From Planctomycetota bacterium (lineage in GTDB: Bacteria; Planctomycetota; MHYJ01; JACQXL01; JACRIJ01): DNA of 64,000 bases. Made by a program: the position numbers and the translations under genes. Below are positions 1-64,000 of the stretch, one piece after another (positions within the stretch are counted from its first letter, which is position 1; each line of letters begins with the position of its first letter). The notes below the pieces were generated by a model that was not told the origin of the DNA, searched no databases, and was given only the letters and a program-made list of their open reading frames with translations. The stretch is taken from assembly GCA_016220095.1 (NCBI GenBank), contig JACRIJ010000044.1:4191-68190 (forward strand), given 5' to 3'.

Positions 1-1979
1 ACCCCCATCCCGAAAAAGTATCCGCATCCCTGTGAAAAATCGCCTGCTTCATATTTGTCTTTGCCGCTCGTGTCTAAAAGCATTCCTATGCCCCCCGAAG
101 CGTATCCCCTGAATCCTATGCCTATACCCTGCGACATGCCCGAATAAATCCCCGGGTCTCCGTAACCGCTCGGATATTTGCCCGTCGCATAGTATCTGTC
201 ATCACCTGCAATATCATAGCATAATCCAAATCCCTTGCTCAATCCAAACCCCTGGGCGTAAAGCGGCGAATAATAGTAATCACTGCCTTTAATGTCCATA
301 AGCATGCCTATTCCCCACAACGCCGCGCCCTGGGCGTATTCCTGGCTTAAATACCTGTCGTCGCCCGCGTTATCTATCAACATTCCGACTCCCAAAAGGC
401 CGCATCCGCACGACCATTTCAAACCCGTATAACAATCATTGCCTGCCAAATCCATCAGTATCCCGACGCCTAAAATGCCCGTGCCAAGCGCCCCATTCGC
501 GGTCGTTGAATACGTATCATTCCCTTCAAAATCCATGATAAACGAAAACGGATTATCCACCGACCATGAAGCGCCGCAGTTATTCGCGTAGAAATCGTCG
601 CCGCCTAAATCTATAATCACCGCGGCCGGAGAATTGTACCTGTTCGGCCCCTTGCCGCCTATTACTATCGGCCCGAAATCGGTCTTCTTGTAAAACAATA
701 CGGTTCCTGTTACGCCTTCGGCCGGCGCTGAATCCCTCAAGCCCGCGCCATCCCCCAATTGCGACGCCGGTATGACCAAATACTCCAACGCCAATCCCAT
801 GGCAAACAATTCATCGTAATTAATCTTCTGCGAAAGTTTCAATATCTTCATGTTGTTCTGAAGCAATTCCTTCGGCGTGTCTTCGTCTATATAGATGTTA
901 TCCATGAATTTATCCGTCAGTCCGAATATATTTTCATAAAGAAATTTTATTTCGTCCGCTGTCAGCGCCGCAAATGCCTTCTGCCTATACGCCTGCGCGG
1001 AAACAAGGATTGCCTCTATCTTTCCAATATTGCCTTCAATATCCAATATACCTTTCGGCGGCGTTAAATCAACCTGCTGGTCCAGCCTGCGCACGATATC
1101 CCCGTACAAATCATTGAATTGGACAGTGTTCTGCGCGTACATGCCCGCAATTTTCGCGGACATGTCTTCGACAACCTTGCGCAATTTTTCCGGCGACCTG
1201 TGAGTATAGCGCACGATATCAAGCCGGAACGGAAAATCAAGCATCTCATCTTTGCTTAATCTGTCAATTAAATCTTCATATTTATTCCGGATGCCGTACG
1301 CATCAATGAGTTTGTTCTGCAATTCAATATACTTATCCGAGTAATTTTCCAAAGCAGGCATTATTTCGCTGTTGGGTTTGGGCGATTTCTGAAGCGGTTT
1401 GGCGCCTATGGTTATAGGCACGTCAATCTTCTCCACTTTCACGGAGCTCTTCAATTCAAACTGTTCGTTTATCTTCAAGGCCTGGATAAATTCGTTCAAA
1501 CGGGCCATCTTACCTTCGGTATCCTGCAGTTCCTTGCCGTCAAGAATATATTGAACGGACGCGGTTTTTCTCAACACGGTAAAAGTGACGACCTCCCCTA
1601 TTTTATGCGCGCGGATCTTCTGCACCATCTGGTTAATTATATCATTGTCAGGCGCCTGGGCAATGGATACGCCGTCCACAGCGACAGCCACATCGCCGTC
1701 TTTAAGACCGGCGGCCTGGGCAGGCGAACCTTCAACCACGTGTTCTATGATAATACCATTGCTGTCCTTGCTATCGCCGTAATCCGCAAGGCCCTTCACG
1801 GCGCCCATGTTTATACCCACCCAAGGCGGTGCTTCCTGCTGGGCGTACAGAACCGGAACGCTTGTAAATATGCACAGCATAAGAAATAAAATAACGCGAA
1901 TGCCAGCCACGAAGGCGCGAAGACACGAAGATTTATAAGGATTAGAAATAGGTACGAAAACATGTGATGTCCTATGCAT
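1..1979 (-). CDS. Secreted PDZ-domain protein with C-terminal Gly/Asp/Tyr-rich repeats. It is partial: the C-terminus runs off the window start. Not in the ORF track because there is no stop codon in the window.
   Basis: Manual translation of the minus strand from ATG at 1979..1977 gives MHRTSHVFVPISNPYKSSCLRAFVAGIRVILFLMLCIFTSVPVLYAQQ (signal peptide). A PDZ-like segment follows (GLKDGDVAVAVDGVSIAQAPDNDIINQMVQKIRAHKIGEVVTFTVLR). Repeated G-x-D-x-Y units follow (GNDTYS, GNDCYTG, GDDRYLS, GSDYYYS, GDDRYYATG). The frame was checked open at 1200-1260 (LSKDEMLDFPFRLDIVRYTH). Confidence 0.6.
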   Translation of the reverse strand, partial: MHRTSHVFVPISNPYKSSCLRAFVAGIRVILFLMLCIFTSVPVLYAQQEAPPWVGINMGAVKGLADYGDSKDSNGIIIEHVVEGSPAQAAGLKDGDVAVAVDGVSIAQAPDNDIINQMVQKIRAHKIGEVVTFTVLRKTASVQYILDGKELQDTEGKMARLNEFIQALKINEQFELKSSVKVEKIDVPITIGAKPLQKSPKPNSEIMPALENYSDKYIELQNKLIDAYGIRNKYEDLIDRLSKDEMLDFPFRLDIVRYTHRSPEKLRKVVEDMSAKIAGMYAQNTVQFNDLYGDIVRRLDQQVDLTPPKGILDIEGNIGKIEAILVSAQAYRQKAFAALTADEIKFLYENIFGLTDKFMDNIYIDEDTPKELLQNNMKILKLSQKINYDELFAMGLALEYLVIPASQLGDGAGLRDSAPAEGVTGTVLFYKKTDFGPIVIGGKGPNRYNSPAAVIIDLGGDDFYANNCGASWSVDNPFSFIMDFEGNDTYSTTANGALGTGILGVGILMDLAGNDCYTGLKWSCGCGLLGVGMLIDNAGDDRYLSQEYAQGAALWGIGMLMDIKGSDYYYSPLYAQGFGLSKGFGLCYDIAGDDRYYATGKYPSGYGDPGIYSGMSQGIGIGFRGYASGGIGMLLDTSGKDKYEAGDFSQGCGYFFGMG

Positions 1980-2146
1980 GATTATTTCTCCAAAAACGAT
2001 TGCCACAGAACGCACAGAGATGGATAATGATTTTAGCAAAATCTTCCGTGACGTCCGCTCTTCATTATTCATTTTTCATACTTCATCCTTGCGTTACATC
2101 CTGTCCATCCATGTTCATTCGGAGCTAACTATCCGTCTTCGTGCCT

Positions 2147-3349
2147 TCATGTCCTCGTGGCAAAAGAAATTACCGCAAGGATGCCTGCTGTGAGAAAAAG
2201 CCATATCCCGTACAAAACCTCCGCTGGCCCTGACAGCCTGTTGACAAAGCAATATTGCCTGATTTCCGGTTTAACAACCTCTGCGGGAGGCGGCGTTGGC
2301 GGGGAAATAGTCACTGTATTGCCGCTCACCGGAGGCCCTACTACCTGGATAAACTGATTTGAATATGCCCCCTTGGCGGAAATATGCGTTGATGACGCGA
2401 TTTTTGCATTTAAGGTCTCGCCGTCAAGCCCGTAACCCGACAGGTCATATACCACCATAAGGTACACCGTGGAATTTGCCGGTATTTCCGTAAAAGGCCC
2501 AAGAAAAGTCACGGCCGCGTCATCGCCTGAAAACCCCATGCCGTATGGATTTGCGGATTGGTCATTAACGCTGAAGGCGCCGTCATAGTCGCTGTCGTAA
2601 TAGAGCCGCACGCCGGAAACAAGGACCGAAACGGATTCGTCCGCGGTGCCGTCCGTGGAAACGGTTATGGATTGAATCTGAACAGGCTCGCAGGAACTCG
2701 GCGTAAGCGTCAACTCAAGCATGATAAAGCCATCAACATCATTCAATGCCTGTTGGTCGCCGGGCGACTTCCTGCTCTTAGTGGCCGACAAAGTTCCGAC
2801 AGTGGAAATTGTCTTGGCATTGCTGTTTATGGGAAACGTGCCGTCTATTACCGCGCTCGTTGACGTGCCGCCCTGCACCGCGGTTATGCTTAAATAATCC
2901 TCAATGGAAAAAATAACATTTTCGCCAACGGTCGCGGTTCCGGTAAAATCAGCCGCTAAAATCAGATTTACCGGATAAAACGCAGGAACAGTCAGGTAAA
3001 AACCGGAAAATACCGCGGTACTGTTATCAGATGAAAAATATACGGAAGAAGCCGCCTGTTGTTCGGCAACGTCTAAAAGCCCGTTGCCGTTAATGTCTTC
3101 ATATAAATATACGGCATATACGTCAATTGATTCGTCAATACTGCCGGAAGCCCTGAACGAAAGCGAGGTAACAGTAAAAGAGGCCTGACTTGCCGTGAAT
3201 TCTATCTGCAATAGCGGCACCTTTTGAGCGCCCGTAAGTTCGTTGGAAATCAAAGGATTGTAGTCGCCCGCCTGTACGGTAAGCGACTGCGCCCGGGCCG
3301 TCAATCCCGCAACAACCATGAAAAAAAACAAGAGAAAAATCTTTTTCAT
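2147..3349 (-). CDS. Secreted protein of unknown function with two repeated domains, a Pro-rich stalk (PPTPPP) and a C-terminal TM anchor.
   Basis: The ORF track gives 2147..3388. The start is better placed at MKKIFLLFFFMVVAGLTARAQ (signal peptide) at 3349. The C-terminus is ...PPTPPPAEVVKPEIRQ...GIWLFLTAGILAVISFATRT. The internal domain GTLSATKSRKSPGDQQALNDVDGFIMLELTLTPSSCEPVQIQSITV resembles the C-terminal domain of the 4229..8056 protein. Confidence 0.6.
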   Translation of the reverse strand: MKKIFLLFFFMVVAGLTARAQSLTVQAGDYNPLISNELTGAQKVPLLQIEFTASQASFTVTSLSFRASGSIDESIDVYAVYLYEDINGNGLLDVAEQQAASSVYFSSDNSTAVFSGFYLTVPAFYPVNLILAADFTGTATVGENVIFSIEDYLSITAVQGGTSTSAVIDGTFPINSNAKTISTVGTLSATKSRKSPGDQQALNDVDGFIMLELTLTPSSCEPVQIQSITVSTDGTADESVSVLVSGVRLYYDSDYDGAFSVNDQSANPYGMGFSGDDAAVTFLGPFTEIPANSTVYLMVVYDLSGYGLDGETLNAKIASSTHISAKGAYSNQFIQVVGPPVSGNTVTISPPTPPPAEVVKPEIRQYCFVNRLSGPAEVLYGIWLFLTAGILAVISFATRT

Positions 3350-3409
3350 AACATTAAATATACTAAAAAAACCGCATAAGTCAAACAAAAACTGAACAGC
3401 TTTGAAAGG

Positions 3410-3870
3410 CCTGGTAACCGGTCAGTGAACGACGACAAACTAACAGGGACTTGACGAGACCTTAAGAGACCGGCGACGGTTAAGATATGGCCTGAACGAG
3501 CCGCCGTCGGGTCTCGTAAAGGTCTCATAAAGTCCCTGTAAAAAAGTCGTCGTCGTGTCTCTATGAAGTCTCGTAGAGTCCCTGTTTACCCGCTCACTGA
3601 CGGGCTACAAGGCCTGGTAAGGCCTCAGTCAAGGTGGCATTTTAACATAGTAGTTATAAACGAAAAAATAAAAGCGTATTGTAGCCCAGCCATTTATGGC
3701 TGGGTTTGTATGTTAAAAGCCTAATATTTACGCCATTCATGGCGTTTTGTTAAGGGCATGAAGGCCCTCCATAGTTCTCGATTTTCCAGAACCCAGCCAT
3801 AAATGGCTGGGCTACTAATGTCCTTTAATGCCACCTCGACTGAGGCGGTTCAAGGCCTGTCACTTTTTTC
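3410..3870. mobile_element. Nested MITE-like palindromic element(s). Copy 1 of family A is about 3410-3636. A second hairpin element at about 3618-3860 has 24-bp perfect inverted repeats.
   Basis: cctggtaaccggtcagtgaacgacgac...aacagggacttgacgagacc pairs with ggtctcataaagtccctgt...cccgctcactgacggg. gtagcccagccatttatggctggg at about 3693 is the exact reverse complement of cccagccataaatggctgggctac at about 3793. The outer arms ggcctcagtcaaggtggcatttta and taatgccacctcgactgaggcgg also pair. No ORF is present. Confidence 0.5.
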
Positions 3871-3956
3871 TTGACAAACGGCTTTTTTGTAGTACAATGA
3901 TTCCTGCCGGCATGAAATAGTTTTTCAAATCATAGAACACCTCATTGGAAACGATC

Positions 3957-4094
3957 GTGACCCGTGACCCGGTTCCCTTGGCCCGTTTAAACTGGAACCG
4001 ATATCAGAGGTCCGGGACCCGAGATTCGGGATCCGAGAGCCGACGGCCGAGCCCCGCCGTCCGGGACCCGGATCCCGGAACTCGGATAACGTCC
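3957..4094. repeat. CCGAG-periodic repeat element (family C), copy 1.
   Basis: The sequence is gtgacccgtgacccggttcccttggcccgtttaaac...ccgggacccgagattcgggatccgagagccgacggccgag...ccgggacccggatcccggaactcggataacgtcc. ccgag/ctcgg recurs about every 13 bp. Related copies are at 9420-9487 and 28226-28325. Confidence 0.55.
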
Positions 4095-4228
4095 TTCCTT
4101 CTCATCCATTAGTAAATAATGGTTTTTAAGTTCCACCGCGGTATTTGGCAGAGACTTGCCACGACCGAAGGGAGTCCCGATCATAATATCGGTATGGCAA
4201 GTCTCTGCATGACTATTATGGAGTTTCT

Positions 4229-7200
4229 ATGATTTTGCTTGCTTTGATGAAGTCTCTTTTTGTTGCGATGGCCTGTGTTGTTCTGTTTTTCGCACTGCCG
4301 CTCTATGCGCATGGCGCTGTTATTTACGTTGACGTTGTCAACGGATTGGAATCTAATACCGGCTCTTCACCGGATTCACCGCTCAGCTCCATCCAGGACG
4401 GCATCAATAAGGCGGATGATTTTGACGCGCTGTGGGTCGCTTCCGGAGATTACGATGAAACCATTGTCATGAAAAACAGCGTTAACCTATACGGCGGATA
4501 TAAAAACGATTCCGGCTCCTGGACCAGGAACGTTGCGCTTTTCCAAACCGTAATCCAATCTGCCGGCCAAACAGTGCTCTTCAACCCGAATATTAACTGC
4601 ACCATTGACGGATTTGTAATTCACGGCGGCACGTCAGGAATCGCCGCCTATAACGCCGCCCCAATCATCAATAATTGCACCGTTAAATCCGCCCAGGATT
4701 ACGGCATTTACGTCAATTACACCGATTTTGACGATGGATCCGCCATTATCAGCAACAACAATGTCATTGAGAACGGCAACAACGGCGCCGATGACGCCGG
4801 CATCTGCTTCATACATACGGAAAAATGGGACTGGGACGGCGTTGCAAGGGATTCAACCATAATCATAGAAGGCAATACCATATCCCAAAACAACGGCAAC
4901 GGCATCTATATCCTGTCCAAATACTACGACGCCAATACCGGTTCCACTACCGTCAATTCCTTTATCAGAAATAATGAAATCGCCGGCAATTCGTCAAAAG
5001 GCATTTTCCTGGACGTTTACGGTTTCAGCAAAAACCGATACGCCGAACTCAGCGTCCAATTGGATAATAACAGCATCCTGAACCACGCAAATGACGCGGG
5101 TATTTACGCCTATTCAAATTATTCCAGCCCCAAGAGCCTCCTCAACCTGACCGGCATGGAAAATATAATAAGCGATAATCTTGCCGGCATCCTGAATGAA
5201 TCTTCTTTTGAAAATTTCACGGTATCCGGCTCGGATTTGACGGGCAATTCCACCTACGCAATTCAAAATACCATATCCGATAAATCAATCAACGCGAAAG
5301 ACTGCTGGTGGGGTTCCGCGGACGGTCCGGGCGCCCTGAAAAATACTGTCAGCGCCATGGTTGACTACGCGCCGCAACTCGCATCTTCCATCCAACATCC
5401 GGCCTATCTTGATTTTGACATGCAGAACGAGGTCATCTCCGCCGGCGAACCCGTTCTTATGACAGCGCGCCTTAAGAATGCCCTTTTGAGGCCACTGCCT
5501 TTTGATTCGCATATTACGATTTCATTGCGGACCGATTCGGTTAAGGGCATGTTCGGCAAAACGCATTACGGCCCGTGGCAGATAAATGAAACTTCCATGG
5601 AAATCCCGGTCGTAAAAAGCAATATTGAGTTCTTTTACCGGAACACCCTGCCGGGCGCGCATATCGTGGACATTTCCACTGAAGACAGCAACGGAACCGG
5701 CGTTGATGCGAGCCGGATTGTTACCACCCAGGCAGGGCCGGCGAAACGGTTTTCATTCACAGCAATGTCCCTATCGGCCTCGGCAGGCGAAACCGCGGGG
5801 CCATTCGTTATTCAGGCGTACGATGACTATGATAATCCGAGCTCGCCCGCCCAATCCCTGCAAATGCTCATGAATACGGATTCCTCGTCAGGGGTTTTCA
5901 GCACCAGCCCGGAAACGTTTTCATGGGACGCCGAATACATCCAGTTTGATAAAAGCGCTTCGTCAATGGCTTTTTATTATAAAGACACGAGCTCCGGCAT
6001 ACATGAGATAGGTTTCACAAATACCGCCTATGGCATAAATGAAACCATGCCGATTCTTATACTGCCCTGCAATCCGGAAAAAATTTCGTTCATTTCTCCG
6101 CCGCAGAATGCCGGTGAGGAATTGATTTCCCTGCCGCTGATAATCGCGGTTACGGACAAATTTTCCAATCCGCCCTACCTGCCGGCAAACGCGCTGATTA
6201 CGCTGTCCACATCCTCTGCTTCCGGCATGTTCTGCGATAAACAGGGAAACGCATTGGAGTCAAACGAGGCTCCGATTTCATCCACAGCAACGGCTGAATT
6301 CTTTTATAAAGACCCGGAACCCGGCATCCACAGGCTTACCGCGGCATATAAACCTGTTGGCCAGGCTTTTTCAGCATCGCAGGATATCACAATTTATCCC
6401 CGCAAAATATCTAAAATTGTTCTGGAAACCTCTGATAATGAAATCACTGCCGGAGAGGTATCGGAGAAAATATTTGTCCGGCTTCTTCACAAAAATGGGA
6501 ATGCCATCGCGGCCGAAACTAAGGTAAAATTGCCCCTTCTGTCAACGTCAGGCACGGGTTTATTCGTTGATTCTAACGGCTTAACGGCAGATTCCATAAT
6601 AATTCCGCAGGGCGAAGCATCCGCTTATTTCCGCTATACGGACACGAAATCCGGCGCCTGCCAGGTAAGTACAACTGCGGATACAGGCCAATTGCCGGCT
6701 TCATCCTTATACATATACGCACAGGCCGCGAAACCGGTAAAGTTTTTGTTTGACGATGTTTTTTATGAGGCCCGTGCCGGAGAACCAACAAGGCTTATCA
6801 GCCTGAACAGCTATGATAAATACGGCAATCCCGCCGTACCCGTAGAAAACATAAATATCGTAATAACATCTTCTTCGGAAACCGGATTGTTTTCCCTGTC
6901 CAAGGAAAACGAATGGAGCCATGCCCTGTCAATTCCTTTTGACGGTTCCGCAAGTTTCTATTATAAAGATCCGCACTCCGGAGAATATACGATTACCGCA
7001 TCCGAATTGACCGGCGCAAAATGGGAAAATGCGCAGGCAACGGCATATATAAACGCATCCGCGAGCGTCTCTCCTGGCCCCATGAATCCATATTCAACTA
7101 CCGAAAGCGCCTTTGCGCAGGATATCGTTATGATCCAATTCCAGATAAACAATAACGGCAATGAAGACATGTTTTTAGATTCGACAGTAATCTCATCCTA

Positions 7201-8056
7201 CGGCACGGGAAACGAACCTATTAATGTCAGTTCAGTAAAATTGGCGCAAGATACTGATGCCGACGGGATATTATCGGAAACGGACATTATGCTCGGCAAC
7301 CCGCAGATATTTTCCGAAGACGACGGGCAGATAATGTTCAACGAATTGCATTGGGAATTACCCCGGCAAACGGTAACGCAAATACTGGTCGTTTACAGCC
7401 TGACTGGCACTGCAAAGGAAAATTCAACTTTTTCGTGCAACATGGCAAAAAGAGAAGATATCCTGATAATAACGGACACTGACAACCCTGTAGATATTGG
7501 TGAGGACAATTTCCCCGTAAAAGGCAATACCAAAACAATCTCAGGCATAGGCACGTTATCCGCGTACAAATCGTACTATGAACCGGACGCTGAAGACGGT
7601 TACGCGGGATTATTAAATTTATCGCTGTCGGCAAGCAGTGCGGAACCGATACAATTAGAACTCCTGCGAATCCGGATTGTTCCGGAGAATTCCGTACCGC
7701 AAGATTTCCTCCTGTCAATCGGCGATAAGTTATTTTACTCTATCGGCATTGATGCCGGCAGTTTGAATTTTTTGCTGAATAAACGCATAGAATACGGCAA
7801 ACCGCTGACAATGCGCCTGTCATTCAAACCCGGCGGAACTGCAACAGACTACTTACTGCAAGCCGGCATAACGGCAGAAATGGGGATTGAGGCATTCGGA
7901 ATAAACAGCGGAAAGCAGGTTGAAATAAAAGGCCTGCCCGTGTGGGGACAGCAGATACGAATTCCCCGCGACAACGCGGACGTACAGGATACGAAACCGG
8001 AACAAGGCAAGGGATGTTTTATAAAAATACTTTTCCACAAGCGAAAAAACGGTTGA
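4229..8056 (+). CDS. Large secreted protein (1275 aa). It has an N-terminal right-handed parallel beta-helix (NosD/pectate-lyase-like repeats) followed by at least five Ig-like repeats of about 100 aa.
   Basis: The ORF track gives 4229..8056. The signal peptide is MILLALMKSLFVAMACVVLFFALPLYAHG. The beta-helix repeats include NNNVIENGNNGADDAGI and GNTISQNNGNGIYI. The recurring module is FFYKDTSSGIHEIGF, FFYKDPEPGIHRLTA, AYFRYTDTKSGACQV and SFYYKDPHSGEYTIT. The 3' end overlaps a tandem repeat. Confidence 0.8.
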   Translation: MILLALMKSLFVAMACVVLFFALPLYAHGAVIYVDVVNGLESNTGSSPDSPLSSIQDGINKADDFDALWVASGDYDETIVMKNSVNLYGGYKNDSGSWTRNVALFQTVIQSAGQTVLFNPNINCTIDGFVIHGGTSGIAAYNAAPIINNCTVKSAQDYGIYVNYTDFDDGSAIISNNNVIENGNNGADDAGICFIHTEKWDWDGVARDSTIIIEGNTISQNNGNGIYILSKYYDANTGSTTVNSFIRNNEIAGNSSKGIFLDVYGFSKNRYAELSVQLDNNSILNHANDAGIYAYSNYSSPKSLLNLTGMENIISDNLAGILNESSFENFTVSGSDLTGNSTYAIQNTISDKSINAKDCWWGSADGPGALKNTVSAMVDYAPQLASSIQHPAYLDFDMQNEVISAGEPVLMTARLKNALLRPLPFDSHITISLRTDSVKGMFGKTHYGPWQINETSMEIPVVKSNIEFFYRNTLPGAHIVDISTEDSNGTGVDASRIVTTQAGPAKRFSFTAMSLSASAGETAGPFVIQAYDDYDNPSSPAQSLQMLMNTDSSSGVFSTSPETFSWDAEYIQFDKSASSMAFYYKDTSSGIHEIGFTNTAYGINETMPILILPCNPEKISFISPPQNAGEELISLPLIIAVTDKFSNPPYLPANALITLSTSSASGMFCDKQGNALESNEAPISSTATAEFFYKDPEPGIHRLTAAYKPVGQAFSASQDITIYPRKISKIVLETSDNEITAGEVSEKIFVRLLHKNGNAIAAETKVKLPLLSTSGTGLFVDSNGLTADSIIIPQGEASAYFRYTDTKSGACQVSTTADTGQLPASSLYIYAQAAKPVKFLFDDVFYEARAGEPTRLISLNSYDKYGNPAVPVENINIVITSSSETGLFSLSKENEWSHALSIPFDGSASFYYKDPHSGEYTITASELTGAKWENAQATAYINASASVSPGPMNPYSTTESAFAQDIVMIQFQINNNGNEDMFLDSTVISSYGTGNEPINVSSVKLAQDTDADGILSETDIMLGNPQIFSEDDGQIMFNELHWELPRQTVTQILVVYSLTGTAKENSTFSCNMAKREDILIITDTDNPVDIGEDNFPVKGNTKTISGIGTLSAYKSYYEPDAEDGYAGLLNLSLSASSAEPIQLELLRIRIVPENSVPQDFLLSIGDKLFYSIGIDAGSLNFLLNKRIEYGKPLTMRLSFKPGGTATDYLLQAGITAEMGIEAFGINSGKQVEIKGLPVWGQQIRIPRDNADVQDTKPEQGKGCFIKILFHKRKNG

Positions 8057-8250
8057 TTAACCGGAGGCTCAGGCAATGCGTACAGGGCAACTCCGAAGGA
8101 GTGAGGAGCGTTTAGGCGGGGGTGTCAAATGTAAGCGGGAAGGATAGTTTATCAAGGCGCTTTCCCACAAGCGAAAAGCAATTTGATTAACCGAAGGCCC
8201 CGGCAATGCGCGCAGGCTAACTCCGAAGGAGTGAGGAGCGTTTAGGCGGG
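8031..8250 (+). repeat. Tandem direct repeat. Two copies of about 90 bp are separated by a 40-bp spacer (period about 130 bp). Copy 1 overlaps the last 26 nt of the 4229..8056 CDS.
   Basis: 8031-8120 is ttttccacaagcgaaaaaacggttgattaaccggaggctcaggcaatgcgtacagggcaactccgaaggagtgaggagcgtttaggcggg. 8161-8250 is tttcccacaagcgaaaagcaatttgattaaccgaaggccccggcaatgcgcgcaggctaactccgaaggagtgaggagcgtttaggcggg. Confidence 0.85.
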
Positions 8251-8292
8251 CCTGCCTCCGCCGAAGCGAAGCATCGGCTTCGCGCAGGCAGG
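8251..8292. repeat. 42-bp GC-rich hairpin element (REP-like). An identical reverse-complement copy is at 61353-61394.
   Basis: cctgcctccgccgaagcgaagcatcggcttcgcgcaggcagg. Its reverse complement cctgcctgcgcgaagccgatgcttcgcttcggcggaggcagg occurs exactly at 61353-61394. Confidence 0.85.
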
Positions 8293-8313
8293 GGTGTAAA
8301 CCCCCGCTAACCA

Positions 8314-8345
8314 GAAAAAAAAATTCAAACCCCGAAAGGGGGTGA
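8314..8345 (-). terminator. Rho-independent terminator for the 8393..9358 gene (minus strand).
   Basis: The minus strand reads cacccccttt cggggtttgaattttttttt. This is a stem ccccc/ggggg with loop ttt followed by a T-run, 48 bp downstream of the stop at 8393. Confidence 0.6.
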
Positions 8346-8392
8346 CAGAATATTAAGGAGATATGACAATGGCTGGTTCTTTAATCCATGTC

Positions 8393-9358
8393 CTACTTTA
8401 CTGCGGACTTGATTTTTTCCATCCGTTTTTTCATCCAATCCGCCTCTTTGTCCAGCTTATTATCCCTGCAGAATTTTTCTAGCTGTTCATAGCGTTTATT
8501 GGCATCAAAACCGGTATTCCACTGCAACTTCCTCAGGCACACGGGGCATTCGTGCAAAGGCCTGCGGTCCGCCTCATCCATGCTGTTACTGCCGGCCATT
8601 ACGCATTCGTAATATATGCAATGAAGCATATTGAACATGTGCCCTGTTTCATGCACGAGCGTTTCACAACTCCTGCGCAATGACAGAATGCGGCTCTCAT
8701 CGGTATCCTTTTGGCCCCAGAATTCAGGAAAATACCGGGCAAGCGAATAAACACCGACGCGCTCCTTCAGGCTGGCCTGGCCGAAGACATAATTCCATTC
8801 ATCATCCGGATAAAGATCTTTCATGGTGATGCCGAGATAACAGAACGCGTCATCGGGTAAAGCGGGCTGAAGTACTTTTTCCAGAAAAAAATCCGTGCGG
8901 TATTGCACCCATTTTTTATTGCCCGAAGTGCGCGTACGTTTGTACTCTTCGGCATCGGGAAGCGCAACCGCGGTTTTAAGAACCACCGGCATCTGGAAGA
9001 AAATCTTTGTGAATTCCTCTAATTTGGAAAGCAATTCCTTCTCTTCATCCGTAAAAAGCCCTATAGGCTGGAGGTAAATCGTGGTATGTTTCTTATCGGG
9101 TTTATTAGGATTGGAATTTGAATATTGGCTGAAACTCTGGCCGGGTTCATCATACGCATCAAGCCAATCGCCGGGTTTCGGCGTCTTCATTTTTTCAAAA
9201 TCCGAATCATCCGCGAATGCGAAATTCCTGCCGTCCTTGTCCAATGCCGGCAGGTCCGAGACCCGCGGCGAATCCTGCGCCGGACATGTGCCGAACATAT
9301 ACGCGCCTGTACACACGACAGCGGCGGATAATAACGCGAAGAAAAGACATCTTGCCAT
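8393..9358 (-). CDS. Archaemetzincin-like zinc metallopeptidase (peptidase M54 family) with an N-terminal signal/lipoprotein-like peptide.
   Basis: The ORF track gives 321 aa. The sequence HETGHMFNMLHCIYYECVMAGSNSMDEADRRPLHECPVC fits the archaemetzincin signature HExxHxxxxxHC-x4-C-xM-x16-CxxC. The N-terminus is MARCLFFALLSAAVVCTG. Confidence 0.75.
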   Translation of the reverse strand: MARCLFFALLSAAVVCTGAYMFGTCPAQDSPRVSDLPALDKDGRNFAFADDSDFEKMKTPKPGDWLDAYDEPGQSFSQYSNSNPNKPDKKHTTIYLQPIGLFTDEEKELLSKLEEFTKIFFQMPVVLKTAVALPDAEEYKRTRTSGNKKWVQYRTDFFLEKVLQPALPDDAFCYLGITMKDLYPDDEWNYVFGQASLKERVGVYSLARYFPEFWGQKDTDESRILSLRRSCETLVHETGHMFNMLHCIYYECVMAGSNSMDEADRRPLHECPVCLRKLQWNTGFDANKRYEQLEKFCRDNKLDKEADWMKKRMEKIKSAVK

Positions 9359-9419
9359 AAAATACTCCCTCCAAACAGCGGATTCAACGAACGTTTTTTA
9401 CAACAGATTGAACAGAGGG

Positions 9420-9487
9420 CCGGGACCCGAGACCCGGCGTCCGGGCTCCGACCACGGACCTCGGCACCCGGCTCCCGGATAACGTCC
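9420..9487. repeat. CCGAG-periodic repeat element (family C), copy 2.
   Basis: cgggacccgagacccggcgtccgggctccgaccacggacctcggcacccggctcccggataacgtcc. It shares ccgggacccgag and cccggataacgtcc with 3957-4094. Confidence 0.55.
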
Positions 9488-9518
9488 TAAATTCTTCATT
9501 TTTCCTTTTTCCAGGATA

Positions 9519-9673
9519 TTGAAGCTCCCTGCAACAAGTCTTCGGCGAGCTCAGCCGAGCCGCTACAGGGAATCTTCGCTCCGTCGCTGAAGCTCTGGAG
9601 CGTAAGCGACTCGTCTAAGGAAAACGAATATTGTATTGTGTCCCGACAAGTCGGGACAGTGACGATTAAACGC
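9519..9673. repeat. Composite hairpin repeat element (family D), copy a.
   Basis: It contains tgaagctccctgcaacaag...ctacagggaatcttc, then the 29-bp block cgtctaaggaaaacgaatattgtattgtg that is identical at 51205-51233, then the hairpin tgtcccgacaagtcgggaca, then agtgacgattaaa. Confidence 0.7.
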
Positions 9674-9793
9674 AAAATAATTGAAAAAAGCCTGAAAATA
9701 AAATTAAAAATCAGTCAAATCCGTTTAATCTGTTGTGAAAACAAACCGTCGGCTTAATCAGCTGTCAAAAAATCAATCTGTTCCAATCCCGCG

Positions 9794-10975
9794 CTATTTC
9801 GTAATATATTTTCCTATATCAATTTTTACATATTCGCATTTTGTCGCGGGAATGGAACCGGCCGCAAGGTACAGTATTTTACCTTTTGGAAGGATAACCA
9901 TTGACTGAAGGTTTATCATTGACATGGGAACGGCCTTAAGAATATTCATCGTTTCCGCAACGCCGATGTTTCCGTACGCTTGTTCCGCGAGATTCCGCAT
10001 GGTTTCATACCTGTCATCGCCTTTACTGACGCGCATCTCGCCGGAGACAAACCAATTCGTACAATACAACAGCCCCTTTTCGGGACGCCGCACCGCAACC
10101 TGATTTTGGGTAAATTCAATTACCGCGGAATTACCGCCTGCGTCGGCAATTGCGAGATTTACAGGCGCGCTTCTTTTCGCGTTTCTTATCAACTGAACCG
10201 CGGAATCCATGTCTGCCGCGTTTTCAAGCACTTCACGCAGAAGCATTACCGAAGGGATGCCGTTTGCAGACGCCGCATTGTCAAGGCTGACGAGCATCGC
10301 AAGGACGAGCCCATCCTCATTTACGCCGGTAAGCACGCCGGCAAATCCGGGCCATGTAACGGACGCGAACGATTTCTTGTCCGCCGGATGATAAACGGTA
10401 ATAAGAGTATATTTATCCGCGATACCAAGGGAAAAAAAATCCAGGTTGCGGCCAAAAATTATTTCCGGTTCTTTAATTGACGGCGGCCCCGCAATAATCG
10501 CACTGCAAAACGGCATACGCGGGATGTCAATGATCGTATGCAATAATTTCAGTTTATCGGGCAAAACGCCTGCCGCAACGGCCATGGATTCCAATTCCGC
10601 AACGTACGCGTCAGGCATAAAAGGTTTCATTTCTTCCAATGCCTTAAGCGCGACTTGATTGTTATTTTCTTTGGAAAGAAAACGCGACAAGTATGTATCA
10701 ACTATCCGGCCTAACTGCGGCTTAAGTAATACACCCTGCTGTGCCCCCATATCCTGCGGAGAGCCGCGCAGGACAAGCACGGGAATGCCGTTATCAAAAA
10801 GCAATTCGCCGTTACCGGATTTGGCCGGCTGAAAATCGGTTCTGGAGTGCTTGGAAACGACGTAAGGCGGGACTTCAATAACTGAACAGCATCTGACGAA
10901 AAGGCAGTAAAATACCGCAAGGAGGAATACCAATATAATGATCCGCTTTACGCCGTTTCTGGTAATGAGTTTCAT
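9794..10975 (-). CDS. Ntn-hydrolase of the peptidase C45 / acyl-CoA:6-aminopenicillanic acid acyltransferase-like family, with an N-terminal TM/signal.
   Basis: The ORF track gives 393 aa. The candidate autoproteolytic nucleophile Cys is in PRMPFCSAIIAGP, which matches the C45 layout of a mature beta-subunit N-terminal Cys. The N-terminus IIILVFLLAVFYCLF is hydrophobic. The family call is from motif memory only. Confidence 0.5.
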   Translation of the reverse strand: MKLITRNGVKRIIILVFLLAVFYCLFVRCCSVIEVPPYVVSKHSRTDFQPAKSGNGELLFDNGIPVLVLRGSPQDMGAQQGVLLKPQLGRIVDTYLSRFLSKENNNQVALKALEEMKPFMPDAYVAELESMAVAAGVLPDKLKLLHTIIDIPRMPFCSAIIAGPPSIKEPEIIFGRNLDFFSLGIADKYTLITVYHPADKKSFASVTWPGFAGVLTGVNEDGLVLAMLVSLDNAASANGIPSVMLLREVLENAADMDSAVQLIRNAKRSAPVNLAIADAGGNSAVIEFTQNQVAVRRPEKGLLYCTNWFVSGEMRVSKGDDRYETMRNLAEQAYGNIGVAETMNILKAVPMSMINLQSMVILPKGKILYLAAGSIPATKCEYVKIDIGKYITK

Positions 10976-11451
10976 GACGGCATTCTATCATATTGATGCC
11001 ATATAAGTCAAATGGAAAAATCTTAAAATGTTTAGAGTGCTCAGCCGTTATTTCGTCGTATCGTTTTGCGTCGTTTTCGCGTCCTTAACGTTCTTTGCGG
11101 TTAAAATTCGTCGTCGTTTTGTCCGTGTCTATTACAAGTCTCATCAAGTCCCTGCTAATTTTCATCGTCGTTGCCGTTTTGTTTTCAGTTCTTAAGTCGT
11201 TTAGTTATTTGGTTGTTCAGCCGTTTAGTTGTTTAATCGTAAAGCCGTAAATCAGTTTTATATCTTATTCATAAAAAATCTTTCCCCCCTTGCGGGATTT
11301 GAAATTCTACCCTTCTTGTTCAGAGAGAGTTTATACCCCCTCCTATACTAGCTTAACGACGACGAAGCACCGTCCGATACAGCCGATTATTATACATTTC
11401 CCTTGCACAGACCATAGACGCGCCCTTTCCGCTGTATTCTTTTCCATTGTT

Positions 11452-12405
11452 TTAAAGTGTACACAGCCACTTTGAAACAGAAGTAACATGTTCTTCATCA
11501 GTAAGGTTTGCGGCATTCTCCAGTTTGCCATACTTAAGCATCTTCCATATCTCCTTGGCCATCTTGGTTTCAATAGCCGCTCCTATGAAAAAAGTATGCG
11601 GTTTGAGTTTCCGTTTTGAAAATGCCTCATAAATCCGATTTAGAGCCGTCCTGGCAGTTTTCCAATGTTCATCCGCTCCTGCCGGATCAATACCGCCTTT
11701 CAATTCGCCAAGAGCAATATAGGCTGAAGGAGTTTTGATGACTTCACGCGTCAGATTTTCAGCAAAACAATTGAATAACGATAAATCCACATTATTTCGG
11801 AATAATGGAACCGTGATGTTATAGAGTAGCGTTCGTGGTCCCTTTCCAGTATCCCAACATAAACCACGTAGCGATAATTCCACATCGGCGTCATCCTCCG
11901 GTAATTCAATCCAAGTATTCGTTTCACCTTGAAGCCAATAACACTTGTATCCGGCAAGTTTCAAATAAGCAATGATAGCTCGCGTGAGCTTCTTCTGCGC
12001 CATAAAGCCACCGATATTCCTCATAGAACCGCCAAGTGTATCACCGCGCGTCAGCAAAAACCGAAAGACAAGCTCCTCCACAAAATTGACGCCTGCGGGT
12101 TCAAGAAAATTTCTGATAAGACCGTTGACGGCCTCGTGTTTGTCAGAGTCTTGCAAATAGTTTGTTGCCTTATCTGATACTCCAGAGGCCGTCAGCAAAG
12201 CAGATTGTATATCTGGGAATTTAAGCAAATCTCTGGGTAATATGGCCTTACTTGCCGCAGTTTTCAATGCGCGTGCCTGAGCGACAAACGGTGTTGCAAG
12301 CCGATTCTTTTCCAGCGCAAGAGCAACAAAACCCGCACGAACAGCCTCATAGGTTGTCTCAAGACTCTTACAAGATTCAAGGTGTTGTAGATACGGTTTC
12401 GCCAT
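11452..12405 (-). CDS. Putative type II restriction endonuclease (partner of the adjacent MTase). The ORF track start at 12495 would overlap the MTase by 86 bp; an alternative start MAKPYLQ at 12405 sits 4 bp after the MTase stop.
   Basis: It is co-directional and abuts the DNA methyltransferase 12410..13870, with no recognisable domain of another function. ATGGCGAAACCG (MAKP) at 12405..12394 was checked by hand. The whole segment is AT-rich relative to its neighbours, judged by eye. Confidence 0.4.
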
Positions 12406-12409
12406 TTTG

Positions 12410-13870
12410 TTATTCCTTTCGCCAAACATACACGCATTTACGTAGTGATTCTCTCCCATGTACGCCCATTTGCTGGCTACTGTTCCCTTTTTCATTTGGC
12501 AATACCAAAATCCGCTCTGCCTTGAAACCTAATTGCTCGGCAAGCTCCGAAAGAATAATGTCTACCGATATACTTGCACCTGCATACCGCACGTTATCGT
12601 TCACCATGATAAGCGGCGCTCCCTGTTTCAGCACACGAGCTGACTCAAAGATAACGCAAGCCATTTCGTAAAAGTAACCACGCACCATACGGGGAATACC
12701 ATTATTATTAAGCAAGTCTAGTTCCTTTTGTGAATTTAAGTAGGCGAGGATACTTTGCAACAGTGGGTGTTGGTCAGCGGCGGCGATGGCAATTTCCCAT
12801 TTCGGATTTATTGCCAACAGGTTTTTTGCCCGGTTTTCGACTGTACAACTCAACATCTCCTGCCTGAGCATAGACAATCCTTCTTCATTAACACCAAGAA
12901 TCGCAAGTTCCAACGCATAGGTACGCGTATAATCGTAGCGATTACAGTATGGCGGAGATGTGATTAATCCATCATAGGACTCGGCCCTAAGCTTTGGCAA
13001 AAGATTTAAACATGAGCCTCTAAATAACTTGATCTCTGCCTTAGAATGAGGTTTAGCGAACAAATCTTCGGGTACATTAGCAAAATGCAAATCCGTAACT
13101 ATCTCGTGAAGCTTGTTTGTGATAGCCTTATTGAAATTCAAAATTATACCTTTGTCAAAAACCTTTTTCCCTTGTCGCCGGCCTGAGCGATGATCCCATC
13201 TTAAATACTGTCCATCCTTTCTCGTGAAACTGATACTCTCCAAAATACACAGTAAAGCAAATAGCAAAACAGCTTTTATTCGGTGTTCCTCTTGTTCCAT
13301 CACATATAGAAATCGCCCCATTGCCTCAAGCGTTTCTGCCGGATACGCACCACGTGTAATCCTGAGTTCATTTATAGGTTTAGCGGTCTTGCTCTTCTGC
13401 CAAGGGCGCTCATCTCTCCAGAAAACAAGACGTTTTATGTCCGTATCCTTCAATTTCCAATCAATCAGTTGCTTTGTCTCAATAACAATTTGACCTAAAG
13501 GAAGCAATTCTATGCCTTCGGCCTTCAGCCCTAAACCGCCTGCCGCAAACAGAGCTGTCCCGCTTCCTGCAAATGGATCAAGCACAACCCCCTTACTAAT
13601 ATTATACCTGCTCAACAAATTCTCAATAAGACCGGCAGAAAAAGCCTCTTTATACTTAAACCAACGATAGACAGCCTTGCTCTTATTTGCTTGAAAACTC
13701 ACCATTGAGCGGGTAAGCGAATCATCAATGCGAAGTTTATCTGCCCATCGTGCTTGAGCATCACCATTTAACTCCTCAACTTGATCTATTGTACCAGATA
13801 CAATAGATAACATAGTGCCATTATTTGAACATTTCGTTCTATCTTCGGATATTATTGTACGTTGTGTCAT
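12410..13870 (-). CDS. Site-specific DNA methyltransferase (N6-adenine or N4-cytosine, alpha-type motif order).
   Basis: The ORF track gives 486 aa. Motif I is [13 protein letters not shown] at about aa 95. Motif IV is [12 protein letters not shown] at about aa 305. The stop TAA is at 12410-12412. Confidence 0.85.
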
Positions 13871-14057
13871 TTTTGTACCTAATGTATTTATCTGGCAATC
13901 TTCTCTGCCTAACGTCTGAACTCAACGACGATGAAACTCCATCCGCTATAGTGGAACCGTAAAATCTTTTATTGCTGATATTATACCTTATCTTCATCCT
14001 AAAATGCAAGATTTTTTATCTTTGGCCTTTCTTGCTAACTTTAATTTGTCTTTTTTT

Positions 14058-14819
14058 CTACCTTCTCCGTTTTTCATTCGATTTATCACAACCCTGTCTG
14101 CCGAACGCGTATCTGATCACTTTTTTCGGGCAGTTATCAACGCATTCGCCGCAGAGTATGCATTCTAAATCGGCCATGGAACCTTTCTGCACCATCCCGT
14201 AAACGTCAAGGCTCATACGGCAATTCTTCGCGCATAATTTGCATTGAACACATTTTTCTTTATCAGCGGACAAATGAAGCGACGGCGATCTTGTGAGACG
14301 CCCCACAATATTGCCCGTAACCATAAACGGCGCCATCCAACAGCCGTAATGGCAAAACGCGCGCCTGCCCGCCGTAAACGCAAGTATTGTTATCAATCCT
14401 GTAACGAAGAAATAAATAATATAGGCATTCGGCTCGGCAACTAATATGCCGGACTTTGTCATGTAAAACACGTCAATAGACTTAAAGCCGCCCGCGGATA
14501 CTGCGGCAATTGCTATCACGGCGAGCCACGGCACCCAGATAAAGTATTTTATCCAATTGCATCTGCCGCCCCTTGCGTTCTTGTTGGAAACCGCCTGACA
14601 GCATTCCTGCAGGCCCGCGCCCGGGCACACCCATCCGCAAAACCCCCTGCCGAGAAACAACGCCGAAACAAACAAAGACGCGAACAGGACAAAACTCCCC
14701 GTCATTATCCCCTCCGCCGCACCCTGTATAATCAGCGCCGGCGAAAGATAATAAAGAGTCGCCGGAAACAGGATAAATGAAATTAGAATCAACATTCTTC
14801 TAAGACTCTGCCTTTTCAT
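14058..14819 (-). CDS. Membrane polyferredoxin-type 4Fe-4S binding protein (COG0348 / NapH-like).
   Basis: The N-terminal TM helices contain GRGFCGWVCPGAG. The C-terminus has two ferredoxin motifs: CVQCKLCAKNCRM and CILCGECVDNCP. Confidence 0.8.
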   Translation of the reverse strand: MKRQSLRRMLILISFILFPATLYYLSPALIIQGAAEGIMTGSFVLFASLFVSALFLGRGFCGWVCPGAGLQECCQAVSNKNARGGRCNWIKYFIWVPWLAVIAIAAVSAGGFKSIDVFYMTKSGILVAEPNAYIIYFFVTGLITILAFTAGRRAFCHYGCWMAPFMVTGNIVGRLTRSPSLHLSADKEKCVQCKLCAKNCRMSLDVYGMVQKGSMADLECILCGECVDNCPKKVIRYAFGRQGCDKSNEKRRR

Positions 14820-14876
14820 TGTTTTTTCGCTCTCACTTTTACGCTCGCGACCGAATGCCCGATACCGTTCATTTCT

Positions 14877-15008
14877 TCAGGGGCAATCCTCACATCCTTC
14901 AAAATGACTTTTGCAGCATGATTTTACCGGCGGACAGCAGGATTTTTTTTGCCTTGCTATCTCGGCGTAACCCTCGCGCACAACTTTTCTGATTTCTTTC
15001 ATAACCAT
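14877..15008 (-). CDS. Six-cysteine micro-protein (43 aa) of unknown function.
   Basis: The protein is MVMKEIRKVVREGYAEIARQKKSCCPPVKSCCKSHFEGCEDCP. The ATG at 15008 lies 9 nt after GGAGG (reverse complement of 15013-15017). It begins 7 bp before the stop of the upstream 204-aa gene and ends 58 bp before the polyferredoxin gene, on the same strand. Confidence 0.35.
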   Translation of the reverse strand: MVMKEIRKVVREGYAEIARQKKSCCPPVKSCCKSHFEGCEDCP

Positions 15009-15613
15009 GTTATATAACCTCCTATTGCAAAACCCGGATCGCCTTCGGATGCCGATCCCATAAGGCAAAGCTGATTCAATACCTCCCCGAACAATTCGTA
15101 AAGTTTTTTCAAACGATGAACATCCCTTATAACGCCTATTGAACGGAAGTACAAGACATCAACCTTGTCAGGCGCCGCTCCCAGGAACTCTTCATCGTCC
15201 CTGACCTTCAAATAAACATACGGTTGAATATCAATCAACCGGCGAATTTCGGTATTTGCGAACAATGTGCGAACTTTGGCTTCATCGTTTCCTTTAATGA
15301 TAAAATTCCTGTCAAATTCAGGATAACCGACTTCAATATCCCGCATTCCAAATAATTCCCCCAATCCGCTGAATAGTCCCTTTCTATATATTGCAAATTG
15401 AAAACCGTCTTTAATTAAGAATGACGACCTTACTCTTGTACAAGAAGGGTTAGTAAATGTCACATCAAATACTATTGTCCATTCCCCTGATTTAACACGA
15501 ACTTCCGGATACCCTGACAAAAACCCGGAAGTAGTATATTTGCCGCCGATTTCTTCGCTGAATTGCTTGTAGCTTTTGTTCACACCCGGATGTACTATTC
15601 TAAAAACACCCAT
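14999..15613 (-). CDS. Hypothetical protein (204 aa), first gene of the putative operon 15613->14058.
   Basis: The ORF track gives MGVFRIVHPGVNKSYKQF... No recognisable motifs. The next two ORFs are tightly packed and co-directional. Confidence 0.5.
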   Translation of the reverse strand: MGVFRIVHPGVNKSYKQFSEEIGGKYTTSGFLSGYPEVRVKSGEWTIVFDVTFTNPSCTRVRSSFLIKDGFQFAIYRKGLFSGLGELFGMRDIEVGYPEFDRNFIIKGNDEAKVRTLFANTEIRRLIDIQPYVYLKVRDDEEFLGAAPDKVDVLYFRSIGVIRDVHRLKKLYELFGEVLNQLCLMGSASEGDPGFAIGGYITWL

Positions 15614-16019
15614 GATACTGCTATTCCTTTAACATCTTATTAATGAAAAATCTTTCACCCATTTCGGGGTTTGAATTCTACCCTTCTTGTTCAGCGAGGG
15701 TTTACACCCCTGCCTATACGCTATCGCCCCTATCGGGGCTGTGCGTCGTACTACGCGCTTTTCCTTAGTATAATATCAATGTAAGGGATCCCGCGCAGGG
15801 AGGTGGCAAAAACCGGTAAAAGTTGTCGTTTTCCGTGTGTTCAGTGTCTTCTGTGATAAAAATCGTCTTGTCATTTCGTCGTGTCTCTTTAAAGTCTCGT
15901 CAAGTCCCTGTAAAAAATCGTCGTCGTTTCGTCGTCTATGTTGTTTAGTTATTCAGTCGTTTCGTCGTTCTCCGCGGTCTCTGTGCTCTCGGTGGCAAAA
16001 TTCGTATCGTCAGTTCGAA

Positions 16020-16934
16020 TCACCGGGTAATATTCAGGAACTGTTTCTTTTCAAAGCGCAGACACAGCGTCCGCGGCAGATTCAAAATATTCCACCAATA
16101 CGCGTACGCCTGCGCCCGAAGCTTGCCGAAAAATAGCGGGCCGCCTTCTATCAAAAACCTGCGCGGGTTGAAAAACGGCGCGAAATCATAGGCCGGCGCC
16201 AGCGGTATCTGTTCCCATCCGCAGTTAAGCAGGACAAACCTCAGCCGGTTCCTCTGCAGAAGCCGCCTGTAGGCGTTGCTCGGAGGCCGCTTCTCATCCG
16301 ACCTGAAATGCCTTACGCCGAATTCGCGGTCTACGACTATTTTATATCCTGACTTTTTTATCTTAAAACACAAATCCTTATCTTCCGCGAGGTAGATATA
16401 ATATGAATCAAATCCGCCTATGCCATAAACAATATCGCGGCGCGCAAGCAGGTTGAGCGTATCAAAATAATCGCATTCGCAAACGCCTTCGCAGGAGTGT
16501 ATCTTCATCACGGCCTCGCCGTTCGGCCTTATGTCAAATCCCTTCACGCCGATGCAATTGCCGTTGCCGTCATAACGCAGTTCACCGCCGGCACAGCCGG
16601 CATCGGGATGCCCTTCCAGATAATCAACCATCCTCTGCAGAACCCCGTTGTCTTCGCATAAACTGTCATTGTCAAGGAACCACAGGTACGCGCCTTTGCT
16701 CAAACGAATGCCCTGATTGCGCGCCTCGGCGGCGCCAATATTGGTTTTGTTTTCAATCAGTTGCACTTGAGGAAATTTTGACCTGACCATTTCAGGGGCG
16801 CCGTCCGTGCTGGCGTTATCAATGACGATAACCTCTACAGGCTTGTAAGACTGCCAGAAAACGCCGTCAAGGCATTTTTCAAGCAAACCGCAGCGGTTTA
16901 TGTTTGGGATTATGACGGATACGAGTTTAGGCAT
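16020..16934 (-). CDS. Family 2 glycosyltransferase.
   Basis: MPKLVSVIIPNINRCGLLEKCLDGVFWQSYKPVEVIVIDNASTDG is a typical GT2 N-terminus, with the DxD-type motif in FLDNDS. Confidence 0.8.
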   Translation of the reverse strand: MPKLVSVIIPNINRCGLLEKCLDGVFWQSYKPVEVIVIDNASTDGAPEMVRSKFPQVQLIENKTNIGAAEARNQGIRLSKGAYLWFLDNDSLCEDNGVLQRMVDYLEGHPDAGCAGGELRYDGNGNCIGVKGFDIRPNGEAVMKIHSCEGVCECDYFDTLNLLARRDIVYGIGGFDSYYIYLAEDKDLCFKIKKSGYKIVVDREFGVRHFRSDEKRPPSNAYRRLLQRNRLRFVLLNCGWEQIPLAPAYDFAPFFNPRRFLIEGGPLFFGKLRAQAYAYWWNILNLPRTLCLRFEKKQFLNITR

Positions 16935-17231
16935 TGTAATTTGTTAAACAATTTTAGCCACAGCCCTTCGGTTCCCTCAGGATAAAAGCGCACAGAGGAC
17001 TCAGAGAGCGACGACAACTTTGTCAAGTTGGCCGTCCCGTCAAAGCCAAAGACGAGCATTTGGTGGCAGTTTACAGGCAATACAGCCATTGACGTTTATG
17101 CGCGCTAAAAATTGTCATTAATCTCAGTGTACTCTGTGTTCTCTGTGGCAAATTAGCGCAGTCACGCGCCGGGACGATATTTATTGTTGTGGCTCAGTAC
17201 GTTCTGTGATTTCTTTGTAAAGAATCAGGCG

Positions 17232-18059
17232 CTAATGCAAAAGGGCCGACAGGTTTTCAGCGAGCACCATCCTTTTTTGTTCTTCACTGATATTCAGGGT
17301 TAAGATTGATTCTAAAGCCGCCTTCTGGGTTACCACCGGCGCGTCGGAACCGAAAAGCACCTTTTCAGGAACGGCTTTTATTGCCTTCTCAAGATAATGC
17401 TGGAATATCACGCACGCGGTGCCGAGATAGATATTTTTGTACGCCCTCGCAAGTCCTATAGAAGCGTCATAAAGCGACCGCCTAAGGGGATATCCGCCGA
17501 AATGCGCCAGTATCACCGGAAAATCATACCGTGAAATCACGGTTTCCATCAGCTCATTATAATCAATGCCTTCGCCGGCATGCAGGAGCACCGGCAGTTT
17601 TTTGTCGTTTATCATGCCCCAGATTTCATCCGAAGGCATTCCGTCCTGGGGCAGGTTTATCTTTACGCCTTTGTATTGCGTCAGATAACGCGCCATGTCT
17701 TCCTTTGCCGTATATTCAGGCGCAAAACCGAATGTCTCAGGCCTGCCCGCGTTGAACCACGATAACAATTTTTTTCGCTTTGTAAAAGGATGCGGCTTAG
17801 GAGATTTAATCCTCATAAATGGAATGAATTTGCCGGGGAATTCCGCGATAATTTTCAGGATTTCATCGTTTGCCTTCTTATACCCGCTCGGATAATACGT
17901 AGGGAAAATAACAGATTGGTCAATGCCGGTCTTGTCCATCTGCGCCGCTATGGCGCAGTGGTCAATGTCGGACATGATGGGGTCGTCTTTCAACTCGCCC
18001 TGTCCGGCGTTCACGTGCCCGTCTATTACCTTAAAACCCGATACTGTCATAATGGACAA
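17232..18059 (-). CDS. Metal-dependent amidohydrolase (amidohydrolase-2 / TIM-barrel hydrolase family).
   Basis: The pattern KVIDGHVN ... HAGEG ... AHFGG ... FGSDAP matches the amidohydrolase-2 metal-ligand arrangement. Confidence 0.7.
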   Translation of the reverse strand: MSIMTVSGFKVIDGHVNAGQGELKDDPIMSDIDHCAIAAQMDKTGIDQSVIFPTYYPSGYKKANDEILKIIAEFPGKFIPFMRIKSPKPHPFTKRKKLLSWFNAGRPETFGFAPEYTAKEDMARYLTQYKGVKINLPQDGMPSDEIWGMINDKKLPVLLHAGEGIDYNELMETVISRYDFPVILAHFGGYPLRRSLYDASIGLARAYKNIYLGTACVIFQHYLEKAIKAVPEKVLFGSDAPVVTQKAALESILTLNISEEQKRMVLAENLSALLH

Positions 18060-18081
18060 ATAATATCATAATTCAGGGCAA

Positions 18082-19236
18082 ATGTCAAAAAAATCATTGC
18101 AAACATACAATAAATTTGATAACCTGCCTGTCATGCATATTGACAAGATAGAATTATTACACCTGCGCCTGCCGCTGGTGCACCATTTTGAGACCAGCTT
18201 CGGCAGGGTTTACCAGCAGGAACCCCTGATTATCAGGGCATACGCCGAGGGTTTCATCGGCTACGGCGAATCCGCGGCCTCGGCTAACCCCTATTACAGC
18301 CCGGAAACCGTGCATACCTGCGGCCATATCATCAAGGACTTCCTATGGCCACGGCTAAAAAACACCAACATTATTTCGCCTGCGGAATTGCCGGGGATAT
18401 TCGGACAAATCCGCGGAAATAGCATTGCCAAGGCCGGCGTTGAAATGGCGCTCTGGGACATATACGCGCAAATGAACAGAAAACCGTTATGCGAGATATA
18501 CGGCGGCACGGACAGGGCCATCCCCGCCGGAGTCAGCCTCGGTATTACTGACACGCCGGATGAATTAATTGCCATGATTGGAAAATTCGTTAATAAAAAA
18601 TACAAACGGATTAAAATCAAAATCAAGCCCGGCTGGGACGTCAGGATTGTCGCGCAGATACGGGACAGGTACCCCGAACTGCCGCTTACCGCGGACGCCA
18701 ACGCGGCTTACACGCCGAAAGACATCAAGATATTCCATGAATTGGACAAGTTCAATCTGATGATGATAGAACAGCCATTGGATGAAAACGACCTGATTTA
18801 CCACGCCCGCATGCAGAAAGAGATTAAAACGCCCATCTGCCTTGACGAGAGCATAAAGAGCGTGCAGGACGCGGCGCAGGCCATAGAACTCGGCAGTTGC
18901 AGAATAATCAACATAAAGCAGGCGCGCGTAGGCGGATATACGAACGCAAAAACAATCCATGATATCTGCATGGACAATAATATACCGGTATGGTGCGGCG
19001 GACTTCTGGAAAGCGGGATAGGAAGATTGCATAATATCGCGCTTGCCACACTGCCGAATTTCCGCCTGCCGAACGATATCTCGGAAAGCGGGAGGTATTA
19101 TAAAGAAGACATCATAGAGCCGGCAGTAACGGTTACTGAAAATGGGGAAATAGAAGCCTCCAATTCCGCCGGGCTTGGGGCAGAGATATTAACGGAGAGA
19201 TTAAAACGATATACGATATCAGAAACGGAATGTTAA
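18082..19236 (+). CDS. Enolase-superfamily enzyme, o-succinylbenzoate synthase / N-succinylamino-acid racemase-like.
   Basis: The N-terminus IDKIELLHLRLPLVHHFETSFG is typical of OSBS/NSAR. It is followed by KIKIKPGWDVRIV, MMIEQPLDENDL and CLDESIKS, which are Mg-ligand regions of the MR/MLE family. It is divergent from the amidohydrolase gene. Confidence 0.75.
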   Translation: MSKKSLQTYNKFDNLPVMHIDKIELLHLRLPLVHHFETSFGRVYQQEPLIIRAYAEGFIGYGESAASANPYYSPETVHTCGHIIKDFLWPRLKNTNIISPAELPGIFGQIRGNSIAKAGVEMALWDIYAQMNRKPLCEIYGGTDRAIPAGVSLGITDTPDELIAMIGKFVNKKYKRIKIKIKPGWDVRIVAQIRDRYPELPLTADANAAYTPKDIKIFHELDKFNLMMIEQPLDENDLIYHARMQKEIKTPICLDESIKSVQDAAQAIELGSCRIINIKQARVGGYTNAKTIHDICMDNNIPVWCGGLLESGIGRLHNIALATLPNFRLPNDISESGRYYKEDIIEPAVTVTENGEIEASNSAGLGAEILTERLKRYTISETEC

Positions 19237-19304
19237 CGTATAACGCGGAAGATGAGAATATGTACGTGAGATTCCCACTCTATCTGAATCTTTTATGCAA
19301 AAAA

Positions 19305-19904
19305 CTACGAAATAACCGACAGCAGGAATTCCCTTAATTTACCCAATGCCATGCCCCTGTGGCTGATCCTGTTTTTATCTTCAAGCGGTATCTGCGCGAA
19401 GGTCTTTCCAAAAGGTTCGTAATAAAATACAGGGTCATATCCGAATCCCGATTCCCCCTGCGGCGTTTCAAGCATCCTGCCTTCGCAAACGCCGTCAAAT
19501 GTAAATATCTCGCCTTCCGGACCGCACAGCGCTATAACGCACTTGAATCTCGCCGTACGCCTTTCCTGCGGCACGCCTTTTAATTCGTCTAACAGCTTTT
19601 CTATGTTCTTTTGGGAATTGCCGTCTTCTCCGGCGTAACGCGCCGAATGCACGCCCGGCCTGCCCCCAAGGGCGTCCACTTCCAGCCCCGAATCATCGGC
19701 CATCGTCCAATGCCCCGTTGCCTTCATGTAATGCCTGGCTTTTTTCACGGCGTTCTCATAAAAATCCTCGCCGTCTTCAACCACATCGGAAATGTCCTTG
19801 AATTGTTCAAGAGATTTGGTTTTGACCGGAATATCCTTCAGGACATCCTCAATTTCAATTATCTTGCCTTTATTTTTTGTAGCGATTAACAATATCTTTG
19901 GCAT
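19305..19904 (-). CDS. rdgB: Non-canonical purine NTP pyrophosphatase (dITP/XTP pyrophosphatase, Ham1/RdgB family).
   Basis: MPKILLIATKNKGKIIEIEDVL...ADDSGLEVDALGGRPGVHSARYAG...FGYDPVFY. The start was moved to MPKILL at 19904; the ORF track gives 19964. Confidence 0.85.
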   Translation of the reverse strand: MPKILLIATKNKGKIIEIEDVLKDIPVKTKSLEQFKDISDVVEDGEDFYENAVKKARHYMKATGHWTMADDSGLEVDALGGRPGVHSARYAGEDGNSQKNIEKLLDELKGVPQERRTARFKCVIALCGPEGEIFTFDGVCEGRMLETPQGESGFGYDPVFYYEPFGKTFAQIPLEDKNRISHRGMALGKLREFLLSVIS

Positions 19905-19910
19905 AATACT

Positions 19911-20006
19911 AATTCTAAGATTAGAAGATTCTAAGATTGAAAGATTACAGATTACGACGCGCAAAAACCGATAATTTTCTAATCTTAGAATCTTTTCAAT
20001 CTTTAA
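19911..20006. repeat. Palindromic array of roughly 10-bp AGATTnnAAG units filling the whole dapL-rdgB spacer.
   Basis: aattctaagattagaagattctaagattgaaagattacagattacg...ctaatcttagaatcttttcaatcttt. Confidence 0.8.
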
Positions 20007-21159
20007 ATTTCAGGATCCTTTCAGCCGCCTTAAGCAGTATCGTTTCATCGCTGGTCAGTGATATTCTTACAAAGCCTTCTCCGCTCGGGCCGAAACCATT
20101 TCCGGGCGTTACGACGACATTCGCCTTTTCAAGAAGCGCATTGGCAAACGTAACCGACGTAAAGCCCTGCGGCACCCTGAACCACACGTAAAAAGTCGCC
20201 GGCTGGGGCTGGATATCAAGGTTCAGTTTTTTTAAGGCGTTTATAAAAACATTCCGGCGCCTCTCGTACATGGCGCGCAATTTTTTCACTTCCTCATCGC
20301 CGTTATCCAAAGCGTACGCGGCGGTCTCCTGAATGGCCATAAACTGGCCCGAATCAAGATTAGTCTTAAGTTCGCCCATAAGCTTTACCACGGCGGCATT
20401 GCCCGCAATCCAGCCCATCCTCCAGCCGCACATACTGAAGGTCTTGGAAAGCGAATGGAATTCCACGGCAACGTCCCTGCCGCCGCCCAATTGCAATACT
20501 GATACGGGCCTGTTCCCGAAGTACATCTCTGAATACGCGGCATCCTGGCACAAAACGATGTTATGTTCCGCGCAGAAATCTATTGCTATCCTGTAAAAAC
20601 TTTCGTCAGCCAACGCGCCTGTGGGGTTATTGGGATAATTCAGGTACATCAATTTTGTTTTTTTCGCTACTTCCGAAGGAATCTTTGAAAAATCCGGCAG
20701 GAAGCCGTTTTCGCTTTTCAACGGCATAAAATAAGGAATGCCTCCGGCGAAAATCGTACCAGACCTGTAAGGCGGATATCCGGGCTCGGGCACAAGAGTA
20801 TAGTCGCCGGGATTCACGAGAGCCAGTGGTATATGCGCGATGCCTTCTTTGGAACCGATAAGAGGATATATTTCCGTATTTGGATCAAGGGTTACGCCGG
20901 TATTGCGTTTATGCCAACGCGCTATGGCGGCGCGGAAATTAGGCGAGCCGTTATCAAACGGATATTTCTGCACATCCTGCAGGTGCAGGTTTTTCTTCAT
21001 TTCTTCCACGATAAATGACGGGGTAGGACTATCCGGATCGCCTACGCCGAGGTTAAGGACATCCTTGCCTTCGGCGATAAGCTGTTTTTTCTTTTTGTCA
21101 ATCTCCGCGAAAAGGTATGGCGGAAGCTGTTTTAACCGGCCGGATTTTTCTATTTGCAT
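19996..21159 (-). CDS. Class I/II PLP-dependent aminotransferase, LL-diaminopimelate aminotransferase-like.
   Basis: The PLP-lysine motif is SLSKTFSMCGWRMGW. The N-terminus is MQIEKSGRLKQLPPYLFAEIDKKK. The likely start is MQIEK at 21159; the ORF track gives 21195. Confidence 0.6.
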   Translation of the reverse strand: MQIEKSGRLKQLPPYLFAEIDKKKKQLIAEGKDVLNLGVGDPDSPTPSFIVEEMKKNLHLQDVQKYPFDNGSPNFRAAIARWHKRNTGVTLDPNTEIYPLIGSKEGIAHIPLALVNPGDYTLVPEPGYPPYRSGTIFAGGIPYFMPLKSENGFLPDFSKIPSEVAKKTKLMYLNYPNNPTGALADESFYRIAIDFCAEHNIVLCQDAAYSEMYFGNRPVSVLQLGGGRDVAVEFHSLSKTFSMCGWRMGWIAGNAAVVKLMGELKTNLDSGQFMAIQETAAYALDNGDEEVKKLRAMYERRRNVFINALKKLNLDIQPQPATFYVWFRVPQGFTSVTFANALLEKANVVVTPGNGFGPSGEGFVRISLTSDETILLKAAERILKFKD

Positions 21160-21180
21160 AAAAATTGCCTCCATAAACGA

Positions 21181-21208
21181 GTAGAGACACGCCATGGCGT
21201 GTCTCTAC
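21181..21208 (-). terminator. Perfect 12-bp-stem hairpin downstream of rpsI. The same stem recurs at 49022-49049.
   Basis: gtagagacacgccatggcgtgtctctac. On the minus strand an A/T-rich stretch follows (cgtttatggaggcaatttttatg). Confidence 0.5.
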
Positions 21209-21239
21209 GAAAATTTCAATACTATACAGTATCTCAGGA

Positions 21240-21638
21240 TTAACGTTTGGAGAACTGAACTCCCCTGCGTGCGCCGTGGAGCCCGTATTTCTTGCGTTCT
21301 TTCATGCGGGAATCCCTTGTAAGAAAACCGCTTTCACGGAGCTTCGGTTCCCACGTGGGTTCCACATTTTTTAACGCCCTTGATATGCCGAGGGTGATGG
21401 CTCCTGCCTGGCCTGACTTGCCGCCGCCATTTACGTTGCAGAATATGTCATACTTGCTTACAGTCTTGGTCACCTGGAGAGGCGCCAATATGTCGTTGAC
21501 CTGCTGGATGGAATTGAAATACTTGTCGTATTCAAGGCCGTTAACGGTAATTTTACCCGTACCTTTTTTCATCCATACGCGGGCTACGGAAGTTTTACGC
21601 CTGCCTACTCCGCGGATATAAAGAACGTCTTGTAACAT
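21240..21638 (-). CDS. rpsI: 30S ribosomal protein S9.
   Basis: ...GGGKSGQAGAITLGISRALK...KKYGLHGARRGVQFSKR. Confidence 0.95.
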   Translation of the reverse strand: MLQDVLYIRGVGRRKTSVARVWMKKGTGKITVNGLEYDKYFNSIQQVNDILAPLQVTKTVSKYDIFCNVNGGGKSGQAGAITLGISRALKNVEPTWEPKLRESGFLTRDSRMKERKKYGLHGARRGVQFSKR

Positions 21639-21651
21639 GCCTTTTTATCTC

Positions 21652-22080
21652 CTATAGCTTGATTGATTCCAACTGCTGTGCCTGATGAGGATGTTCCATG
21701 CCGGGATAGACTTTCAGTTTCCTGAACATGTACCTGCCGAGCGTATTTTTAGGAAGCATCCTGCGGACAGCTTCATAAACAATTGTTTCCGGCTGGGTTT
21801 TGACATATGTTGAAAATTTGGATTCTTTCCTTCCATGCGGATGGCCTGAATAACGCTGATATACCTTTACATCCGGCTTATTGCCCGTCAATTTAAGATT
21901 GGCGGCATTGATTACGACCACGAAATCGCCGGTATCGGTATTAGGCGTATATGTAGGTTTATGTTTGCCCATCAGGATAGTGGCAATGCGCGTGGCAAGT
22001 CTGCCAAGCGATTTGGTTGATGCGTCAACCAGATACCATTTCTTCTGAACGGACTCTCTTTTCGCCATGAATGTCTTCAT
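21652..22080 (-). CDS. rplM: 50S ribosomal protein L13.
   Basis: MKTFMAKRESVQKKWYLVDASTKSLGRLATRIATILMGKHKPTYTP. Confidence 0.95.
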   Translation of the reverse strand: MKTFMAKRESVQKKWYLVDASTKSLGRLATRIATILMGKHKPTYTPNTDTGDFVVVINAANLKLTGNKPDVKVYQRYSGHPHGRKESKFSTYVKTQPETIVYEAVRRMLPKNTLGRYMFRKLKVYPGMEHPHQAQQLESIKL

Positions 22081-22156
22081 TTGATACTACTCCTTAGTCT
22101 ACAACAAAGAAGCAAAAATTATACAAATTCCCATGGGAAAGTCAAGAAAAATGTTT

Positions 22157-23941
22157 TTACATCTCTTCCAGAGGCGCGATGCCGAGCAGATTAAGGCCGT
22201 TAGCCATCACTGTTTTTGCCGCGAAGGCAAGCAAAATCCTGGCCTTTGTCAATTCATTATCCGACCCGATTATCCTTACATCGTGCCAGTAGCGGCTGAA
22301 TTTTGACGCCAGATCAATAAGGTAATTGCTTATAAGAGACGGTTCAAATTGTTCCGCGGCATCTTCTATTACCTGCGGGAACCTGTACAATTCACGGGAT
22401 ATCTGGAATTCCAGGTCTTCTTTCAAAAGTCCGAAATCCGCCTTGCCATCAATTACCGCGTCGTAATTCCTCAAAAGGCTGGAAAGTCGCGTATGCGTAT
22501 ATTGCAGATACGGGCCGGTTTCGCCCTTGAAAGATTTAGTCTCACTGTCGTAATTAAGCACTGTCTGCCAGTCAAAATCCACGTCCTTGGCGCGCTTATT
22601 TTTCAAATCATTAAAAATAACAGCGCCTATGCCGACCGCCTTGGCGATAACTTCTTTCTTATCCGCGGACATCTCCCTGTCTTTAACTATTTCGCGCGTC
22701 AATTCTATTGCCCTGTCAAGAACATCTTCAAGCATAACGATCTTGCCGCGCCGCGTGGACATCTTTTCGCCCTTGAACCTAATCAAACCAAAGTTAACGT
22801 GATAACAGTTTTTCGCCCAATTTTTACCGGCAAGTTCAAGCACCTTAAAGAATTGCCTGAAATGCAATTTCTGGTCCGAACCGACCACATAAACAAGTTT
22901 ATCAAATCCATATTCATTGTACCGCCACATAGCCGCGGTGATATCGCGGGTAGCATAGAGAGTGGCGCCATCCGCCTTCTTCAGCAGGCACGGCGTCATG
23001 CCGTACGGTTCAAGGTCAACGATGAGCGCGCCCTGGCTTTCTTTAGTCAGGCCAAGCCGCGCCAATTCATCAATAACCGGCCCCATTTTATCGTTGAAAA
23101 AGCTTTCGCCGGCATAGGAATCAAAGGACACGCCAAGCAGGTCGTAAATCCTGCTGAATTCTTTTAAAGACAATTCCTTGAAGTGTTCCCACAACCGCCT
23201 TTCTTCTTTATTTCCCTGTTCAAGCCGCAGGAACCAGGCGCGTGCTTCCTGTTCAAGCGCAGGGTTTTTCTCGGATTCTTCATGGTATTTCACATACAAT
23301 TCATTCAGATATTCAACAGGGCCATCGCCCATCTTAGCCTCATCGCCCCATTTTTGGAAAGCGACGGCAAGTTTCCCGAACTGCGTGCCCCAATCGCCGA
23401 GAAAATTTATGCCGACGGTCTTATAACCGAGGGAATCATATATTCTTTTCAAAGCCGCGCCGATGACCGTGGAACGCAGGTGCCCTATGCCGAACGGCTT
23501 GGCAATATTCGGGGACGAAAAATCCAGGACAACGGTCTTGCCATTACCCGTGCTTGACGAACCGTATTTTTCTTTTTCGGCAAAGGCGGCCTGAAGGGAG
23601 ATTTCAATCACCTTATGGCGGTTAATGCGCGCGTTAACATACCCGCCGACGGCCTCAACTGAACTGATGAATTCATCCTGCTGAAATTTGGAGGATAGCT
23701 CTTCGGCAATTTGTTTAGGATTTTTTTGAGCAGAAGCTGACTCATACGCTTCTGATAATCCCAATAATTTGTCTTTATTCTGATTTGAAATAGCCGTTAA
23801 AGTTAAAAACGGCGCGCTGGACGCGTATTCGCCCATAGCCGCATCTGGCGGGCGGCTGATGGTACGGTTGATTTCCTCTTCGGATTTGCCGGAAAACCCG
23901 GCCAATTTTTTTACAAAATGCTGCCTGAAAACATCCTGCAT
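22157..23941 (-). CDS. argS: Arginine--tRNA ligase.
   Basis: The class I HIGH-type motif is PFGIGHLRSTVIG. The KMSK-type motif is KMSTRRGK. The protein is 594 aa. Confidence 0.95.
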   Translation of the reverse strand: MQDVFRQHFVKKLAGFSGKSEEEINRTISRPPDAAMGEYASSAPFLTLTAISNQNKDKLLGLSEAYESASAQKNPKQIAEELSSKFQQDEFISSVEAVGGYVNARINRHKVIEISLQAAFAEKEKYGSSSTGNGKTVVLDFSSPNIAKPFGIGHLRSTVIGAALKRIYDSLGYKTVGINFLGDWGTQFGKLAVAFQKWGDEAKMGDGPVEYLNELYVKYHEESEKNPALEQEARAWFLRLEQGNKEERRLWEHFKELSLKEFSRIYDLLGVSFDSYAGESFFNDKMGPVIDELARLGLTKESQGALIVDLEPYGMTPCLLKKADGATLYATRDITAAMWRYNEYGFDKLVYVVGSDQKLHFRQFFKVLELAGKNWAKNCYHVNFGLIRFKGEKMSTRRGKIVMLEDVLDRAIELTREIVKDREMSADKKEVIAKAVGIGAVIFNDLKNKRAKDVDFDWQTVLNYDSETKSFKGETGPYLQYTHTRLSSLLRNYDAVIDGKADFGLLKEDLEFQISRELYRFPQVIEDAAEQFEPSLISNYLIDLASKFSRYWHDVRIIGSDNELTKARILLAFAAKTVMANGLNLLGIAPLEEM

Positions 23942-24042
23942 AAATAGAATTCCAAAAAACTTCCTATATGGGTATTTTTACCAAAAACCGGCGTATTAGT
24001 CAAAAGAAATCCGTTTCCCTTTCGGCTCCCTGTTAAAAAGTA

Positions 24043-24070
24043 TTGACAATGTTAATAATAATGTTATTAT
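24043..24070 (+). promoter_or_regulatory. Sigma70-like promoter for csaA-tilS.
   Basis: -35 TTGACA (24043-24048), a 16-bp spacer, then -10 TATTAT (24065-24070). AGGAGG lies 6 nt before the csaA ATG at 24169. Confidence 0.5.
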
Positions 24071-24168
24071 ATTACACGTAACATAAAAATAGAATTGCGA
24101 TTCGTACCATATTTGGTATTATGCATACCGAATACAGCGCAGCGCATTCTGGAAAACCAGGAGGACTT

Positions 24169-24492
24169 ATGATCACCGCAGAAGAATTCAGTAAGATTGA
24201 CCTTCGCATAGCGAGAGTCGTTTCTGTTTCAGACCACCCCAACGCGAACAAATTGTATATCATGCAGATTGACATCGGCGGAGGCAACACAAAACAGGTA
24301 GTTGCCGGGCTGAAGCAATACATGAATCCTGAGAGCCTGCTTAATAAGCTCGTTGTAGTAGTGAACAATCTTGAACCAGCGACATTGCGCGGTGTGGACA
24401 GCCAGGCGATGCTGCTTGCCGCCGAGCATGACAGCGCGGTAATCCTGATTGTCCCTGAAAAAGATTTTCCCCCGGGCACAAGGGTACACTGA
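24169..24492 (+). CDS. csaA: tRNA-binding protein (CsaA/Trbp111 family).
   Basis: MITAEEFSKIDLRIARVVSVSDHPNANKLYIMQIDIGGG...LRGVDSQAMLLAA. The start was moved to MIT at 24169, after an AGGAGG RBS. Confidence 0.8.
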   Translation: MITAEEFSKIDLRIARVVSVSDHPNANKLYIMQIDIGGGNTKQVVAGLKQYMNPESLLNKLVVVVNNLEPATLRGVDSQAMLLAAEHDSAVILIVPEKDFPPGTRVH

Positions 24493-24495
24493 CTT

Positions 24496-25956
24496 ATGCA
24501 GCAATCGATAGAAAAAGACATACTCGCCATGGCCACGCAGACTATTGACGCCTTCAACATGCTTTACAACGGCGACAGCATCGTCGTCTCGGCGTCAGCC
24601 GGACCGGATTCAACCGCGCTTCTTGACATTCTTAACACGCTTTCAAAAGAAAAAAGATGGAAAATACACGTAGCCCACTTGAACCATAAAATCCGCGGCG
24701 CCGAATCCGACGCGGACGCCGAATTCGTAAAAAACCTCGCGTTAAAATACGGCCTGCCTTTTACCATTGAATCCATAGACATACCCTCCCTGGCGGAAAA
24801 AAGCACCGATTCCCTTGAAAATATCGCGCGCGAACAGCGTTATATGTTCCTGAAATACGTCGCTGAAACCGTCGGCGCGAACAAAGTAGCCACAGGCCAT
24901 ACGATTGACGACCAGGCTGAAACCGTTCTTCTGCGGCTTATGCGCGGCACGGGCCTGCGCGGCCTGCAGGGCATTCTCCACGTCAGAAGAATCACCAAGC
25001 GCTCCCCCATACTGGTCATCAGGCCTCTCCTGGAAATTGACAAGGAATTGATACTCGGATACCTCACCCAGAAAAAAATAGATTACCGCATTGACAGCAC
25101 CAACCTGACAAACCACTACCTTCGCAACAAGGTGCGCAATACGCTCATACCAAAACTGCAGGAAGAATATAATCTGGAAATATCCACATTGCTTGCCCAG
25201 CTCGCGAACCAATCCGCGGAGATGTTCAGCTATTTTGAAGCCGAGGTATCGGGCGCGCTGAGGCGGATAATCGTAGAAGAGGAAGACAACCGGATCACCC
25301 TTGACGCAAAGCACCTTGCAAGGGAACATATTTTCCTGCAGACCAATATCATCACCAGCGCCATCACCCTTCTGAAAGGCAATACTACGGGAATCACTTA
25401 CAAGCATTACAGAAGCATCCTGAACCTGCTTGAGAAAAACGGCTCCTGCGCTGAAGCGCAACTGCCTGGCAAGATATCCATACTAAAGGAATACGACCGC
25501 CTTATAATACATTACGGCCCCCTGAATGAAAGCAAGCTTGAGGAGGCATTCATCAGCAACCTCAGGATACCGGGCATTACCCTCATACCTGAGCTTTCGC
25601 TTGAAATAAAAACCGAAATCATAAACGCGTCCTCGTTTGATTTTGAAAATTTCAAGAAACACAAGACCGAAATGGAAGAAGTAATTGACCATGACAAGCT
25701 TTTTCAACAGCTTGCGGTGCGACTGCGCCGCAAAGGCGACACATTCCAACCGCTCGGAAGCACCGGAAGCAAGAAGCTGAAAAAACTCTTCATAGATAAA
25801 AAAATCCCCGCATCAAAAAGGCATGAAACCCCCATAATATCCTGCGGCAACGATATCATCTGGGTCGTAGGATGCCAGCTGGATAGAAGATTCTGCATTA
25901 CCAAATCAACTAATAACATACTGAAGCTGACCGCAAATTACCTGAAGTTAGTGTAG
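24496..25956 (+). CDS. tilS: tRNA(Ile)-lysidine synthetase.
   Basis: The PP-loop is SIVVSASAGPDSTALL. The ORF track gives 486 aa. It sits 4 bp after csaA. Confidence 0.9.
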   Translation: MQQSIEKDILAMATQTIDAFNMLYNGDSIVVSASAGPDSTALLDILNTLSKEKRWKIHVAHLNHKIRGAESDADAEFVKNLALKYGLPFTIESIDIPSLAEKSTDSLENIAREQRYMFLKYVAETVGANKVATGHTIDDQAETVLLRLMRGTGLRGLQGILHVRRITKRSPILVIRPLLEIDKELILGYLTQKKIDYRIDSTNLTNHYLRNKVRNTLIPKLQEEYNLEISTLLAQLANQSAEMFSYFEAEVSGALRRIIVEEEDNRITLDAKHLAREHIFLQTNIITSAITLLKGNTTGITYKHYRSILNLLEKNGSCAEAQLPGKISILKEYDRLIIHYGPLNESKLEEAFISNLRIPGITLIPELSLEIKTEIINASSFDFENFKKHKTEMEEVIDHDKLFQQLAVRLRRKGDTFQPLGSTGSKKLKKLFIDKKIPASKRHETPIISCGNDIIWVVGCQLDRRFCITKSTNNILKLTANYLKLV

Positions 25957-25970
25957 CGGCAATAGGCGCC

Positions 25971-26054
25971 GTTGAAGCTCCCTGCCGCAGCCTGTTGCGC
26001 CGAAACGGCCGCTTCGGCTGCGAAGGCTGGAAACTGCGGGGAATTCGCGCCTAA
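25971..26054. repeat. Family D hairpin element, copy c.
   Basis: ttgaagctccctgccgcagcc...gctggaaactgcggggaattcgc. Confidence 0.6.
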
Positions 26055-26088
26055 TAAAAACAAACGTTCCATCACACTTAGCCATTTA

Positions 26089-26335
26089 ACACTGGTAACC
26101 GGACAGTGAACGACGACGAATTAACAGGGACTTGACGAGACTTTCAAGGGACTGACGACGCCCGCTAAACAATGTATTAACAATAAAACGACGTAACCGT
26201 TAACCTGTGACGCCTTAACGCTTGTAATCTTATTGCAACATAGTCGTCGTGTCCCGTTTAAGGTCTCGTAGAGTCCCTGTTTAAAAACGTCCGTAGTCCG
26301 TGTTTACCCGTGCACAGACGGGTTACTAACACTGT
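26089..26335. mobile_element. MITE-like palindromic element, family A copy 2.
   Basis: cactggtaaccggacagtgaacgacgacgaattaacagggacttgacgagac ... gtctcgtagagtccctgtttaaaaacgtccgtagtccgtgtttacccgtgcacagacgggttactaacactg. It is homologous to 3410-3636. Confidence 0.6.
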
Positions 26336-26345
26336 CATTTAACAC

Positions 26346-26373
26346 TTGACTTTTTTGGTAATATTCGTATATT
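26346..26373 (+). promoter_or_regulatory. Sigma70-like promoter for the ferredoxin/ACAD genes.
   Basis: -35 TTGACT (26346-26351), a 16-bp spacer, then -10 TATATT (26368-26373). GGAGG precedes the ATG at 26439. Confidence 0.5.
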
Positions 26374-26438
26374 ATTCAGGTATAAACATAGAAGATTTTA
26401 ATTCACTTAATACTTTTTTATGGAGGCGATGAATATTT

Positions 26439-26645
26439 ATGCCGAAGAAAAAAATGCCCAAAATCATAGCCGATAGCTGCGTAGGCTGCGAATCCTGCGT
26501 TACCGCCTGCCCGGAAAGCTGTCTTGAAATGAACAACGACAATATCGCATCAATGACAAAACCTGACAAATGCACAAGCTGTGAATCATGCTTCCAAGCG
26601 TGCCCGTCCGAAGCCATTAAGATGGAAGAACAGGAATATAAATAG
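26439..26645 (+). CDS. 2x[4Fe-4S] ferredoxin.
   Basis: CVGCESCVTACP and CTSCESCFQACP. Confidence 0.85.
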   Translation: MPKKKMPKIIADSCVGCESCVTACPESCLEMNNDNIASMTKPDKCTSCESCFQACPSEAIKMEEQEYK

Positions 26646-26741
26646 AAGATAAAATATAAAAAACAGGAAGCAGGTATATATTATTATAGGAATGAGGATT
26701 TTGGCCTGAAAAGATGTGCGGTGGAGAAATAAGGATAGAAA

Positions 26742-27893
26742 ATGCTTAATTTTGAATTGACTGAAGAGCAAAATATGTTGCGCGAAACGGTTAGGGACTT
26801 TGCGTGTAAAGAAGTTGAACCGAAAGCAAAACAGATTGACGAAACCCAGGAATTCCCTGTTGATACGCTGAAAAAGATGGCGGAACTGGGCCTGTTTGGC
26901 ATCCCCGTACCCGAGGAATACGGCGGCGCGGGAAGCGATAATCTCAGCTATATTATTACCGTGGAAGAACTCGCGCGCGTATGCGGCTCAACGGCAATCA
27001 CGCTTGCGGCGCACATGTCACTGGGCACATATCCTATACTCGCCCACGGCTCGGAAGCGCAAAAAAAGAAATACCTGCCCGCGCTTGCTTCAGGCGAAAA
27101 ACTCGGTTCCTTCGGACTGACCGAACCCGACGCAGGTTCCGACGCCTCAGGCACTAAAACAACCGCAACAAGAAACGGCAATCATTACATAATCAACGGA
27201 AATAAAATATTCATAACCAACGCCGGTTACGCGGGCACTTTTACCATAACCGCGGTTACTGACAAGGCCGCCAAAGGCGCAAAAGGTATAAGCGCGTTCA
27301 TCCTTGAAAAAGGAACTCCGGGATTTTCAGTAGGCAAAAAGGAAGACAAACTCGGACTGCGCGGCTCTGATACAAGGGAATTGATTTTTGAAGACTGCAA
27401 AGTCCCCGCGGAAAACCTGCTCGGAAAAGAAAACGACGGTTTTAAAGTCTTCATGGATACCCTTGACGGCGGCAGGATAAGCATAGGCGCGCTCGCACTC
27501 GGCATAGCTCAGGGCGCGATGGACAAATCCGTCGCCTATTCAAAAGAACGAAAGCAATTCGGCCAATTCATAGGAAGCTTCCAGGCGATACAGAACATGA
27601 TCGCGGATATGGCTGTCGAAATAGAGGCCGCGAGGCATCTTGTTTACAACGCGGCACGCCTGAAAGACGCGCATCTGCCTTATTCCAAAGAATCCGCGAT
27701 AGCAAAACTATACGCCTCTGAAACCGCAATGCGTACAACAAAAAATGCCATTCAGATATTCGGCGGATACGGATATACAAAAGATTATCCGGTTGAAAGA
27801 TACTACAGGGATGCAAAATTGTGTGAAATAGGCGAAGGCACTTCGGAAATACAACGAATGGTAATCGCAAGACAAGTCATAGGGCGGTTATAG
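26742..27893 (+). CDS. Acyl-CoA dehydrogenase (short/butyryl-CoA type).
   Basis: [34 protein letters not shown]...; ...[25 protein letters not shown]. Confidence 0.9.
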
Positions 27894-28225
27894 ATTACAA
27901 GATTGCGAAGATTGGAAGATTACGGGCCACTGATTGTAACTGCACTGTCTTATGAAATCCTGGCAAACACTCTGCACCTGAAAGTGCGCTGAGAAGGCGT
28001 TTTACCGCAGGCAAGGGCATTCTTTTCGTATATGACTTCTGAAGCCACGGATGGCTTTTGATATGCCTTTTTTGACTTTCCCTGCCCCGCTCCCGGCAAA
28101 TCACCGTTTATGCGATTCTCTTTGTTTTTCATATCATTATTATACCACAGCCATTGCCAAAAAGTCAAGAAAAACACCGTACATTATACGAAGAAGGAAG
28201 AATGAAAAATGAAGCATGAAGGACG

Positions 28226-28325
28226 TCATCCGAGTTCCGAGCGTCGGGTCCCGGACGCCGGATCTCGGACCTCGGATCCCGGGTTCCGTTTAAACGGGCC
28301 ACGGGAAACGGGAAACGGGTCACGA
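28226..28325. repeat. CCGAG-periodic repeat element (family C), copy 3, in reverse orientation.
   Basis: ccgagttccgagcgtcgggtcccggacgccggatctcggacctcggatcccgggttccgtttaaacgggccacgggaaacgggaaacgggtcac. Confidence 0.55.
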
Positions 28326-28367
28326 ATCTTCGTTGTTCAGTCGTTTAGTTGTTGAGTCATTGCAGAT

Positions 28368-29039
28368 TTACTTCTTCAAAACTCTTATCGCATTTTCGGC
28401 TGAAAACTTGACGTCGTTTGAAAGGTCAGTCCTTAGCAATTCCTCTATGGCCGGCAGGGCTTTTTCGCTTTTTATCTTCGTCAACGCATTGATGCTCGTC
28501 GCGCGTACGTACGGATTGTCATCTTTAAGCATTTCAATAAATCTATCCTCAAACTCCCGCCTCTTCATCAGCCCCAGCACATAAATGCCCATCTTGCGCA
28601 CGTTCGGCTCCGGGTCTCCCATCATTTCCTCCAAATACGGCACCGCGGCATCGCCCTGACGTGAAACCATCAAAGTATATTTCTCCATTCCCGCACGATT
28701 GCCCGCGATAGCGGATTTTTTCAGGCCTTCTATGGCGTCCGCCGTTGTAACCTTGGCCTGGCCTGCCGGATTTACGGCAGTATTCCCGGATTCGCCGGAA
28801 GCCGAAGATGAATCCGCATTGCTTCCTGCCGGACTAACCGGCAAATCTGTCATCTTGCCCGGTTCTTTAGAGCTGTCCTTAACTGTCTTCTCCCCAGGAA
28901 CCAAAGAATCCGCACCATTATGGCCGGCGTTCTCAGTTCCATTATGTCCGTTATTGCCCGCAAAAAAAGTAAAGTAACCGATTGAAACTGCGCCGCATAA
29001 GACGGCTGTTATGCTTATTATAAATGCTGTTTTGCTCAT
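28368..29039 (-). CDS. Membrane-anchored HEAT-repeat (PBS-lyase-like) protein.
   Basis: The N-terminal TM is FIISITAVLCGAVSIGYFTFF. The HEAT-like repeats are DPEPNVRKMGIYVLGLMK, DDNPYVRATSINALTKI and LSNDVKFSAENAIRVL. It overlaps the upstream gene by 4 bp (ATGA). Confidence 0.6.
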   Translation of the reverse strand: MSKTAFIISITAVLCGAVSIGYFTFFAGNNGHNGTENAGHNGADSLVPGEKTVKDSSKEPGKMTDLPVSPAGSNADSSSASGESGNTAVNPAGQAKVTTADAIEGLKKSAIAGNRAGMEKYTLMVSRQGDAAVPYLEEMMGDPEPNVRKMGIYVLGLMKRREFEDRFIEMLKDDNPYVRATSINALTKIKSEKALPAIEELLRTDLSNDVKFSAENAIRVLKK

Positions 29040-31885
29040 AGACTCCGTCCCGCCCTTTTTCCTTTTTCATTCTTTATTCTTCGTATAAACCTTGCCGCGA
29101 AAATCAATCCAGCCGCAAGCAGAAGCAACATTGCGGGCAGGCGGGAAAAGCCGCTCATTTCTTCAATCATGCACCTGCCGCCGCTGTCTTTTTTCCCGGC
29201 TTCTTCAAGCGGCGCATCAGTCAAACCGTCATCCGCGGGCGGATTGTACACTAAGCCGCCGTCATCAACGGGCGGCTGGTCGGCTGGAGGTTGCTCTGCG
29301 GGCGGCTGGTCCGCAGGGGGCTGGTCGGCCGGGGGTTGGTCAGCAGGCGGTTCATCCGGAGGAGGCGTCGGCTCCTCAACAACAGGCGAAACCGCCGCAA
29401 GGGGCGTATTCCCAAACGCTCCCATATTTATCCTGCCGCCGTTAGGTTCGGTCTCATTCGCGTACGCATCCAGGGGATCGCCGGCATCTATGGTAGGCTG
29501 GCCGGCAGTTTCCCTGAAATCATCGCCTGATTCGTCAATAAAAACAACGTCCTGTGAAATATCGGTCGTTGCCGGCGTTGTATTTGAATAGTCGCTGACA
29601 AGATTGCCGTACACATCATTATAAGAACTGTTAACAACAGCGGAACTCATCGCGAAAACGCCGTAGCCGTAATTCCGGATGAAAATATTGTTTTTAATAT
29701 TCGCCGTGGCATTGGCTTCCACCATTACCGCATAGGTGCATCTGCTGATTGTATTATTGATAATATCCGCGGCGGAATCGGTACGCACAAGAATTGCGGT
29801 GGACTGGCCGACAAAAATGCAGTTTTTTACCGCGACATCAAGCTGATTCGTATCGATGCCGGTATCGCCTCCCTTGAATGTAATGCCGGAAATCGTGCCC
29901 GGCGCTCCGGTGCCGGATATTATCTGAAACATCGGCGATGAACTCAAAAGAGAACCGTTTAATATTGTATTGCCGTTTGCCGCGCCCGTAACGGAGACGC
30001 CGGCCTTCAAAGACACCGTGTCCTGGAAATAATAAATACCCTCGCTTAGCTGTATGGTTTCACCGCTCTGTGAAGCTGTTACGGCTTCGGAAATATTATT
30101 ATAAACGGTATTCAAAATTGAAACCGACATATTTGACGGCGTGGTTGACGCCCCCACGCCCGCGCTCTGCAGGCCGTCGTAATCCTCGGCAACAAGATAA
30201 AATTCATAAGTCATCCCGCCTGTGAGATTCTCTACTGTAGCCGAAGTTGCGTCCGTGATTTCAGTGTAAGGCCCGTAAACGCCGCCTGTTGCCCTGTAGG
30301 TCAACAAATATGTATCCATATCCGTGCTTGCGCTTGCCGTCCAGGACAATTCCACGGATGTTGAACCCGGCACCGCTGTAAAATCAGACGGCGGCAGAGG
30401 CGCTTCAACTATCCAGAAGTCCTGTATTTCAGTCCATGCGGAATACGCGCCGCTGGGATCCTTGCTTCTTACCGCGTAATAGATATGCGTATTATCCGGA
30501 TACGACTGCGGCAATTGCGTGCTCAATGCCGTTGTCAACGGATATTCGTAATATGTGCTCAGGACTTCACCGTCAACATCGTACCTGACTAAATACGACA
30601 GCGCATCGCTATCCGGGTCACTGCCGGCGCCCCATGAAAAAACCGGCTGGCCGGAAAGCGCCAGCTGGGAATCCGCGGGATTAAAACCTGACGCAGGCGC
30701 CGAAGGCGGCTCATTCTGACCTTCAAAGGCATATAACGTGCCTGCCGTAGTCACAACATATATCCTACCATTCGCTATTACCGGAGCCGCATACACGTCT
30801 CCGTCAAGGTCCTCGGAATCCGCTACAGCGCCGTCCGAGGTATTAAGCACGTATAATTTATTGTCTGCCTGCGAACCTGCAAATACATACTGGTCGGTCA
30901 CGGCAGGCGCACCGGCGTAAACCGTATTGGACGCGTCGCCTATCGCGGCCGCGCCCGCCCATGCGGGAGAAAGCGTCACGGCATCAAAGGCAAATACCGC
31001 CATGTTCGGATACCCCGCAATGACATAAAGATTGCCGGAACTCAACGCTGGCGAACACGGCACCGACTGAGTCCATGCAGGAACGATGTCCGGATTGCTT
31101 AACGGCTGTTCCAACTGTGCCGTCATGGTAGTATCAAGCGCGTAAACTTTAAGGTTAAATGTGCCGGGGACAATATATATCTGATTATTATAAACGAGGG
31201 GCGAAGACAGATTCGGCGTGCCATCGCTCAGGAAGCTGTAGAGCACTGCCCCGTTGTCCGCGATATCCAATGCGTAGAACATGCCGCTATTGCATCCTAT
31301 ATACAATACGCCATCAGCTATAACCGGCGAAGAATACACAGTTTGTTCCAATACCGTTTCCCATTGAGATTCGCCCGAATAGGCGCTTAATGCCATAACC
31401 TTATTATTCGGGAATCCGGAACCGATATAAACGATGCCGTCTTCAATGACAGGAGAAGACATCTCGGTAGACCCTGTATAATATGTCCACAACTCAATGC
31501 CTGTAACGCTGTCAAGGCATATTATGTAACCGTCAATCGCAGAAACGTACAACCTGCCCAGAACTACCGCGGGACTGCTGTAAAAACCGGCGTATTTCCT
31601 GGACCATACCGCCGACTGGTCGGATTCCTTGTAAGCCTTGACATAACCGTCCTGGGTGCACACGTAAATCATACCGTCCGCAACCGCGGGAGTTGAATAT
31701 ATGGGACTGCCTACGGAAACAGACCATTTCTGGGCAATCGGCAGTGTTATAGTCTCCGCGGAACGCCGCGTGCCCGCCGAATCCCCGCTGTATGAAACCC
31801 AGTCAGCCGTGAACAACTGCCTTATATCAAATAACTGGGTTGCAAGCAGGCAAATAAATAAACACAGCAGAATCTTAAATCGCAT
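29036..31885 (-). CDS. 949-aa surface protein. It has a signal peptide, a PQQ-like beta-propeller, two FN3-like domains, a right-handed beta-helix, a (PPADQ)x6 stalk and a C-terminal TM anchor.
   Basis: The N-terminus is MRFKILLCLFICLLATQLF. The propeller blades include GMIYVCTQDGYVKAY, GRLYVSAIDGYIICLD and GVLYIGCNSGMFYALD. The beta-helix includes NNTISRCTYAVMVEANATANIKNNIFIRNYGYGVF. The stalk is PPADQPPADQPPADQPPAEQPPADQPPVDDGG. The C-terminus is LPAMLLLLAAGLIFAARFIRRIKNEKGKRAGRSL. Confidence 0.75.
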   Translation of the reverse strand: MRFKILLCLFICLLATQLFDIRQLFTADWVSYSGDSAGTRRSAETITLPIAQKWSVSVGSPIYSTPAVADGMIYVCTQDGYVKAYKESDQSAVWSRKYAGFYSSPAVVLGRLYVSAIDGYIICLDSVTGIELWTYYTGSTEMSSPVIEDGIVYIGSGFPNNKVMALSAYSGESQWETVLEQTVYSSPVIADGVLYIGCNSGMFYALDIADNGAVLYSFLSDGTPNLSSPLVYNNQIYIVPGTFNLKVYALDTTMTAQLEQPLSNPDIVPAWTQSVPCSPALSSGNLYVIAGYPNMAVFAFDAVTLSPAWAGAAAIGDASNTVYAGAPAVTDQYVFAGSQADNKLYVLNTSDGAVADSEDLDGDVYAAPVIANGRIYVVTTAGTLYAFEGQNEPPSAPASGFNPADSQLALSGQPVFSWGAGSDPDSDALSYLVRYDVDGEVLSTYYEYPLTTALSTQLPQSYPDNTHIYYAVRSKDPSGAYSAWTEIQDFWIVEAPLPPSDFTAVPGSTSVELSWTASASTDMDTYLLTYRATGGVYGPYTEITDATSATVENLTGGMTYEFYLVAEDYDGLQSAGVGASTTPSNMSVSILNTVYNNISEAVTASQSGETIQLSEGIYYFQDTVSLKAGVSVTGAANGNTILNGSLLSSSPMFQIISGTGAPGTISGITFKGGDTGIDTNQLDVAVKNCIFVGQSTAILVRTDSAADIINNTISRCTYAVMVEANATANIKNNIFIRNYGYGVFAMSSAVVNSSYNDVYGNLVSDYSNTTPATTDISQDVVFIDESGDDFRETAGQPTIDAGDPLDAYANETEPNGGRINMGAFGNTPLAAVSPVVEEPTPPPDEPPADQPPADQPPADQPPAEQPPADQPPVDDGGLVYNPPADDGLTDAPLEEAGKKDSGGRCMIEEMSGFSRLPAMLLLLAAGLIFAARFIRRIKNEKGKRAGRSL
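29271..29360. repeat. 15-bp tandem repeat x6 encoding PPADQ.
   Basis: ggcggctggtcggct ggaggttgctctgcg ggcggctggtccgca gggggctggtcggcc gggggttggtcagca ggcggttcatccgga. Confidence 0.8.
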
Positions 31886-31928
31886 ACTAAACTCCTTTAT
31901 TTTTCTTAAATCTAAAATCTTAAATATC

Positions 31929-34900
31929 TTACGGCGTCGGGTCTATCAGCGGTTCAATATAAAATATCTTGCCCTGACTCGTGCCTATCATATATTTATC
32001 GGCGTCAATATCGTACGAAACCGAAGTAATGTCATGGTTCTGTCCAAAGTAATAATAATAACTTGTGCCGCTGTCGGGATTGCTTACAACCGCGCCGGCT
32101 GAAATATCAATGCCATATATCTTGCCGTTGTTATTGCCTATATATACGAGGCCGTCGCCGATGGTCAAAGGCGTACAGGAAATCTGCACGGCTTCAAGCT
32201 GGATGACAAACGAAGATGCGTCAAATGCCGCATCGGTCTTCGGGGTATTATTCGTTGGTATGGCGTAGAACTTGCCGCCGCTGTCGCCGAAGAACAACAT
32301 GCCCGAATCATCCCACGGAGCGGCCGTAATGCCCGCAGGCACCCTATTGCCTGTCAGTGTATGAGCGGCTCCGGGCCACGGATAACTGGCCACCTCGGCC
32401 GCAAATCCGCCGTAAGGCGATACCGCGTGCACCCATCCTTTATTGGCATTCTGCGAACCGTCATCGGTGACATACAGGTAACTTGACAGCATGGTAGGCG
32501 ACTTGAAGCTCCCGTTCGTATTGCTTATTGAGGCATTAACGACTCCGCCGTCAACATTAATTCTTTCAATCAACGCGCTTCCCGCAACAAAATCAGTTCC
32601 GAGAAACAACCATGTCGTACCGGCATCAACCACAGAAGAAGGCACCGTGTAAATGGCCTTGTCAATAAGTATGTGGCTCACGGGGAAAGACGCCACGCGC
32701 ACCTTGGTGGCTTTATTATAACCAAACAAATATGCCTTGGCATCATCACCGGTGCCTCCGCAATAAATGTTATTATCGTCGGTAATCACCGGCGCTGTAG
32801 CCGGGCTGTCCGTGGCAGGGCTAATGTCAAGGCCGCCAACCCACGGTCCTGCGGCAATATTCAGCGCGGCGCCTGTATCAATCAATTTGACTATCTTGCC
32901 TTTCGTAGTGCCGAAATATATCGTGTGCAGGATTTCCACAACATTAGCGTCACCATCGCAATCGCTTGTATCAACTTCATTATCCCACCATGGCGTACCG
33001 ACGATGTCGCCGCTCGCATCCGGAAGGTCGTAGTAATACACGGGGCTCTTAAGTTTCCCGTCATTGGCAAGCACATAGATGCGGTCAACGGTATTCGCGC
33101 CGTTTATATTACGCGATGCCACATAAGTGGAATACCATCCGGGCACGCCCAGGAATCCAAAGGCATTGGTCGGGAATCCCTGCACAGCCCCCTTAATATC
33201 CGGGTTTGCCGTATAAGTCCAGTTAACTGCCGCACTTGTAACTGTTTCAGTTGCGCTTCCTGCGCCGTTGCCGTTTGTAGCGGCATCCCTGTATTCAAAT
33301 GTCACGCAGACCGACTGGCCGTCCGCAGGCGCGGTATCAATCACTGCAACGCTGTATCCGCCCGGCAGATATGTATCGTCAAAATATACATCAGCCACTG
33401 CCAGTGAAATCGGTCCGTTTTGTTCTATCGTAAGGTGCCTGCCTCCGACAGTGGCATTATAGAATGCCACGGCAGTTAGGGAGGTTATTGCCGCGGTATT
33501 GGTAATATAAAATCCTTTGCCGCCGGTATTAGTATTATATACATCCAAAGCAGTAATGTTGACAGTGCCGTTCAATGTAATATCATAGTATGCCGTCGCG
33601 GGAATTGAACTCAATATGGTGCCGCCGGACGCGGTAAACGCCGCCGCAGAAGCAACCGTAATTACCGAACCGTTGGTCAGGGTAATTGAAGAGCCGGTAT
33701 TCATCGAAAGAGTGCCGCCCGAAACGGTCAAGGTGCCGGAAGCCGGCGCGACCGTATCGCCTATGGTCAAAGCGAGGCCGTTAAGGCTGAAAGTGCCGGA
33801 CTGCAGGGTCAGCAGATTCTTCACGACAACGTTACCGGTCAATTGAGTTGTTATAGCATTTGTATTTATTTTCAGGTTATAAAAAGTTCCCGCGGGAATA
33901 TTAGGCGACACCAACTGGTTGTCCACCGTAACAGTGCCTTTATCGGTACTGATAGTACCCCAGGCGGTGGTATTGCCGGTAACTTTAAGTTCATCGGCAG
34001 TATCGCCGAAAGTAACCGTACCCAGATTATTAAATGTCCCTGATATCTTAATGGTACCGCCGTTAGCATCGTTGGTATCTGAATCCGGCATCTGTATATT
34101 GGAACCGACCTGATTAGTAAAATTCCCGGTCACATTAAGAGTCCTGAAATCCTGCACCGTAATAGTGCCGGAATTATCAACGTTTCCGGAAATCGTCGCA
34201 GAACCTGTAAGGGTATTAATAGCCCCAAAAGTAATAGAGGCGTTTACGCCGAGAGTAGCGTTGCCGCTTATTGTAGTTGTAAGAGAACCCGCTGTTGCGC
34301 CGACCGCAATACTCGCGGTACCGCTCATTGTTACATTACCGTCTATAAGAAAAACCTTCGGACTGGCGCCGCCGGTGGAATATGAAAATGTTGCCGATGT
34401 CATATCAAAACTGCCATGTATTGTAAAACTTATATCATTGCCGCTTATGGACAATGTCCTGCCGTTCTCCATTGTCAAACTGCCTATCTCCACTGAACTT
34501 GAAATAGACGGGTTATTCGTAACTCCAGCTGTAGGTATTACAACCTTGCTGTAGTTCCCAGGAATGGTTAAATTATCTTCCCAATTCAACGGGTCCGTCC
34601 ACACAGCGCTGGTATCGCCTACCCAGGTCTTCTTAGGCCATCTGATAGAACCTGACGTATCCGGGTCAGCGCCGTTCTGCGGGTCTATTTCGTAAGTGCC
34701 GCCGCTGTTCGCGCCGCCGTACGCGGTAAAAGAAATAGCCGGGTTCTGGGCGCCACCGGCCGCCTGGACGTTATTGGTGCAATACGCGTCAAAAGTGCAT
34801 CCGCTGAAGGTCATTCCAGACATGGTTGTATCATTCAATACAAGGTAAACGCCGGACGCAGAGCCGGTTGTCTTACTGAATACGACTCTGTCTAAGGCAA

Positions 34901-37900
34901 ATGAAGGGTCGGCACCTACATTAGCCATGACCATTCCAGTATCCGCGGGATCAATCACATTCAATCCGTTTATATCCACGGTACCTGAAGTACTGAATGT
35001 CATTGAATACCTGTTGCCATTATTAACGGCATTGATTGCCGGTTTTGCTAAAGTATCCGTAGTGCTGAAATCGCCGTTAAATGTCAGCGTACCAGCGGCT
35101 ATTGCCGTTCCGAGGCGCAGGTTACAGCTGTTCTGCATGTCAAGCTTGCCGCTCGCGTTTACGGCAAGGGTTGACTGAACGGTCACATCATCGCCGGCAT
35201 CAAGGGTTAATTTGCCCGTTCCTGTAATTGTAATCTTAAAGAAAGACATGGTACCCGATGTAGCGCCGCCCAGCCCCGTAAATCTTACTTCGGAATCGCC
35301 GCACGTGAACGCGCCACTGTTGATAAGCGAGAATGTGCCCTTAAGATCTATGAAATTCGTGGTAACGCTTTCCACGAGAGTACCGCCATCCACGGTAATG
35401 TTGTTGAATTCCGTGGTTGCGGAGCCGTTTATAACGCCTGAAGCGGTCGTGAACGTTACCGTACTGGAACCGGAATTAAACGTGCCGCCGTTATTTGTCC
35501 AGGCGGCCGCAATCTTGATGGTTGATACGCCGCTTAGAGACAACGACTTTGTATTGGGAATAGTTATATTCGCAAACTGGGTAATATTGTTCCCTGCCAC
35601 GGTTGACGGCGTTCCACTAAATATAACCGTAGAACCGTTTGCCGTAAACGAACCGTCATTAGTCCAGATATTGTTTACGGTTATGGTTTTACCGTTGCCA
35701 TCAAGGACCGCGTTATTGTTTATGGTTATGTTATTCGTGGTAAAGTTGCCGCCGGCGCTTACGGTTGCCGAGGTATTGCTGATGGTTATACTATTGTATG
35801 TCGTAAACGCCGTGACATTCTGTATAGCCGTACCATTATATTCAATTGTTCCGTTGGTATTATCAAACGTAGTTGTAACCGACAATGAAGATTTTATCTT
35901 CAACATACCATTGACGGTCAGGATATTGGAAACGCTTAAAGCGTCGTTAGCCGTAAAAGTATACGTAGTAGGAATTGTAAGGTTATAGAACGCGTCGCCG
36001 CCGGAATCAATTGTACCGTTTGAAGACCGTAAAGTTACGGTAGTGGTATTCGGCGTAAACACCGCAGAGCCGCCGTTATTCCAGTCAGCATTAACCGTAA
36101 TGTTCGCGTTTAACACAAGCGTGCCGCTATTGGTAACTTTACCGTTAATGGTGGAAGATGCTGAACCTATGGTAAGCGAACCGCTATTGGTTACATCGCC
36201 GTTTGCCGTGAAAGCAGGAGACGAAATTGAAATAGAACTGCCAGAACCTGTCGTAAAGGTGCCGTTTATTGTCAAAGAACCGAGGCCGCCGGAGCTGAAC
36301 GTAAAGGTAGGCACGCCTGCGGCGCCGCCGTCCGCATCAAGCGTAAGGTTGCCGTTTAAGGTCAGTTGTTTGTCGGCCGCCGCGGCAGAAACCGAAGCGC
36401 CATCCTGAATCTGTATGCCCGCAACGGTTGAATTAATATCAATGCTTACAGGATAATTGGAAGCGCCTGTCGGGAACACAACTTTATCCCCTGCCTGAGG
36501 TTTGCCGATAGGATTCCAGTTATTATCAACGCTCCATAAATTGCTTACAGTGCCGACCCATTGTTTCGCGGGCCATCTGATTGAACCGGTATTATCAGGA
36601 TTGTTGGCAGGCGGCGCCGGAAGCTGGGAACCGTTATTGTCGTCATTCTCATAGGTCCCGCCGGCCTTAGAACCGCTGGCGCCGAGGAGGTTGACCACAA
36701 GGCCGCCGGCTATCGCGCCCGACGGGGTAAAAACGTTATATTGGCAATTCGCGTCAAACGAACAACCAGCGAACGAATAACTGCCCGCTGTAAAGTTTAT
36801 TTTTATATACGTCCTGCCGGCAAGATACGCACTACTCGTAAATGACGCGTAATCTATGTCAAAACCGGTATTTGCCGTATTCGATATGCTAAGACCGTTC
36901 GCATCAGGATTATTGAAAGTAACATTGTTTATCAACACCTTTCCGGAAGCACCGGACACGGTAAATGAAAAATACGCGCCTTTGTCTGTTACCGTAGGGG
37001 TCAAACCGCTCGTCTGGAACAACCCCTGTATAGCGGCAGAACCAGCCGTAGAAGGCGTTCCCAAACGAAGCACAGAACTTCCGTTCATGGATAATGTACC
37101 GGCACTTGTCACGGTCAACGCATTTGACACCGTTATATCACTGCCGGCATTCAATGCAAGCGTTCCGGTGACCTGAACATTATAGAACGTAGAAGCATTC
37201 GCGCCTTTTACTTCCGCGGTCGTGCCCGTAAAATATACTGTAGAACTGTTCGCGGTAAACGTCCCGTCGTTCTGGAAAACGTTCTTGACCTTAGCCTGGG
37301 CTATGCCGGCGTCAATGCTCATCGTAACGCCGGTATCAACGGTAAGGTTATAGAATTCCGTAACCGCACTGCCCGCAATGGACGAAGCAATGCCGGTAAA
37401 TATTACAGTTGAAGATCCGGTCGTAAACGCGTTGTTATTCGTCCATACGCCATAAACCTTTGCCGTACCTATAGCTCCTATCTGCAGGGTTTTTGTCGCG
37501 CTTATCGTGACATTATTAAATTCCGTTATGGAAGTGCCGCCGATAGTTGAAGGCGCGCCGCTAAATGTTATCGTTGAAGTGCCCTTCTGGAACGTACCGT
37601 TATTGGTAAAATCGCCGCTGACCACGATCGTATAAGCGCCCGCATTAACGACGGCATTCGTTGCAATAGTCAGCGTGCCGTTAAGCGTCACGACGGCGCC
37701 GAATGATACTGTTGCGGATGTATTTGAAACCGTTATATTATTATAAGAAGACGGCGCAGTAGGTATGGACTGGACCACGGTACCGTTGAATTCCAAAGTG
37801 CCGCCGGTTGAATCAAATGCCGCTCCGAACGTTATACCGGATTTCAATTTCAGGGTTCCGGGCAGTGTCAAAGTTCCGCCGGCATTCATGCTTATGCTAT

Positions 37901-40900
37901 CGTTAGCGGTATAAGCGCATCCCGAATTTACTTTCAAACTGTAGAATGACTGGCCGCCGCTTGCTATGGTGCCTGCAACGCCGTTAAAAGTAACCGTGCC
38001 TGAAGGAGTCGTTATGATATTGGTATTTGACCATGAACCCGTAACAGTCATATTGCCGGGTGTTAGCGTGCCGGAATTAGTCAATGAGCCTTTTAATGTA
38101 AAAGCGGTGGCATTGGTAAATGTACCGCTGTTCGTAAAATTACTTTCCATGGTAAAAGTAACCGCATTGGATACGCTCATCGTACCGCCGCTGGTTACGG
38201 CGCCTTTTAACAAAAGAGACGAAGTGGCGCCGGCGCATGAGTAATTAAACTGCCCCACGCCCTCGCCGAGGTTTGATTGTATAACGAGTGTGCCGTTAAC
38301 GGTAAGCTTGATATCATTCGCAGAGGCCGTAAGTACAGCGCCGTCCTGGATTTCAAGGGACGCAAGAGTCGTGGTTATATTCAGGGTAGGCTGTGCTAAC
38401 GCGCCTGTAAATTCGCTTGGACTTGGAATAATAACGCGTTCCGCAGTGGAAGGCACGCCGGACGGCGTCCAATTGTTTGCAGTGCTCCATGAAGTACTTA
38501 CGGAACCGTTCCATTTCTTCGCGGGCCACTGGATGGAACCCGTATTGTCCGGGTCGCCCGGATTCTGCTGGCCGGCCGCGTTGTCATTTTCATAAGCGCC
38601 GCCGGATTTCGCGCCGCTGTAGCCCTGGATTTTCACGACCATGCTTGCGGCAATACTGCCGTTGGCGGTCTGGACGTTATATTGGCAACCGCTGTCAAAA
38701 GAACAACCGGTAAACGCGTAAGTAGAACTGGCAACAATTTTATCTATCTTAAGAAACACACCGACTCCGGAGGAATCCCCGGGGTCAGTAAAGCTGACGT
38801 TGTCAACATCAAATCCTGTCCCTGCGTTCGTCGTAATATTCAAACCGTTGTCCCCAGGATTCTGGAAATTCAATCCGTTAAGCACCACTATGCCGGCGCC
38901 GCTGACCGTCCCCACAGTAAAGGCGTATTTGGAACCGGTATCGGTAACCGTAGGAGTCGTGCCTGAAGATGTAAACGTTCCCTCAATAGTCGCGCCGGTA
39001 ACGCCTAAGCGCAATATTGAATTGCCTGTAAGATTGAACGTGCCGCCTGAAAGCACTGTCAACCCGGTTGAAACGGTAATGTCATCACTGCCGTCCATCG
39101 TCAGAGTACCGGCTATTTTCAGCTGATAGAATGTTGTAGCATTCCCTTCAATCGTACCCGTACTGCCCGTGAACCTTATAACCGTGGAGCCCGGAGTAAA
39201 AGTACCGATATTATTCCAGATGTTTTTCACCCTGACATCGTTAGTAACATCCGACAATGTCGCGCCTGTATTTATTTTCAGGTTATTGAAAACCGTACCC
39301 GCGTTACCCGCAATCTGAGACGAACCGCTGTTGAACGTTACTGTTGAATTGGACGCGGTAAATGTGCCGGTATTGCTGAAAGTCCCGTTCACTTTAATTT
39401 CACTTACGTTTACCGTAAGGGTATTTGTAACGGACAAGTTATTGAATGTGGTAACCGCCGTACCTTCTATAGTTGAAGCGGCGCCTGCGAATGTAACATT
39501 AGAAGTCTGCGACGTAAATGTACCGTTATTTGTCCACTTGCCGTTAATTGTAATGGTATTGCCGCCGCCAATGAACACGGATGAATTGTTTACAGTCAGG
39601 TCCACTGCCGCGATGGCGCCGCCGGCGGTAACGCCGCCCGCGGAAGTATTGCTTACGATAATAACATTATACGTCTCCGCAGGCATGGTCTGCGCGGAAG
39701 TTCCATTAAAATCAACGGTACCGCCCGCCTCGGTAAAGGTTGTTCCGAACGTGATGCCTGTCTTAACCTTAAGATAACCTGAGAGGGTAAACGTTGATGA
39801 TAGAGCAAACGTATCCAAAGCGGTATATACGGAACCCGTAGGTATTGTAACGCTGTTGAACAATGCGCTCCCCATGGTCACGTTACCGGTGGTACCGTTT
39901 AAGGTTACCGTACCAGCGCCTGGTGTAAACGTACCGCTGTTTGTAAAACTGCCGGTAATTATCATATTGCCGGTTGTAAAATTACCGGTATTATTCAGAT
40001 CTCCTGTAACTGCGAATGACGGCGAAGTTGACGTAAAAAAACCCGCGTTCGTCAGCGTGCCTGAAACGTTGAATATCTCAGCGGCCGAACTTACAGTTCC
40101 CTCGTTCTGAATAGTACCGGCATTAAACAAAGAACCCACGCCTGATGATGTAAAATTCAGGTTAGCAGCGGAACCGTATCCCTGGTTGGATTCTATAAAA
40201 AGCTGGTTATTAACTCTGAGAGTTCTATTAGTGCCGCTTGTGGAAAACACCGTACCGTCATATATCATAAGGCTGCCTACGGTGGCATTAATATCCAATA
40301 CGGGGTCATTTGCCGCGCCGACTCTGTCGTCAGGGCTCGGTATAATAACCTTGTCTGAAGCCGTTGGAATGGTACCCGTATTCCAATTGCCCGCGGAACT
40401 CCAGAATTGATTGACATCGCCTTCCCATCTGATGACGCGCCATACGATTGAGCCGCCGCCCGCGACAACGCCTCCCCCCTTATCATTTTCGTAAGTCTCG
40501 CCGGTCCTTAATCCGCTGTCGCCGCTCATAGTAACCGCATTATTCACCACGCCGACATTATTCGTAGTTGACACGTTATACTGGCATCCGTCATTGAACG
40601 TGCATCCCTGGAAGCTGTAAGTATATGCGGCTATTGACGTATAACCGAGGGTAATGTATGTACCCTGGAACAAACCGTCGCTATCGGAAAAAGTTACGTT
40701 ATCTATGTCTATGCTGGTATTAGCATTAGCGGCAATATTTAAACCGTTATCGTTGGGATTCTGGAAAAACAAACCGTTGAGTAAAACTTTTCCTGAATTA
40801 TTCACAGTAAATGAATACTTCGCACCGGTATTGGTAACCACCGGCGTACTGCCTGAAGTGCTGAAAGTCCCGCCCTGAATCGTACATGACACCCCTACGC

Positions 40901-43900
40901 GCAGATAGCATGTATCGGCCATATTCAGAACGCCTGTAACGAGAACCGCGTTATTAGCCTTCAGGTCGTCGCCGCTGTTAAGATTCAATGTGCCGCTCAC
41001 CGTAGTATTGTAAGTTATAAGCGGATTCGTTCCCGCAAGACTGCTGTTACCGCCGTTGAACTCAAGAGTATCATCACCGGCTGTAAATGACCCGTTATTT
41101 GTAAAGATATTCTGTATCTTCAAAGTGCCTGTCGCAGTTGAAATGCCCAGCACGGTGCCGTTAGAGATTTCCATATTATAAAAATTCGTAACCGTAGTAC
41201 CCGAAATATCGCAGGATACTCCCGTAAAATAAACCGTGCTGAAAATCTGCGTAAAAGCGCCGTTATTTACCCAGTTCCCCTTGACTTTCAACTGGTTTAT
41301 CGCGCCTATAGTAAGCGTTTTGACGGTAAATATTTCGATGTTATTGAATTCTGTAACTGAAATGCCGCTTACGGAAGACGGCACGCCCTTGAATACCACT
41401 TTTGATGTTGACGGGGTAAACGTACCGTCATTAGTCCAGTTACCGGTAAGATTGACCGTATATGCCTGGGCATTGAAATTAGCCGATATGCCTATTACAA
41501 TATCTCCGGAAACGGTTACATCGCCGCCGAGTGAAACCGCGGCGCTTGTATTCTCTATATGAAGGTCGTGGTATGACGCGCCACCGGGCGGCTGGGGCAC
41601 TGTCTGGACCGCGGTGCCTGAAAATTCCATTACACCGGCTGTTGACGAAAAAGTGCCGCTCATCGTAATTCCATTTTTTATCTTTAAGGTGCCTTCCACG
41701 CTTAAAGCGCCGCTGACGGTCAACGAATCCGCCGCACTGTAAACCGCGGAAGATATTATCGTAAGATTATTAAAACTTGAACCGCCGCTTGTAAGTGATG
41801 AATTTGCGCCTTTCAACGTAATGGTTCCGGCTCCGGCTGTAAATGTGGCCGAATTGGTGAATGAACCTGATATGCTTACTGTTACCGGCGAAAAAACGCC
41901 CGAATTCGTCACACTGCCGCCGATGGTAAAACTGGCGGAAGATGCGGCATTTGTAAAAGAACCGGTATTGGTAAGATTGCCGTTTATTGTAAACGTTATC
42001 GCATTGCTGACGGAAATGGCGCCGCCGTTGGAGACGTCGCGCTGGATTTCAAGTTTTGAAGTAGTGCCGCCGGAAGTAAAATTCAACTGCCCCGCGCTTC
42101 CTTCGCCCAGGTCGGATTCAATAGTTAATCCGCCCGTTATAACCAACTGCCGGTTATTTCCGGTAGTATCAAGCCGCGAACCGTCTTCCAATATCAAACT
42201 GCCTATGGTGGCATTGGTATTTAGAATGGGATACTCCGTCGTACCGTTATAAACTGGGGCGGTGCTCGGACTGCCGATCTTAACCTTTTCACCCTGTACG
42301 GGAACTCCGTCCGGGGCCCAATTCGCGGCCTCGCTCCAGTTTTGCGTGGAGCCGCCGCCGTCCCATTGCCGTATCGGCCAAACCATATCGCCACCGGCTA
42401 CGTAACCACTGCCGCTCTCGTATTCGTATAGTTCATCGCCTTTCTCGCCGCTTGCCGCAATCATGCTTAAGGCGCTTGCCGCCGCGCTGGCAGGGATGTA
42501 TACGTTGTACTGGCAATACCTGTCAAAACTGCATCCGGAAAAGACATATTTATTGGCGGTAATGCCGGCCATTTCAAGACGCAGGTAATAACCTGTCTGC
42601 AATGTATCGCTATTTGTAAAATTAACGTTATCTATGTTCAGACTGGCCGCGCTGACGATCCGCATGCCGTTATCGTCCGGGTTGGCAAAATTGAGCCCGT
42701 TTATGTTAAGAATGGCAACCGCATTGTTCACCGTAAAAGAAAATTTCGTGCCCGTATCGGTAAGCGTCGGGGTATCCGTAGTTTGAAAAGTTCCGTTTAC
42801 GGTTACTGCCGGTGTGCGTATAGTGCCGTCATTGCTCATGTATAACGTACCCGTGGTTGAAACGGTCAACTGATTCGTTACCGTAACCACATCGCCCGTA
42901 TTAACAACAAGTTTTCCGTCACATTGCAGATTGTAAAAACCAAGATTGGCCCCGGCAACGCCGCCATTCGTGCCGTTAAAAATAACCATTGAAGTCCCGG
43001 CTGAAAACGTGCCGCTGTTTGTGAACGTACCCCTGAGTTTGACCTGCCCTATCGCGCCTATGGAAAGCGTACAGGTATTCTCAAGCGAAATATTATTGAA
43101 CGTGTCCGCAACGACGCCGTTTATCACGGATGAAGCGCCGGTGAAAATGATCGTTGAATTGCCTGAAACAAAACCGGCTGTTGCCGCGTTATTGTCCTGC
43201 CAATTGCCGGAAACCTTTATGGTTTCGCCGGTATTGGTTATAGTCAATGTCGCATTATTGCTTATGGTGACATTATTGAACGTAGGCATGCTTATGCCCT
43301 GGACTTCGGAATTTGCGCCCGCGAATACAACGGTGGAAGAACTGCCGTTGAAAGTGCCGTTATTGATAAAGTTGCCGTTAATGGTAATCTGGGAATTGCC
43401 GCCGGATAACGTTGCGCCCTGGTTGATTGTCAGGTTGCCGTTCACAACAATATTACCCTGCAAGGTTACAGTACTGGAAAGATTGTTGATTACGAGATTA
43501 TTGTAGGTCTTAGCAGGAATACTCTGCGAAATTGAGCCGTTTAATTCCAGCGTACCGCCTGCGGGCGTAAACGTCGCAGGAATGGATATCGCCTTCTGTA
43601 CCTTTAAATAGCCCGCGAGAACCAACGTATCGGTAATAGTAAAATCGTCCGTAGCAGTATAGGAAGACGTTGAAGGGAAATTAACCTTAAAATAACTCCC
43701 GAGGCCTGATGCGATAGTCCTGTTTACGCCCTTGAAATAAACCGTACCCGCGCCGGGAGTAACCATACCCGTGTTATCCCAGTTGCCGAATATATTTATG
43801 GAAACCGGCGTTAGCGCGCCTGAATTTACCATATCGCCGCGCACGGTAAAAAACGCATTCGCCGCGGCAATATTGTTTGTTACAGTGCCGGTATTGAACA

Positions 43901-45248
43901 AATTGCCTTGGATGTCAATGGAGCCTGTCGTGATATTCTGTATGGTAAAATCGCCGTAATTATTGAAATCGCCGCCCACGTCCAGGTAAACGTTCGTACC
44001 TGCCGCGACGCCCCATACGACTGAACCGGCCGCACCCGCTCCGGTATCCGCTTCAATGGTAAAATCACCGGCAACGTTTAACGTCCTGCTGCTGTTAGAG
44101 GTCAGGTTGCCCCCGTCTTCGATAAGAAGAGAAGCTACATTTGCGTCCGTATTTAAGTTTGGCGCGAACTGGTTTGCAAGCGTTGATTCATCGGGAATAA
44201 TTATACGATCGGCGCCTGTAGGAGTTGCATTAGGATTCCAGTTATTGGATGAGCTCCATTGGGTAGTGCCGTTGCCGGCGTCCCATTTCTTTTCCACCCA
44301 GACGATGCTCCCGGGAGTTATTATGCCGCCGCTTGTCTTATCGTCTTCCCATGTCACACCGCCTTTTGTCCCGCCGTATCCGACCATGGATACGGAACTG
44401 TTCGGCGTACCCGCGGTAGTCCTTATGTTATACTGGCAATAGGTATCAAACGTGCAATAGCTTACGCTGTAAGGCGCCTGCGACCAGTCGTTCAGCAGAA
44501 ATTGCAGATAAACGCCGGCTTCAAGCCCGTCGCTATCCGTAAAGTTTATGCCGCCGATGGTCTGCGTCAGTGACGCGGTATTGACAATCTTGAGGCCTTC
44601 GTTATCGGGATTCGTTATGTTCAAATCGGAAACATCGAGAGAACCGCCGTTCTGAACTATGAAAGAAAGCTTTGAACCCGTATCGGCAATGCTCGGAACG
44701 GAACCGCTTGAATTAAACGTGCCTTCAACAACAACTGCCTTGACATTCATCTGGCAGGAGTTTACCATGTAAAAAGACGCACCGTTGTTAACCTTAAACT
44801 GGTTCAACACGGTAATCGTATCGCCGGCATCCATGGTAAGCTTGCTTGAAACCGTAACGTTATAAAAAGTAGGCGCCACGAGGCACGTGCCAATGGTGGA
44901 ATTACTGCCGTTGAATTCCACGGTTGACGTACCGTAATTGAAAGTGCCGTTGTCAATGAATTCGCCGCCTATCCTCAGGGTCGTTACACCGGCTCCCAAA
45001 GAAAGCGTTTTCATGTCGTCTATCTTCAAATTACTAAATGACTGCGTGGCACTGCCGTTGACGGAAGAACTCGTGCCCGTGAATATGACGGTGGAACCGG
45101 TGCTGGTAAAAGTGCCGTTATTCGTCCACGCATTGACAATTTTTACCGGCATGGCAAGTGTAAATGATTTGGCATTGATGATTTCCAGGTCATAGAATTC
45201 CGTCGTGCTTGTGCCGATAACGTACACGGGAGAACCGTTACAACTCAA
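31929..45248 (-). CDS. Giant secreted repeat protein, downstream part (4439 aa): six super-repeats plus a C-terminal beta-propeller. It is almost certainly continuous with 45311..48106 through a -1 frameshift.
   Basis: The ORF track gives 4439 aa. The modules recur with (G)SI(R/Q)WP(A/K)K(K/Q/T)W(N/V)G...W(S/T)xxxNWxPxG(V/K)PxxxxKV(I/V)IP, (G)C(S/T)FDxxCQYN(V/I), L(N/V)G(L/V)NF(Q/A)NP(D/G)DNG(L/M) and ITINGN(F/W)xNNGTFT. The last 550 aa or so are propeller-like (IYCGGTGDDAKAYLFGYN, GLVYIGNNNGKIYGID). Confidence 0.85.
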   Translation of the reverse strand: MSCNGSPVYVIGTSTTEFYDLEIINAKSFTLAMPVKIVNAWTNNGTFTSTGSTVIFTGTSSSVNGSATQSFSNLKIDDMKTLSLGAGVTTLRIGGEFIDNGTFNYGTSTVEFNGSNSTIGTCLVAPTFYNVTVSSKLTMDAGDTITVLNQFKVNNGASFYMVNSCQMNVKAVVVEGTFNSSGSVPSIADTGSKLSFIVQNGGSLDVSDLNITNPDNEGLKIVNTASLTQTIGGINFTDSDGLEAGVYLQFLLNDWSQAPYSVSYCTFDTYCQYNIRTTAGTPNSSVSMVGYGGTKGGVTWEDDKTSGGIITPGSIVWVEKKWDAGNGTTQWSSSNNWNPNATPTGADRIIIPDESTLANQFAPNLNTDANVASLLIEDGGNLTSNSSRTLNVAGDFTIEADTGAGAAGSVVWGVAAGTNVYLDVGGDFNNYGDFTIQNITTGSIDIQGNLFNTGTVTNNIAAANAFFTVRGDMVNSGALTPVSINIFGNWDNTGMVTPGAGTVYFKGVNRTIASGLGSYFKVNFPSTSSYTATDDFTITDTLVLAGYLKVQKAISIPATFTPAGGTLELNGSISQSIPAKTYNNLVINNLSSTVTLQGNIVVNGNLTINQGATLSGGNSQITINGNFINNGTFNGSSSTVVFAGANSEVQGISMPTFNNVTISNNATLTITNTGETIKVSGNWQDNNAATAGFVSGNSTIIFTGASSVINGVVADTFNNISLENTCTLSIGAIGQVKLRGTFTNSGTFSAGTSMVIFNGTNGGVAGANLGFYNLQCDGKLVVNTGDVVTVTNQLTVSTTGTLYMSNDGTIRTPAVTVNGTFQTTDTPTLTDTGTKFSFTVNNAVAILNINGLNFANPDDNGMRIVSAASLNIDNVNFTNSDTLQTGYYLRLEMAGITANKYVFSGCSFDRYCQYNVYIPASAAASALSMIAASGEKGDELYEYESGSGYVAGGDMVWPIRQWDGGGSTQNWSEAANWAPDGVPVQGEKVKIGSPSTAPVYNGTTEYPILNTNATIGSLILEDGSRLDTTGNNRQLVITGGLTIESDLGEGSAGQLNFTSGGTTSKLEIQRDVSNGGAISVSNAITFTINGNLTNTGSFTNAASSASFTIGGSVTNSGVFSPVTVSISGSFTNSATFTAGAGTITLKGANSSLTSGGSSFNNLTIISSAVYSAADSLTVSGALSVEGTLKIKNGITMSGTFSSTAGVMEFSGTAVQTVPQPPGGASYHDLHIENTSAAVSLGGDVTVSGDIVIGISANFNAQAYTVNLTGNWTNDGTFTPSTSKVVFKGVPSSVSGISVTEFNNIEIFTVKTLTIGAINQLKVKGNWVNNGAFTQIFSTVYFTGVSCDISGTTVTNFYNMEISNGTVLGISTATGTLKIQNIFTNNGSFTAGDDTLEFNGGNSSLAGTNPLITYNTTVSGTLNLNSGDDLKANNAVLVTGVLNMADTCYLRVGVSCTIQGGTFSTSGSTPVVTNTGAKYSFTVNNSGKVLLNGLFFQNPNDNGLNIAANANTSIDIDNVTFSDSDGLFQGTYITLGYTSIAAYTYSFQGCTFNDGCQYNVSTTNNVGVVNNAVTMSGDSGLRTGETYENDKGGGVVAGGGSIVWRVIRWEGDVNQFWSSAGNWNTGTIPTASDKVIIPSPDDRVGAANDPVLDINATVGSLMIYDGTVFSTSGTNRTLRVNNQLFIESNQGYGSAANLNFTSSGVGSLFNAGTIQNEGTVSSAAEIFNVSGTLTNAGFFTSTSPSFAVTGDLNNTGNFTTGNMIITGSFTNSGTFTPGAGTVTLNGTTGNVTMGSALFNSVTIPTGSVYTALDTFALSSTFTLSGYLKVKTGITFGTTFTEAGGTVDFNGTSAQTMPAETYNVIIVSNTSAGGVTAGGAIAAVDLTVNNSSVFIGGGNTITINGKWTNNGTFTSQTSNVTFAGAASTIEGTAVTTFNNLSVTNTLTVNVSEIKVNGTFSNTGTFTASNSTVTFNSGSSQIAGNAGTVFNNLKINTGATLSDVTNDVRVKNIWNNIGTFTPGSTVIRFTGSTGTIEGNATTFYQLKIAGTLTMDGSDDITVSTGLTVLSGGTFNLTGNSILRLGVTGATIEGTFTSSGTTPTVTDTGSKYAFTVGTVSGAGIVVLNGLNFQNPGDNGLNITTNAGTGFDVDNVSFTDPGDSSGVGVFLKIDKIVASSTYAFTGCSFDSGCQYNVQTANGSIAASMVVKIQGYSGAKSGGAYENDNAAGQQNPGDPDNTGSIQWPAKKWNGSVSTSWSTANNWTPSGVPSTAERVIIPSPSEFTGALAQPTLNITTTLASLEIQDGAVLTASANDIKLTVNGTLVIQSNLGEGVGQFNYSCAGATSSLLLKGAVTSGGTMSVSNAVTFTMESNFTNSGTFTNATAFTLKGSLTNSGTLTPGNMTVTGSWSNTNIITTPSGTVTFNGVAGTIASGGQSFYSLKVNSGCAYTANDSISMNAGGTLTLPGTLKLKSGITFGAAFDSTGGTLEFNGTVVQSIPTAPSSYNNITVSNTSATVSFGAVVTLNGTLTIATNAVVNAGAYTIVVSGDFTNNGTFQKGTSTITFSGAPSTIGGTSITEFNNVTISATKTLQIGAIGTAKVYGVWTNNNAFTTGSSTVIFTGIASSIAGSAVTEFYNLTVDTGVTMSIDAGIAQAKVKNVFQNDGTFTANSSTVYFTGTTAEVKGANASTFYNVQVTGTLALNAGSDITVSNALTVTSAGTLSMNGSSVLRLGTPSTAGSAAIQGLFQTSGLTPTVTDKGAYFSFTVSGASGKVLINNVTFNNPDANGLSISNTANTGFDIDYASFTSSAYLAGRTYIKINFTAGSYSFAGCSFDANCQYNVFTPSGAIAGGLVVNLLGASGSKAGGTYENDDNNGSQLPAPPANNPDNTGSIRWPAKQWVGTVSNLWSVDNNWNPIGKPQAGDKVVFPTGASNYPVSIDINSTVAGIQIQDGASVSAAAADKQLTLNGNLTLDADGGAAGVPTFTFSSGGLGSLTINGTFTTGSGSSISISSPAFTANGDVTNSGSLTIGSASSTINGKVTNSGTLVLNANITVNADWNNGGSAVFTPNTTTVTLRSSNGTIDSGGDAFYNLTIPTTYTFTANDALSVSNILTVNGMLKIKSSLSVTTTFDNTNGTIEYNGTAIQNVTAFTTYNSITISNTSATVSAGGNFTTNNITINNNAVLDGNGKTITVNNIWTNDGSFTANGSTVIFSGTPSTVAGNNITQFANITIPNTKSLSLSGVSTIKIAAAWTNNGGTFNSGSSTVTFTTASGVINGSATTEFNNITVDGGTLVESVTTNFIDLKGTFSLINSGAFTCGDSEVRFTGLGGATSGTMSFFKITITGTGKLTLDAGDDVTVQSTLAVNASGKLDMQNSCNLRLGTAIAAGTLTFNGDFSTTDTLAKPAINAVNNGNRYSMTFSTSGTVDINGLNVIDPADTGMVMANVGADPSFALDRVVFSKTTGSASGVYLVLNDTTMSGMTFSGCTFDAYCTNNVQAAGGAQNPAISFTAYGGANSGGTYEIDPQNGADPDTSGSIRWPKKTWVGDTSAVWTDPLNWEDNLTIPGNYSKVVIPTAGVTNNPSISSSVEIGSLTMENGRTLSISGNDISFTIHGSFDMTSATFSYSTGGASPKVFLIDGNVTMSGTASIAVGATAGSLTTTISGNATLGVNASITFGAINTLTGSATISGNVDNSGTITVQDFRTLNVTGNFTNQVGSNIQMPDSDTNDANGGTIKISGTFNNLGTVTFGDTADELKVTGNTTAWGTISTDKGTVTVDNQLVSPNIPAGTFYNLKINTNAITTQLTGNVVVKNLLTLQSGTFSLNGLALTIGDTVAPASGTLTVSGGTLSMNTGSSITLTNGSVITVASAAAFTASGGTILSSIPATAYYDITLNGTVNITALDVYNTNTGGKGFYITNTAAITSLTAVAFYNATVGGRHLTIEQNGPISLAVADVYFDDTYLPGGYSVAVIDTAPADGQSVCVTFEYRDAATNGNGAGSATETVTSAAVNWTYTANPDIKGAVQGFPTNAFGFLGVPGWYSTYVASRNINGANTVDRIYVLANDGKLKSPVYYYDLPDASGDIVGTPWWDNEVDTSDCDGDANVVEILHTIYFGTTKGKIVKLIDTGAALNIAAGPWVGGLDISPATDSPATAPVITDDNNIYCGGTGDDAKAYLFGYNKATKVRVASFPVSHILIDKAIYTVPSSVVDAGTTWLFLGTDFVAGSALIERINVDGGVVNASISNTNGSFKSPTMLSSYLYVTDDGSQNANKGWVHAVSPYGGFAAEVASYPWPGAAHTLTGNRVPAGITAAPWDDSGMLFFGDSGGKFYAIPTNNTPKTDAAFDASSFVIQLEAVQISCTPLTIGDGLVYIGNNNGKIYGIDISAGAVVSNPDSGTSYYYYFGQNHDITSVSYDIDADKYMIGTSQGKIFYIEPLIDPTP

Positions 45249-45310
45249 CTTTGAAGTGCCGTAGTTAAAAGTTCCGTTATTTGTTAACGTGCTGTTATTG
45301 GCGTTTAATG

Positions 45311-48106
45311 TTATGTATAGGTGCCGGCGCTGAGCGTCGCCAGGGAATTTATCGTCAGCGTACCGTTCACCAATGTATTGCCCGCGAGGGAAACCGCCGC
45401 GGAGGTATTGCTTATCTTGAGGTTATTGTACGTCCACGCCGGCACTGTCTGGGCCGCTGTGCCGTTGAATTCCACCGTGCCCGTGGTGGACGAAAACGCG
45501 CCGCTTACGGATATCGTACTCGTTACCTTGATCGTGCCGGGCAAGGTTAAATTGCGGTCAATTACCAAACTGTCAAGGGCCGTATATACCTTGCCGTTAT
45601 TAATATCCACATCGTAGAAACTTGAAGCGCCTCTGGTGATATTGCCCATGGAACCATTAAAAATGACCTTTTTGTTATTGTGCGTATAGGAAGCGGAATT
45701 GGTCCAACTGCCGCCTACGGTCACGTTGCCGGGGTTAAATGAACTGGTATTAACGACGTTTCCGCTGATAGTAAAAGTACCGCTGACACTTGCGGTAAAA
45801 CCGGCGTTATTTTCAACGTTCCCGCTGATGGTGCAATTCAGCGCCGTTATGCTTATCGTGCCCGAAGATACGACGTTTCCCGATATGGTAAGCTGTGAAC
45901 CGACCACGGACTCGTTATAAGTAAATGCCGCAACGCCGTTTCCGTCATCAGGATATAATACCAGGGCGCCGCTTATGGTCAACGTCCTGCCGACGCCGTC
46001 AGTCGTTAACTGCGCGCCGCTTTCAATTTCAATTGACGCCGCAACGCCGTTGGCATTAAGGACGGGATTATAGGTGACTTTGGGAATCCGCACCCTTTCC
46101 GTCGCCAACGGAACTGAAGCAGGGCTCCAGTTGCCATTGGTATTCCACGAAGTAAGATTGCCCACAGTGCCGCCAACCCATGTCTTTTTCGGCCATCTTA
46201 TGGAACCGTTATCGTCAGGAGCGCCTGCGGTAACCTTGCCGAGGGACTGGTCGTCTTCATACTGACCGCCGCCTTTGCCGCCGGTATAACCCTGCATGGT
46301 AACAGTCTCAGTATTCCATGTCCCTGCGGATAACGTACGCACGTTAAATTGGCAGGCAAGGTCAAATGTGCAGTTTGAAAAAGTATATGAAGTGCCTGTA
46401 GGGTCAAAAGAAAAGTTCAGATAAACGCCGGATGCCTGGCCGTCGGTATTCGTAAAATTAATGCTGGCAAGGCTGAGAGCCGCGGGTTTTGTGGTAAATT
46501 TCATGCCTTCGTTGTCCGGGTTCTTGAAATCAAGCCTGGAAATACTGATATTGTTGGCGGAACTGAAAGTCCACGTAAAATACGCGCCCCTGTCAATAAC
46601 GGTCGGTGACAATGTGCCGTTAGCCGTAAAGTTTCCGCTTATTGTCGCGGACGTACCTACTCGCAAAGTACAATTATCCGTCAGGGTCAAAGTTCTGCCC
46701 GCGGCTACTGTTATAGTATTAACGGCAAGATCGTCGCCGGCGTCAAGAGTTAACGCGCCTGTAGCCGAAATAGTGCACGTGTATAATGTCAACGGCGCCG
46801 TACCGAGCAATGCACAGGAGCCGCCGTTATAAGTCACTATCCTTGTCCCTGGGACAAACGTTGATTGGTTGTTCGTCCAATTGCCGTTGACCGTATAGTC
46901 GGCAAGCGCAGTTGCGGACACTGTAGCGCTTATGATTATATTATTAAATGTCTCCGCGGCATCTGGCAGAATGGGATTGCTTCCTGAAAATACCACCGTA
47001 GAAGTACCTTCTGCAAATGCCACATCTCCGATGTTATTATCCCACGTACCGCCGTTGATGGTTATGGTATTGGCATTGGCATTTACGGCTGTCGCGCTTT
47101 GCATAAAAAATGTGCCGAGAACTGAAAAAGACCTGCTGATAGTAAACGTAGCGCCGGCCTTGTTCAACGTAAGATTATTGAAAGACGAATCCGCGGCGCC
47201 GCCAAGGGTAGCAGTATTGTCCGCGGCAGTCATGGTTACGGTATAGTTGCCGGGATTAAATGTGCCGTCGCATGTCCAGTTGTCCGTTACAATAATATTT
47301 GTATTGGCTGTCATGACACAGCTTGCGTTGATCTTTAATCTGTAAAATTGCGTGGGATTTGAACCCGCTGTAACAGTCCCGGCGGTCCCGTTGAATTCCA
47401 CCGAACATGTATTGCCTTCAATAAATGAGCCGGTTTCAATAAAATCGCCTTTCACGCGCAAAGTGCAGGTTGCCGTACTCGCGTCAAGGGTCATGCCTGT
47501 GGGAATAACCATGGAAGGCACTTCAAGAATGGAATTAGCTACAAAGATCTCAAAAACGCCGCTGTTCGTCCATGTAAAATTATTGTTTACAACCAGTTTA
47601 GTCGCCGTGGCATTACCCAGGAAAACGAGGTTATTTGAGCCGTCAAGGTCGGCAAACTCCAGGTTATCCACGGATAAGGTATCCGTAGCATTATCAGCTT
47701 CTATATAAACATCCGAACCTGAAGACATCTTCAACTTAAGAAAACCCGTTCCGGTCAGATAAGCGGTCGCATTGCCGCTGGAAAGAAGCTGGACATCATC
47801 CCGGACGAGCAGGTTATTGTCCATAATAAGCGTTGCGCCGGCCCTTATCTGAAAATCATTCACCTCGGACGGCTGATTCAATATGACGTAATCGCCGGCA
47901 TTATTAATAATCGCCAGATCGCCTTCCCTGGGCACGCTGTTGGAACTCCAGTTCGCAGGATCGCTCCATGAAATGCCGTCTCCGCCGCCGTCCCATGTCC
48001 TGGTCGCGGCAACCGCTCCGCCTGCAAAAAGGCATAAAAACACAAGACAAATCATTGCGCGTAAAAACAGACGCCTGAATCTGACAGGTTTAAAAATCCC
48101 TATCAT
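45311..48106 (-). CDS. Giant secreted repeat protein, upstream part (931 aa, signal peptide plus two super-repeats).
   Basis: The N-terminus is MIGIFKPVRFRRLFLRAMICLVFLCLFAGGAVAATRTWDGGGDGISWSDPANWSSNSVP. AGGAGG lies 4 nt upstream of the ATG at 48106. The internal module start GSIRWPKKTWVGGTVGNLTSWNTNGNWSPASVP is the same as in 31929..45248. It ends ...LTINSLATLSAGTYT*. Confidence 0.85.
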   Translation of the reverse strand: MIGIFKPVRFRRLFLRAMICLVFLCLFAGGAVAATRTWDGGGDGISWSDPANWSSNSVPREGDLAIINNAGDYVILNQPSEVNDFQIRAGATLIMDNNLLVRDDVQLLSSGNATAYLTGTGFLKLKMSSGSDVYIEADNATDTLSVDNLEFADLDGSNNLVFLGNATATKLVVNNNFTWTNSGVFEIFVANSILEVPSMVIPTGMTLDASTATCTLRVKGDFIETGSFIEGNTCSVEFNGTAGTVTAGSNPTQFYRLKINASCVMTANTNIIVTDNWTCDGTFNPGNYTVTMTAADNTATLGGAADSSFNNLTLNKAGATFTISRSFSVLGTFFMQSATAVNANANTITINGGTWDNNIGDVAFAEGTSTVVFSGSNPILPDAAETFNNIIISATVSATALADYTVNGNWTNNQSTFVPGTRIVTYNGGSCALLGTAPLTLYTCTISATGALTLDAGDDLAVNTITVAAGRTLTLTDNCTLRVGTSATISGNFTANGTLSPTVIDRGAYFTWTFSSANNISISRLDFKNPDNEGMKFTTKPAALSLASINFTNTDGQASGVYLNFSFDPTGTSYTFSNCTFDLACQFNVRTLSAGTWNTETVTMQGYTGGKGGGQYEDDQSLGKVTAGAPDDNGSIRWPKKTWVGGTVGNLTSWNTNGNWSPASVPLATERVRIPKVTYNPVLNANGVAASIEIESGAQLTTDGVGRTLTISGALVLYPDDGNGVAAFTYNESVVGSQLTISGNVVSSGTISITALNCTISGNVENNAGFTASVSGTFTISGNVVNTSSFNPGNVTVGGSWTNSASYTHNNKKVIFNGSMGNITRGASSFYDVDINNGKVYTALDSLVIDRNLTLPGTIKVTSTISVSGAFSSTTGTVEFNGTAAQTVPAWTYNNLKISNTSAAVSLAGNTLVNGTLTINSLATLSAGTYT

Positions 48107-48231
48107 ACATCCTCCTATATATATTTATTCCATTACCAAACCGCTAAAGGCGGTTCCGGAGATTGAATCGTCACTGCCTGCCACAGTCCTGTCGCAATCC
48201 TGAGCGGAGCGAAGGGAGTAAAACGAAGGGC

Positions 48232-48300
48232 AAATTCCCTGCAGCTTACTGCAGGGAGCTTCAATCCCGCCCCGCATGATTTGTTCATGCGGGTTATTTT
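48232..48300 (+). repeat. Family D hairpin element copy d (reverse orientation), immediately followed by a terminator-like stem-loop with a T-tract on the plus strand.
   Basis: aaattccctgcagcttactgcagggagcttcaa, then cccgccccgcatgatttgttcatgcgggttatttt (stem ccgcatga/tcatgcgg followed by TTATTTT). Confidence 0.5.
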
Positions 48301-49423
48301 GATTGCTGATCTGATATGTCCTTCTCCGACTGCTTAATTTCATTTCCGTCGCCGCATTCAGGATTGAACGACCGCTCATCCTTGTGCCTGCTCATTCAGG
48401 TGTGTATCCCGAGTTTCGGAAATACAATCACAGAAAGCAGTATCCATACGCCGACAACGGCAATCATTATCAATAATGACGAAATATCCATACGCGTAGT
48501 CCCATTAGTGTCTTACGTTTCAACTTCTGCACAAAAAGCACAAAAATTTAAATGTTCCGAAAACTCCAAACACGAACCCCTAAACTATAAAGCAACATAG
48601 CCGCAACCAAACAGTTGTTCGCCTTATGAAATTCTAAGCACTAAGCTCTAAATCCTAAACAAATTCTAAATCCAAATTCTCCAAACCCGGCGGACGACCA
48701 TGTTTCGGTCATTTGAGTTTAGATATTGTTTAGGCTTTCGGACTCGTCCTACGAAGCCTTGGCGCAGTAGGATTTAGGGATTAGAGTTTTATCATCCGTC
48801 AGAATGTTTGGCATTTTTCTGTAAATATTCGCGACTTCGTGTCTTCGCGGCAAAAATCGCCGCAGTTCTCAGTGTTCTCTGAGGTTGACGTCTTGTTGCG
48901 ACTGTCTATTTTCTACATATATTATACCACAAAACACGGGATTTTGTCAAGGCGGAAAAGATAATTTTTGTATCGCCTCCGTGAAAGTCGTAATTTCATA
49001 AAAAACCAAAAACAGGATTTTGTAGAGACACGCGATCGCGTGTCTCTACAGAGTTTGATTATATTTTAACTCTTGAAAGCGACCTTCACTGAGTCCTTAC
49101 TAAATTTTGCAACCCGTCAGTAAACGGGTAAACACGAACTACGGACGTTCTTTAACAGGGACTCTACAAGACCTTAAACGGGATACAACGACCTAACGAA
49201 GAATAAATAATGGGAATCCGATATCCAAGATCCGGCGCTCGGTACCCAACGCCCGGAACCTGAAATTCTAAACCCGGATATCAACCTGTTTCCTATTATA
49301 TAAGTATAGTATTATCAATACATTACACCTTAAAATCAACCTATTCGTTATTTAACATGAATTTTTCATGCTTTTTGTAAAAGACTATAAAGATTTTATT
49401 ACAAAAAAGCCGATAATAGGAGT

Positions 49424-49486
49424 GGATTAGACGATTGAAAGATTAGAAGATTACAAGATTAGAGGGTTACAAGATTTAGAAGATTT
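49424..49486. repeat. Decamer AGATTnnAAG array.
   Basis: gattagacgattgaaagattagaagattacaagattagagggttacaagatttagaagatt. Confidence 0.8.
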
Positions 49487-49519
49487 TGGACGTTCGTCCT
49501 TGATTTTTCATATTTTCGT

Positions 49520-49948
49520 ATGGAGGCGGTTATGGAGAACCTGAAACAACGGTTATTTCAAGGCAAGCGTGACTCCGCGGCCCAGGGCAGGCATCAGGGC
49601 GGCGCCCTTGCGTATGGATACACAAAGGCCTATAATCCTGAGCTGAAGGCCGTTACCCTTAAAGTGGAACCCTTTGAAGCAAGCGTAGTCATGAAGATGT
49701 ACAGGGAATATCTGAAATTCCGCAGTCTGTCGCGGGTGGTTGATTCCCTGAATTCCTGCAACATCCCTACGCGCAACGGCAAGTCATGGTCGCGGCCTGC
49801 CGTAGGCTTTATCTTATCCAACGAACTCTATCTCGGCAAGGTCAAATACGGAACCGTAAAGGCAAAAGGACTTCACTGCCCTATTATCTCGCCAATAGTA
49901 TTCAATAAAGTCCAGCAATTAAAACAACAGAACCTGAAAAAGAAATAA
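49520..49948 (+). pseudogene. Remnant of a large serine recombinase. Only the 'recombinase' domain is present; the N-terminal resolvase catalytic domain and the C-terminal zinc ribbon are missing.
   Basis: The 142-aa ORF reads QGRHQGGALAYGYTKAYNPELKAVTLKVEPFEASVVMKMYREYLKFRSLSRVVDSLNSCNIPTRNGKSWSRPAVGFILSNELYLGKVKYG. This matches the recombinase-domain pattern G..PYGY...E..VV..IF..Y..G.S...IA..LN..GI.T..GK.W....V..IL.N..Y.G. Upstream of it there are only repeats, so the catalytic domain is absent. Confidence 0.55.
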
Positions 49949-49972
49949 GAACCCGTCTTGGGGGATAAAAAA

Positions 49973-51130
49973 ATGAAGACAAAATTGAGATTCAAACGCA
50001 AACTCGCCAAATATAAATGGCTCGCGCTCGCGGCATTTGCCGCGTTCATCTTCATAGAAACTCAGGTATGGCTGATTTACCGGAATACGCAGAATAACAG
50101 ACAGGGGATTCATGAAAACACCAAATCCGTTGCCGAACTGCGCGAAGACGCGGACAACGCCAATAACGCGATAGCCGCGGTCAACGGACGGATTGACGAA
50201 TCTGAAACCGCATCCAGGACAAACATCCAAAATCTCCGGGGACAGCTTAACAGCGCATCTTCGGATACATGGGAACGTCTTGCGGCCATTGAAAAGGAAA
50301 ACAAATCCAATCTGCTTTTCACAATGGAAGGCATGGCAAAATTGGATAAGATGGCGCATGACACCGCTCTAAATACGGATGAACTCAACAATGCCATGCT
50401 TTATCCGTCCGTACAAATTTCCGTAGGCACAGGTATCGGTGCCGGCATAATCGTATACAGCAAACCTGAAACCGGCGGAAACAACTTCCATACCTACGCC
50501 CTCACCGCGCACCACGTCATTTCGCGCGCCATAAAACGCATCGGCGCCATAGAAATCCGCGACAAGGTGTCCGTCACGGCCTTTTTCCCCGACGGCAGTT
50601 CCACGATATTCCAGGCCGATATAGTCAGTTACAATGAATCAAAAGACATGGCAATCCTGAAAATCTGCTCCACCGACAAATTCAACAATACGGCTGTATT
50701 TATGCCCAGGGCTGAGCTTAAAAACATTAAACCATTTACCGGCCTATACGCCATAGGATGCCCTCTCGGCAACTGCCCTATGCCGAGTTCCGGCGAGCTC
50801 ATGTCTAAATCCAAATTTATCAACGGGGAAAATTTCTGGATGATGAATGCGCCTACGATTTACGGAAACTCCGGCGGCGGAATTTTCATCGCAGACACTG
50901 GAAAACTTATCGGCATCTCGTCAATGATTTGCGTATATGACAATTTCATTTCCATACCCGTCGCGCACCTGGGCATTATGGTGCCACCGGATATGATTTA
51001 TGACTGGCTGGATTCGCAGTATTACAGATTCCTCTATGACAATGCAATTTCAAAAGAAACCTGCGAAACCGAAAGGAAAGAGGCGCGTAAGACTACGCCG
51101 GAAATAGTGAGAGTGACGTGGGAATACTAA
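49973..51130 (+). CDS. Membrane-anchored trypsin-like (chymotrypsin fold, S1) serine protease with an N-terminal TM and a coiled-coil segment.
   Basis: The TM helix is YKWLALAAFAAFIFIETQVWLIY. A coiled coil of about 100 aa follows. The catalytic-triad candidates are His in LTAHHV, Asp in KDMAILK and Ser in GNSGGGIF. The start was moved to MKTKLRF at 49973 (after GGGGATAAAAAA); the ORF track gives 49958. Confidence 0.7.
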   Translation: MKTKLRFKRKLAKYKWLALAAFAAFIFIETQVWLIYRNTQNNRQGIHENTKSVAELREDADNANNAIAAVNGRIDESETASRTNIQNLRGQLNSASSDTWERLAAIEKENKSNLLFTMEGMAKLDKMAHDTALNTDELNNAMLYPSVQISVGTGIGAGIIVYSKPETGGNNFHTYALTAHHVISRAIKRIGAIEIRDKVSVTAFFPDGSSTIFQADIVSYNESKDMAILKICSTDKFNNTAVFMPRAELKNIKPFTGLYAIGCPLGNCPMPSSGELMSKSKFINGENFWMMNAPTIYGNSGGGIFIADTGKLIGISSMICVYDNFISIPVAHLGIMVPPDMIYDWLDSQYYRFLYDNAISKETCETERKEARKTTPEIVRVTWEY

Positions 51131-51167
51131 CGAAGTGGCGAGTAACCAGCAGCGAAGTGTGTCTCGT

Positions 51168-51295
51168 TGAAGCTCCCTGTAGCAAGCTACAGGGAATCTT
51201 CTCGTCTAAGGAAAACGAATATTGTATTGTGCCTGCTTACCCTGCAGCAAGCTGCAGGGAATTCGCAGGCAGTGACGATTAAAGTCTCGTCCAGT
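51168..51295. repeat. Composite hairpin repeat element (family D), copy b.
   Basis: tgaagctccctgtagcaagctacagggaatcttctcgtctaaggaaaacgaatattgtattgtgcctgcttaccctgcagcaagctgcagggaattcgcaggcagtgacgattaaa. Confidence 0.7.
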
Positions 51296-51784
51296 CCCTG
51301 TTATAACGCAAGGAGGAAGAGGGAAAAATGAAGGAGGAAGGATGAACGATAGGTGAAAGGTTATAGGTGATAGGTGATAGAATGATAGTCAGTTCAATCC
51401 GTTTAATCTGTTGTAAAAACGTTTCCTGTTTCTCGATTCAATCCTGCTTATTCTTATAGGAATGGAATAATTCCGGAAACAGCATAAAACCTATTACTAT
51501 CCCTGCCACGGCAGGGAAAAACGGATTGCCCGTGAACATTCAGGTCGTCGGCCTGCAAGAGGCCAGGTAATAAATACCGTAACCGGCTGTTCCCCCCAAA
51601 AGCCCGCCCGCTATTCTGTAAAACCAGATTTTCATAAAGCCGTAATCCTGATAGTTGAAAGGTGAACAGGTGACCGCAGTTGAAAAGGGGTTAGACAAAC
51701 ATTGAAACGACGTCGTTCGTTCAACTATCAACTCTCTACTTTCAACTGCTCTGCATTTTTTAGCGGCTTTGCCGCTAAAAAATG

Positions 51785-51856
51785 CTACCCGGGGGGGACT
51801 CGAACCTCCAAAAAGAGAACCAAAACCTCTTGTGTTACCAATTACACTACCGGGTA
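51785..51856 (-). tRNA. tRNA-Gln (anticodon UUG).
   Basis: The minus strand folds by hand as TACCCGG-TA-GTGT-AATTGGTA-ACAC-A-AGAGG-TTTTGGT-TCTCT-TTTT-GGAGG-TTCGAGT-CCCCC-CCGGGTA-G. It has a 7-bp acceptor stem with U1-A72 and discriminator G73, both GlnRS identity elements in E. coli. The D-loop carries GG, the anticodon loop has U33-UUG-G37, and the T-loop is TTCGAGT. There is one A-C mismatch in the T-stem and no encoded CCA. Confidence 0.65.
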
Positions 51857-51935
51857 CTATGTGAAATTAAGATTTAAGATTTTTATTAAATTATTCCTAC
51901 AGTGTAAGCTGAAATGCCCGAATTTATCAACTGTC

Positions 51936-52055
51936 AAATCTGCAATCTTTAATCGTAATCTGAAATCTGCAATCTTCTAATCCTGCAATCTTCTAATCCT
52001 GCAATCTTCTAATCCTGCAATCTTCTAATCTTGTAATCTTCTAATCTTGTAATCC
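51936..52055. repeat. Tandem 16-bp (2x8) array tgcaatcttctaatcc x about 5.5, directly downstream of the hup stop.
   Basis: tgcaatctttaatcgtaatctgaaatctgcaatcttctaatcctgcaatcttctaatcctgcaatcttctaatcctgcaatcttctaatcttgtaatcttctaatcttgtaatcc. Confidence 0.85.
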
Positions 52056-52059
52056 ATAC

Positions 52060-52338
52060 TCACAGCTCTTTCATACGGAGCTTAAACATCTTACCGGGCT
52101 TGAATTTCACCACCTTACGCTCGGGAATAGGAACTGCTTCACGTGTTTTAGGGTTCCTTCCTATGCGCGGTTTACGGGTTTTAACCTCAAATACCCCGAA
52201 ATTCCTGAGTTCAAGCCGTTTATCTTTTATAAGTATCTCAATGACATAATCCAACACACCCTGGACTACCTTTAAGGTCACGCCCTTAGGCACGCCGTAT
52301 TTATCGCTGAGCAAATATGCCAATTCCTTTTTTGTCAC
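52060..52338 (-). CDS. hup: HU/IHF-family DNA-binding protein.
   Basis: MTKKELAYLLSDKYGVPKGVTLKVVQGVLDYVIEIL...GRNPKTREAVPIPERKVVKFKPGKMFK. Confidence 0.9.
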   Translation of the reverse strand: MTKKELAYLLSDKYGVPKGVTLKVVQGVLDYVIEILIKDKRLELRNFGVFEVKTRKPRIGRNPKTREAVPIPERKVVKFKPGKMFKLRMKEL

Positions 52339-52410
52339 CGCTTAAAACCTCCATTAATCCGTATCTCTTATCTGTAATCTCAAAACCCGTGATCGTAATA
52401 CTACGTCGCA

Positions 52411-52590
52411 TTTCATCGTCATCCGTCGTCATCCGTCGTCATTCGTCATCATTCGTCATCATTCGTCGTTATTCGTCGTATCGTCGTTATTCGTCGTAAT
52501 TCGTCGTAATCGTCGTATTCGTCGTATTCGTCGTATTCGTCGTAATCTTGCAATCCGTAATCTTCTAATCTTAGAATCTACAATATATAT
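52411..52590. repeat. 9-mer tandem array (tcgtcgtat/tcatccgtcg units, about 15 copies) followed by a decamer motif, directly upstream of hup.
   Basis: tcatccgtcgtcatccgtcgtcattcgtcatcattcgtcatcattcgtcgttattcgtcgtatcgtcgttattcgtcgtaattcgtcgtaatcgtcgtattcgtcgtattcgtcgtattcgtcgtaatcttgcaatccgtaatcttctaatcttagaatc. The ORF-track entry 52317..52499 (+) is a translation artefact of this array. Confidence 0.85.
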
Positions 52591-52615
52591 GTGGTTCTGT
52601 CAAGCAAAATTATAA

Positions 52616-53785
52616 TCATTGCTGTGCGGTTTCAAAATTGAAATCGTACACGCTCGCCGTTATAGTCACGAGCACCGGCGCCGGCAGGTAGTATTCGCTC
52701 GGCCTGTACTTACCGCCTTCAAGGTCCTCCTTAGATATGGTTTCAGTCCTGTTATCCGGCAGATTACCCAACTTGCGTATCTTGATGCCTGTAACCTGAA
52801 GGTACGGCGTATACTGGTCGTCCACCTTCAAAAGACTGCTTATCAAAAGAGGAATATCCTCATATCTTATCCTGACCGCGACCCCGAAATTAATCAACGA
52901 GCCATCCGCAAAATTCGGCTTACCCGGCTGTGATATCTTATCGGCCTTGCCCCAGTAGTTGCTTATGAGTTTTTCGTAATCGGTCTTATTGGTCTCAAAC
53001 GCCATCTTCTCAAACTGCGTAACAATCGCGTCTTCCGTTCCGTCCGGTTTCGTAACGAACATCGCGTTAACGACCTTTTCAAGCACATTAAACTGCTTCT
53101 GAAATACCTTAAGGTTTTCTCTCTTAGAAAACGCATTTACGTCAGGCTTCGGCAGTACCGAAGAAGCCGCCGCGCCGGTTATCATTGACGATTCCATCTG
53201 CACCCTGGCTTTAATGAACCTGCTTTCAAGATTGTTCATTTCGTCCTTATAACGCGTCTGAAAATACGTCAAATCCGGCAAGCCGTCATTGGCGAGTTTC
53301 ATATCCTCAAACCACCTCTCAAGGATTTCATCGCCCTTCTTGTAATTTTCAATTATTTTCGCTTTTTCAGCATTAAGCGCCTCGACATATTTCGTGGTTT
53401 CATCTATGTATGTCTTGGCCGGATCTTCCTTGACCAGCACAGTACCGCATATCTGGCAATTTCCGGGCTTTTCCTGTGCGGGCTCGTCCTTGTGCACAGG
53501 GCAGATGTACTTGTCTTTAATCTTGTAATCAGCCACAGGATCTTTCATTATCAGCGGTTTCTGGCATTCGGGACACTCGCCGGCCTGATAATACGTCGCA
53601 TCCGGATGGTCACTGCACAAATAATTGGGCAATGTATCGCGAAGAAAAGTCTCCTTGGCTTCGTCAAACTCCGTCTTCCGGCCATTTATATAAAAAGCAT
53701 AAACCAGGACAAGCGCAATGATAATGCACATCATGATAAGCCAAATCGGGTTCTTGCGTATTTCACTTATAATATTGTCAAGCAT
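52616..53785 (-). CDS. PilO-like pilus assembly membrane protein (assigned by position after pilMN) carrying two tandem CxxC heavy-metal-binding-domain-like motifs.
   Basis: The N-terminal TM is PIWLIMMCIIIALVLVYAFYI. It is followed by YLCSDHPDATYYQAGECPECQKPLIMKD and YICPVHKDEPAQEKPGNCQICGTVLVKED. These resemble the HMBD found in CusB/CopA-type proteins (YxCPMHPxxxxxxPGxCPxCGMxL). A coiled-coil-rich periplasmic region follows. Confidence 0.45.
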   Translation of the reverse strand: MLDNIISEIRKNPIWLIMMCIIIALVLVYAFYINGRKTEFDEAKETFLRDTLPNYLCSDHPDATYYQAGECPECQKPLIMKDPVADYKIKDKYICPVHKDEPAQEKPGNCQICGTVLVKEDPAKTYIDETTKYVEALNAEKAKIIENYKKGDEILERWFEDMKLANDGLPDLTYFQTRYKDEMNNLESRFIKARVQMESSMITGAAASSVLPKPDVNAFSKRENLKVFQKQFNVLEKVVNAMFVTKPDGTEDAIVTQFEKMAFETNKTDYEKLISNYWGKADKISQPGKPNFADGSLINFGVAVRIRYEDIPLLISSLLKVDDQYTPYLQVTGIKIRKLGNLPDNRTETISKEDLEGGKYRPSEYYLPAPVLVTITASVYDFNFETAQQ

Positions 53786-53787
53786 CT

Positions 53788-55803
53788 TTAGATTCCTCCG
53801 TTACCATTCATGGGAATTTCATAAATCACATCGTATTTATTATAGCGCGTCTTTTCCGCGCCGGCATCTTCGGGTTCCAACGGCTCCAGCCCCTTAAGAT
53901 AATTCGCCAGGCCTAGGTCTTTTATATCGGGTTCATGAGCCAATTTCATGCCGCAGGCCTCTTCAATCCTGCCCGCAAGCCGTGTCGTGAAAATCTTCTT
54001 GAGGCTGTCCAGTGTATCAGTGCCTTTACTGCGCGCCTCAATAGCGCATGTTACAGTCAGCCTGAACACGTCCGGCTGATTTGCCTGTCCTGAACTTGAA
54101 TACGCGCGGACGTCAAGCACCCATACGGGTGTAAGATTGCCCAGCAATGCCCACAAACGGCCGGTGCTCTTCCATCTGGAATAAGCATCTTTCTGCGTTG
54201 CGTCCAGCAAAGCGGCAATTTCATCATCCGCGGCCTTTTCAAGCCCGTTCAACGTATTATTAAAAGCCGCAAAGGCCTCAGGGCTCTTATCAGCGGATTT
54301 GGAAAAGTTCCTGCTCTCTGAAGCCACTTTGTCAAAATGCTTCCGCAATGCCTGCGTGATTTTCGCCTTTTGCGCGTCATCTTTCAGCGTGATGCCCGCG
54401 GATGCTATCTTGTCCAGCACGGATTCATCGCTTATTTCCGCAACAACGGCGTTCACCGAATTCAGCGTCTTTAACGGCAGGTCCCTGTGTTCGCCTATCT
54501 TTGACAGCGTATTCAATTCCTGCAATACCGGCTGGATTTTATTGATGACTTCCTTCAGGCTCTCGCGGTTCCTGCCTATCTTCTGCTGAATACTATCCTT
54601 GTCCGCCCTGTTTATATCAAGGCCTGCCAGATTTTCACTGACATTGCTGTAAGACGCGTAAACCGTCAATCCGAGCAAAGCGGCGGCCGCGGCGACAAAC
54701 GGCACTTTTTTCATTATCTTGCGGTGATTAATAATCTCCTGCGGCATCAAATTGACTTTATTTTCCGAGATGCCGAGCCCCTGCAACGCGAGCCCCAAAG
54801 CTACGCCCAGGGAAGGCATGTATTTTTTCAGCATAGCCGAATCCACTTTTTCCGTCACTGCAATATGCTCAATGGCCTCTAATTTCAACGGTTTCAACTG
54901 CAGGCTCTGGTGCATGAAATTAGCGAAACCGTGCACCTGCGACGAACTGCCTGTAAGGACGATGCTTTCAAATTGCGCCGTCTTATGCACCGATTTATAC
55001 CATCCTATGGAACGGTTTATCTCCACGGACAGGGTCTTCATTAAAGGCATGAGGAGCTTATAAACTTCCTTCATTTTTTCCGGCTGGCTCGTGAGTTTCA
55101 ACTTCTCGGCCTCGGCAAAATTCAGATGGATCTTGCCCTGGAGTTCCTTGGTAAAATCGTTGCCTGCCACGGGAAGGTTCCTCAGCCAGACGCGTTTATC
55201 ATTTTTCTGGTTTTCAATGATTATAAGGTCGGTATTGCTTGAGCCCAGGTCAAGTACTATGCTGTTCGTATCCGCAAACTGATAGATAACGAAATTATAC
55301 AGCGCTATCGGAGCGAACTGCAGGACATCCACGCGCAGTTTAGCGACGTTGACGTGTTCAAGGAACTGGTTAACGATGTCATTTTTTATTGCGAACAGAA
55401 TATATTCGCGTTCCTCATCGGGTTTGTATTCCCTGTCAAAAAACTGATAACCCCAGATGACCTCGTTCAAAGGCAGAGGTATATTGCCCTCGGCCTGGAC
55501 GCGTATATTGCTTTCAAGGTCTTCAGGTTTGACGTCGGGATTGATTTTAATAAGCCGTGTAAATGACGAACGGCTGGGAAGCGAACAAGCGACCGTGCTG
55601 CCGGCCGGTTTATTCCTTGACCTGAATTCAGCCATAGCAGTCCTGATTTGAGCCGCTACCTGGTCGGCATCCTGAATGTCCGGCAGGAGCGGATATTCAA
55701 TGACATCCAGGCCGGCCAATTCAACACCCTCAGCCCCAAGCTGTAGTTTTACCGCCTTTATTGAGGAGTGACTTACGTCAATCCCCCAGGAACTAATAGC
55801 CAT
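53788..55803 (-). CDS. pilMN: Type IV pilus assembly PilM-PilN fusion protein.
   Basis: The PilM actin-like N-terminus is MAISSWGIDVSHSSIKAVKL. The PilN segment VNLMPQEIINHRKIMKKVPFVAAAAALLGLTVYASY (the 'NLLP' motif plus a TM helix) lies mid-protein. The ORF-track start at 55818 is TTG; the ATG at 55803 sits 8 nt after GGAGG. Confidence 0.7.
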   Translation of the reverse strand: MAISSWGIDVSHSSIKAVKLQLGAEGVELAGLDVIEYPLLPDIQDADQVAAQIRTAMAEFRSRNKPAGSTVACSLPSRSSFTRLIKINPDVKPEDLESNIRVQAEGNIPLPLNEVIWGYQFFDREYKPDEEREYILFAIKNDIVNQFLEHVNVAKLRVDVLQFAPIALYNFVIYQFADTNSIVLDLGSSNTDLIIIENQKNDKRVWLRNLPVAGNDFTKELQGKIHLNFAEAEKLKLTSQPEKMKEVYKLLMPLMKTLSVEINRSIGWYKSVHKTAQFESIVLTGSSSQVHGFANFMHQSLQLKPLKLEAIEHIAVTEKVDSAMLKKYMPSLGVALGLALQGLGISENKVNLMPQEIINHRKIMKKVPFVAAAAALLGLTVYASYSNVSENLAGLDINRADKDSIQQKIGRNRESLKEVINKIQPVLQELNTLSKIGEHRDLPLKTLNSVNAVVAEISDESVLDKIASAGITLKDDAQKAKITQALRKHFDKVASESRNFSKSADKSPEAFAAFNNTLNGLEKAADDEIAALLDATQKDAYSRWKSTGRLWALLGNLTPVWVLDVRAYSSSGQANQPDVFRLTVTCAIEARSKGTDTLDSLKKIFTTRLAGRIEEACGMKLAHEPDIKDLGLANYLKGLEPLEPEDAGAEKTRYNKYDVIYEIPMNGNGGI

Positions 55804-55900
55804 CAAAACTGCCTCCAATAATTACATCAAAAACGTAACTATTATTATTATCAACAAATTATATTCAAGTCAATAAAAAAACACCTGTTCAAGCGCCGTT

Positions 55901-56530
55901 CTACTTATTCGCCGGAGCGAGGACTTTTTTCATTATGCCGTCCTTCAGCATCGCGGCTTCGCTGGTAAGGTTGTCCACTTCCTTGCGCACCTGTAAAATA
56001 AGGTTATCCTCTTTTATCAGGCCGAGGTTGACAAGGACGTTCATCTTGCATCCGTTCAGCGCGGCCTCGGTCAAAAGCGCGCCTGTGCCGATATCGCTTA
56101 TTAGATTGGGATTGGATATCCCGATAAGTTCATGATGGAGTTTCAACACGTCCAGACATATGCGCATGCCGCGCAGGGGAACTTCCATTGCGTACTTGAG
56201 GGCCTTCTGGAGTTCAGCCCTGCGGTGTTCCTTCTGGCCGGCTTCGTTCTTAGGAAGCGTCCACGCCTTGGTAACGGCCTCATACGCGCGAATGTCTTCT
56301 TCCACAAGACTGAACAGCCGCTCCGTGCGCTCCGAAAGCTGTTTAGCCGCTTCTTTAAGCCTGTGTTCATGATCCTTAAGTTCGGGCTTGCCTACTGAAA
56401 AACTTACCGTCATACTGCCGAGCGCGGCGCCGAGCGCGGCTACATACGCCGAAACGCTCCCGCCTCCGGGAGTAGGTGTAGGCGCGGCAGTGATTTCAAG
56501 GAATTTTTTCAGGGTTTCGTTCTCAAACAT
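55901..56530 (-). CDS. Cyclodeaminase/cyclohydrolase family protein (FtcD C-terminal domain-like; formimidoyl- or methenyl-tetrahydrofolate).
   Basis: MFENETLKKFLEITAAPTPTPGGGSVSAYVAALGAALGSMTV is characteristic of the FTCD_C family. Confidence 0.7.
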   Translation of the reverse strand: MFENETLKKFLEITAAPTPTPGGGSVSAYVAALGAALGSMTVSFSVGKPELKDHEHRLKEAAKQLSERTERLFSLVEEDIRAYEAVTKAWTLPKNEAGQKEHRRAELQKALKYAMEVPLRGMRICLDVLKLHHELIGISNPNLISDIGTGALLTEAALNGCKMNVLVNLGLIKEDNLILQVRKEVDNLTSEAAMLKDGIMKKVLAPANK

Positions 56531-56634
56531 CATAATAATATTCCTCCAGTTAAACTGATTTATTGCCACTAAGACACGAGGTCACGAAGCACGCTTCTAT
56601 AAAAAACGTCCTTCGTGTCTTCGCGCCTTCGTGG

Positions 56635-57441
56635 CTAATAAACGTTCATTTTATTATAAAAAATTCTTTCGGCATTTGCAAGGATTACATCCGCTATACG
56701 GCGCTTGGAAACGTTGTTTAATTTCATTGCCGAATCCTTGCACCCTGACATCCTATCTCCTTTCGTCTCGTCCTTCATTTTCCATTTTTCATTTTTCATT
56801 TTCCCCTCTTCGCCGGCCGTCCTTCCTTCTTCATTTTTCATTTTTCCTCCTTCGTCAACCGCCCGTCGTCCGTTTAACCTGTCACCTTTAACCTTTAACC
56901 TATCACCTGTTATAATCCACGCACTGCTCTTATCCGCTCCTATCGCCTTCACCGTATTCAATACGACCATATCAAGTTTTTTCTTATTAAGCTTATCCAC
57001 GGCGTAATCCATATTAAAATCCGCCTCAAGCGCGAAACCTATGACGACCTGGTATTTTTTCTTAGTTCTTGCAACCTCCGCCAGAATATCCGGCGTCTTG
57101 ACCAATCTTAGCGCCATTGCCGTTTTTCCTTTTTTCATCTTGCCTTTTATTTTCAGGGCCGGCATATAATCGCTTACCGCGGCGGCCATAATAAGACAAT
57201 CGCAATTTTTGAAATGTTTCAGGGTTTGTTTCAGCATATCGCGCGCGGAAATGACATTAACGTTTTTTACGCCGCGCGGCGGCTTGACATCAACCGGACC
57301 GGAAATGAATGTAACCTTATGCCCCCTGCGCCTTGCGGCCTCAGCCAAACAACAGCCCATCCTGCCGCTGGAGGCATTACTGATGTATCGCACGTCGTCT
57401 ATGTGTTCCCGGGTGGGACCCGAGGTAACTAATATCCTCAT
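56635..57441 (-). CDS. coaB: Phosphopantothenate--cysteine ligase (CoaB domain only), with an in-frame Lys/Glu-rich insertion of about 50 aa encoded by an intergenic-type repeat.
   Basis: MRILVTSGPTREHIDDVRYISNASSGRMG matches the CoaB N-terminus. The conserved C-terminal helix SKRRIADVILANAERIFYNK is present. Between them, DRLNGRRAVDEGGKMKNEEGRTAGEEGKMKNEKWKMKDETKGDRMSGC is encoded by 56760-56905. The same tcatttttcat/aatgaaaaatgaagga repeat occurs in spacers at 28185-28225, 51305-51345 and 57445-57490. Confidence 0.85.
   Translation of the reverse strand: MRILVTSGPTREHIDDVRYISNASSGRMGCCLAEAARRRGHKVTFISGPVDVKPPRGVKNVNVISARDMLKQTLKHFKNCDCLIMAAAVSDYMPALKIKGKMKKGKTAMALRLVKTPDILAEVARTKKKYQVVIGFALEADFNMDYAVDKLNKKKLDMVVLNTVKAIGADKSSAWIITGDRLKVKGDRLNGRRAVDEGGKMKNEEGRTAGEEGKMKNEKWKMKDETKGDRMSGCKDSAMKLNNVSKRRIADVILANAERIFYNKMNVY
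56760..56905. repeat. Dispersed tcatttttcat / ttaacc repeat lying inside the coaB reading frame.
   Basis: tccttcattttccatttttcatttttcattttcccctcttcgccggccgtccttccttcttcatttttcatttttcctccttcgtcaaccgcccgtcgtccgtttaacctgtcacctttaacctttaacctatcacctg. Confidence 0.7.
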
Positions 57442-57707
57442 GCGCGCAAATCCTCTCTACGAACGAAAATGAAAAAGGAAAAATGAATAATGAAGGACGA
57501 GACGGCGAAATCTATGGGGCAGAGGTCCTTGCCGATTTAATGATTTGATGACTGGAAGACTTGATGATTTGACGATTACGCGTCCGTCGTCAATCATTAA
57601 ATCACCAGCTCATCCAGTCATTAAATCACAGCAGTCCTTCATTCTCCATTTTTCATTATTCATTATTCGTATGAACCGCAGCGATATTGCAACGTTATTT
57701 TCAATTC

Positions 57708-58256
57708 TCAATTTTTAATTCTTACTTTATCAATCCGGTCCATTATAACTTCAACGGACGCCAACCGCCCCTTGCCTTCGGTGCCGCAGGCAAGCCGGCC
57801 TTTTTCGGGTTCAATAAAATCATATCCGATGGATTTAAGCGCCTTGATGTTTTTCTGCAATACAGGATTGTTGTACATAACGTCATTCATTGCCGGAGCT
57901 ATGACTACCGGGGCTTTTGACGCCATCACCGCGGTAGTCAGGTAATCATCCGCGATGCCGTTTGCTAATTTGCCTATGATGTTCGCCGTTGCAGGCGCTA
58001 TCAATATGAGCCGACAGAGACGCGCCAGCGGTATGTGCCCTTCCTCAACTTCATAATCCTGCGGAAACATCTCCGTAATAACCTTGCGGCATGTAATGGT
58101 CTGAAACGTAAGTGGCGCGATAAACTTCTGCGCCGCGGCTGTCATGACCACGTGCACTGAATACCCGTTCTGGACGAGCTTTGAAGCGAGGTCCGCCGCC
58201 TTGTAACAGGCAATACTGCCCGTCACGCCCAGCAGTATTTCCGTGGAATTCTTCAT
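57708..58256 (-). CDS. coaC: Phosphopantothenoylcysteine decarboxylase (CoaC flavoprotein domain, stand-alone).
   Basis: ILLGVTGSIACYKAADLASKLVQNGYSVHVVMTAAAQKFIAPLTFQ...PAMNDVMYNNPVLQKNIKAL. Confidence 0.85.
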   Translation of the reverse strand: MKNSTEILLGVTGSIACYKAADLASKLVQNGYSVHVVMTAAAQKFIAPLTFQTITCRKVITEMFPQDYEVEEGHIPLARLCRLILIAPATANIIGKLANGIADDYLTTAVMASKAPVVIAPAMNDVMYNNPVLQKNIKALKSIGYDFIEPEKGRLACGTEGKGRLASVEVIMDRIDKVRIKN

Positions 58257-58277
58257 GCCTTCCTCCTGATAGCCGGG

Positions 58278-58472
58278 TTACTTTTTGACCAGTTTAACCT
58301 TTTCGCCGATAATCTCATCAAGAACGATTTCAATGGGATTAACCGCCTGGGTATCCACGAGCTTCTGCGCGCCCCTGATCAATTCCACAATCCTCTTCTG
58401 CATAAGGACGGTCAGCGTGAATTTGCCGCCGACCTTTGCAGTCGCCAATTCAATTTTCTTCATCAACATCAT
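58278..58472 (-). CDS. rpoZ: DNA-directed RNA polymerase subunit omega.
   Basis: MKKIELATAKVGGKFTLTVLMQKRIVELIRGAQKLVD is the RpoZ-like N-terminus. The conserved position between gmk and coaBC supports the call. Confidence 0.7.
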   Translation of the reverse strand: MMLMKKIELATAKVGGKFTLTVLMQKRIVELIRGAQKLVDTQAVNPIEIVLDEIIGEKVKLVKK

Positions 58473-58546
58473 AAACTAAACTCCTTATGGAAATTTAAGA
58501 TTTTCGTGTTAACGTAAATACTAACTCTTAAATCCTACATCTTAAA

Positions 58547-59137
58547 TCAATACTTCGTTTCCCGCAGCGCAATTTCAAGTATCTTAGCAACCGCTTTATC
58601 TATATCGTTATTTACTACCCTATAGTCATAAATGCTCTTATATTCCATTTCCGATTCGGCGAGCTTGATGCGTTTTTCCATTTCAACGGCGGTTTCCGTA
58701 CTGCGTTTCTGCAGGCGCTCCTTCAGGGCACTCTTCCGGGGCGGCAGGAGGAAGATATAAACCGCGTCCACTTTCTTTCTTTTCAATTGCAGAACGCCCT
58801 GCGGGTCAAGCGTAAGGAGCGGCACACTGCCGTAATCCGAGATTCTTTTCAATTCCGATTTCAACGTGCCGTAGCGCGCGCCGGCGATATCAGCGTGTTC
58901 AAGAAACCTGCGCTGTTTAAGCCATCCGCCGAATTTTTTTTCCGCTATGAAATAATAATCAACGCCTTCTTTTTCATTCCGACGCATTTTGCGGGTAGTC
59001 GCGGAAACCGAACGTTCAAACTTTATGCCGCAACTGCCGGGCAGTTTCAAAAGCCGCCCGCACACGGTGGACTTGCCCACGCCCGAAGGCCCTGAAATAA
59101 CCACTGCTTTTTTCTGCAAACAGCTGTTCCTATTCAA
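58547..59137 (-). CDS. gmk: Guanylate kinase.
   Basis: The P-loop is VVISGPSGVGKSTV. It overlaps yicC by 8 bp. Confidence 0.95.
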   Translation of the reverse strand: MNRNSCLQKKAVVISGPSGVGKSTVCGRLLKLPGSCGIKFERSVSATTRKMRRNEKEGVDYYFIAEKKFGGWLKQRRFLEHADIAGARYGTLKSELKRISDYGSVPLLTLDPQGVLQLKRKKVDAVYIFLLPPRKSALKERLQKRSTETAVEMEKRIKLAESEMEYKSIYDYRVVNNDIDKAVAKILEIALRETKY

Positions 59138-60011
59138 TATTTTGGACCTGTTCTTTTATCTTTTCAAGGTTATTTTTTATTCCGACCGCCACGCTGACAA
59201 TCTTATTGTCATTAGCCTTGGAAGCGATGGTATTGGCTTCCCTGAACAGTTCCTGGACTATAAACTCAAGGTTCTTTCCTATATTTTCAGAACGTTTCAG
59301 GATATCGGTAAATTCGGTCAGATGCGAACTTATGCGCTGGGTTTCCTCGGATATATCGCATTTATCCGCGAAAAGCGCGATTTCCCTCGCAAGCTCGTTC
59401 GCCTGCAAGTTATGACTGCGCGTATCAACGAGTTTCTTGAGGCGCTGTTCGAGTTTGAATTTATATTCCTTTATTGTCTGGGGGGCGAATTTTTCTATTT
59501 TTTTAAGCTGTTCCGCTATTTCGGCGGCGACTGAAACGATATGTTTCTGTATTTTTGCGCCTTCGCGCATCCGTGCCGAATCAAACCTGACAAGCGCCGC
59601 GGTTACGGCCCTGCGCACCCTCGGCCAAAGACGCCTTGTGCGTTCCCTGTCAAGTTTTTCATTACGGTCCAGCACGCCTGGGAGGAGAAGTATCGTATCC
59701 AGCGAAAGTTCCGGCTTTATGCACAACTCATCTTTCAATCCCCTTAACTGCTTCATGTAAAGCCGTATGGCTTCCCTGTTGATGGATATATGCTCAGGCA
59801 TTTCCTGCTGAAGGCTTATGAATATTTCAAGCGTACCGCGCGAAACGGCGTTTTTCGCGAGCAATTCCACATCCTGCTGGAAAATCCTCAACGCATCCGG
59901 CAAAGTCGTATTTATTTTCAGGTAACGGCCGTTGTAGGAACGCACTTCTACTTCTATGCAAAAACCGCTTTCCTTCTCCTGCGCGTACCCGAAACCTGTC
60001 ATGCTTTTCAT
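59130..60011 (-). CDS. yicC: YicC-family stress-induced protein.
   Basis: MKSMTGFGYAQEKESGFCIEVEVRSYNGRYLKI is the YicC N-terminal signature. Confidence 0.85.
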   Translation of the reverse strand: MKSMTGFGYAQEKESGFCIEVEVRSYNGRYLKINTTLPDALRIFQQDVELLAKNAVSRGTLEIFISLQQEMPEHISINREAIRLYMKQLRGLKDELCIKPELSLDTILLLPGVLDRNEKLDRERTRRLWPRVRRAVTAALVRFDSARMREGAKIQKHIVSVAAEIAEQLKKIEKFAPQTIKEYKFKLEQRLKKLVDTRSHNLQANELAREIALFADKCDISEETQRISSHLTEFTDILKRSENIGKNLEFIVQELFREANTIASKANDNKIVSVAVGIKNNLEKIKEQVQNIE

Positions 60012-60030
60012 AAAAAAACCAATCCGTATG

Positions 60031-60342
60031 TTATTTGTCTGCCGGCGCTTTTTCGGGTGAAGACGCCGCCGGTTTTGAAAGTTCTATGCCTTCATGTTTC
60101 ACAGGCAGTTTATTTATGATGACCGCCAGAGCGAAATAAATGACTACAAGCACGATTGTAAATTTCCACGCGTAGGAAATAGCCTTGGTACCGAAGAAAG
60201 AATCGCTGACGCCGCCGCCGAAAGCGCTCGCAAGCCCGCCGCCTTCATGAGGCTGTATTAATACCACTGCTATCATCAATATACATACCAATATAAAAAC
60301 CACGGTCAATAAAACAAACAAAAATCCCATATAGAACCTCAA
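60031..60342 (-). CDS. secG: Preprotein translocase subunit SecG.
   Basis: Two TM helices plus LIQPHEGGGLASAFGGGVSDSFFG. Confidence 0.85.
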   Translation of the reverse strand: MRFYMGFLFVLLTVVFILVCILMIAVVLIQPHEGGGLASAFGGGVSDSFFGTKAISYAWKFTIVLVVIYFALAVIINKLPVKHEGIELSKPAASSPEKAPADK

Positions 60343-60347
60343 AAATA

Positions 60348-61106
60348 TTAATAATATTTTACAATCTTCTCAAAAGAATCAGCCTTAAGACTGGCGCCTC
60401 CCACGAGAGCGCCGTCAATGTCCGGCGCACTCATAAGTTCTTTTATGTTCTCGGGTTTTACACTGCCGCCGTAGAGAATAAGCATTTCGCCTGCTACGGC
60501 CGGCCCTGCGATACCCGAAATAAGCCCTCTAATCATATTATGCACTTCCTGGGCCTGGGCCTGCGTAGCGGTCTTGCCGGTGCCGATGGCCCATACGGGT
60601 TCGTAGGCAACGACCATCCGCCTGATATCGTCCGCGGAAAAACCTTTAAGCCCGTTGCGCACCTGGCTTGTGATGACACTGCCGGTCTGCCCGGATTCAC
60701 GCTGATTCAGAAGTTCGCCTACGCATAAAACCGGCGTAAGCCCTTCCTTCAGGCATGCCCTCAGCTTTTTATTTATAATTTCGTCAGTCTCTCCCATTAT
60801 ATGCCTGCGTTCGGAATGGCCGATGATTGCATAATCACAACCGACATCCTTAAGCATGCCTGCGGAAATTCCGCCGGTAAACGCGCCTGACGCCTCGTAA
60901 AACGCGTCCTGCGCGCCAAGCTTTATGTCACTGCCTTCAAGAACGTCTTTCACGTCAAGCAAATACACGAACGGCGGACATATTGCAACGGAAACCTTCT
61001 CAAAGACATCTTCCTTTAGAAGTCTTTTTATGCCTGAAGCGAGCTCAACAGCCTCCTTAAGGCAGGTATTCATCTTCCAATTACCCATCATTAATTTCTT
61101 GCGCAT
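60348..61106 (-). CDS. tpiA: Triosephosphate isomerase.
   Basis: MRKKLMMGNWKMN...AIIGHSERR...AYEPVWAIGTG... Confidence 0.95.
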   Translation of the reverse strand: MRKKLMMGNWKMNTCLKEAVELASGIKRLLKEDVFEKVSVAICPPFVYLLDVKDVLEGSDIKLGAQDAFYEASGAFTGGISAGMLKDVGCDYAIIGHSERRHIMGETDEIINKKLRACLKEGLTPVLCVGELLNQRESGQTGSVITSQVRNGLKGFSADDIRRMVVAYEPVWAIGTGKTATQAQAQEVHNMIRGLISGIAGPAVAGEMLILYGGSVKPENIKELMSAPDIDGALVGGASLKADSFEKIVKYY

Positions 61107-61111
61107 AAATA

Positions 61112-61184
61112 CGATTCCAAGATTACAAGATTCTAAGATTAGAATCCTTTAATCTTAGAATCTTGTAATCTTAGAATCTTCCAA
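61112..61184. repeat. Palindromic decamer AGATTnnAAG array immediately upstream of the tpiA start.
   Basis: cgattccaagattacaagattctaagattagaatcctttaatcttagaatcttgtaatcttagaatcttccaatc. Confidence 0.8.
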
Positions 61185-61244
61185 TCAATAAAACATATTA
61201 GTATACTAAAAACGGTCTTTTTGTCAAGAAAAATCAAAAATTTG

Positions 61245-61272
61245 TTGCATATTTGCCTTAAAGTTGTATAAT
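61245..61272 (+). promoter_or_regulatory. Sigma70-like promoter for tatA, with a leader of about 180 nt.
   Basis: -35 TTGCAT (61245-61250), a 16-bp spacer, then -10 TATAAT (61267-61272). Confidence 0.5.
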
Positions 61273-61352
61273 CAGAGGGCAAGAGGTTTGTAATTTGCAC
61301 GGCTGAAATTCAAAAAAGGACTTTTTGCCGGTAAGATCTTCTGCGCAAAAAA

Positions 61353-61394
61353 CCTGCCTGCGCGAAGCCGATGCTTCGCTTCGGCGGAGGCAGG
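61353..61394. repeat. 42-bp hairpin element, the exact reverse-complement copy of 8251-8292, inside the tatA leader.
   Basis: cctgcctgcgcgaagccgatgcttcgcttcggcggaggcagg. Confidence 0.85.
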
Positions 61395-61451
61395 CGCGGA
61401 AGTTGAGACGTAAGAAACTAAACCCCGTAACCCTAAACACCGTATCTATTT

Positions 61452-61784
61452 ATGTTTGCATTCTTAGGAAATATCGGTTTTGGCGAAATAGTCGTCATCG
61501 CCATCGTAGGGCTCATCCTTTTCGGAGAACGCCTGCCTGAAGTGGCCAAAAGCCTCGGAAAAAACGTCTCTGACCTCAATAAATCCCTGAAAGAAACCAA
61601 AGACAGCATCTTGAATCCGGATTTGAACGAACCTATAAACGACGCGGTGAATACCCTGAAAAAAGAAGCGGGGGACATTAACAAAATCCTCATTGAAACA
61701 AAGGACGCCGTCGCAGACGAATCGCCCATAGATAAAGCCCCTGATATGGAAAACCGCACGGAAAACACCGGCGACAAAACGTAG
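61452..61784 (+). CDS. tatA: Twin-arginine translocase subunit TatA/E family.
   Basis: MFAFLGNIGFGEIVVIAIVGLILFGERLPEVAKSLGKNVSDLNKSLKE. Confidence 0.85.
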   Translation: MFAFLGNIGFGEIVVIAIVGLILFGERLPEVAKSLGKNVSDLNKSLKETKDSILNPDLNEPINDAVNTLKKEAGDINKILIETKDAVADESPIDKAPDMENRTENTGDKT

Positions 61785-61844
61785 AATGACAAAAGGAAAG
61801 GTTGTGAAATCAGGCATTATTAACAGTAATACGTATATTGAATT

Positions 61845-64000
61845 ATGTTAAGCAAGGTTGCAGAACTCGTTCTAAAGAAATGCCTCGGGCATAAAGACAA
61901 TGAATCACTGCTCATAGTAACGGACATGGAATACAGTTCGTTCTCTATGGCATTCCATGAGTCCGCCTGCAAACTCGGCATATCAAGCGTTATTTCCTGC
62001 AAGGAATCCTCCAAATTCCCGGACCAGGAGCCGCCCGATGCCATTACCGCCGCAATGCAAAACACCGGCATTGCCCTTATGATAACAAAGGCTTCCATGA
62101 TTAATACCAGCGCAAGACTGCTTGCGAACCGCAAAGGTAAAACGCGCATCGCAGGCATATCCGGCATACCTAAAGAACGCCTGCCTCTGCTTCTGAATGT
62201 TGATTATGACAGCATGCGGAAATACGCCCTGAATATATCAGGCGCACTCGCAAAGGCATCCGTTGTCCGTGTAACTTCCCCGTCCGGAACCGACCTTACC
62301 TTCAAAATCAAAGAAGACGGCATTTCACATAATGCCGGCATTATCGCCAAAAAAGGCGAATTCTGCACACTGCCTGCAGGCACCTTAAACATCCTGCCGC
62401 TGGAAAAAACCGTCCACGGCACCATTGTCGCGGATGCCAGCATAGAAGGCATCGGCCTGCTGAAAAAACCCGTCACCATTAAAGTGGAAAAAGGCCATGC
62501 TTATGAAATAAATTCGCTGCAACTCAAAAAAATCATAGCCCCGCACGGCGCGCCCGCGCTGTGCATAGCCTCGCTGGGCATGGGCATCAATCCCTGCGCG
62601 TCAGTTTCCGGGTGTCCTCATGAAGACATAATTGCGCTCGGCACGATGTTCATAGCCCTCGGCGATAACACGCATATAGGCGGCTCCAACAGAGTGCCCT
62701 GCCGCGTAAACTGCGTAATCAAAAACCCCAGCATTTATATTGACAATTACAAACTGCCCGGCATAGCGGCGCTGAATGAAAAAAACTGCGATGCCTCCGA
62801 GGCGGTGACTGAAGGCATTTTTGAATCAGCCTCTGAAATTGCGTTTTCGCTCGGAAATGAACTGTATAAGATACTGTTTAACAGCGTAAATATGCCTTAT
62901 TATATATTGGATATAGATTCGCAAAGATTCCTGGAAGTGAACCAGAAATTCGCCGACTTCACGGGCTATGCCAGGGAAGAACTCCTCTCCGGCAGTATAA
63001 CCGCGAAAGACCTCGTTTCCGACGAAGATATGGCGCTGTTTGAATCAAAACTGTCCAAACGCAAGACCATAACAACGGAACAATACACATTGAACCTGAA
63101 AAATAAAAAAGGCGAAAAGACCTTCGCGCAGCTACACGTGCAATACCTGAAATTGAAAGGCCGAAATACCGTAATCGTCGTCGTATATGACCTCAGCGAC
63201 ATGGTCAGAATGGCCAAAAACCTGCGCGAAAAAATGCTCGTGCTCGCCGATTCCAACGCGCGCATCCACGCGCTTACGGAAAAAATAAAGAACGTGCCTT
63301 ATATGACGCAATTACTGCTTAACGCCGAAAGCGAAATGGAAATACTGGAAAAGGCGTCGGCAATGCTGTGCGACAGGCAGGGCCTTGCATATAAGAGCGC
63401 GTCATTCTACTTCGCAAAGGAAAACAAACTGCGCCTGTTCTATTCGTCACAACCCATGCCCGGCAACGACCTGGCTGTAAATACAAACGCATCCGCTGAA
63501 AAAGAAATATCCATTGATTCGCCCCATCCGTACGCCAGATTGTTTAAAAATGAAATTCCTTCCGTTGAAAATGAACTGCAGATAGCCCTTGCAATGAAAG
63601 GCCGCCAGGAAACCGTCGGCATCATAGAAGTGTCCCTTCACCATAAGGAAAAACAGCTTATGGATGAAAATGAACAGGCTAAAAGGGGCTATTACGATGT
63701 GCTTAAAACGCTGACAAACATGATCGGGCTTATCATAGAAAACAGGCGCCTCTATGAAAGGGTGCAGAAACAGGCTATTACGGACAGGCTTACGAAAGTA
63801 TTCAACAGGCGCTACTTTGATAACCGCTTCAAGGACGAAGTCCGCCGCGCAATAAGATACTCAAGGGACCTTTCCATATTGTTCCTTGACGTTGATAACC
63901 TTAAAACCATTAACGATACCTACGGCCATACGCAGGGCGACCTCGTATTGGCCACCATCGGCTCACTCCTGAAAAAAAACAGCAGGGACGTTGACGTGGT
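61845..64000 (+). CDS. Multidomain signalling protein with an M29-like aminopeptidase domain, PAS, GAF-like and GGDEF domains. It is partial: it runs off the window end, so it is not in the ORF track.
   Basis: Manual translation from ATG 61845 gives MLSKVAELVLKKCLGHKDNESLLIVTDMEY... (M29/aminopeptidase-T-like N-terminus). Then ...MPYYILDIDSQRFLEVNQKFADFTGYAREELLSGS (PAS). Then ...RLTKVFNRRYFDNRF...LSILFLDVDNLKTINDTYGHTQGDLVL (GGDEF; the GGDEF signature itself lies beyond the window). Confidence 0.75.
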   Translation, partial: MLSKVAELVLKKCLGHKDNESLLIVTDMEYSSFSMAFHESACKLGISSVISCKESSKFPDQEPPDAITAAMQNTGIALMITKASMINTSARLLANRKGKTRIAGISGIPKERLPLLLNVDYDSMRKYALNISGALAKASVVRVTSPSGTDLTFKIKEDGISHNAGIIAKKGEFCTLPAGTLNILPLEKTVHGTIVADASIEGIGLLKKPVTIKVEKGHAYEINSLQLKKIIAPHGAPALCIASLGMGINPCASVSGCPHEDIIALGTMFIALGDNTHIGGSNRVPCRVNCVIKNPSIYIDNYKLPGIAALNEKNCDASEAVTEGIFESASEIAFSLGNELYKILFNSVNMPYYILDIDSQRFLEVNQKFADFTGYAREELLSGSITAKDLVSDEDMALFESKLSKRKTITTEQYTLNLKNKKGEKTFAQLHVQYLKLKGRNTVIVVVYDLSDMVRMAKNLREKMLVLADSNARIHALTEKIKNVPYMTQLLLNAESEMEILEKASAMLCDRQGLAYKSASFYFAKENKLRLFYSSQPMPGNDLAVNTNASAEKEISIDSPHPYARLFKNEIPSVENELQIALAMKGRQETVGIIEVSLHHKEKQLMDENEQAKRGYYDVLKTLTNMIGLIIENRRLYERVQKQAITDRLTKVFNRRYFDNRFKDEVRRAIRYSRDLSILFLDVDNLKTINDTYGHTQGDLVLATIGSLLKKNSRDVDV

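Follow-up and report, generated by a model that had tools for sequence, protein, structure and literature searches.

Two adjacent genes in the 64-kb window (the whole stretch of DNA that was analysed) probably specify the platform that a secretin machine of the PVC type has in the inner membrane. One platform subunit, protein X, bears a tandem pair of HMBD modules predicted to hold structural zinc; we put the probability of this reading at roughly 0.6. The two proteins, a PilM-PilN fusion (PilMN) and X, would be the Planctomycetota counterpart of Amuc_1101 and Amuc_1100 of Akkermansia.

Locus layout and gene calls

The genes concerned lie on the minus strand in the order PilM-PilN fusion, X (2 nt after the fusion stop) and HU/IHF gene:

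53788..55803, minus strand: PilM-PilN fusion gene ("PilM-long"), 671 aa from ATG, stop included
52616..53785, minus strand: gene X, 389 aa, stop included; bitopic, Amuc_1100/PilO-like, with tandem HMBD insert
52060..52338, minus strand: HU/IHF-family gene (Pfam Bac_DNA_binding, 2e-27)

The fusion had been read from the sequence as a 671-aa ORF starting at an ATG, in place of the TTG of the ORF track (53788-55818, 676 aa). The ATG at 55803 was backed by a GGAGG 8 nt upstream, which the TTG start would overlap, and by the gene call in a close relative, likewise of 671 aa. X has a GGAGG of its own. Just past the X stop lies a promoter-like TTGACA-17-TAGATT (52603-52575), and the HU/IHF gene is probably a separate transcription unit outside the PilMN-X system. 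It occupies the place that the genes for a protein Y and a secretin hold in relatives. The sequence-only reading had noted hup, and not pilP or pilQ, downstream of X, and this held: the HU/IHF assignment was secured by its Pfam match, and tblastn and Pfam detected neither pilP nor pilQ after X in the window, nor a secretin or Y homologue anywhere in its 64 kb. On the contig, no Y, secretin, pilins or ATPases were found. Copper or metal resistance genes were likewise absent by Pfam from the entire window, and a metal-resistance neighbourhood for X was rejected on this ground. The surroundings also include a recombinase fragment 2.7 kb downstream of the PilMN-X pair and Fer4 proteins among the neighbour genes; POR-type enzymes occur in relatives.

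The PilM-PilN fusion protein

The following parts were distinguished in the fusion protein:

54781..55785, minus strand: actin-like PilM domain, cytoplasmic, residues ~7-341 (Pfam PilM_2 and FtsA; PDB phmmer; Foldseek)
54742..54756, minus strand: PilN N-terminal signature VNLMP, residues 350-354 (regex across the family)
54649..54717, minus strand: transmembrane helix of the PilN part, residues ~363-385 (hydropathy; model helix continuous over 355-457)
53791..54648, minus strand: predicted periplasmic PilN-like part, with a long coiled-coil helix and a beta-beta-alpha-beta...beta core (model, profile)
54169..54405, minus strand: private helical insertion of ~80 aa, residues ~467-545 (alignment occupancy; model)

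That PilM and PilN are joined in one ORF, as had been proposed, was corroborated by several lines of evidence. The protein matched PilM_2 (Pfam; 1.9e-40, 139 bits, cutoff 27) and TIGR01175 (150 bits, cutoff 133), and a PDB phmmer search with the PilM domain retrieved the PilM structures 3JC8, 2YCH and 5EOU at 1e-16 to 1e-20. PilM structures were also the top Foldseek matches of the AlphaFold model (pLDDT 85; TM 0.82-0.83), the best being an engineered PilM:PilN1-12 chimera (5EOU, E 1.3e-23, TM 0.82). The INLLP-type peptide of separate PilN proteins binds PilM (PilM:PilN structures 2YCH and 5EOU). The fusion shows the PilN-type order of motif, basic stretch and membrane helix, with VNLMPQEIINHRKIMKK ahead of the helix. 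Of the 45 family members listed, 44 matched the motif regex at the corresponding position, and in all 44 motif-bearing homologues checked a membrane helix comes after (I/V)N(L/V)(L/I)P. Finally, a profile of the C-terminal half (A4) matched Myxococcus xanthus PilN (3JC8_Na, residues 4-110; E 4.8e-5). This match spans the motif, the membrane helix and the coiled coil, the N-terminal half of PilN only; the Pfam PilN model found no match in the fusion protein. The PilM fold and the INLLP-type peptide are thus common to the fusion and to the PilM:PilN complexes of Thermus thermophilus (2YCH) and Pseudomonas aeruginosa (chimera 5EOU), whereas in model type IVa systems PilM and PilN are encoded by separate genes.

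The NCBIfam family Amuc_1101_fam (NF045709) matched fusion residues 55-509, well past the PilM domain, at 2.1e-60; the score of 205 bits missed the equivalog cutoff of 650. The architecture is related to that of the Amuc_1101 family, with the fusion being no equivalog. Compared with that family, the window protein has the extra ~80-aa helical insertion, whose columns were filled in <15% of 49 homologues. It was modelled as three helices (pLDDT ~86-91) and is conserved in the close relative (L001). The fusion itself was rejected as the unusual feature of the locus, since it is common to >300 Planctomycetota clusters and represents the norm in this group.

Protein X and its family

Outside the insert, X consists of two parts:

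53681..53746, minus strand: signal-anchor transmembrane helix, residues ~14-35 (hydropathy; IRKNPIW motif before the helix)
52619..53422, minus strand: coiled coil and alpha/beta core, residues 122-389 (HMMER family, alignment A1, Foldseek)

The helix is the single hydrophobic one in X, and the N-terminal IRKNPIW aligns with the family consensus xKKNxFW. The short N-terminus carries a net positive charge across the X family, which fits an N-in, C-out orientation; in the window X itself the charges flanking the helix are balanced. Judging from the family charge bias and the analogy with PilO, the part of X beyond the helix would lie in the periplasm.

The X family was recovered by exhaustive HMMER searches with the C-terminal 268 aa, together with the neighbours of PilM-long genes. 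These HMMER searches yielded 14 distant representatives (E 4e-8 to 1e-3); word-indexed single-sequence and profile searches returned only X itself, one 93%-identical relative and one distant member. The genome locus scan for the family used a 6-sequence subset of the 16-sequence alignment, and the metagenome scan contained no close relatives of X.

X had been called PilO-like from its transmembrane and coiled-coil layout, and the structural model agreed with this. It shows a bitopic layout, a coiled coil and a ferredoxin-like core, and its top 10 Foldseek matches were all Amuc_1100 chains (6KNY, 6LAD, 6LAF; E 5e-6 to 2.7e-5, prob 1.0), followed by PilO 2RJZ (E 7.7e-3, TM 0.54 on the target), 3JC8_O and 5UVR. 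Sequence comparison gave a different picture. No PilO or T2SSM Pfam match was obtained for X at E<=1, and weak T2SSM matches occurred in 3 of 16 X-family members (best E 3.9e-4). NCBIfam gave no match for X, the A1 family profile hit no Amuc_1100 or PilO chain at E<=10 among all PDB sequences, and a single-sequence search of PDB with X offered no route to either. HMMER profiles revealed no sequence similarity between Amuc_1100 and X, and the likeness of the two is one of modelled structure only, with modest target TM-scores (0.52-0.64). On this basis, X appears to be a PilO-like partner protein with Amuc_1100 as its nearest characterised counterpart.

In size, Amuc_1100 is similar to X minus its insert (~310 aa), and it too has an N-terminal membrane or signal helix. 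It is reportedly surface-exposed and TLR2-active, which says nothing about X. PilO (P. aeruginosa 2RJZ, 5UVR; M. xanthus 3JC8) and T2SS GspM share with X the bitopic topology, coiled coil and ferredoxin-like core, and PilO is, like X, the partner of a PilN-type protein. X differs from PilO in its larger core with extra elements and in the lack of a PilP gene after it in the window. The HMBD modules set X apart from both: Amuc_1100 has none, and no PilO in the fold search bears a metal-binding insert.

A tandem HMBD insertion in X

The two modules were located as follows:

53549..53623, minus strand: HMBD module 1, Y55-I79, with C57/H60/C71/C74 (Pfam HMBD; motif scan)
53432..53509, minus strand: HMBD module 2, Y93-V118, with C95/H98/C110/C113 (best Pfam stretch 92-119; phmmer, Foldseek 8OVL)

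Six of the seven cysteines of X fall within these two YxCxxH...GxCxxC modules (residues 55-76 and 93-115), and no further CxxH...CxxC motif was present in any frame of the window. X matched the Pfam HMBD model PF19335 in two stretches (E 2.5e-10) with 40.5 bits against a cutoff of 23.6, and the match is therefore not due to chance. PF19335 also appears in the precomputed annotation of both insert-bearing X proteins. Module 2 was matched to the HMBD of LpCopA (8OVL) by phmmer and likewise by Foldseek (TM 0.72, rmsd 1.3 A over 31 columns, 42% identity, prob 1.0); this fold match holds for module 2 only, as module 1 was modelled at low confidence (pLDDT ~50, compared to ~80 for module 2). The HMBD-like modules recognised earlier behind the membrane helix were thus substantiated.

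Alignment A1 places the ~75-aa insert ahead of the coiled coil and behind the N-terminus and membrane helix native to the family. Residues 1-44 of X align with the family N-terminus and membrane helix; the cassette is therefore an internal insertion, and an N-terminal swap from an RND adaptor was rejected. The insert was missing in all 23 other X proteins examined (14 representatives and 9 PilM-long neighbours), in support of the earlier view that it is unusual in a subunit of this kind. It was found in only one other protein, the 93%-identical relative, with all 8 ligands kept. The sequence-only reading had regarded loss of the Cys motifs in orthologues as speaking against the modules; the distant orthologues do lack them, and only the close one retains them. 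Between the window X and this relative, dN/dS was 0.116 for the insert and 0.076 for X overall (dS ~0.47), which indicates, from these two sequences only, that the insert is kept under purifying selection. Taken together, the insert is real, recent and lineage-specific.

The two modules are homologous to each other (score 46 vs. -3 +/- 9 for shuffles), and alignments of the pair with CopA N-termini and with an RND adaptor cover 80-94% of its length. That the cassette was acquired as a ready-made pair is at least as likely as an origin by local duplication alone, because CopA and RND adaptors already carry whole-cassette tandem pairs. Copper P-type ATPases have such a pair at the N-terminus in the same arrangement as in X, and in some RND periplasmic adaptors (such as Hymenobacter WP_135437027.1) the tandem follows right behind the lipid anchor, much as it follows the membrane helix in X. 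However, the hosts LpCopA and RND adaptors serve metal transport, whereas the host X is a secretion or pilus platform subunit.

Predicted metal ligands

In LpCopA, Cu(I)/Ag(I) is bound by M44, C59 and M61, the residues C42/H45/C56/C59 superpose on the Zn sites of zinc-binding domains, and the HMBD serves to sense copper and relieve autoinhibition (PMC11970713). The Y-x-C-x-x-H...G-x-C-x-x-C pattern and the fold of this domain (8OVL) are common to the modules of X, but the Cu(I)-binding Met of C(P/S)MH and of CGM is replaced in both. The window modules read CSDH...CQK and CPVH...CGT, with D59/K76 at the two LpCopA Met positions in module 1 and V97/T115 in module 2. Both Met are kept in canonical HMBD examples; the Hymenobacter adaptor has a lipoprotein anchor, then YYTCSMHP...CPICGM and YTCPMHP...CPICGM. 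The copper-type Cu(I) site (CxMH + CGM, Met-Cys-Met) is absent from both window modules. Because both are without the two Cu(I)-binding Met, our preferred reading is a putative Cys3His site of the Zn type, located in the stalk on the presumed periplasmic side. Sites of this kind can also bind Cu, Cd, Fe or Ni.

It is rather unlikely that the pair is instead a periplasmic sensor or sink for a soft metal such as Cu(I) or Ag(I), through which metal stress would control how the secretin machine assembles or gates, or from which metal would pass to efflux. Such a role would fit the clear HMBD membership (PF19335), the nearest sequence matches (copper/heavy-metal P-type ATPases and an RND adaptor), the sensor function of the LpCopA HMBD (PMC11970713) and the adaptor-like placement of a tandem HMBD next to a membrane anchor, but the replacement of both Met of the tri-sulfur Cu(I) site in each module and the window free of copper or metal resistance genes argue against it. 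Highly improbable is a thiol/disulfide or zinc-redox switch, in which oxidation of the CxxC pairs would free metal or form disulfides and so alter the platform stalk. The two CxxC motifs are probably periplasmic and the organism looks anaerobic (Fer4 neighbours; POR-type enzymes in relatives), but the idea draws solely on analogy, and the sequence carries no specific redox sign. We know of no HMBD domains that act as redox switches. The reading we favour for the pair is that of two predicted structural zinc sites.

Gene order in relatives and in Akkermansia

X homologues always follow PilM-long in the family examined, and the order PilM-long - X - Y - TPR-secretin was found in six relatives (L004, L005, L006, L009, L010, L011). 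In the Amuc_1098-1102 (MUL2) cluster of Akkermansia, PilQ is a 907-aa TPR-plus-secretin protein (PMC4960237; PMC13174399). The relatives' TPR-secretin is of this Amuc_1098 design, and their gene order, read from PilMN to the secretin, appears to match that from Amuc_1101 to Amuc_1098. The Amuc_1100 gene lies directly downstream of the Amuc_1101-type long PilM, as does X in the window; Y and the TPR-secretin follow in the relatives only, and in this the window differs from the Akkermansia cluster. A preprint describes Amuc_1100 as PilO/PilN-like (bioRxiv 10.64898/2025.12.30.696933). Among characterised systems, the PilMN-X pair comes nearest to Amuc_1101/Amuc_1100 of the TPR-secretin cluster; a classical type IVa pilus operon is less close.

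The missing Y and secretin genes raise the question of whether PilMN-X is an orphaned remnant, split off by a rearrangement and losing its function, with the insertions as tolerated baggage. Y and the secretin are adjacent in the six relatives and absent on the contig, the DHH-UDG found upstream in relatives has been lost from the flanking synteny of the window, and the recombinase fragment lies close by. This is nevertheless very unlikely given the strong purifying selection on X and on the insert, the two intact ORFs with good Shine-Dalgarno sequences, the stable arrangement in a second lineage and the confidently folded private insertion of PilMN.

Proposed role and significance

Under the favoured reading of a working platform with predicted structural zinc, PilMN would be a natural fusion in which a cytoplasmic PilM carries its own VNLMP anchor peptide and the chain then crosses the membrane once, with its coiled coil and alpha/beta core in the periplasm. 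X would have a short cytoplasmic N-terminus, a membrane helix, a periplasmic coiled coil and a core of the Amuc_1100/PilO fold. In one lineage the ~75-aa HMBD cassette was inserted between the helix and the coiled coil of X, presumably on the periplasmic face of the inner membrane. Each module would coordinate a single metal ion in a structural role, with Zn(II) the likeliest, and the pair may act close to the membrane as a rigid spacer or as a docking element, probably in concert with the ~80 aa of extra helices that PilMN gained in the same lineage. 

To our knowledge, platform subunits of the PilN/PilO type normally consist just of a coiled coil and a ferredoxin-like part and carry no cofactor. 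A cassette for metal binding in the stalk near the membrane, kept by purifying selection and matched by a private insertion in the partner, would be a natural experiment in platform extension or regulation. A bolder and clearly unlikely possibility is that the HMBD pair and the PilMN insertion form a co-evolved module that lets the platform respond to the metal or redox state of the periplasm; if true, the platform would be the first alignment complex of the PilN/PilO type to be gated by metal, and a secretion or pilus machine would have recruited a metal sensor domain of the transporter type. The HMBD-bearing X is a real but narrow oddity with a predicted function, and its practical reach is limited because the insert occurs in two environmental sequences only. 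The locus as a whole ties the intensively studied Amuc_1100 and Amuc_1101 of Akkermansia to a large, unstudied Planctomycetota family of the same gene order, and this shared order supports Amuc_1100 as a PilO-like platform subunit over a pilin.

Gene layout and the PilM-PilN fusion

Four genes lie in a row on the minus strand of the window:

55901-56569, minus: FTCD_C cyclohydrolase-type gene
53788-55818 (from a TTG), minus: long ORF encoding PilMN, the fused PilM-PilN protein
52616-53785, minus: ORF of the 389-aa single-pass membrane protein X, with its own GGAGG and a start 2 nt past the PilMN stop
52060-52338, minus: HU/IHF-family gene (hup)

The TTG of the long ORF would overlap the GGAGG ribosome-binding site located 8 nt upstream of an ATG five codons inside, at 55803. 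In the sole close relative the orthologue, too, is annotated as 671 aa, so this ATG is the correct start. X carries locus tag HZA48_04075 and originates from a Planctomycetes MAG (69-kb contig).

The sequence-only reading had proposed a 671-aa PilM-PilN fusion beginning at the ATG, and this was confirmed for both halves. Residues ~7-341 form the PilM domain (PilM_2, 1.9e-40; TIGR01175 over its cutoff), and the structures closest to the AlphaFold model (pLDDT 85) were those of PilM, the best being 5EOU, an engineered P. aeruginosa PilM:PilN1-12 chimera (E 1.3e-23, TM 0.82). Directly past this domain the chain reads VNLMP, continues through a basic stretch and then crosses the membrane in a single helix. 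An (I/V)NLLP-type peptide is the signature of the PilN N-terminus and binds PilM in structures 2YCH and 5EOU; by regular expression it was found at the identical position in 44 of 45 homologues among those listed. The Pfam PilN model gave no match in PilMN; a profile built from the C-terminal halves of nine homologous long PilM proteins (PilM-long) matched M. xanthus PilN (3JC8) with an E-value of 4.8e-5 across motif, membrane helix and coiled coil. In the model, a single ~100-residue helix crosses and leaves the membrane and is followed by a beta-beta-alpha-beta core.

The PilM-long architecture is common to more than 314 protein clusters (595-711 aa), nearly all labelled Planctomycetota. The NCBIfam Amuc_1101 family model covers PilMN through residue 509, far beyond the PilM domain, at 205 bits, below the equivalog cutoff of 650. 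The fusion is thus real, a trait of the whole family that is ordinary for the phylum rather than a peculiarity of this locus.

The X family and its Akkermansia counterpart

Besides X itself, word-indexed searches retrieved a single protein, 93% identical and encoded in a Logan assembly in the same gene order. An exhaustive HMMER search of residues 122-389 against 1.84 billion representatives added 14 proteins (307-368 aa, 24-38% identity, E 4e-8 to 1e-3). Loci of relatives were reached via X-family members (L002/L003, L004, L005, L006, L007) and via the nearest PilM-long proteins (L008, L009, L010, L011, L012). In every locus examined, the gene after PilM-long encoded a member of the X family or an X-like protein, 316-354 aa long except in L007 (650 aa); the X family is fast-evolving and always encoded after PilM-long.

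In the six loci whose contigs reached far enough (L004, L005, L006, L009, L010, L011), X was followed by Y, a membrane-anchored protein of ~315-365 aa. Next came a lipoprotein of 860-900 aa that bears TPRs at its N-terminus and a secretin domain at its C-terminus (TPR-secretin). Y of L005 had a weak fn3 match below threshold (23.7 bits vs. a cutoff of 25). The same order was kept in L007, with a Y of 278 aa and a secretin of 796 aa. This divergent cluster (7005-14177 of L007, a Candidatus Anammoxibacter MAG) encodes a PilM-like protein (545 aa, weak T2SSL match), a distant X-like variant of double the usual size, the Y-like protein and the TPR-secretin. In many Planctomycetota (L008-L012, also L004 and L005) a conserved DHH/DHHA1 phosphoesterase gene precedes the cluster, in L008-L012 together with a UDG-family gene, and a ~1000-aa TPR protein is often encoded after the secretin.

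This layout is the one published for Akkermansia muciniphila Amuc_1101 to Amuc_1098, where PilM-like Amuc_1101 is followed by Amuc_1100, Amuc_1099 and Amuc_1098, a 907-aa TPR-plus-secretin 'PilQ' (PMC4960237; PMC5332112; PMC13174399). Besides its membrane helix, the AlphaFold model of X (16-sequence family alignment, pLDDT 72) shows two small beta modules, a helix of 34 residues and an alpha/beta core. The top ten Foldseek matches in the PDB were all Amuc_1100 chains (E 5e-6 to 3e-5, prob 1.0; TM 0.52-0.64 on target). PilO came next: 2RJZ of P. aeruginosa (E 8e-3), the M. xanthus protein and the core structure 5UVR. A preprint calls Amuc_1100 structurally similar to PilO/PilN (bioRxiv 10.64898/2025.12.30.696933). 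The model thereby gives X a predicted Amuc_1100/PilO fold, bearing out its initial description as PilO-like, and the best-characterised counterpart of PilMN and X is the Akkermansia Amuc_1101/Amuc_1100 pair in its TPR-secretin cluster.

Loss of synteny and flanking regions

As first read, hup rather than pilP or pilQ follows X; no genes for Y, a secretin, a pilin, PilB/T/C or metal homeostasis were found in the window. Upstream, the DHH-UDG flank of relatives is replaced by CoaBC-FchA, and downstream, Y-secretin by hup, which has its own promoter-like site just past the X stop. In this lineage the PilMN-X pair no longer adjoins the other cluster genes, and the relatives' synteny is lost.

The spacer that separates X from hup contains, downstream of the promoter-like site, a tandem array (52412-52544; 13.8 copies, 88% matches) of a 10-nt unit, TTCGTCGTCA when read on the plus strand and similar to ACGACGAAT on the gene strand; it is probably within the hup 5' leader. 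The locus of the close relative (L001) has just two or three degenerate units and an X-hup spacer of 142 bp vs. 277 bp in the window, which indicates recent expansion. Farther along, 48100-51130 is lower in GC (42.5% over 48001-50000 vs. ~47-50% in neighbouring windows) and contains:

49520-49948: serine-recombinase C-terminal fragment, 142 aa
49958-51130: membrane-anchored trypsin-like protease

Both also occur in L001, which has a GIY-YIG gene after hup; the stretch may be a mobile-element remnant near the cluster break point. Three very large probable surface proteins are encoded in series at 29036-48106:

minus: 949 aa, with PQQ-like beta-propeller, fn3 and beta-helix domains
minus: 4439 aa, giant ORF
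minus: 931 aa, without Pfam match, with an N-terminal signal-like helix

At 11452-13870 (minus), a BsoBI-type restriction endonuclease gene (Pfam 3.9e-145) adjoins a DNA methylase gene, forming a type II restriction-modification pair.

The HMBD insertion in X

The two HMBD-like modules noticed in the sequence were recovered as Pfam HMBD (PF19335) matches (40.5 bits vs. a cutoff of 23.6), and module 2 agreed with the LpCopA N-terminal domain in both alignment and fold (8OVL, rmsd 1.3 A, 42% identity). Residues ~45-120 stand opposite gaps in all 14 distant family members. Both flanks align, the N-terminus with its membrane helix on one side and the whole sequence from residue ~122 on the other; the pair is therefore an internal insertion, and a swapped N-terminus was ruled out.

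The CxxC motif was also absent from the nine X proteins from genomic contexts, so that such an insert is indeed unusual. The cysteine motifs are thus missing from distant orthologues and present in the 93%-identical relative, the only other carrier, in which all eight ligands are conserved. Over the 71-codon segment the two sequences differ by 9 non-synonymous and 15 synonymous changes (dN/dS 0.116, dS 0.47; 0.076 for the whole gene). Conservation of every ligand despite these substitutions indicates that the insert has been kept by selection.

Homology between the two modules extends past what the Pfam model covers (score 46 vs. -3 ± 9 for shuffles), and they have a K(E)DP..Y tail in common. 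Over 80-94% of its length the cassette aligns to an RND periplasmic adaptor as well as to the N-termini of copper or heavy-metal P-type ATPases. In the Hymenobacter adaptor, two HMBDs come directly after a lipoprotein anchor; since the order of X (anchor, tandem HMBD, helical region) already exists in this periplasmic protein, the two modules may have been acquired together.

Metal chemistry, membrane placement and a second insertion

In LpCopA, NMR identified M44, C59 and M61 as Ag(I)/Cu(I) ligands, and on superposition zinc-binding domains have their ligands where LpCopA has C42, H45, C56 and C59 (PMC11970713). The canonical HMBDs retrieved have both methionines (motifs C(P/S)MH and CGM), whereas in X (CSDH...CQK and CPVH...CGT) both positions are replaced in both modules. 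Because the Cys-His-Cys-Cys set is retained, a zinc-ribbon-like structural site is predicted over a copper sensor, and the modules look Zn-type rather than Cu-type. The original observation and its interpretation are both supported, with the refinements that the fusion is ordinary, that the Akkermansia pair is the best-characterised counterpart and that the modules appear to be Zn-type.

Among 23 X-family members the short N-terminal segment was net positive and the flank past the helix neutral or acidic, consistent with an N-in, C-out topology like that of PilO, PilN and GspM. In the window X itself the charges around the helix are balanced, so its placement rests on family behaviour. With this topology, both modules would probably lie below the coiled coil, at the periplasmic surface of the inner membrane.

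PilMN residues 467-545 (54169-54405) are an insertion of ~80 residues absent from 49 homologues, modelled as three confident helices and kept in the close relative. It sits in the periplasmic part and co-occurs with the HMBD insertion; the gain of 75-80 periplasmic residues by both partners in one lineage suggests that the two insertions may work together. The HMBD pair in X is a rare, selected domain insertion carried by two environmental sequences, and it would matter more if it regulated the machine or recurred independently elsewhere.

Follow-up and report, generated by a model that had tools for sequence, protein, structure and literature searches.

In the 64,000-nt stretch of DNA analyzed here (Planctomycetota bacterium, GCA_016220095.1, JACRIJ010000044.1, positions 4,191–68,190 of the forward strand; hereafter the window), coaC and coaB are two genes divided by repeat arrays, and a further piece of repeat DNA lies in frame within coaB. 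This locus raises the question of whether repeats broke up a bifunctional coaBC gene, and whether the copy inside coaB was exapted, as proposed in a first-pass annotation. Every member of the yicC-gmk-rpoZ-coaC-coaB cluster described there was identified by Pfam, and the ORF coordinates agreed with the sizes given for CoaC, CoaB, and the gap between them (Table 1). The PF04127 match to CoaB (213 bits) covered residues 2–176, ending just ahead of the insert, and the PDB sequence matches of the coaB product were to CoaB.

Table 1. Features of the coaC-coaB locus and of its repeats (positions in the window).
Feature	Positions	Strand	Evidence
yicC	59130-60011	minus	PF03755/PF08340
gmk	58547-59137	minus	PF00625
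rpoZ	58278-58472	minus	PF01192
coaC, stand-alone phosphopantothenoylcysteine decarboxylase, 182 aa	57708-58256	minus	PF02441 Flavoprotein, E 3.9e-32
coaC-coaB spacer, 266 bp, repeat arrays	57442-57707	no strand	
A unit copy (GTCCTTC + TTCATTT-type heptamers), 5' outer arm of the spacer's mRNA hairpin	57634-57672	plus	pattern match
Inverted A unit copy, adjoining the coaB ribosome-binding site	57465-57504	minus	
coaB, stand-alone phosphopantothenate-cysteine ligase, 268 aa, intact	56635-57441	minus	PF04127, E 3.6e-63
In-frame insert, 168 nt / 56 aa, last beta-hairpin turn of CoaB	56734-56901	minus	protein alignment
B array, ~5 heptamers (plus strand TAACCTN; coding strand GGTGATA/GGTTAAA), encodes GDRLKVKGDRLN	56873-56910	minus	
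A unit 1 in coaB (CGTCCTTCCTTCTTCATTTTTCATTTTTCCTCCTTCGT), encodes GGKMKNEEGRT; common to L001 and L016	56818-56855	minus	
A unit 2 in coaB, encodes GKMKNEKWKMKDET; window lineage only	56764-56806	minus	
CACGAAG-type heptamer hairpin, immediately 3' of the coaB stop codon	56570-56634	minus	fold -38.4 kcal/mol, z -7.9

The proposed break-up of a bifunctional gene by repeats did not hold, as the best homologues and the syntenic loci already have separate coaC and coaB genes. All of the 120 best CoaB homologues were stand-alone proteins with PF04127 only, 160–230 aa in length save one insert-bearing relative of 261 aa. Rather than a Dfp-type fusion (N-terminal PF02441 and C-terminal PF04127 in one polypeptide), the window has two ORFs with their own starts and stops. 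At the distant loci L013 and L014/L015 (45–49% identity), the order gmk-rpoZ-coaC-coaB was as in the window, and in L013 also that of yicC-gmk-rpoZ. The coaC orthologues are separate genes there (186 aa in L013, 194 aa in L014), and the coaC-coaB gap is repeat-free, measuring 46 bp in L013 and 5 bp in L014/L015. In the closer relatives L001, L016, and L002, a sigma-70-like promoter match (11/12) was located immediately 5' of coaB. Since coaC and coaB are separate in homologues and distant loci, their separation is much older than the repeats; it is ancestral across the lineage, with stand-alone genes apparently the normal state of the clade. The repeats merely widened a pre-existing coaC-coaB gap, formerly tens of bp long, to 266 bp. 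Given the stand-alone genes in homologues and relatives, repeat-driven gene remodeling by fission, as earlier suggested, is not demonstrated. The monofunctional CoaB of enterococci is known as type III PPCS, and in Streptococcus pneumoniae (stand-alone 2GK4), as in the window, CoaB and CoaC are separate polypeptides. The window CoaB matched 2gk4; it is, however, more similar to the CoaB part of fused CoaBC (5int, 1u7u), and unlike in the 2GK4/type III PPCS systems, the genes of the window adjoin in the fused order, coaC then coaB.

The repeats themselves were traced across the window. Tandem arrays with periods of 7, 8, 14, or 16 nt occurred 33 times in the 64 kb; five of them lie mostly inside genes, three of these in coaB (binomial P 3e-14 given 78% coding). 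Their 7–8-nt units follow one another head to tail, the arrays exceeding chance expectation in both length and number as in long simple sequence repeats (5–11-nt units), and often make up two complementary arms that give a hairpin. The pattern CGTCCTTC+(ATTTTTC)n gave five matches with up to 3 mismatches (0 expected), two in coaB, two inverted in the spacer, and one at 28201-28225, and TTCATTTTTCATTTTTC gave 15 with up to 2 mismatches (0.08 expected). Copies termed A units span ~38–40 nt, start with CGTCCTTC, and end with CTTCGT; they are found at 28188-28225 and at the four places listed in Table 1, with weaker copies at 2054, 9481, and 29045. They are thus dispersed in multiple copies with defined ends, as are MITEs and RPEs, and neither the shared boundary CGTCCTTC nor the flanking CGTCTCGTCC is a simple repeat. 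In blastn of the insert against the remainder of the window, the top score was 60.3 bits (40 nt, 92.5%, E 7e-12), whereas shuffled inserts (n = 100) reached 24 bits on average and 31.5 bits at most. The coaB insert is the intergenic-type heptamer repeat of the window, and coincidental low complexity, raised at the outset as a possible refutation, was not borne out.

The insert, RLKVKGDRLNGRRAVDEGGKMKNEEGRTAGEEGKMKNEKWKMKDETKGDRMSGCKD, comprises CoaB residues 181–236. The in-frame repeat copy previously noted inside coaB is present, but its limits, given as 56760-56905, were shifted by protein alignment (Table 1), and its site is the turn joining the last two beta-strands, as seen in the AlphaFold2 model, rather than the stretch from the last strand to the C-terminal helix. 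Likewise, the view that the insert consists of the repeats of the spacer applies to the TTCATTT family, common to both, but not to the other module, which has no spacer match: (TAACCTN)5 at 56873-56910 resembles the array at 51348-51380 and not the tcattaaatcac octamers. This B array (TRF period 7, 5.1 copies) matches 51351-51375 with 88% over 25 nt and is kept in L001. A unit 1 matches 28188-28225 (38 nt, 89.5%, E 5.5e-9) and 51310-51342 (33 nt, 88%). The best match of A unit 2 is the inverted spacer copy at 57465-57504, 661 nt off and its nearest kin in the window (40 nt, 92.5%, E 7e-12), and it takes in the non-repetitive flank CGTCTCGTCC; the other spacer copy matches 56770-56800 (31 nt, 93.5%). 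With TRF, a period of 49 nt (2.1 copies) was additionally detected inside coaB at 56768-56871. In the window, the insert is flanked by GGTGATAGG and GGAGATAGG, both of the GATAGGT repeat family; L001 and L016 are without the 3' copy. Neither a clear target-site duplication nor inverted termini were found at the insert. Its fold was no better than that of shuffles (z +0.18), with the purine-rich arm alone present, and a MITE/RPE-type element was ruled out because the insert is non-palindromic. Neither the insert by itself nor the C-terminal 124 aa gave matches in protein searches, probably owing to composition bias and short length.

Among the aligned homologues, 62 of 63 lack the insert. A 76%-identical relative, represented by two near-identical strains, has it at the identical site with a length of 47 aa (P0002/L001) or 54 aa (P0121/L016); the comparison of orthologous loci, suggested earlier as a check, thus yielded an insert site common to the window and to L001/L016. 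At the position of A unit 2, both strains have a TCAGGAG-type array. The insert lengths of 168, 141, and 162 nt (window, L001, and L016) are all multiples of 3 despite the 7-nt units. Strains L001 and L016 are set apart inside coaB by a tandem duplication of 21 nt, or three heptamers (AGTCCGG AGTCAGG AGTCAGG), and in the intergenic hairpin 3' of coaB by 7 nt. Such whole-unit length variation among close strains is that of heptanucleotide-array slippage, and the 21-nt difference indicates that the array still slips yet keeps the frame. Orthologous arrays of the HU 5' UTR likewise grow in situ, with 132 nt in the window versus 2–3 units in L016. Scans of genome and metagenome contigs with CoaB retrieved only distant relatives (31–48% identity) and no more insert-bearing loci, and an exact look-up of the window CoaB in the contig index gave no match. 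The insert carriers comprise two lineages with three alleles, and the timing and direction of the events rest on these few. The persistence of the insert over a dS of about 0.6 could also mean function.

In both lineages, the insert contains no stop in the coding frame, whereas the two alternative frames have 5 and 6. Relative to L001, dN/dS was 0.16 in the N-terminal part (core), 0.29 in the strand and helix 3' of the insert, and 0.60 in the insert. In a set of 64 sequences, K246, 3' of the insert, was invariant (64/64); the K-X-K-K nucleotide-binding loop conserved in CoaB (PMC7794376) is present as KMKK (residues 101–104), with K101 invariant and K103/K104 conserved at ≥90%. The AlphaFold2 model (mean pLDDT 85.9, pTM 0.80) has pLDDT values of 95–98 on both flanks and of 38–53 in the insert (<50 for residues 185–215), where the underlying alignment has almost no depth and disorder is a prediction. 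The confident elements round the insert are strands 171–178 and 238–245 and helix 246–267. In Foldseek, the model was aligned over its full length with E. coli CoaB (1u80_A, E 9e-22, target TM 0.90, rmsd 1.6 Å). The structure prediction called for by the first-pass annotation thus places a disordered loop at the beta-hairpin turn with the CoaB fold retained around it, and this loop is predicted to lie on the surface. Judging from its reading frame and substitution pattern, the insert is translated and the gene functional; with an intact ORF and flanks under purifying selection, coaB is not the pseudogene that had been considered. The last hairpin of CoaB is probably part of the dimerization beta-sandwich (PMC7794376), and a 56-aa loop there might be non-neutral.

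We regard the insert as tolerated, near-neutral "selfish or slippage DNA" in an already stand-alone coaB and not as an adaptation, with a probability of roughly 80%. That the insert was exapted, with the Lys/Glu-rich loop gaining a protein role, e.g. in CoaB-CoaC docking or in stabilizing the CoaB dimer, is unlikely. Such a role would agree with an insert that both lineages, separated by a dS of about 0.59, have kept in frame at one site, and with a hairpin likely located in the dimerization sandwich, oligomerization being important for CoaB activity (PMC7794376). However, dN/dS in the shared part of the insert was 0.60 versus 0.16 in the core, the 3' half is swapped for an unrelated heptamer family in L001/L016, and pLDDT is below 50; these findings fit tolerance rather than acquired function and leave the earlier claim of exaptation unsupported. 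Moreover, insert length is not constant (56, 47, and 54 aa), with a difference even among near-identical strains, and the clade has about 118 further stand-alone CoaBs that work without an insert.

For the tolerated insert, the following history is proposed. In the common ancestor of the window and the L001/L016 lineage, a repeat piece would have entered the last beta-hairpin turn of a stand-alone CoaB. This piece would have consisted of a GGTNANA heptamer array and a GAAAAAT-type A unit, solely in the purine-rich orientation, and would either have been copied from another locus or have arisen by local slippage (seed GGTGAT). With a loop as its site, the insert could be translated as a disordered Lys/Glu/Gly-rich segment with the enzyme fold preserved. 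Selection on the downstream strand and the C-terminal helix would keep the insert open and its length a multiple of 3 nt; it would otherwise evolve as intergenic arrays do, slipping, with only 21-nt steps observed, and swapping units. The second A unit was most likely copied from the inverted spacer A unit 661 nt upstream.

The spacer is of interest for two further readings at the RNA level. Nearly the whole minus-strand spacer RNA (about 57444-57694) is predicted to form a single long imperfect hairpin (-94 kcal/mol, z -6.3, equal stability in 0/200 shuffles), which includes tandem arrays at 57466-57494, 57534-57577, and 57638-57668 (TRF). Hairpins of high stability, placed at gene ends or inside operons, were found at 57442-57707, 56566-56640, 19905-20015, and 61107-61195 and in the post-coaB spacers of L001/L016 (z -4.7 to -9.3, RNA folding versus shuffles); in the latter two, the hairpin has the same position as in the window and is made of GAAAAAT-type heptamers. 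A consensus scan of the window spacer revealed no strong promoter or terminator, only 9/12 matches within the hairpin loop, and Rfam no known RNA family in spacer or insert, the sole match in the window being tRNA-Gln (51784-51856). The hairpins are position-conserved after stops and in 5' UTRs, and their unit sequence turns over on both arms together. That the 7–8-nt arrays are a distinct, undescribed structured regulatory class, with the coaB copy wired in as a long-range RNA switch, is distinctly improbable; if so, the 40-nt complementarity to the arm near the ribosome-binding site would couple coaB translation to the spacer hairpin.

Very little probability is also assigned to a more confined RNA role, in which A unit 2 pairs with the 5' UTR A unit near the coaB ribosome-binding site and tunes translation or mRNA stability. 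The two are complementary over 40 nt at 93%, non-repetitive flank included, and in a 1008-nt fold of spacer and coaB, the UTR arm paired with the insert and not with the local arm in both the MFE and the centroid structure. The pairing is, however, unconserved, as L001 and L016 have no second A unit and the 37 nt from their promoter-like site to the ATG are array-free. The local hairpin would fold earlier in transcription, translating ribosomes would unwind the insert, and complementary matches are expected in a genome so rich in complementary arrays. Chance low complexity, a pseudogene, or an assembly artefact can practically be dismissed, for although the sequence is of low complexity, assembly errors are frequent at repeats, and the L001 and L016 contigs both stop 88 nt upstream of coaB, the insert resembles intergenic copies in DNA sequence far more than shuffles do, with a similarity that reaches the non-repetitive boundaries, the insert site is the same in three independent assemblies, and the ORF is intact with flanks under purifying selection.

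With the insert taken as tolerated repeat DNA, the known repeat systems offer partial parallels. REP/BIME elements of enterobacteria are mosaic and imperfectly palindromic, lie at gene ends and in operons, plausibly act as hairpins at mRNA 3' ends or for mRNA stability, and are normally untranslated. The window arrays are like them in make-up, placement, and plausible mRNA role, but they share no sequence kinship, their arms are tandem 7–8-mers, and no RAYT-type (Y1) transposase was found among the 36 window ORFs scanned. RPEs occur in frame in Rickettsia protein-coding genes, according to Ogata et al. (2000) as reported in PMC10969869. Like the coaB insert, they are dispersed, mostly non-coding repeats that sit in frame in housekeeping or metabolic genes, encode a fold-compatible peptide, and leave the host gene functional. 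In contrast, RPEs are discrete, palindromic, MITE-like elements of ~100–150 bp, whereas the coaB insert is a non-palindromic mosaic of 7-nt arrays without inverted termini that changes length by slippage and is the single internal case in the 64-kb window.

TAACTGA heptamer repeats are known from Beggiatoaceae, cyanobacteria, and Bacteroidetes, some of them inside ORFs (PMC4679880). The coaB insert is thus a fresh example of a phenomenon already known from Rickettsia RPEs and from TAACTGA repeats in ORFs. It provides a clean natural case of non-triplet 7-nt repeat DNA persisting in the gene of an essential enzyme, with survivors limited to a stop-free frame and 21-nt length steps at a hairpin turn that tolerates a disordered loop, and shows one path to low-complexity loops in conserved proteins. 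The locus also flags an uncultured planctomycete lineage with unusually many hairpin-forming heptamer/octamer arrays. Like the window arrays, TAACTGA and other long simple sequence repeats are overwhelmingly intergenic, often just 5' of starts or overlapping stops, and one orientation yields stops in every frame. The few translated in ORFs are mostly at protein ends, whereas the coaB case lies deep within an essential enzyme. Unlike TAACTGA repeats, several heptamer/octamer families coexist in the window, joined into mosaics that often form hairpins, and in relatives of the window lineage the 21-nt in-frame copy-number variation is directly visible between strains.

Alignments of the window's CoaB with 14, and then with 63, homologues revealed an extra segment of 56 amino acids (residues 181-236, 56734-56901) between the motifs AWIITGD and SAMKLNNVSK, at a position where the homologues have a turn of one to two residues. 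The 168-nt insert was used as blastn query against the rest of the window and gave the matches compiled in the table. It scored 60.3 bits versus a mean of 24 and a maximum of 31.5 bits for shuffled inserts, and the matches extended into non-repetitive boundaries such as CGTCTCGTCC. Thus, the insert is homologous to the intergenic repeat, as the first-pass annotation had claimed in describing an in-frame copy within coaB; shared low complexity alone as the cause of the likeness is ruled out by the shuffles and the matched boundaries. The TTCATTT/GAAAAAT family has a defined unit of ~38-40 nt (A unit) with CGTCCTTC at its start and CTTCGT at its end. Allowing for up to 3 mismatches, CGTCCTTC(ATTTTTC)n was observed 5 times in the window (0 expected), and a 17-mer of a TTCATTT-family array 15 times (0.08 expected). 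The insert has no stable fold (z +0.18) because it contains the purine-rich arm alone; a complementary arm in coaB would encode a Phe/Ile/His/Ser-rich sequence and form a strong mRNA hairpin.

Coordinates of genes, repeat copies and hairpins (in the window unless a contig of a relative is named)
Feature	Position	Strand	Properties
tpiA	60348-61106	-	first in gene order
secG	60031-60342	-	after tpiA
yicC	59130-60011	-	after secG
gmk	58547-59137	-	after yicC
rpoZ	58278-58472	-	after gmk
coaC	57708-58256	-	182 aa; PF02441, E 3.9e-32
coaB	56635-57441	-	268 aa; PF04127, E 3.6e-63
FTCD_C cyclodeaminase-like gene	55901-56569	-	after coaB
Insert match	57465-57504	inverted	40 nt, 92.5%, E 7e-12
Insert match	28188-28225		38 nt, 89.5%
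Insert match	57634-57664		31 nt, 93.5%
Insert match	51310-51342		33 nt, 88%
Match of the insert's TAACCTN array	51351-51375		25 nt, 88%
Post-coaB hairpin	56566-56640		CACGAAG type, z -7.9
Post-coaB hairpin	L001 847-986		GAAAAAT type, z -6.1
Post-coaB hairpin	L016 868-1000		GAAAAAT type, z -4.7
GTCTCGTNNAGTCCCTGT family copy	3440-3590
GTCTCGTNNAGTCCCTGT family copy	11121-11161
GTCTCGTNNAGTCCCTGT family copy	15877-15917
GTCTCGTNNAGTCCCTGT family copy	26119-26329
GTCTCGTNNAGTCCCTGT family copy	49106-49192
GTCTCGTNNAGTCCCTGT family copy	51279-51306

The coding frame of the insert is free of stop codons, and the other two frames contain 5 and 6; the corresponding numbers for the insert in L001, the contig of a relative, are 0, 4 and 5. 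A perfect (GAAAAAT) array of at least 3 units places TGA in every frame, since 21 nt run through all seven codon phases. At the expected TGA position, the window has TGG or GGA and L001 has TGC. Nei-Gojobori comparison of coaB from the window and L001 gave dN/dS values of 0.16 (dS 0.59) for the 180 codons before the insert, 0.29 (dS 0.27) for the 34 codons after it and 0.60 (dS 0.46) for the 33 codons of its shared 5' part. All 64 sequences have K246, which lies downstream of the insert. A coaB pseudogene is ruled out by the stop-free frame, the flanking dN/dS values and the invariant K246; judged from its sequence, the gene is functional and its insert translated.

An AlphaFold2 model calculated from the 64-sequence alignment (mean pLDDT 85.9, pTM 0.80) showed the CoaB core at pLDDT 95-98. 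The modelled strand 171-178 is followed by a low-confidence stretch (block means 38-53, residues 185-215 below 50), and strand 238-245 and helix 246-267 reached pLDDT 98. The model superposed over its whole length on E. coli CoaB (1u80_A) with an E value of 9e-22, a target TM score of 0.90 and an rmsd of 1.6 Å. This superposition and the strands flanking the low-confidence stretch place the insert, which is predicted to form a disordered loop, in the turn of the final beta-hairpin; model and alignment thus locate it one element earlier than the site between last strand and helix assigned previously. The CoaB dimerisation sandwich comprises four strands per protomer (PMC7794376), and the strand count of the model suggests that the insert-bearing hairpin belongs to it.

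Among the 120 best CoaB matches, only two protein clusters exceeded 230 aa, the window's own (MBI5359744.1, Planctomycetota MAG) and P0002 (261 aa, 76% identity), which is encoded on L001 and carries the insert at the identical codon. At ~85% DNA identity, both inserts contain a GGTNANA array as well as the first A unit; in the 3' part, L001 has a TCCGGAG/TCAGGAG heptamer family versus a second A unit in the window. L016, a contig from a second sample (P0121), is identical to L001 across the aligned coaB 3' region except for a tandem 21-nt duplication in the insert, AGTCCGG AGTCAGG AGTCAGG, encoding ESGVRSQ; the intergenic hairpin directly downstream of coaB differs between L001 and L016 by 7 nt. 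Although built from 7-nt units, the inserts measure 168 (window), 141 (L001) and 162 nt (L016), all multiples of 3. Together with the 21-nt duplication, these lengths directly show that slippage is ongoing and that selection retains only variants with an intact reading frame. The second A unit, confined to the window, is closest to the inverted A unit in the coaC-coaB spacer, 661 nt upstream, which suggests, as an inferred step, copying between nearby inverted repeats by template switching or gene conversion. In L002, a 658-bp contig of an 87%-identical relative, coaB appears frameshifted in an A-run (625-658), 30 nt before the contig end, with a homopolymer or assembly error as the likeliest cause.

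The first-pass annotation gave the coordinates, lengths and spacer size of coaC and coaB correctly. A stop codon of its own terminates coaC, and coaB starts 266 bp beyond, preceded by the Shine-Dalgarno-like motif AGAGAGGA. On the transcribed strand, the spacer folds into a single long imperfect hairpin (-94 kcal/mol, z -6.3) with A units as outer and GATTTRAT octamers as inner arms. The repeats had been proposed to have split a bifunctional coaBC gene. The other top CoaB homologues among the 120 stand alone, measure 160-230 aa and have PF04127 as their only domain; they come from MAGs of Planctomycetota, Phycisphaerae and Sedimentisphaerales. A stand-alone bacterial CoaB was already known (2gk4). 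In distant relatives, coaC and coaB are separate and syntenic: in L013 (P0092, 47% identity) the order is tpiA-secG-yicC-gmk-rpoZ-coaC (186 aa)-coaB (209 aa), with 46 bp between the last two genes, and L014/L015 (P0006) have gmk, an rpoZ-sized ORF, coaC (194 aa) and coaB (218 aa), the latter two 5 bp apart. Thus, no bifunctional gene was split by the repeats; the split is ancestral, and the repeats enlarged a pre-existing intergenic gap. The original observation is confirmed and its interpretation upheld in part: the in-frame repeat stands, the gene fission does not, and the proposed exaptation is unsupported, given a dN/dS of 0.60 in the insert versus 0.16 before it.

Directly upstream of coaB, a sigma-70-like site (TTGACT-16-TATAAT, 11/12) is present in L001 (52-79), L016 (52-79) and L002 (106-133), ending 9 nt (L001/L016) or 38 nt (L002) before the ATG. 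The window shares with L002 the 5' UTR sequence beside the coaB start codon; further upstream it has the repeat hairpin of the spacer in place of the promoter-like site, and the repeats may have displaced a promoter.

A hairpin directly 3' of the coaB stop codon was found in all three genomes (window, L001, L016), with differing heptamers; in L001/L016, its 5' arm supplies the final coaB codons (KRKMKNE and stop). Upstream of the HU gene (PF00216), the 5' UTR (52412-52544, compared with L016 4930-5071) is bounded by a conserved TTGACA-type promoter-like site and a GGAGG motif. It contains a 132-nt ACGACGAAT-type array in the window versus 2-3 units in L016, an orthologous array that has expanded in place. 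Judging from these patterns, hairpins may keep their positions despite rapid sequence turnover, and we propose a putative role as 3'-end or UTR structures. The UTR arm next to the ribosome-binding site of coaB (57465-57504) is ~93% complementary over 40 nt to the second A unit (56764-56803), and in a 1008-nt fold of spacer and coaB both the MFE and centroid structures paired the UTR-proximal A unit with this unit, not with the local arm. This pairing is absent in L001 and L016, which makes a regulatory role very improbable.

Two known systems come closest to the coaB case, which works like both: Rickettsia palindromic elements, located in frame within metabolic genes (review PMC10969869), and heptanucleotide repeats such as TAACTGA, which are chiefly intergenic but in some instances translated, as a rule at the ends of proteins (PMC4679880). 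Unlike a MITE, the insert has neither palindrome nor inverted termini; it is a tandem-array (simple-sequence) mosaic. The short sequences on either side of it in the window would be a candidate target-site duplication; both are members of the GATAGGT repeat family, and L001 and L016 lack the 3' copy. The insert represents no new mechanism but neatly shows how, in an essential gene, non-triplet repeats evolve under the constraint of the reading frame.

Tandem arrays built from units of 7-8 nt number at least 33 in the window (periods 7, 8, 14 and 16) and belong to the families TTCATTT/GAAAAAT, AATCTTNN, CGGGACC, CACGAAG, TCGTCGT and GATAGGT/TAACCTN. Only 5 of 33 are mostly genic, in a window with 78% coding sequence (binomial P 3e-14): three in the interior of coaB, one overlapping the last codons of coaC and one within the final 15 codons of a 949-aa ORF (29036-31885, minus strand). 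An array apparently within the Ham1 ORF was rejected as genic, lying upstream of the Pfam-supported start. The 949-aa ORF encodes a beta-propeller/fn3/beta-helix protein whose last ~14 residues, RRIKNEKGKRAGRSL before the stop, derive from an A unit copy (29039-29086), read in a frame whose peptide resembles the coaB insert (NEKGKRAG vs NEEGRTAG). The repeat is therefore translated at one more site, here at a protein terminus.

A further dispersed family, GTCTCGTNNAGTCCCTGT (~28-87 nt), is present in both direct and inverted orientation, often as hairpins with long loops, and includes an 87-nt pair at 87% (26243-26329 and 49106-49192). A 109-nt direct repeat (8012-8120 and 8142-8250, 82%) adjoins a GC-rich 46-nt palindromic motif (8247-8292) with an inverted, 98% complementary copy 53 kb off at 61353-61398. 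The region 31929-45248 (minus strand), with a giant 4439-aa ORF containing internal DNA repeats spaced ~1.9 kb (families D3-D6, D12, D13, D19 and D20), probably encodes a large repetitive surface protein; the following 931-aa ORF had no Pfam match. A short ORF (49520-49948, 142 aa) with a Recombinase domain (PF07508) only lies near tRNA-Gln (ttg, 51784-51856) amid dense arrays; the pair is syntenic in L016 (7461-7880), and the ORF may be what is left of an integrated element.
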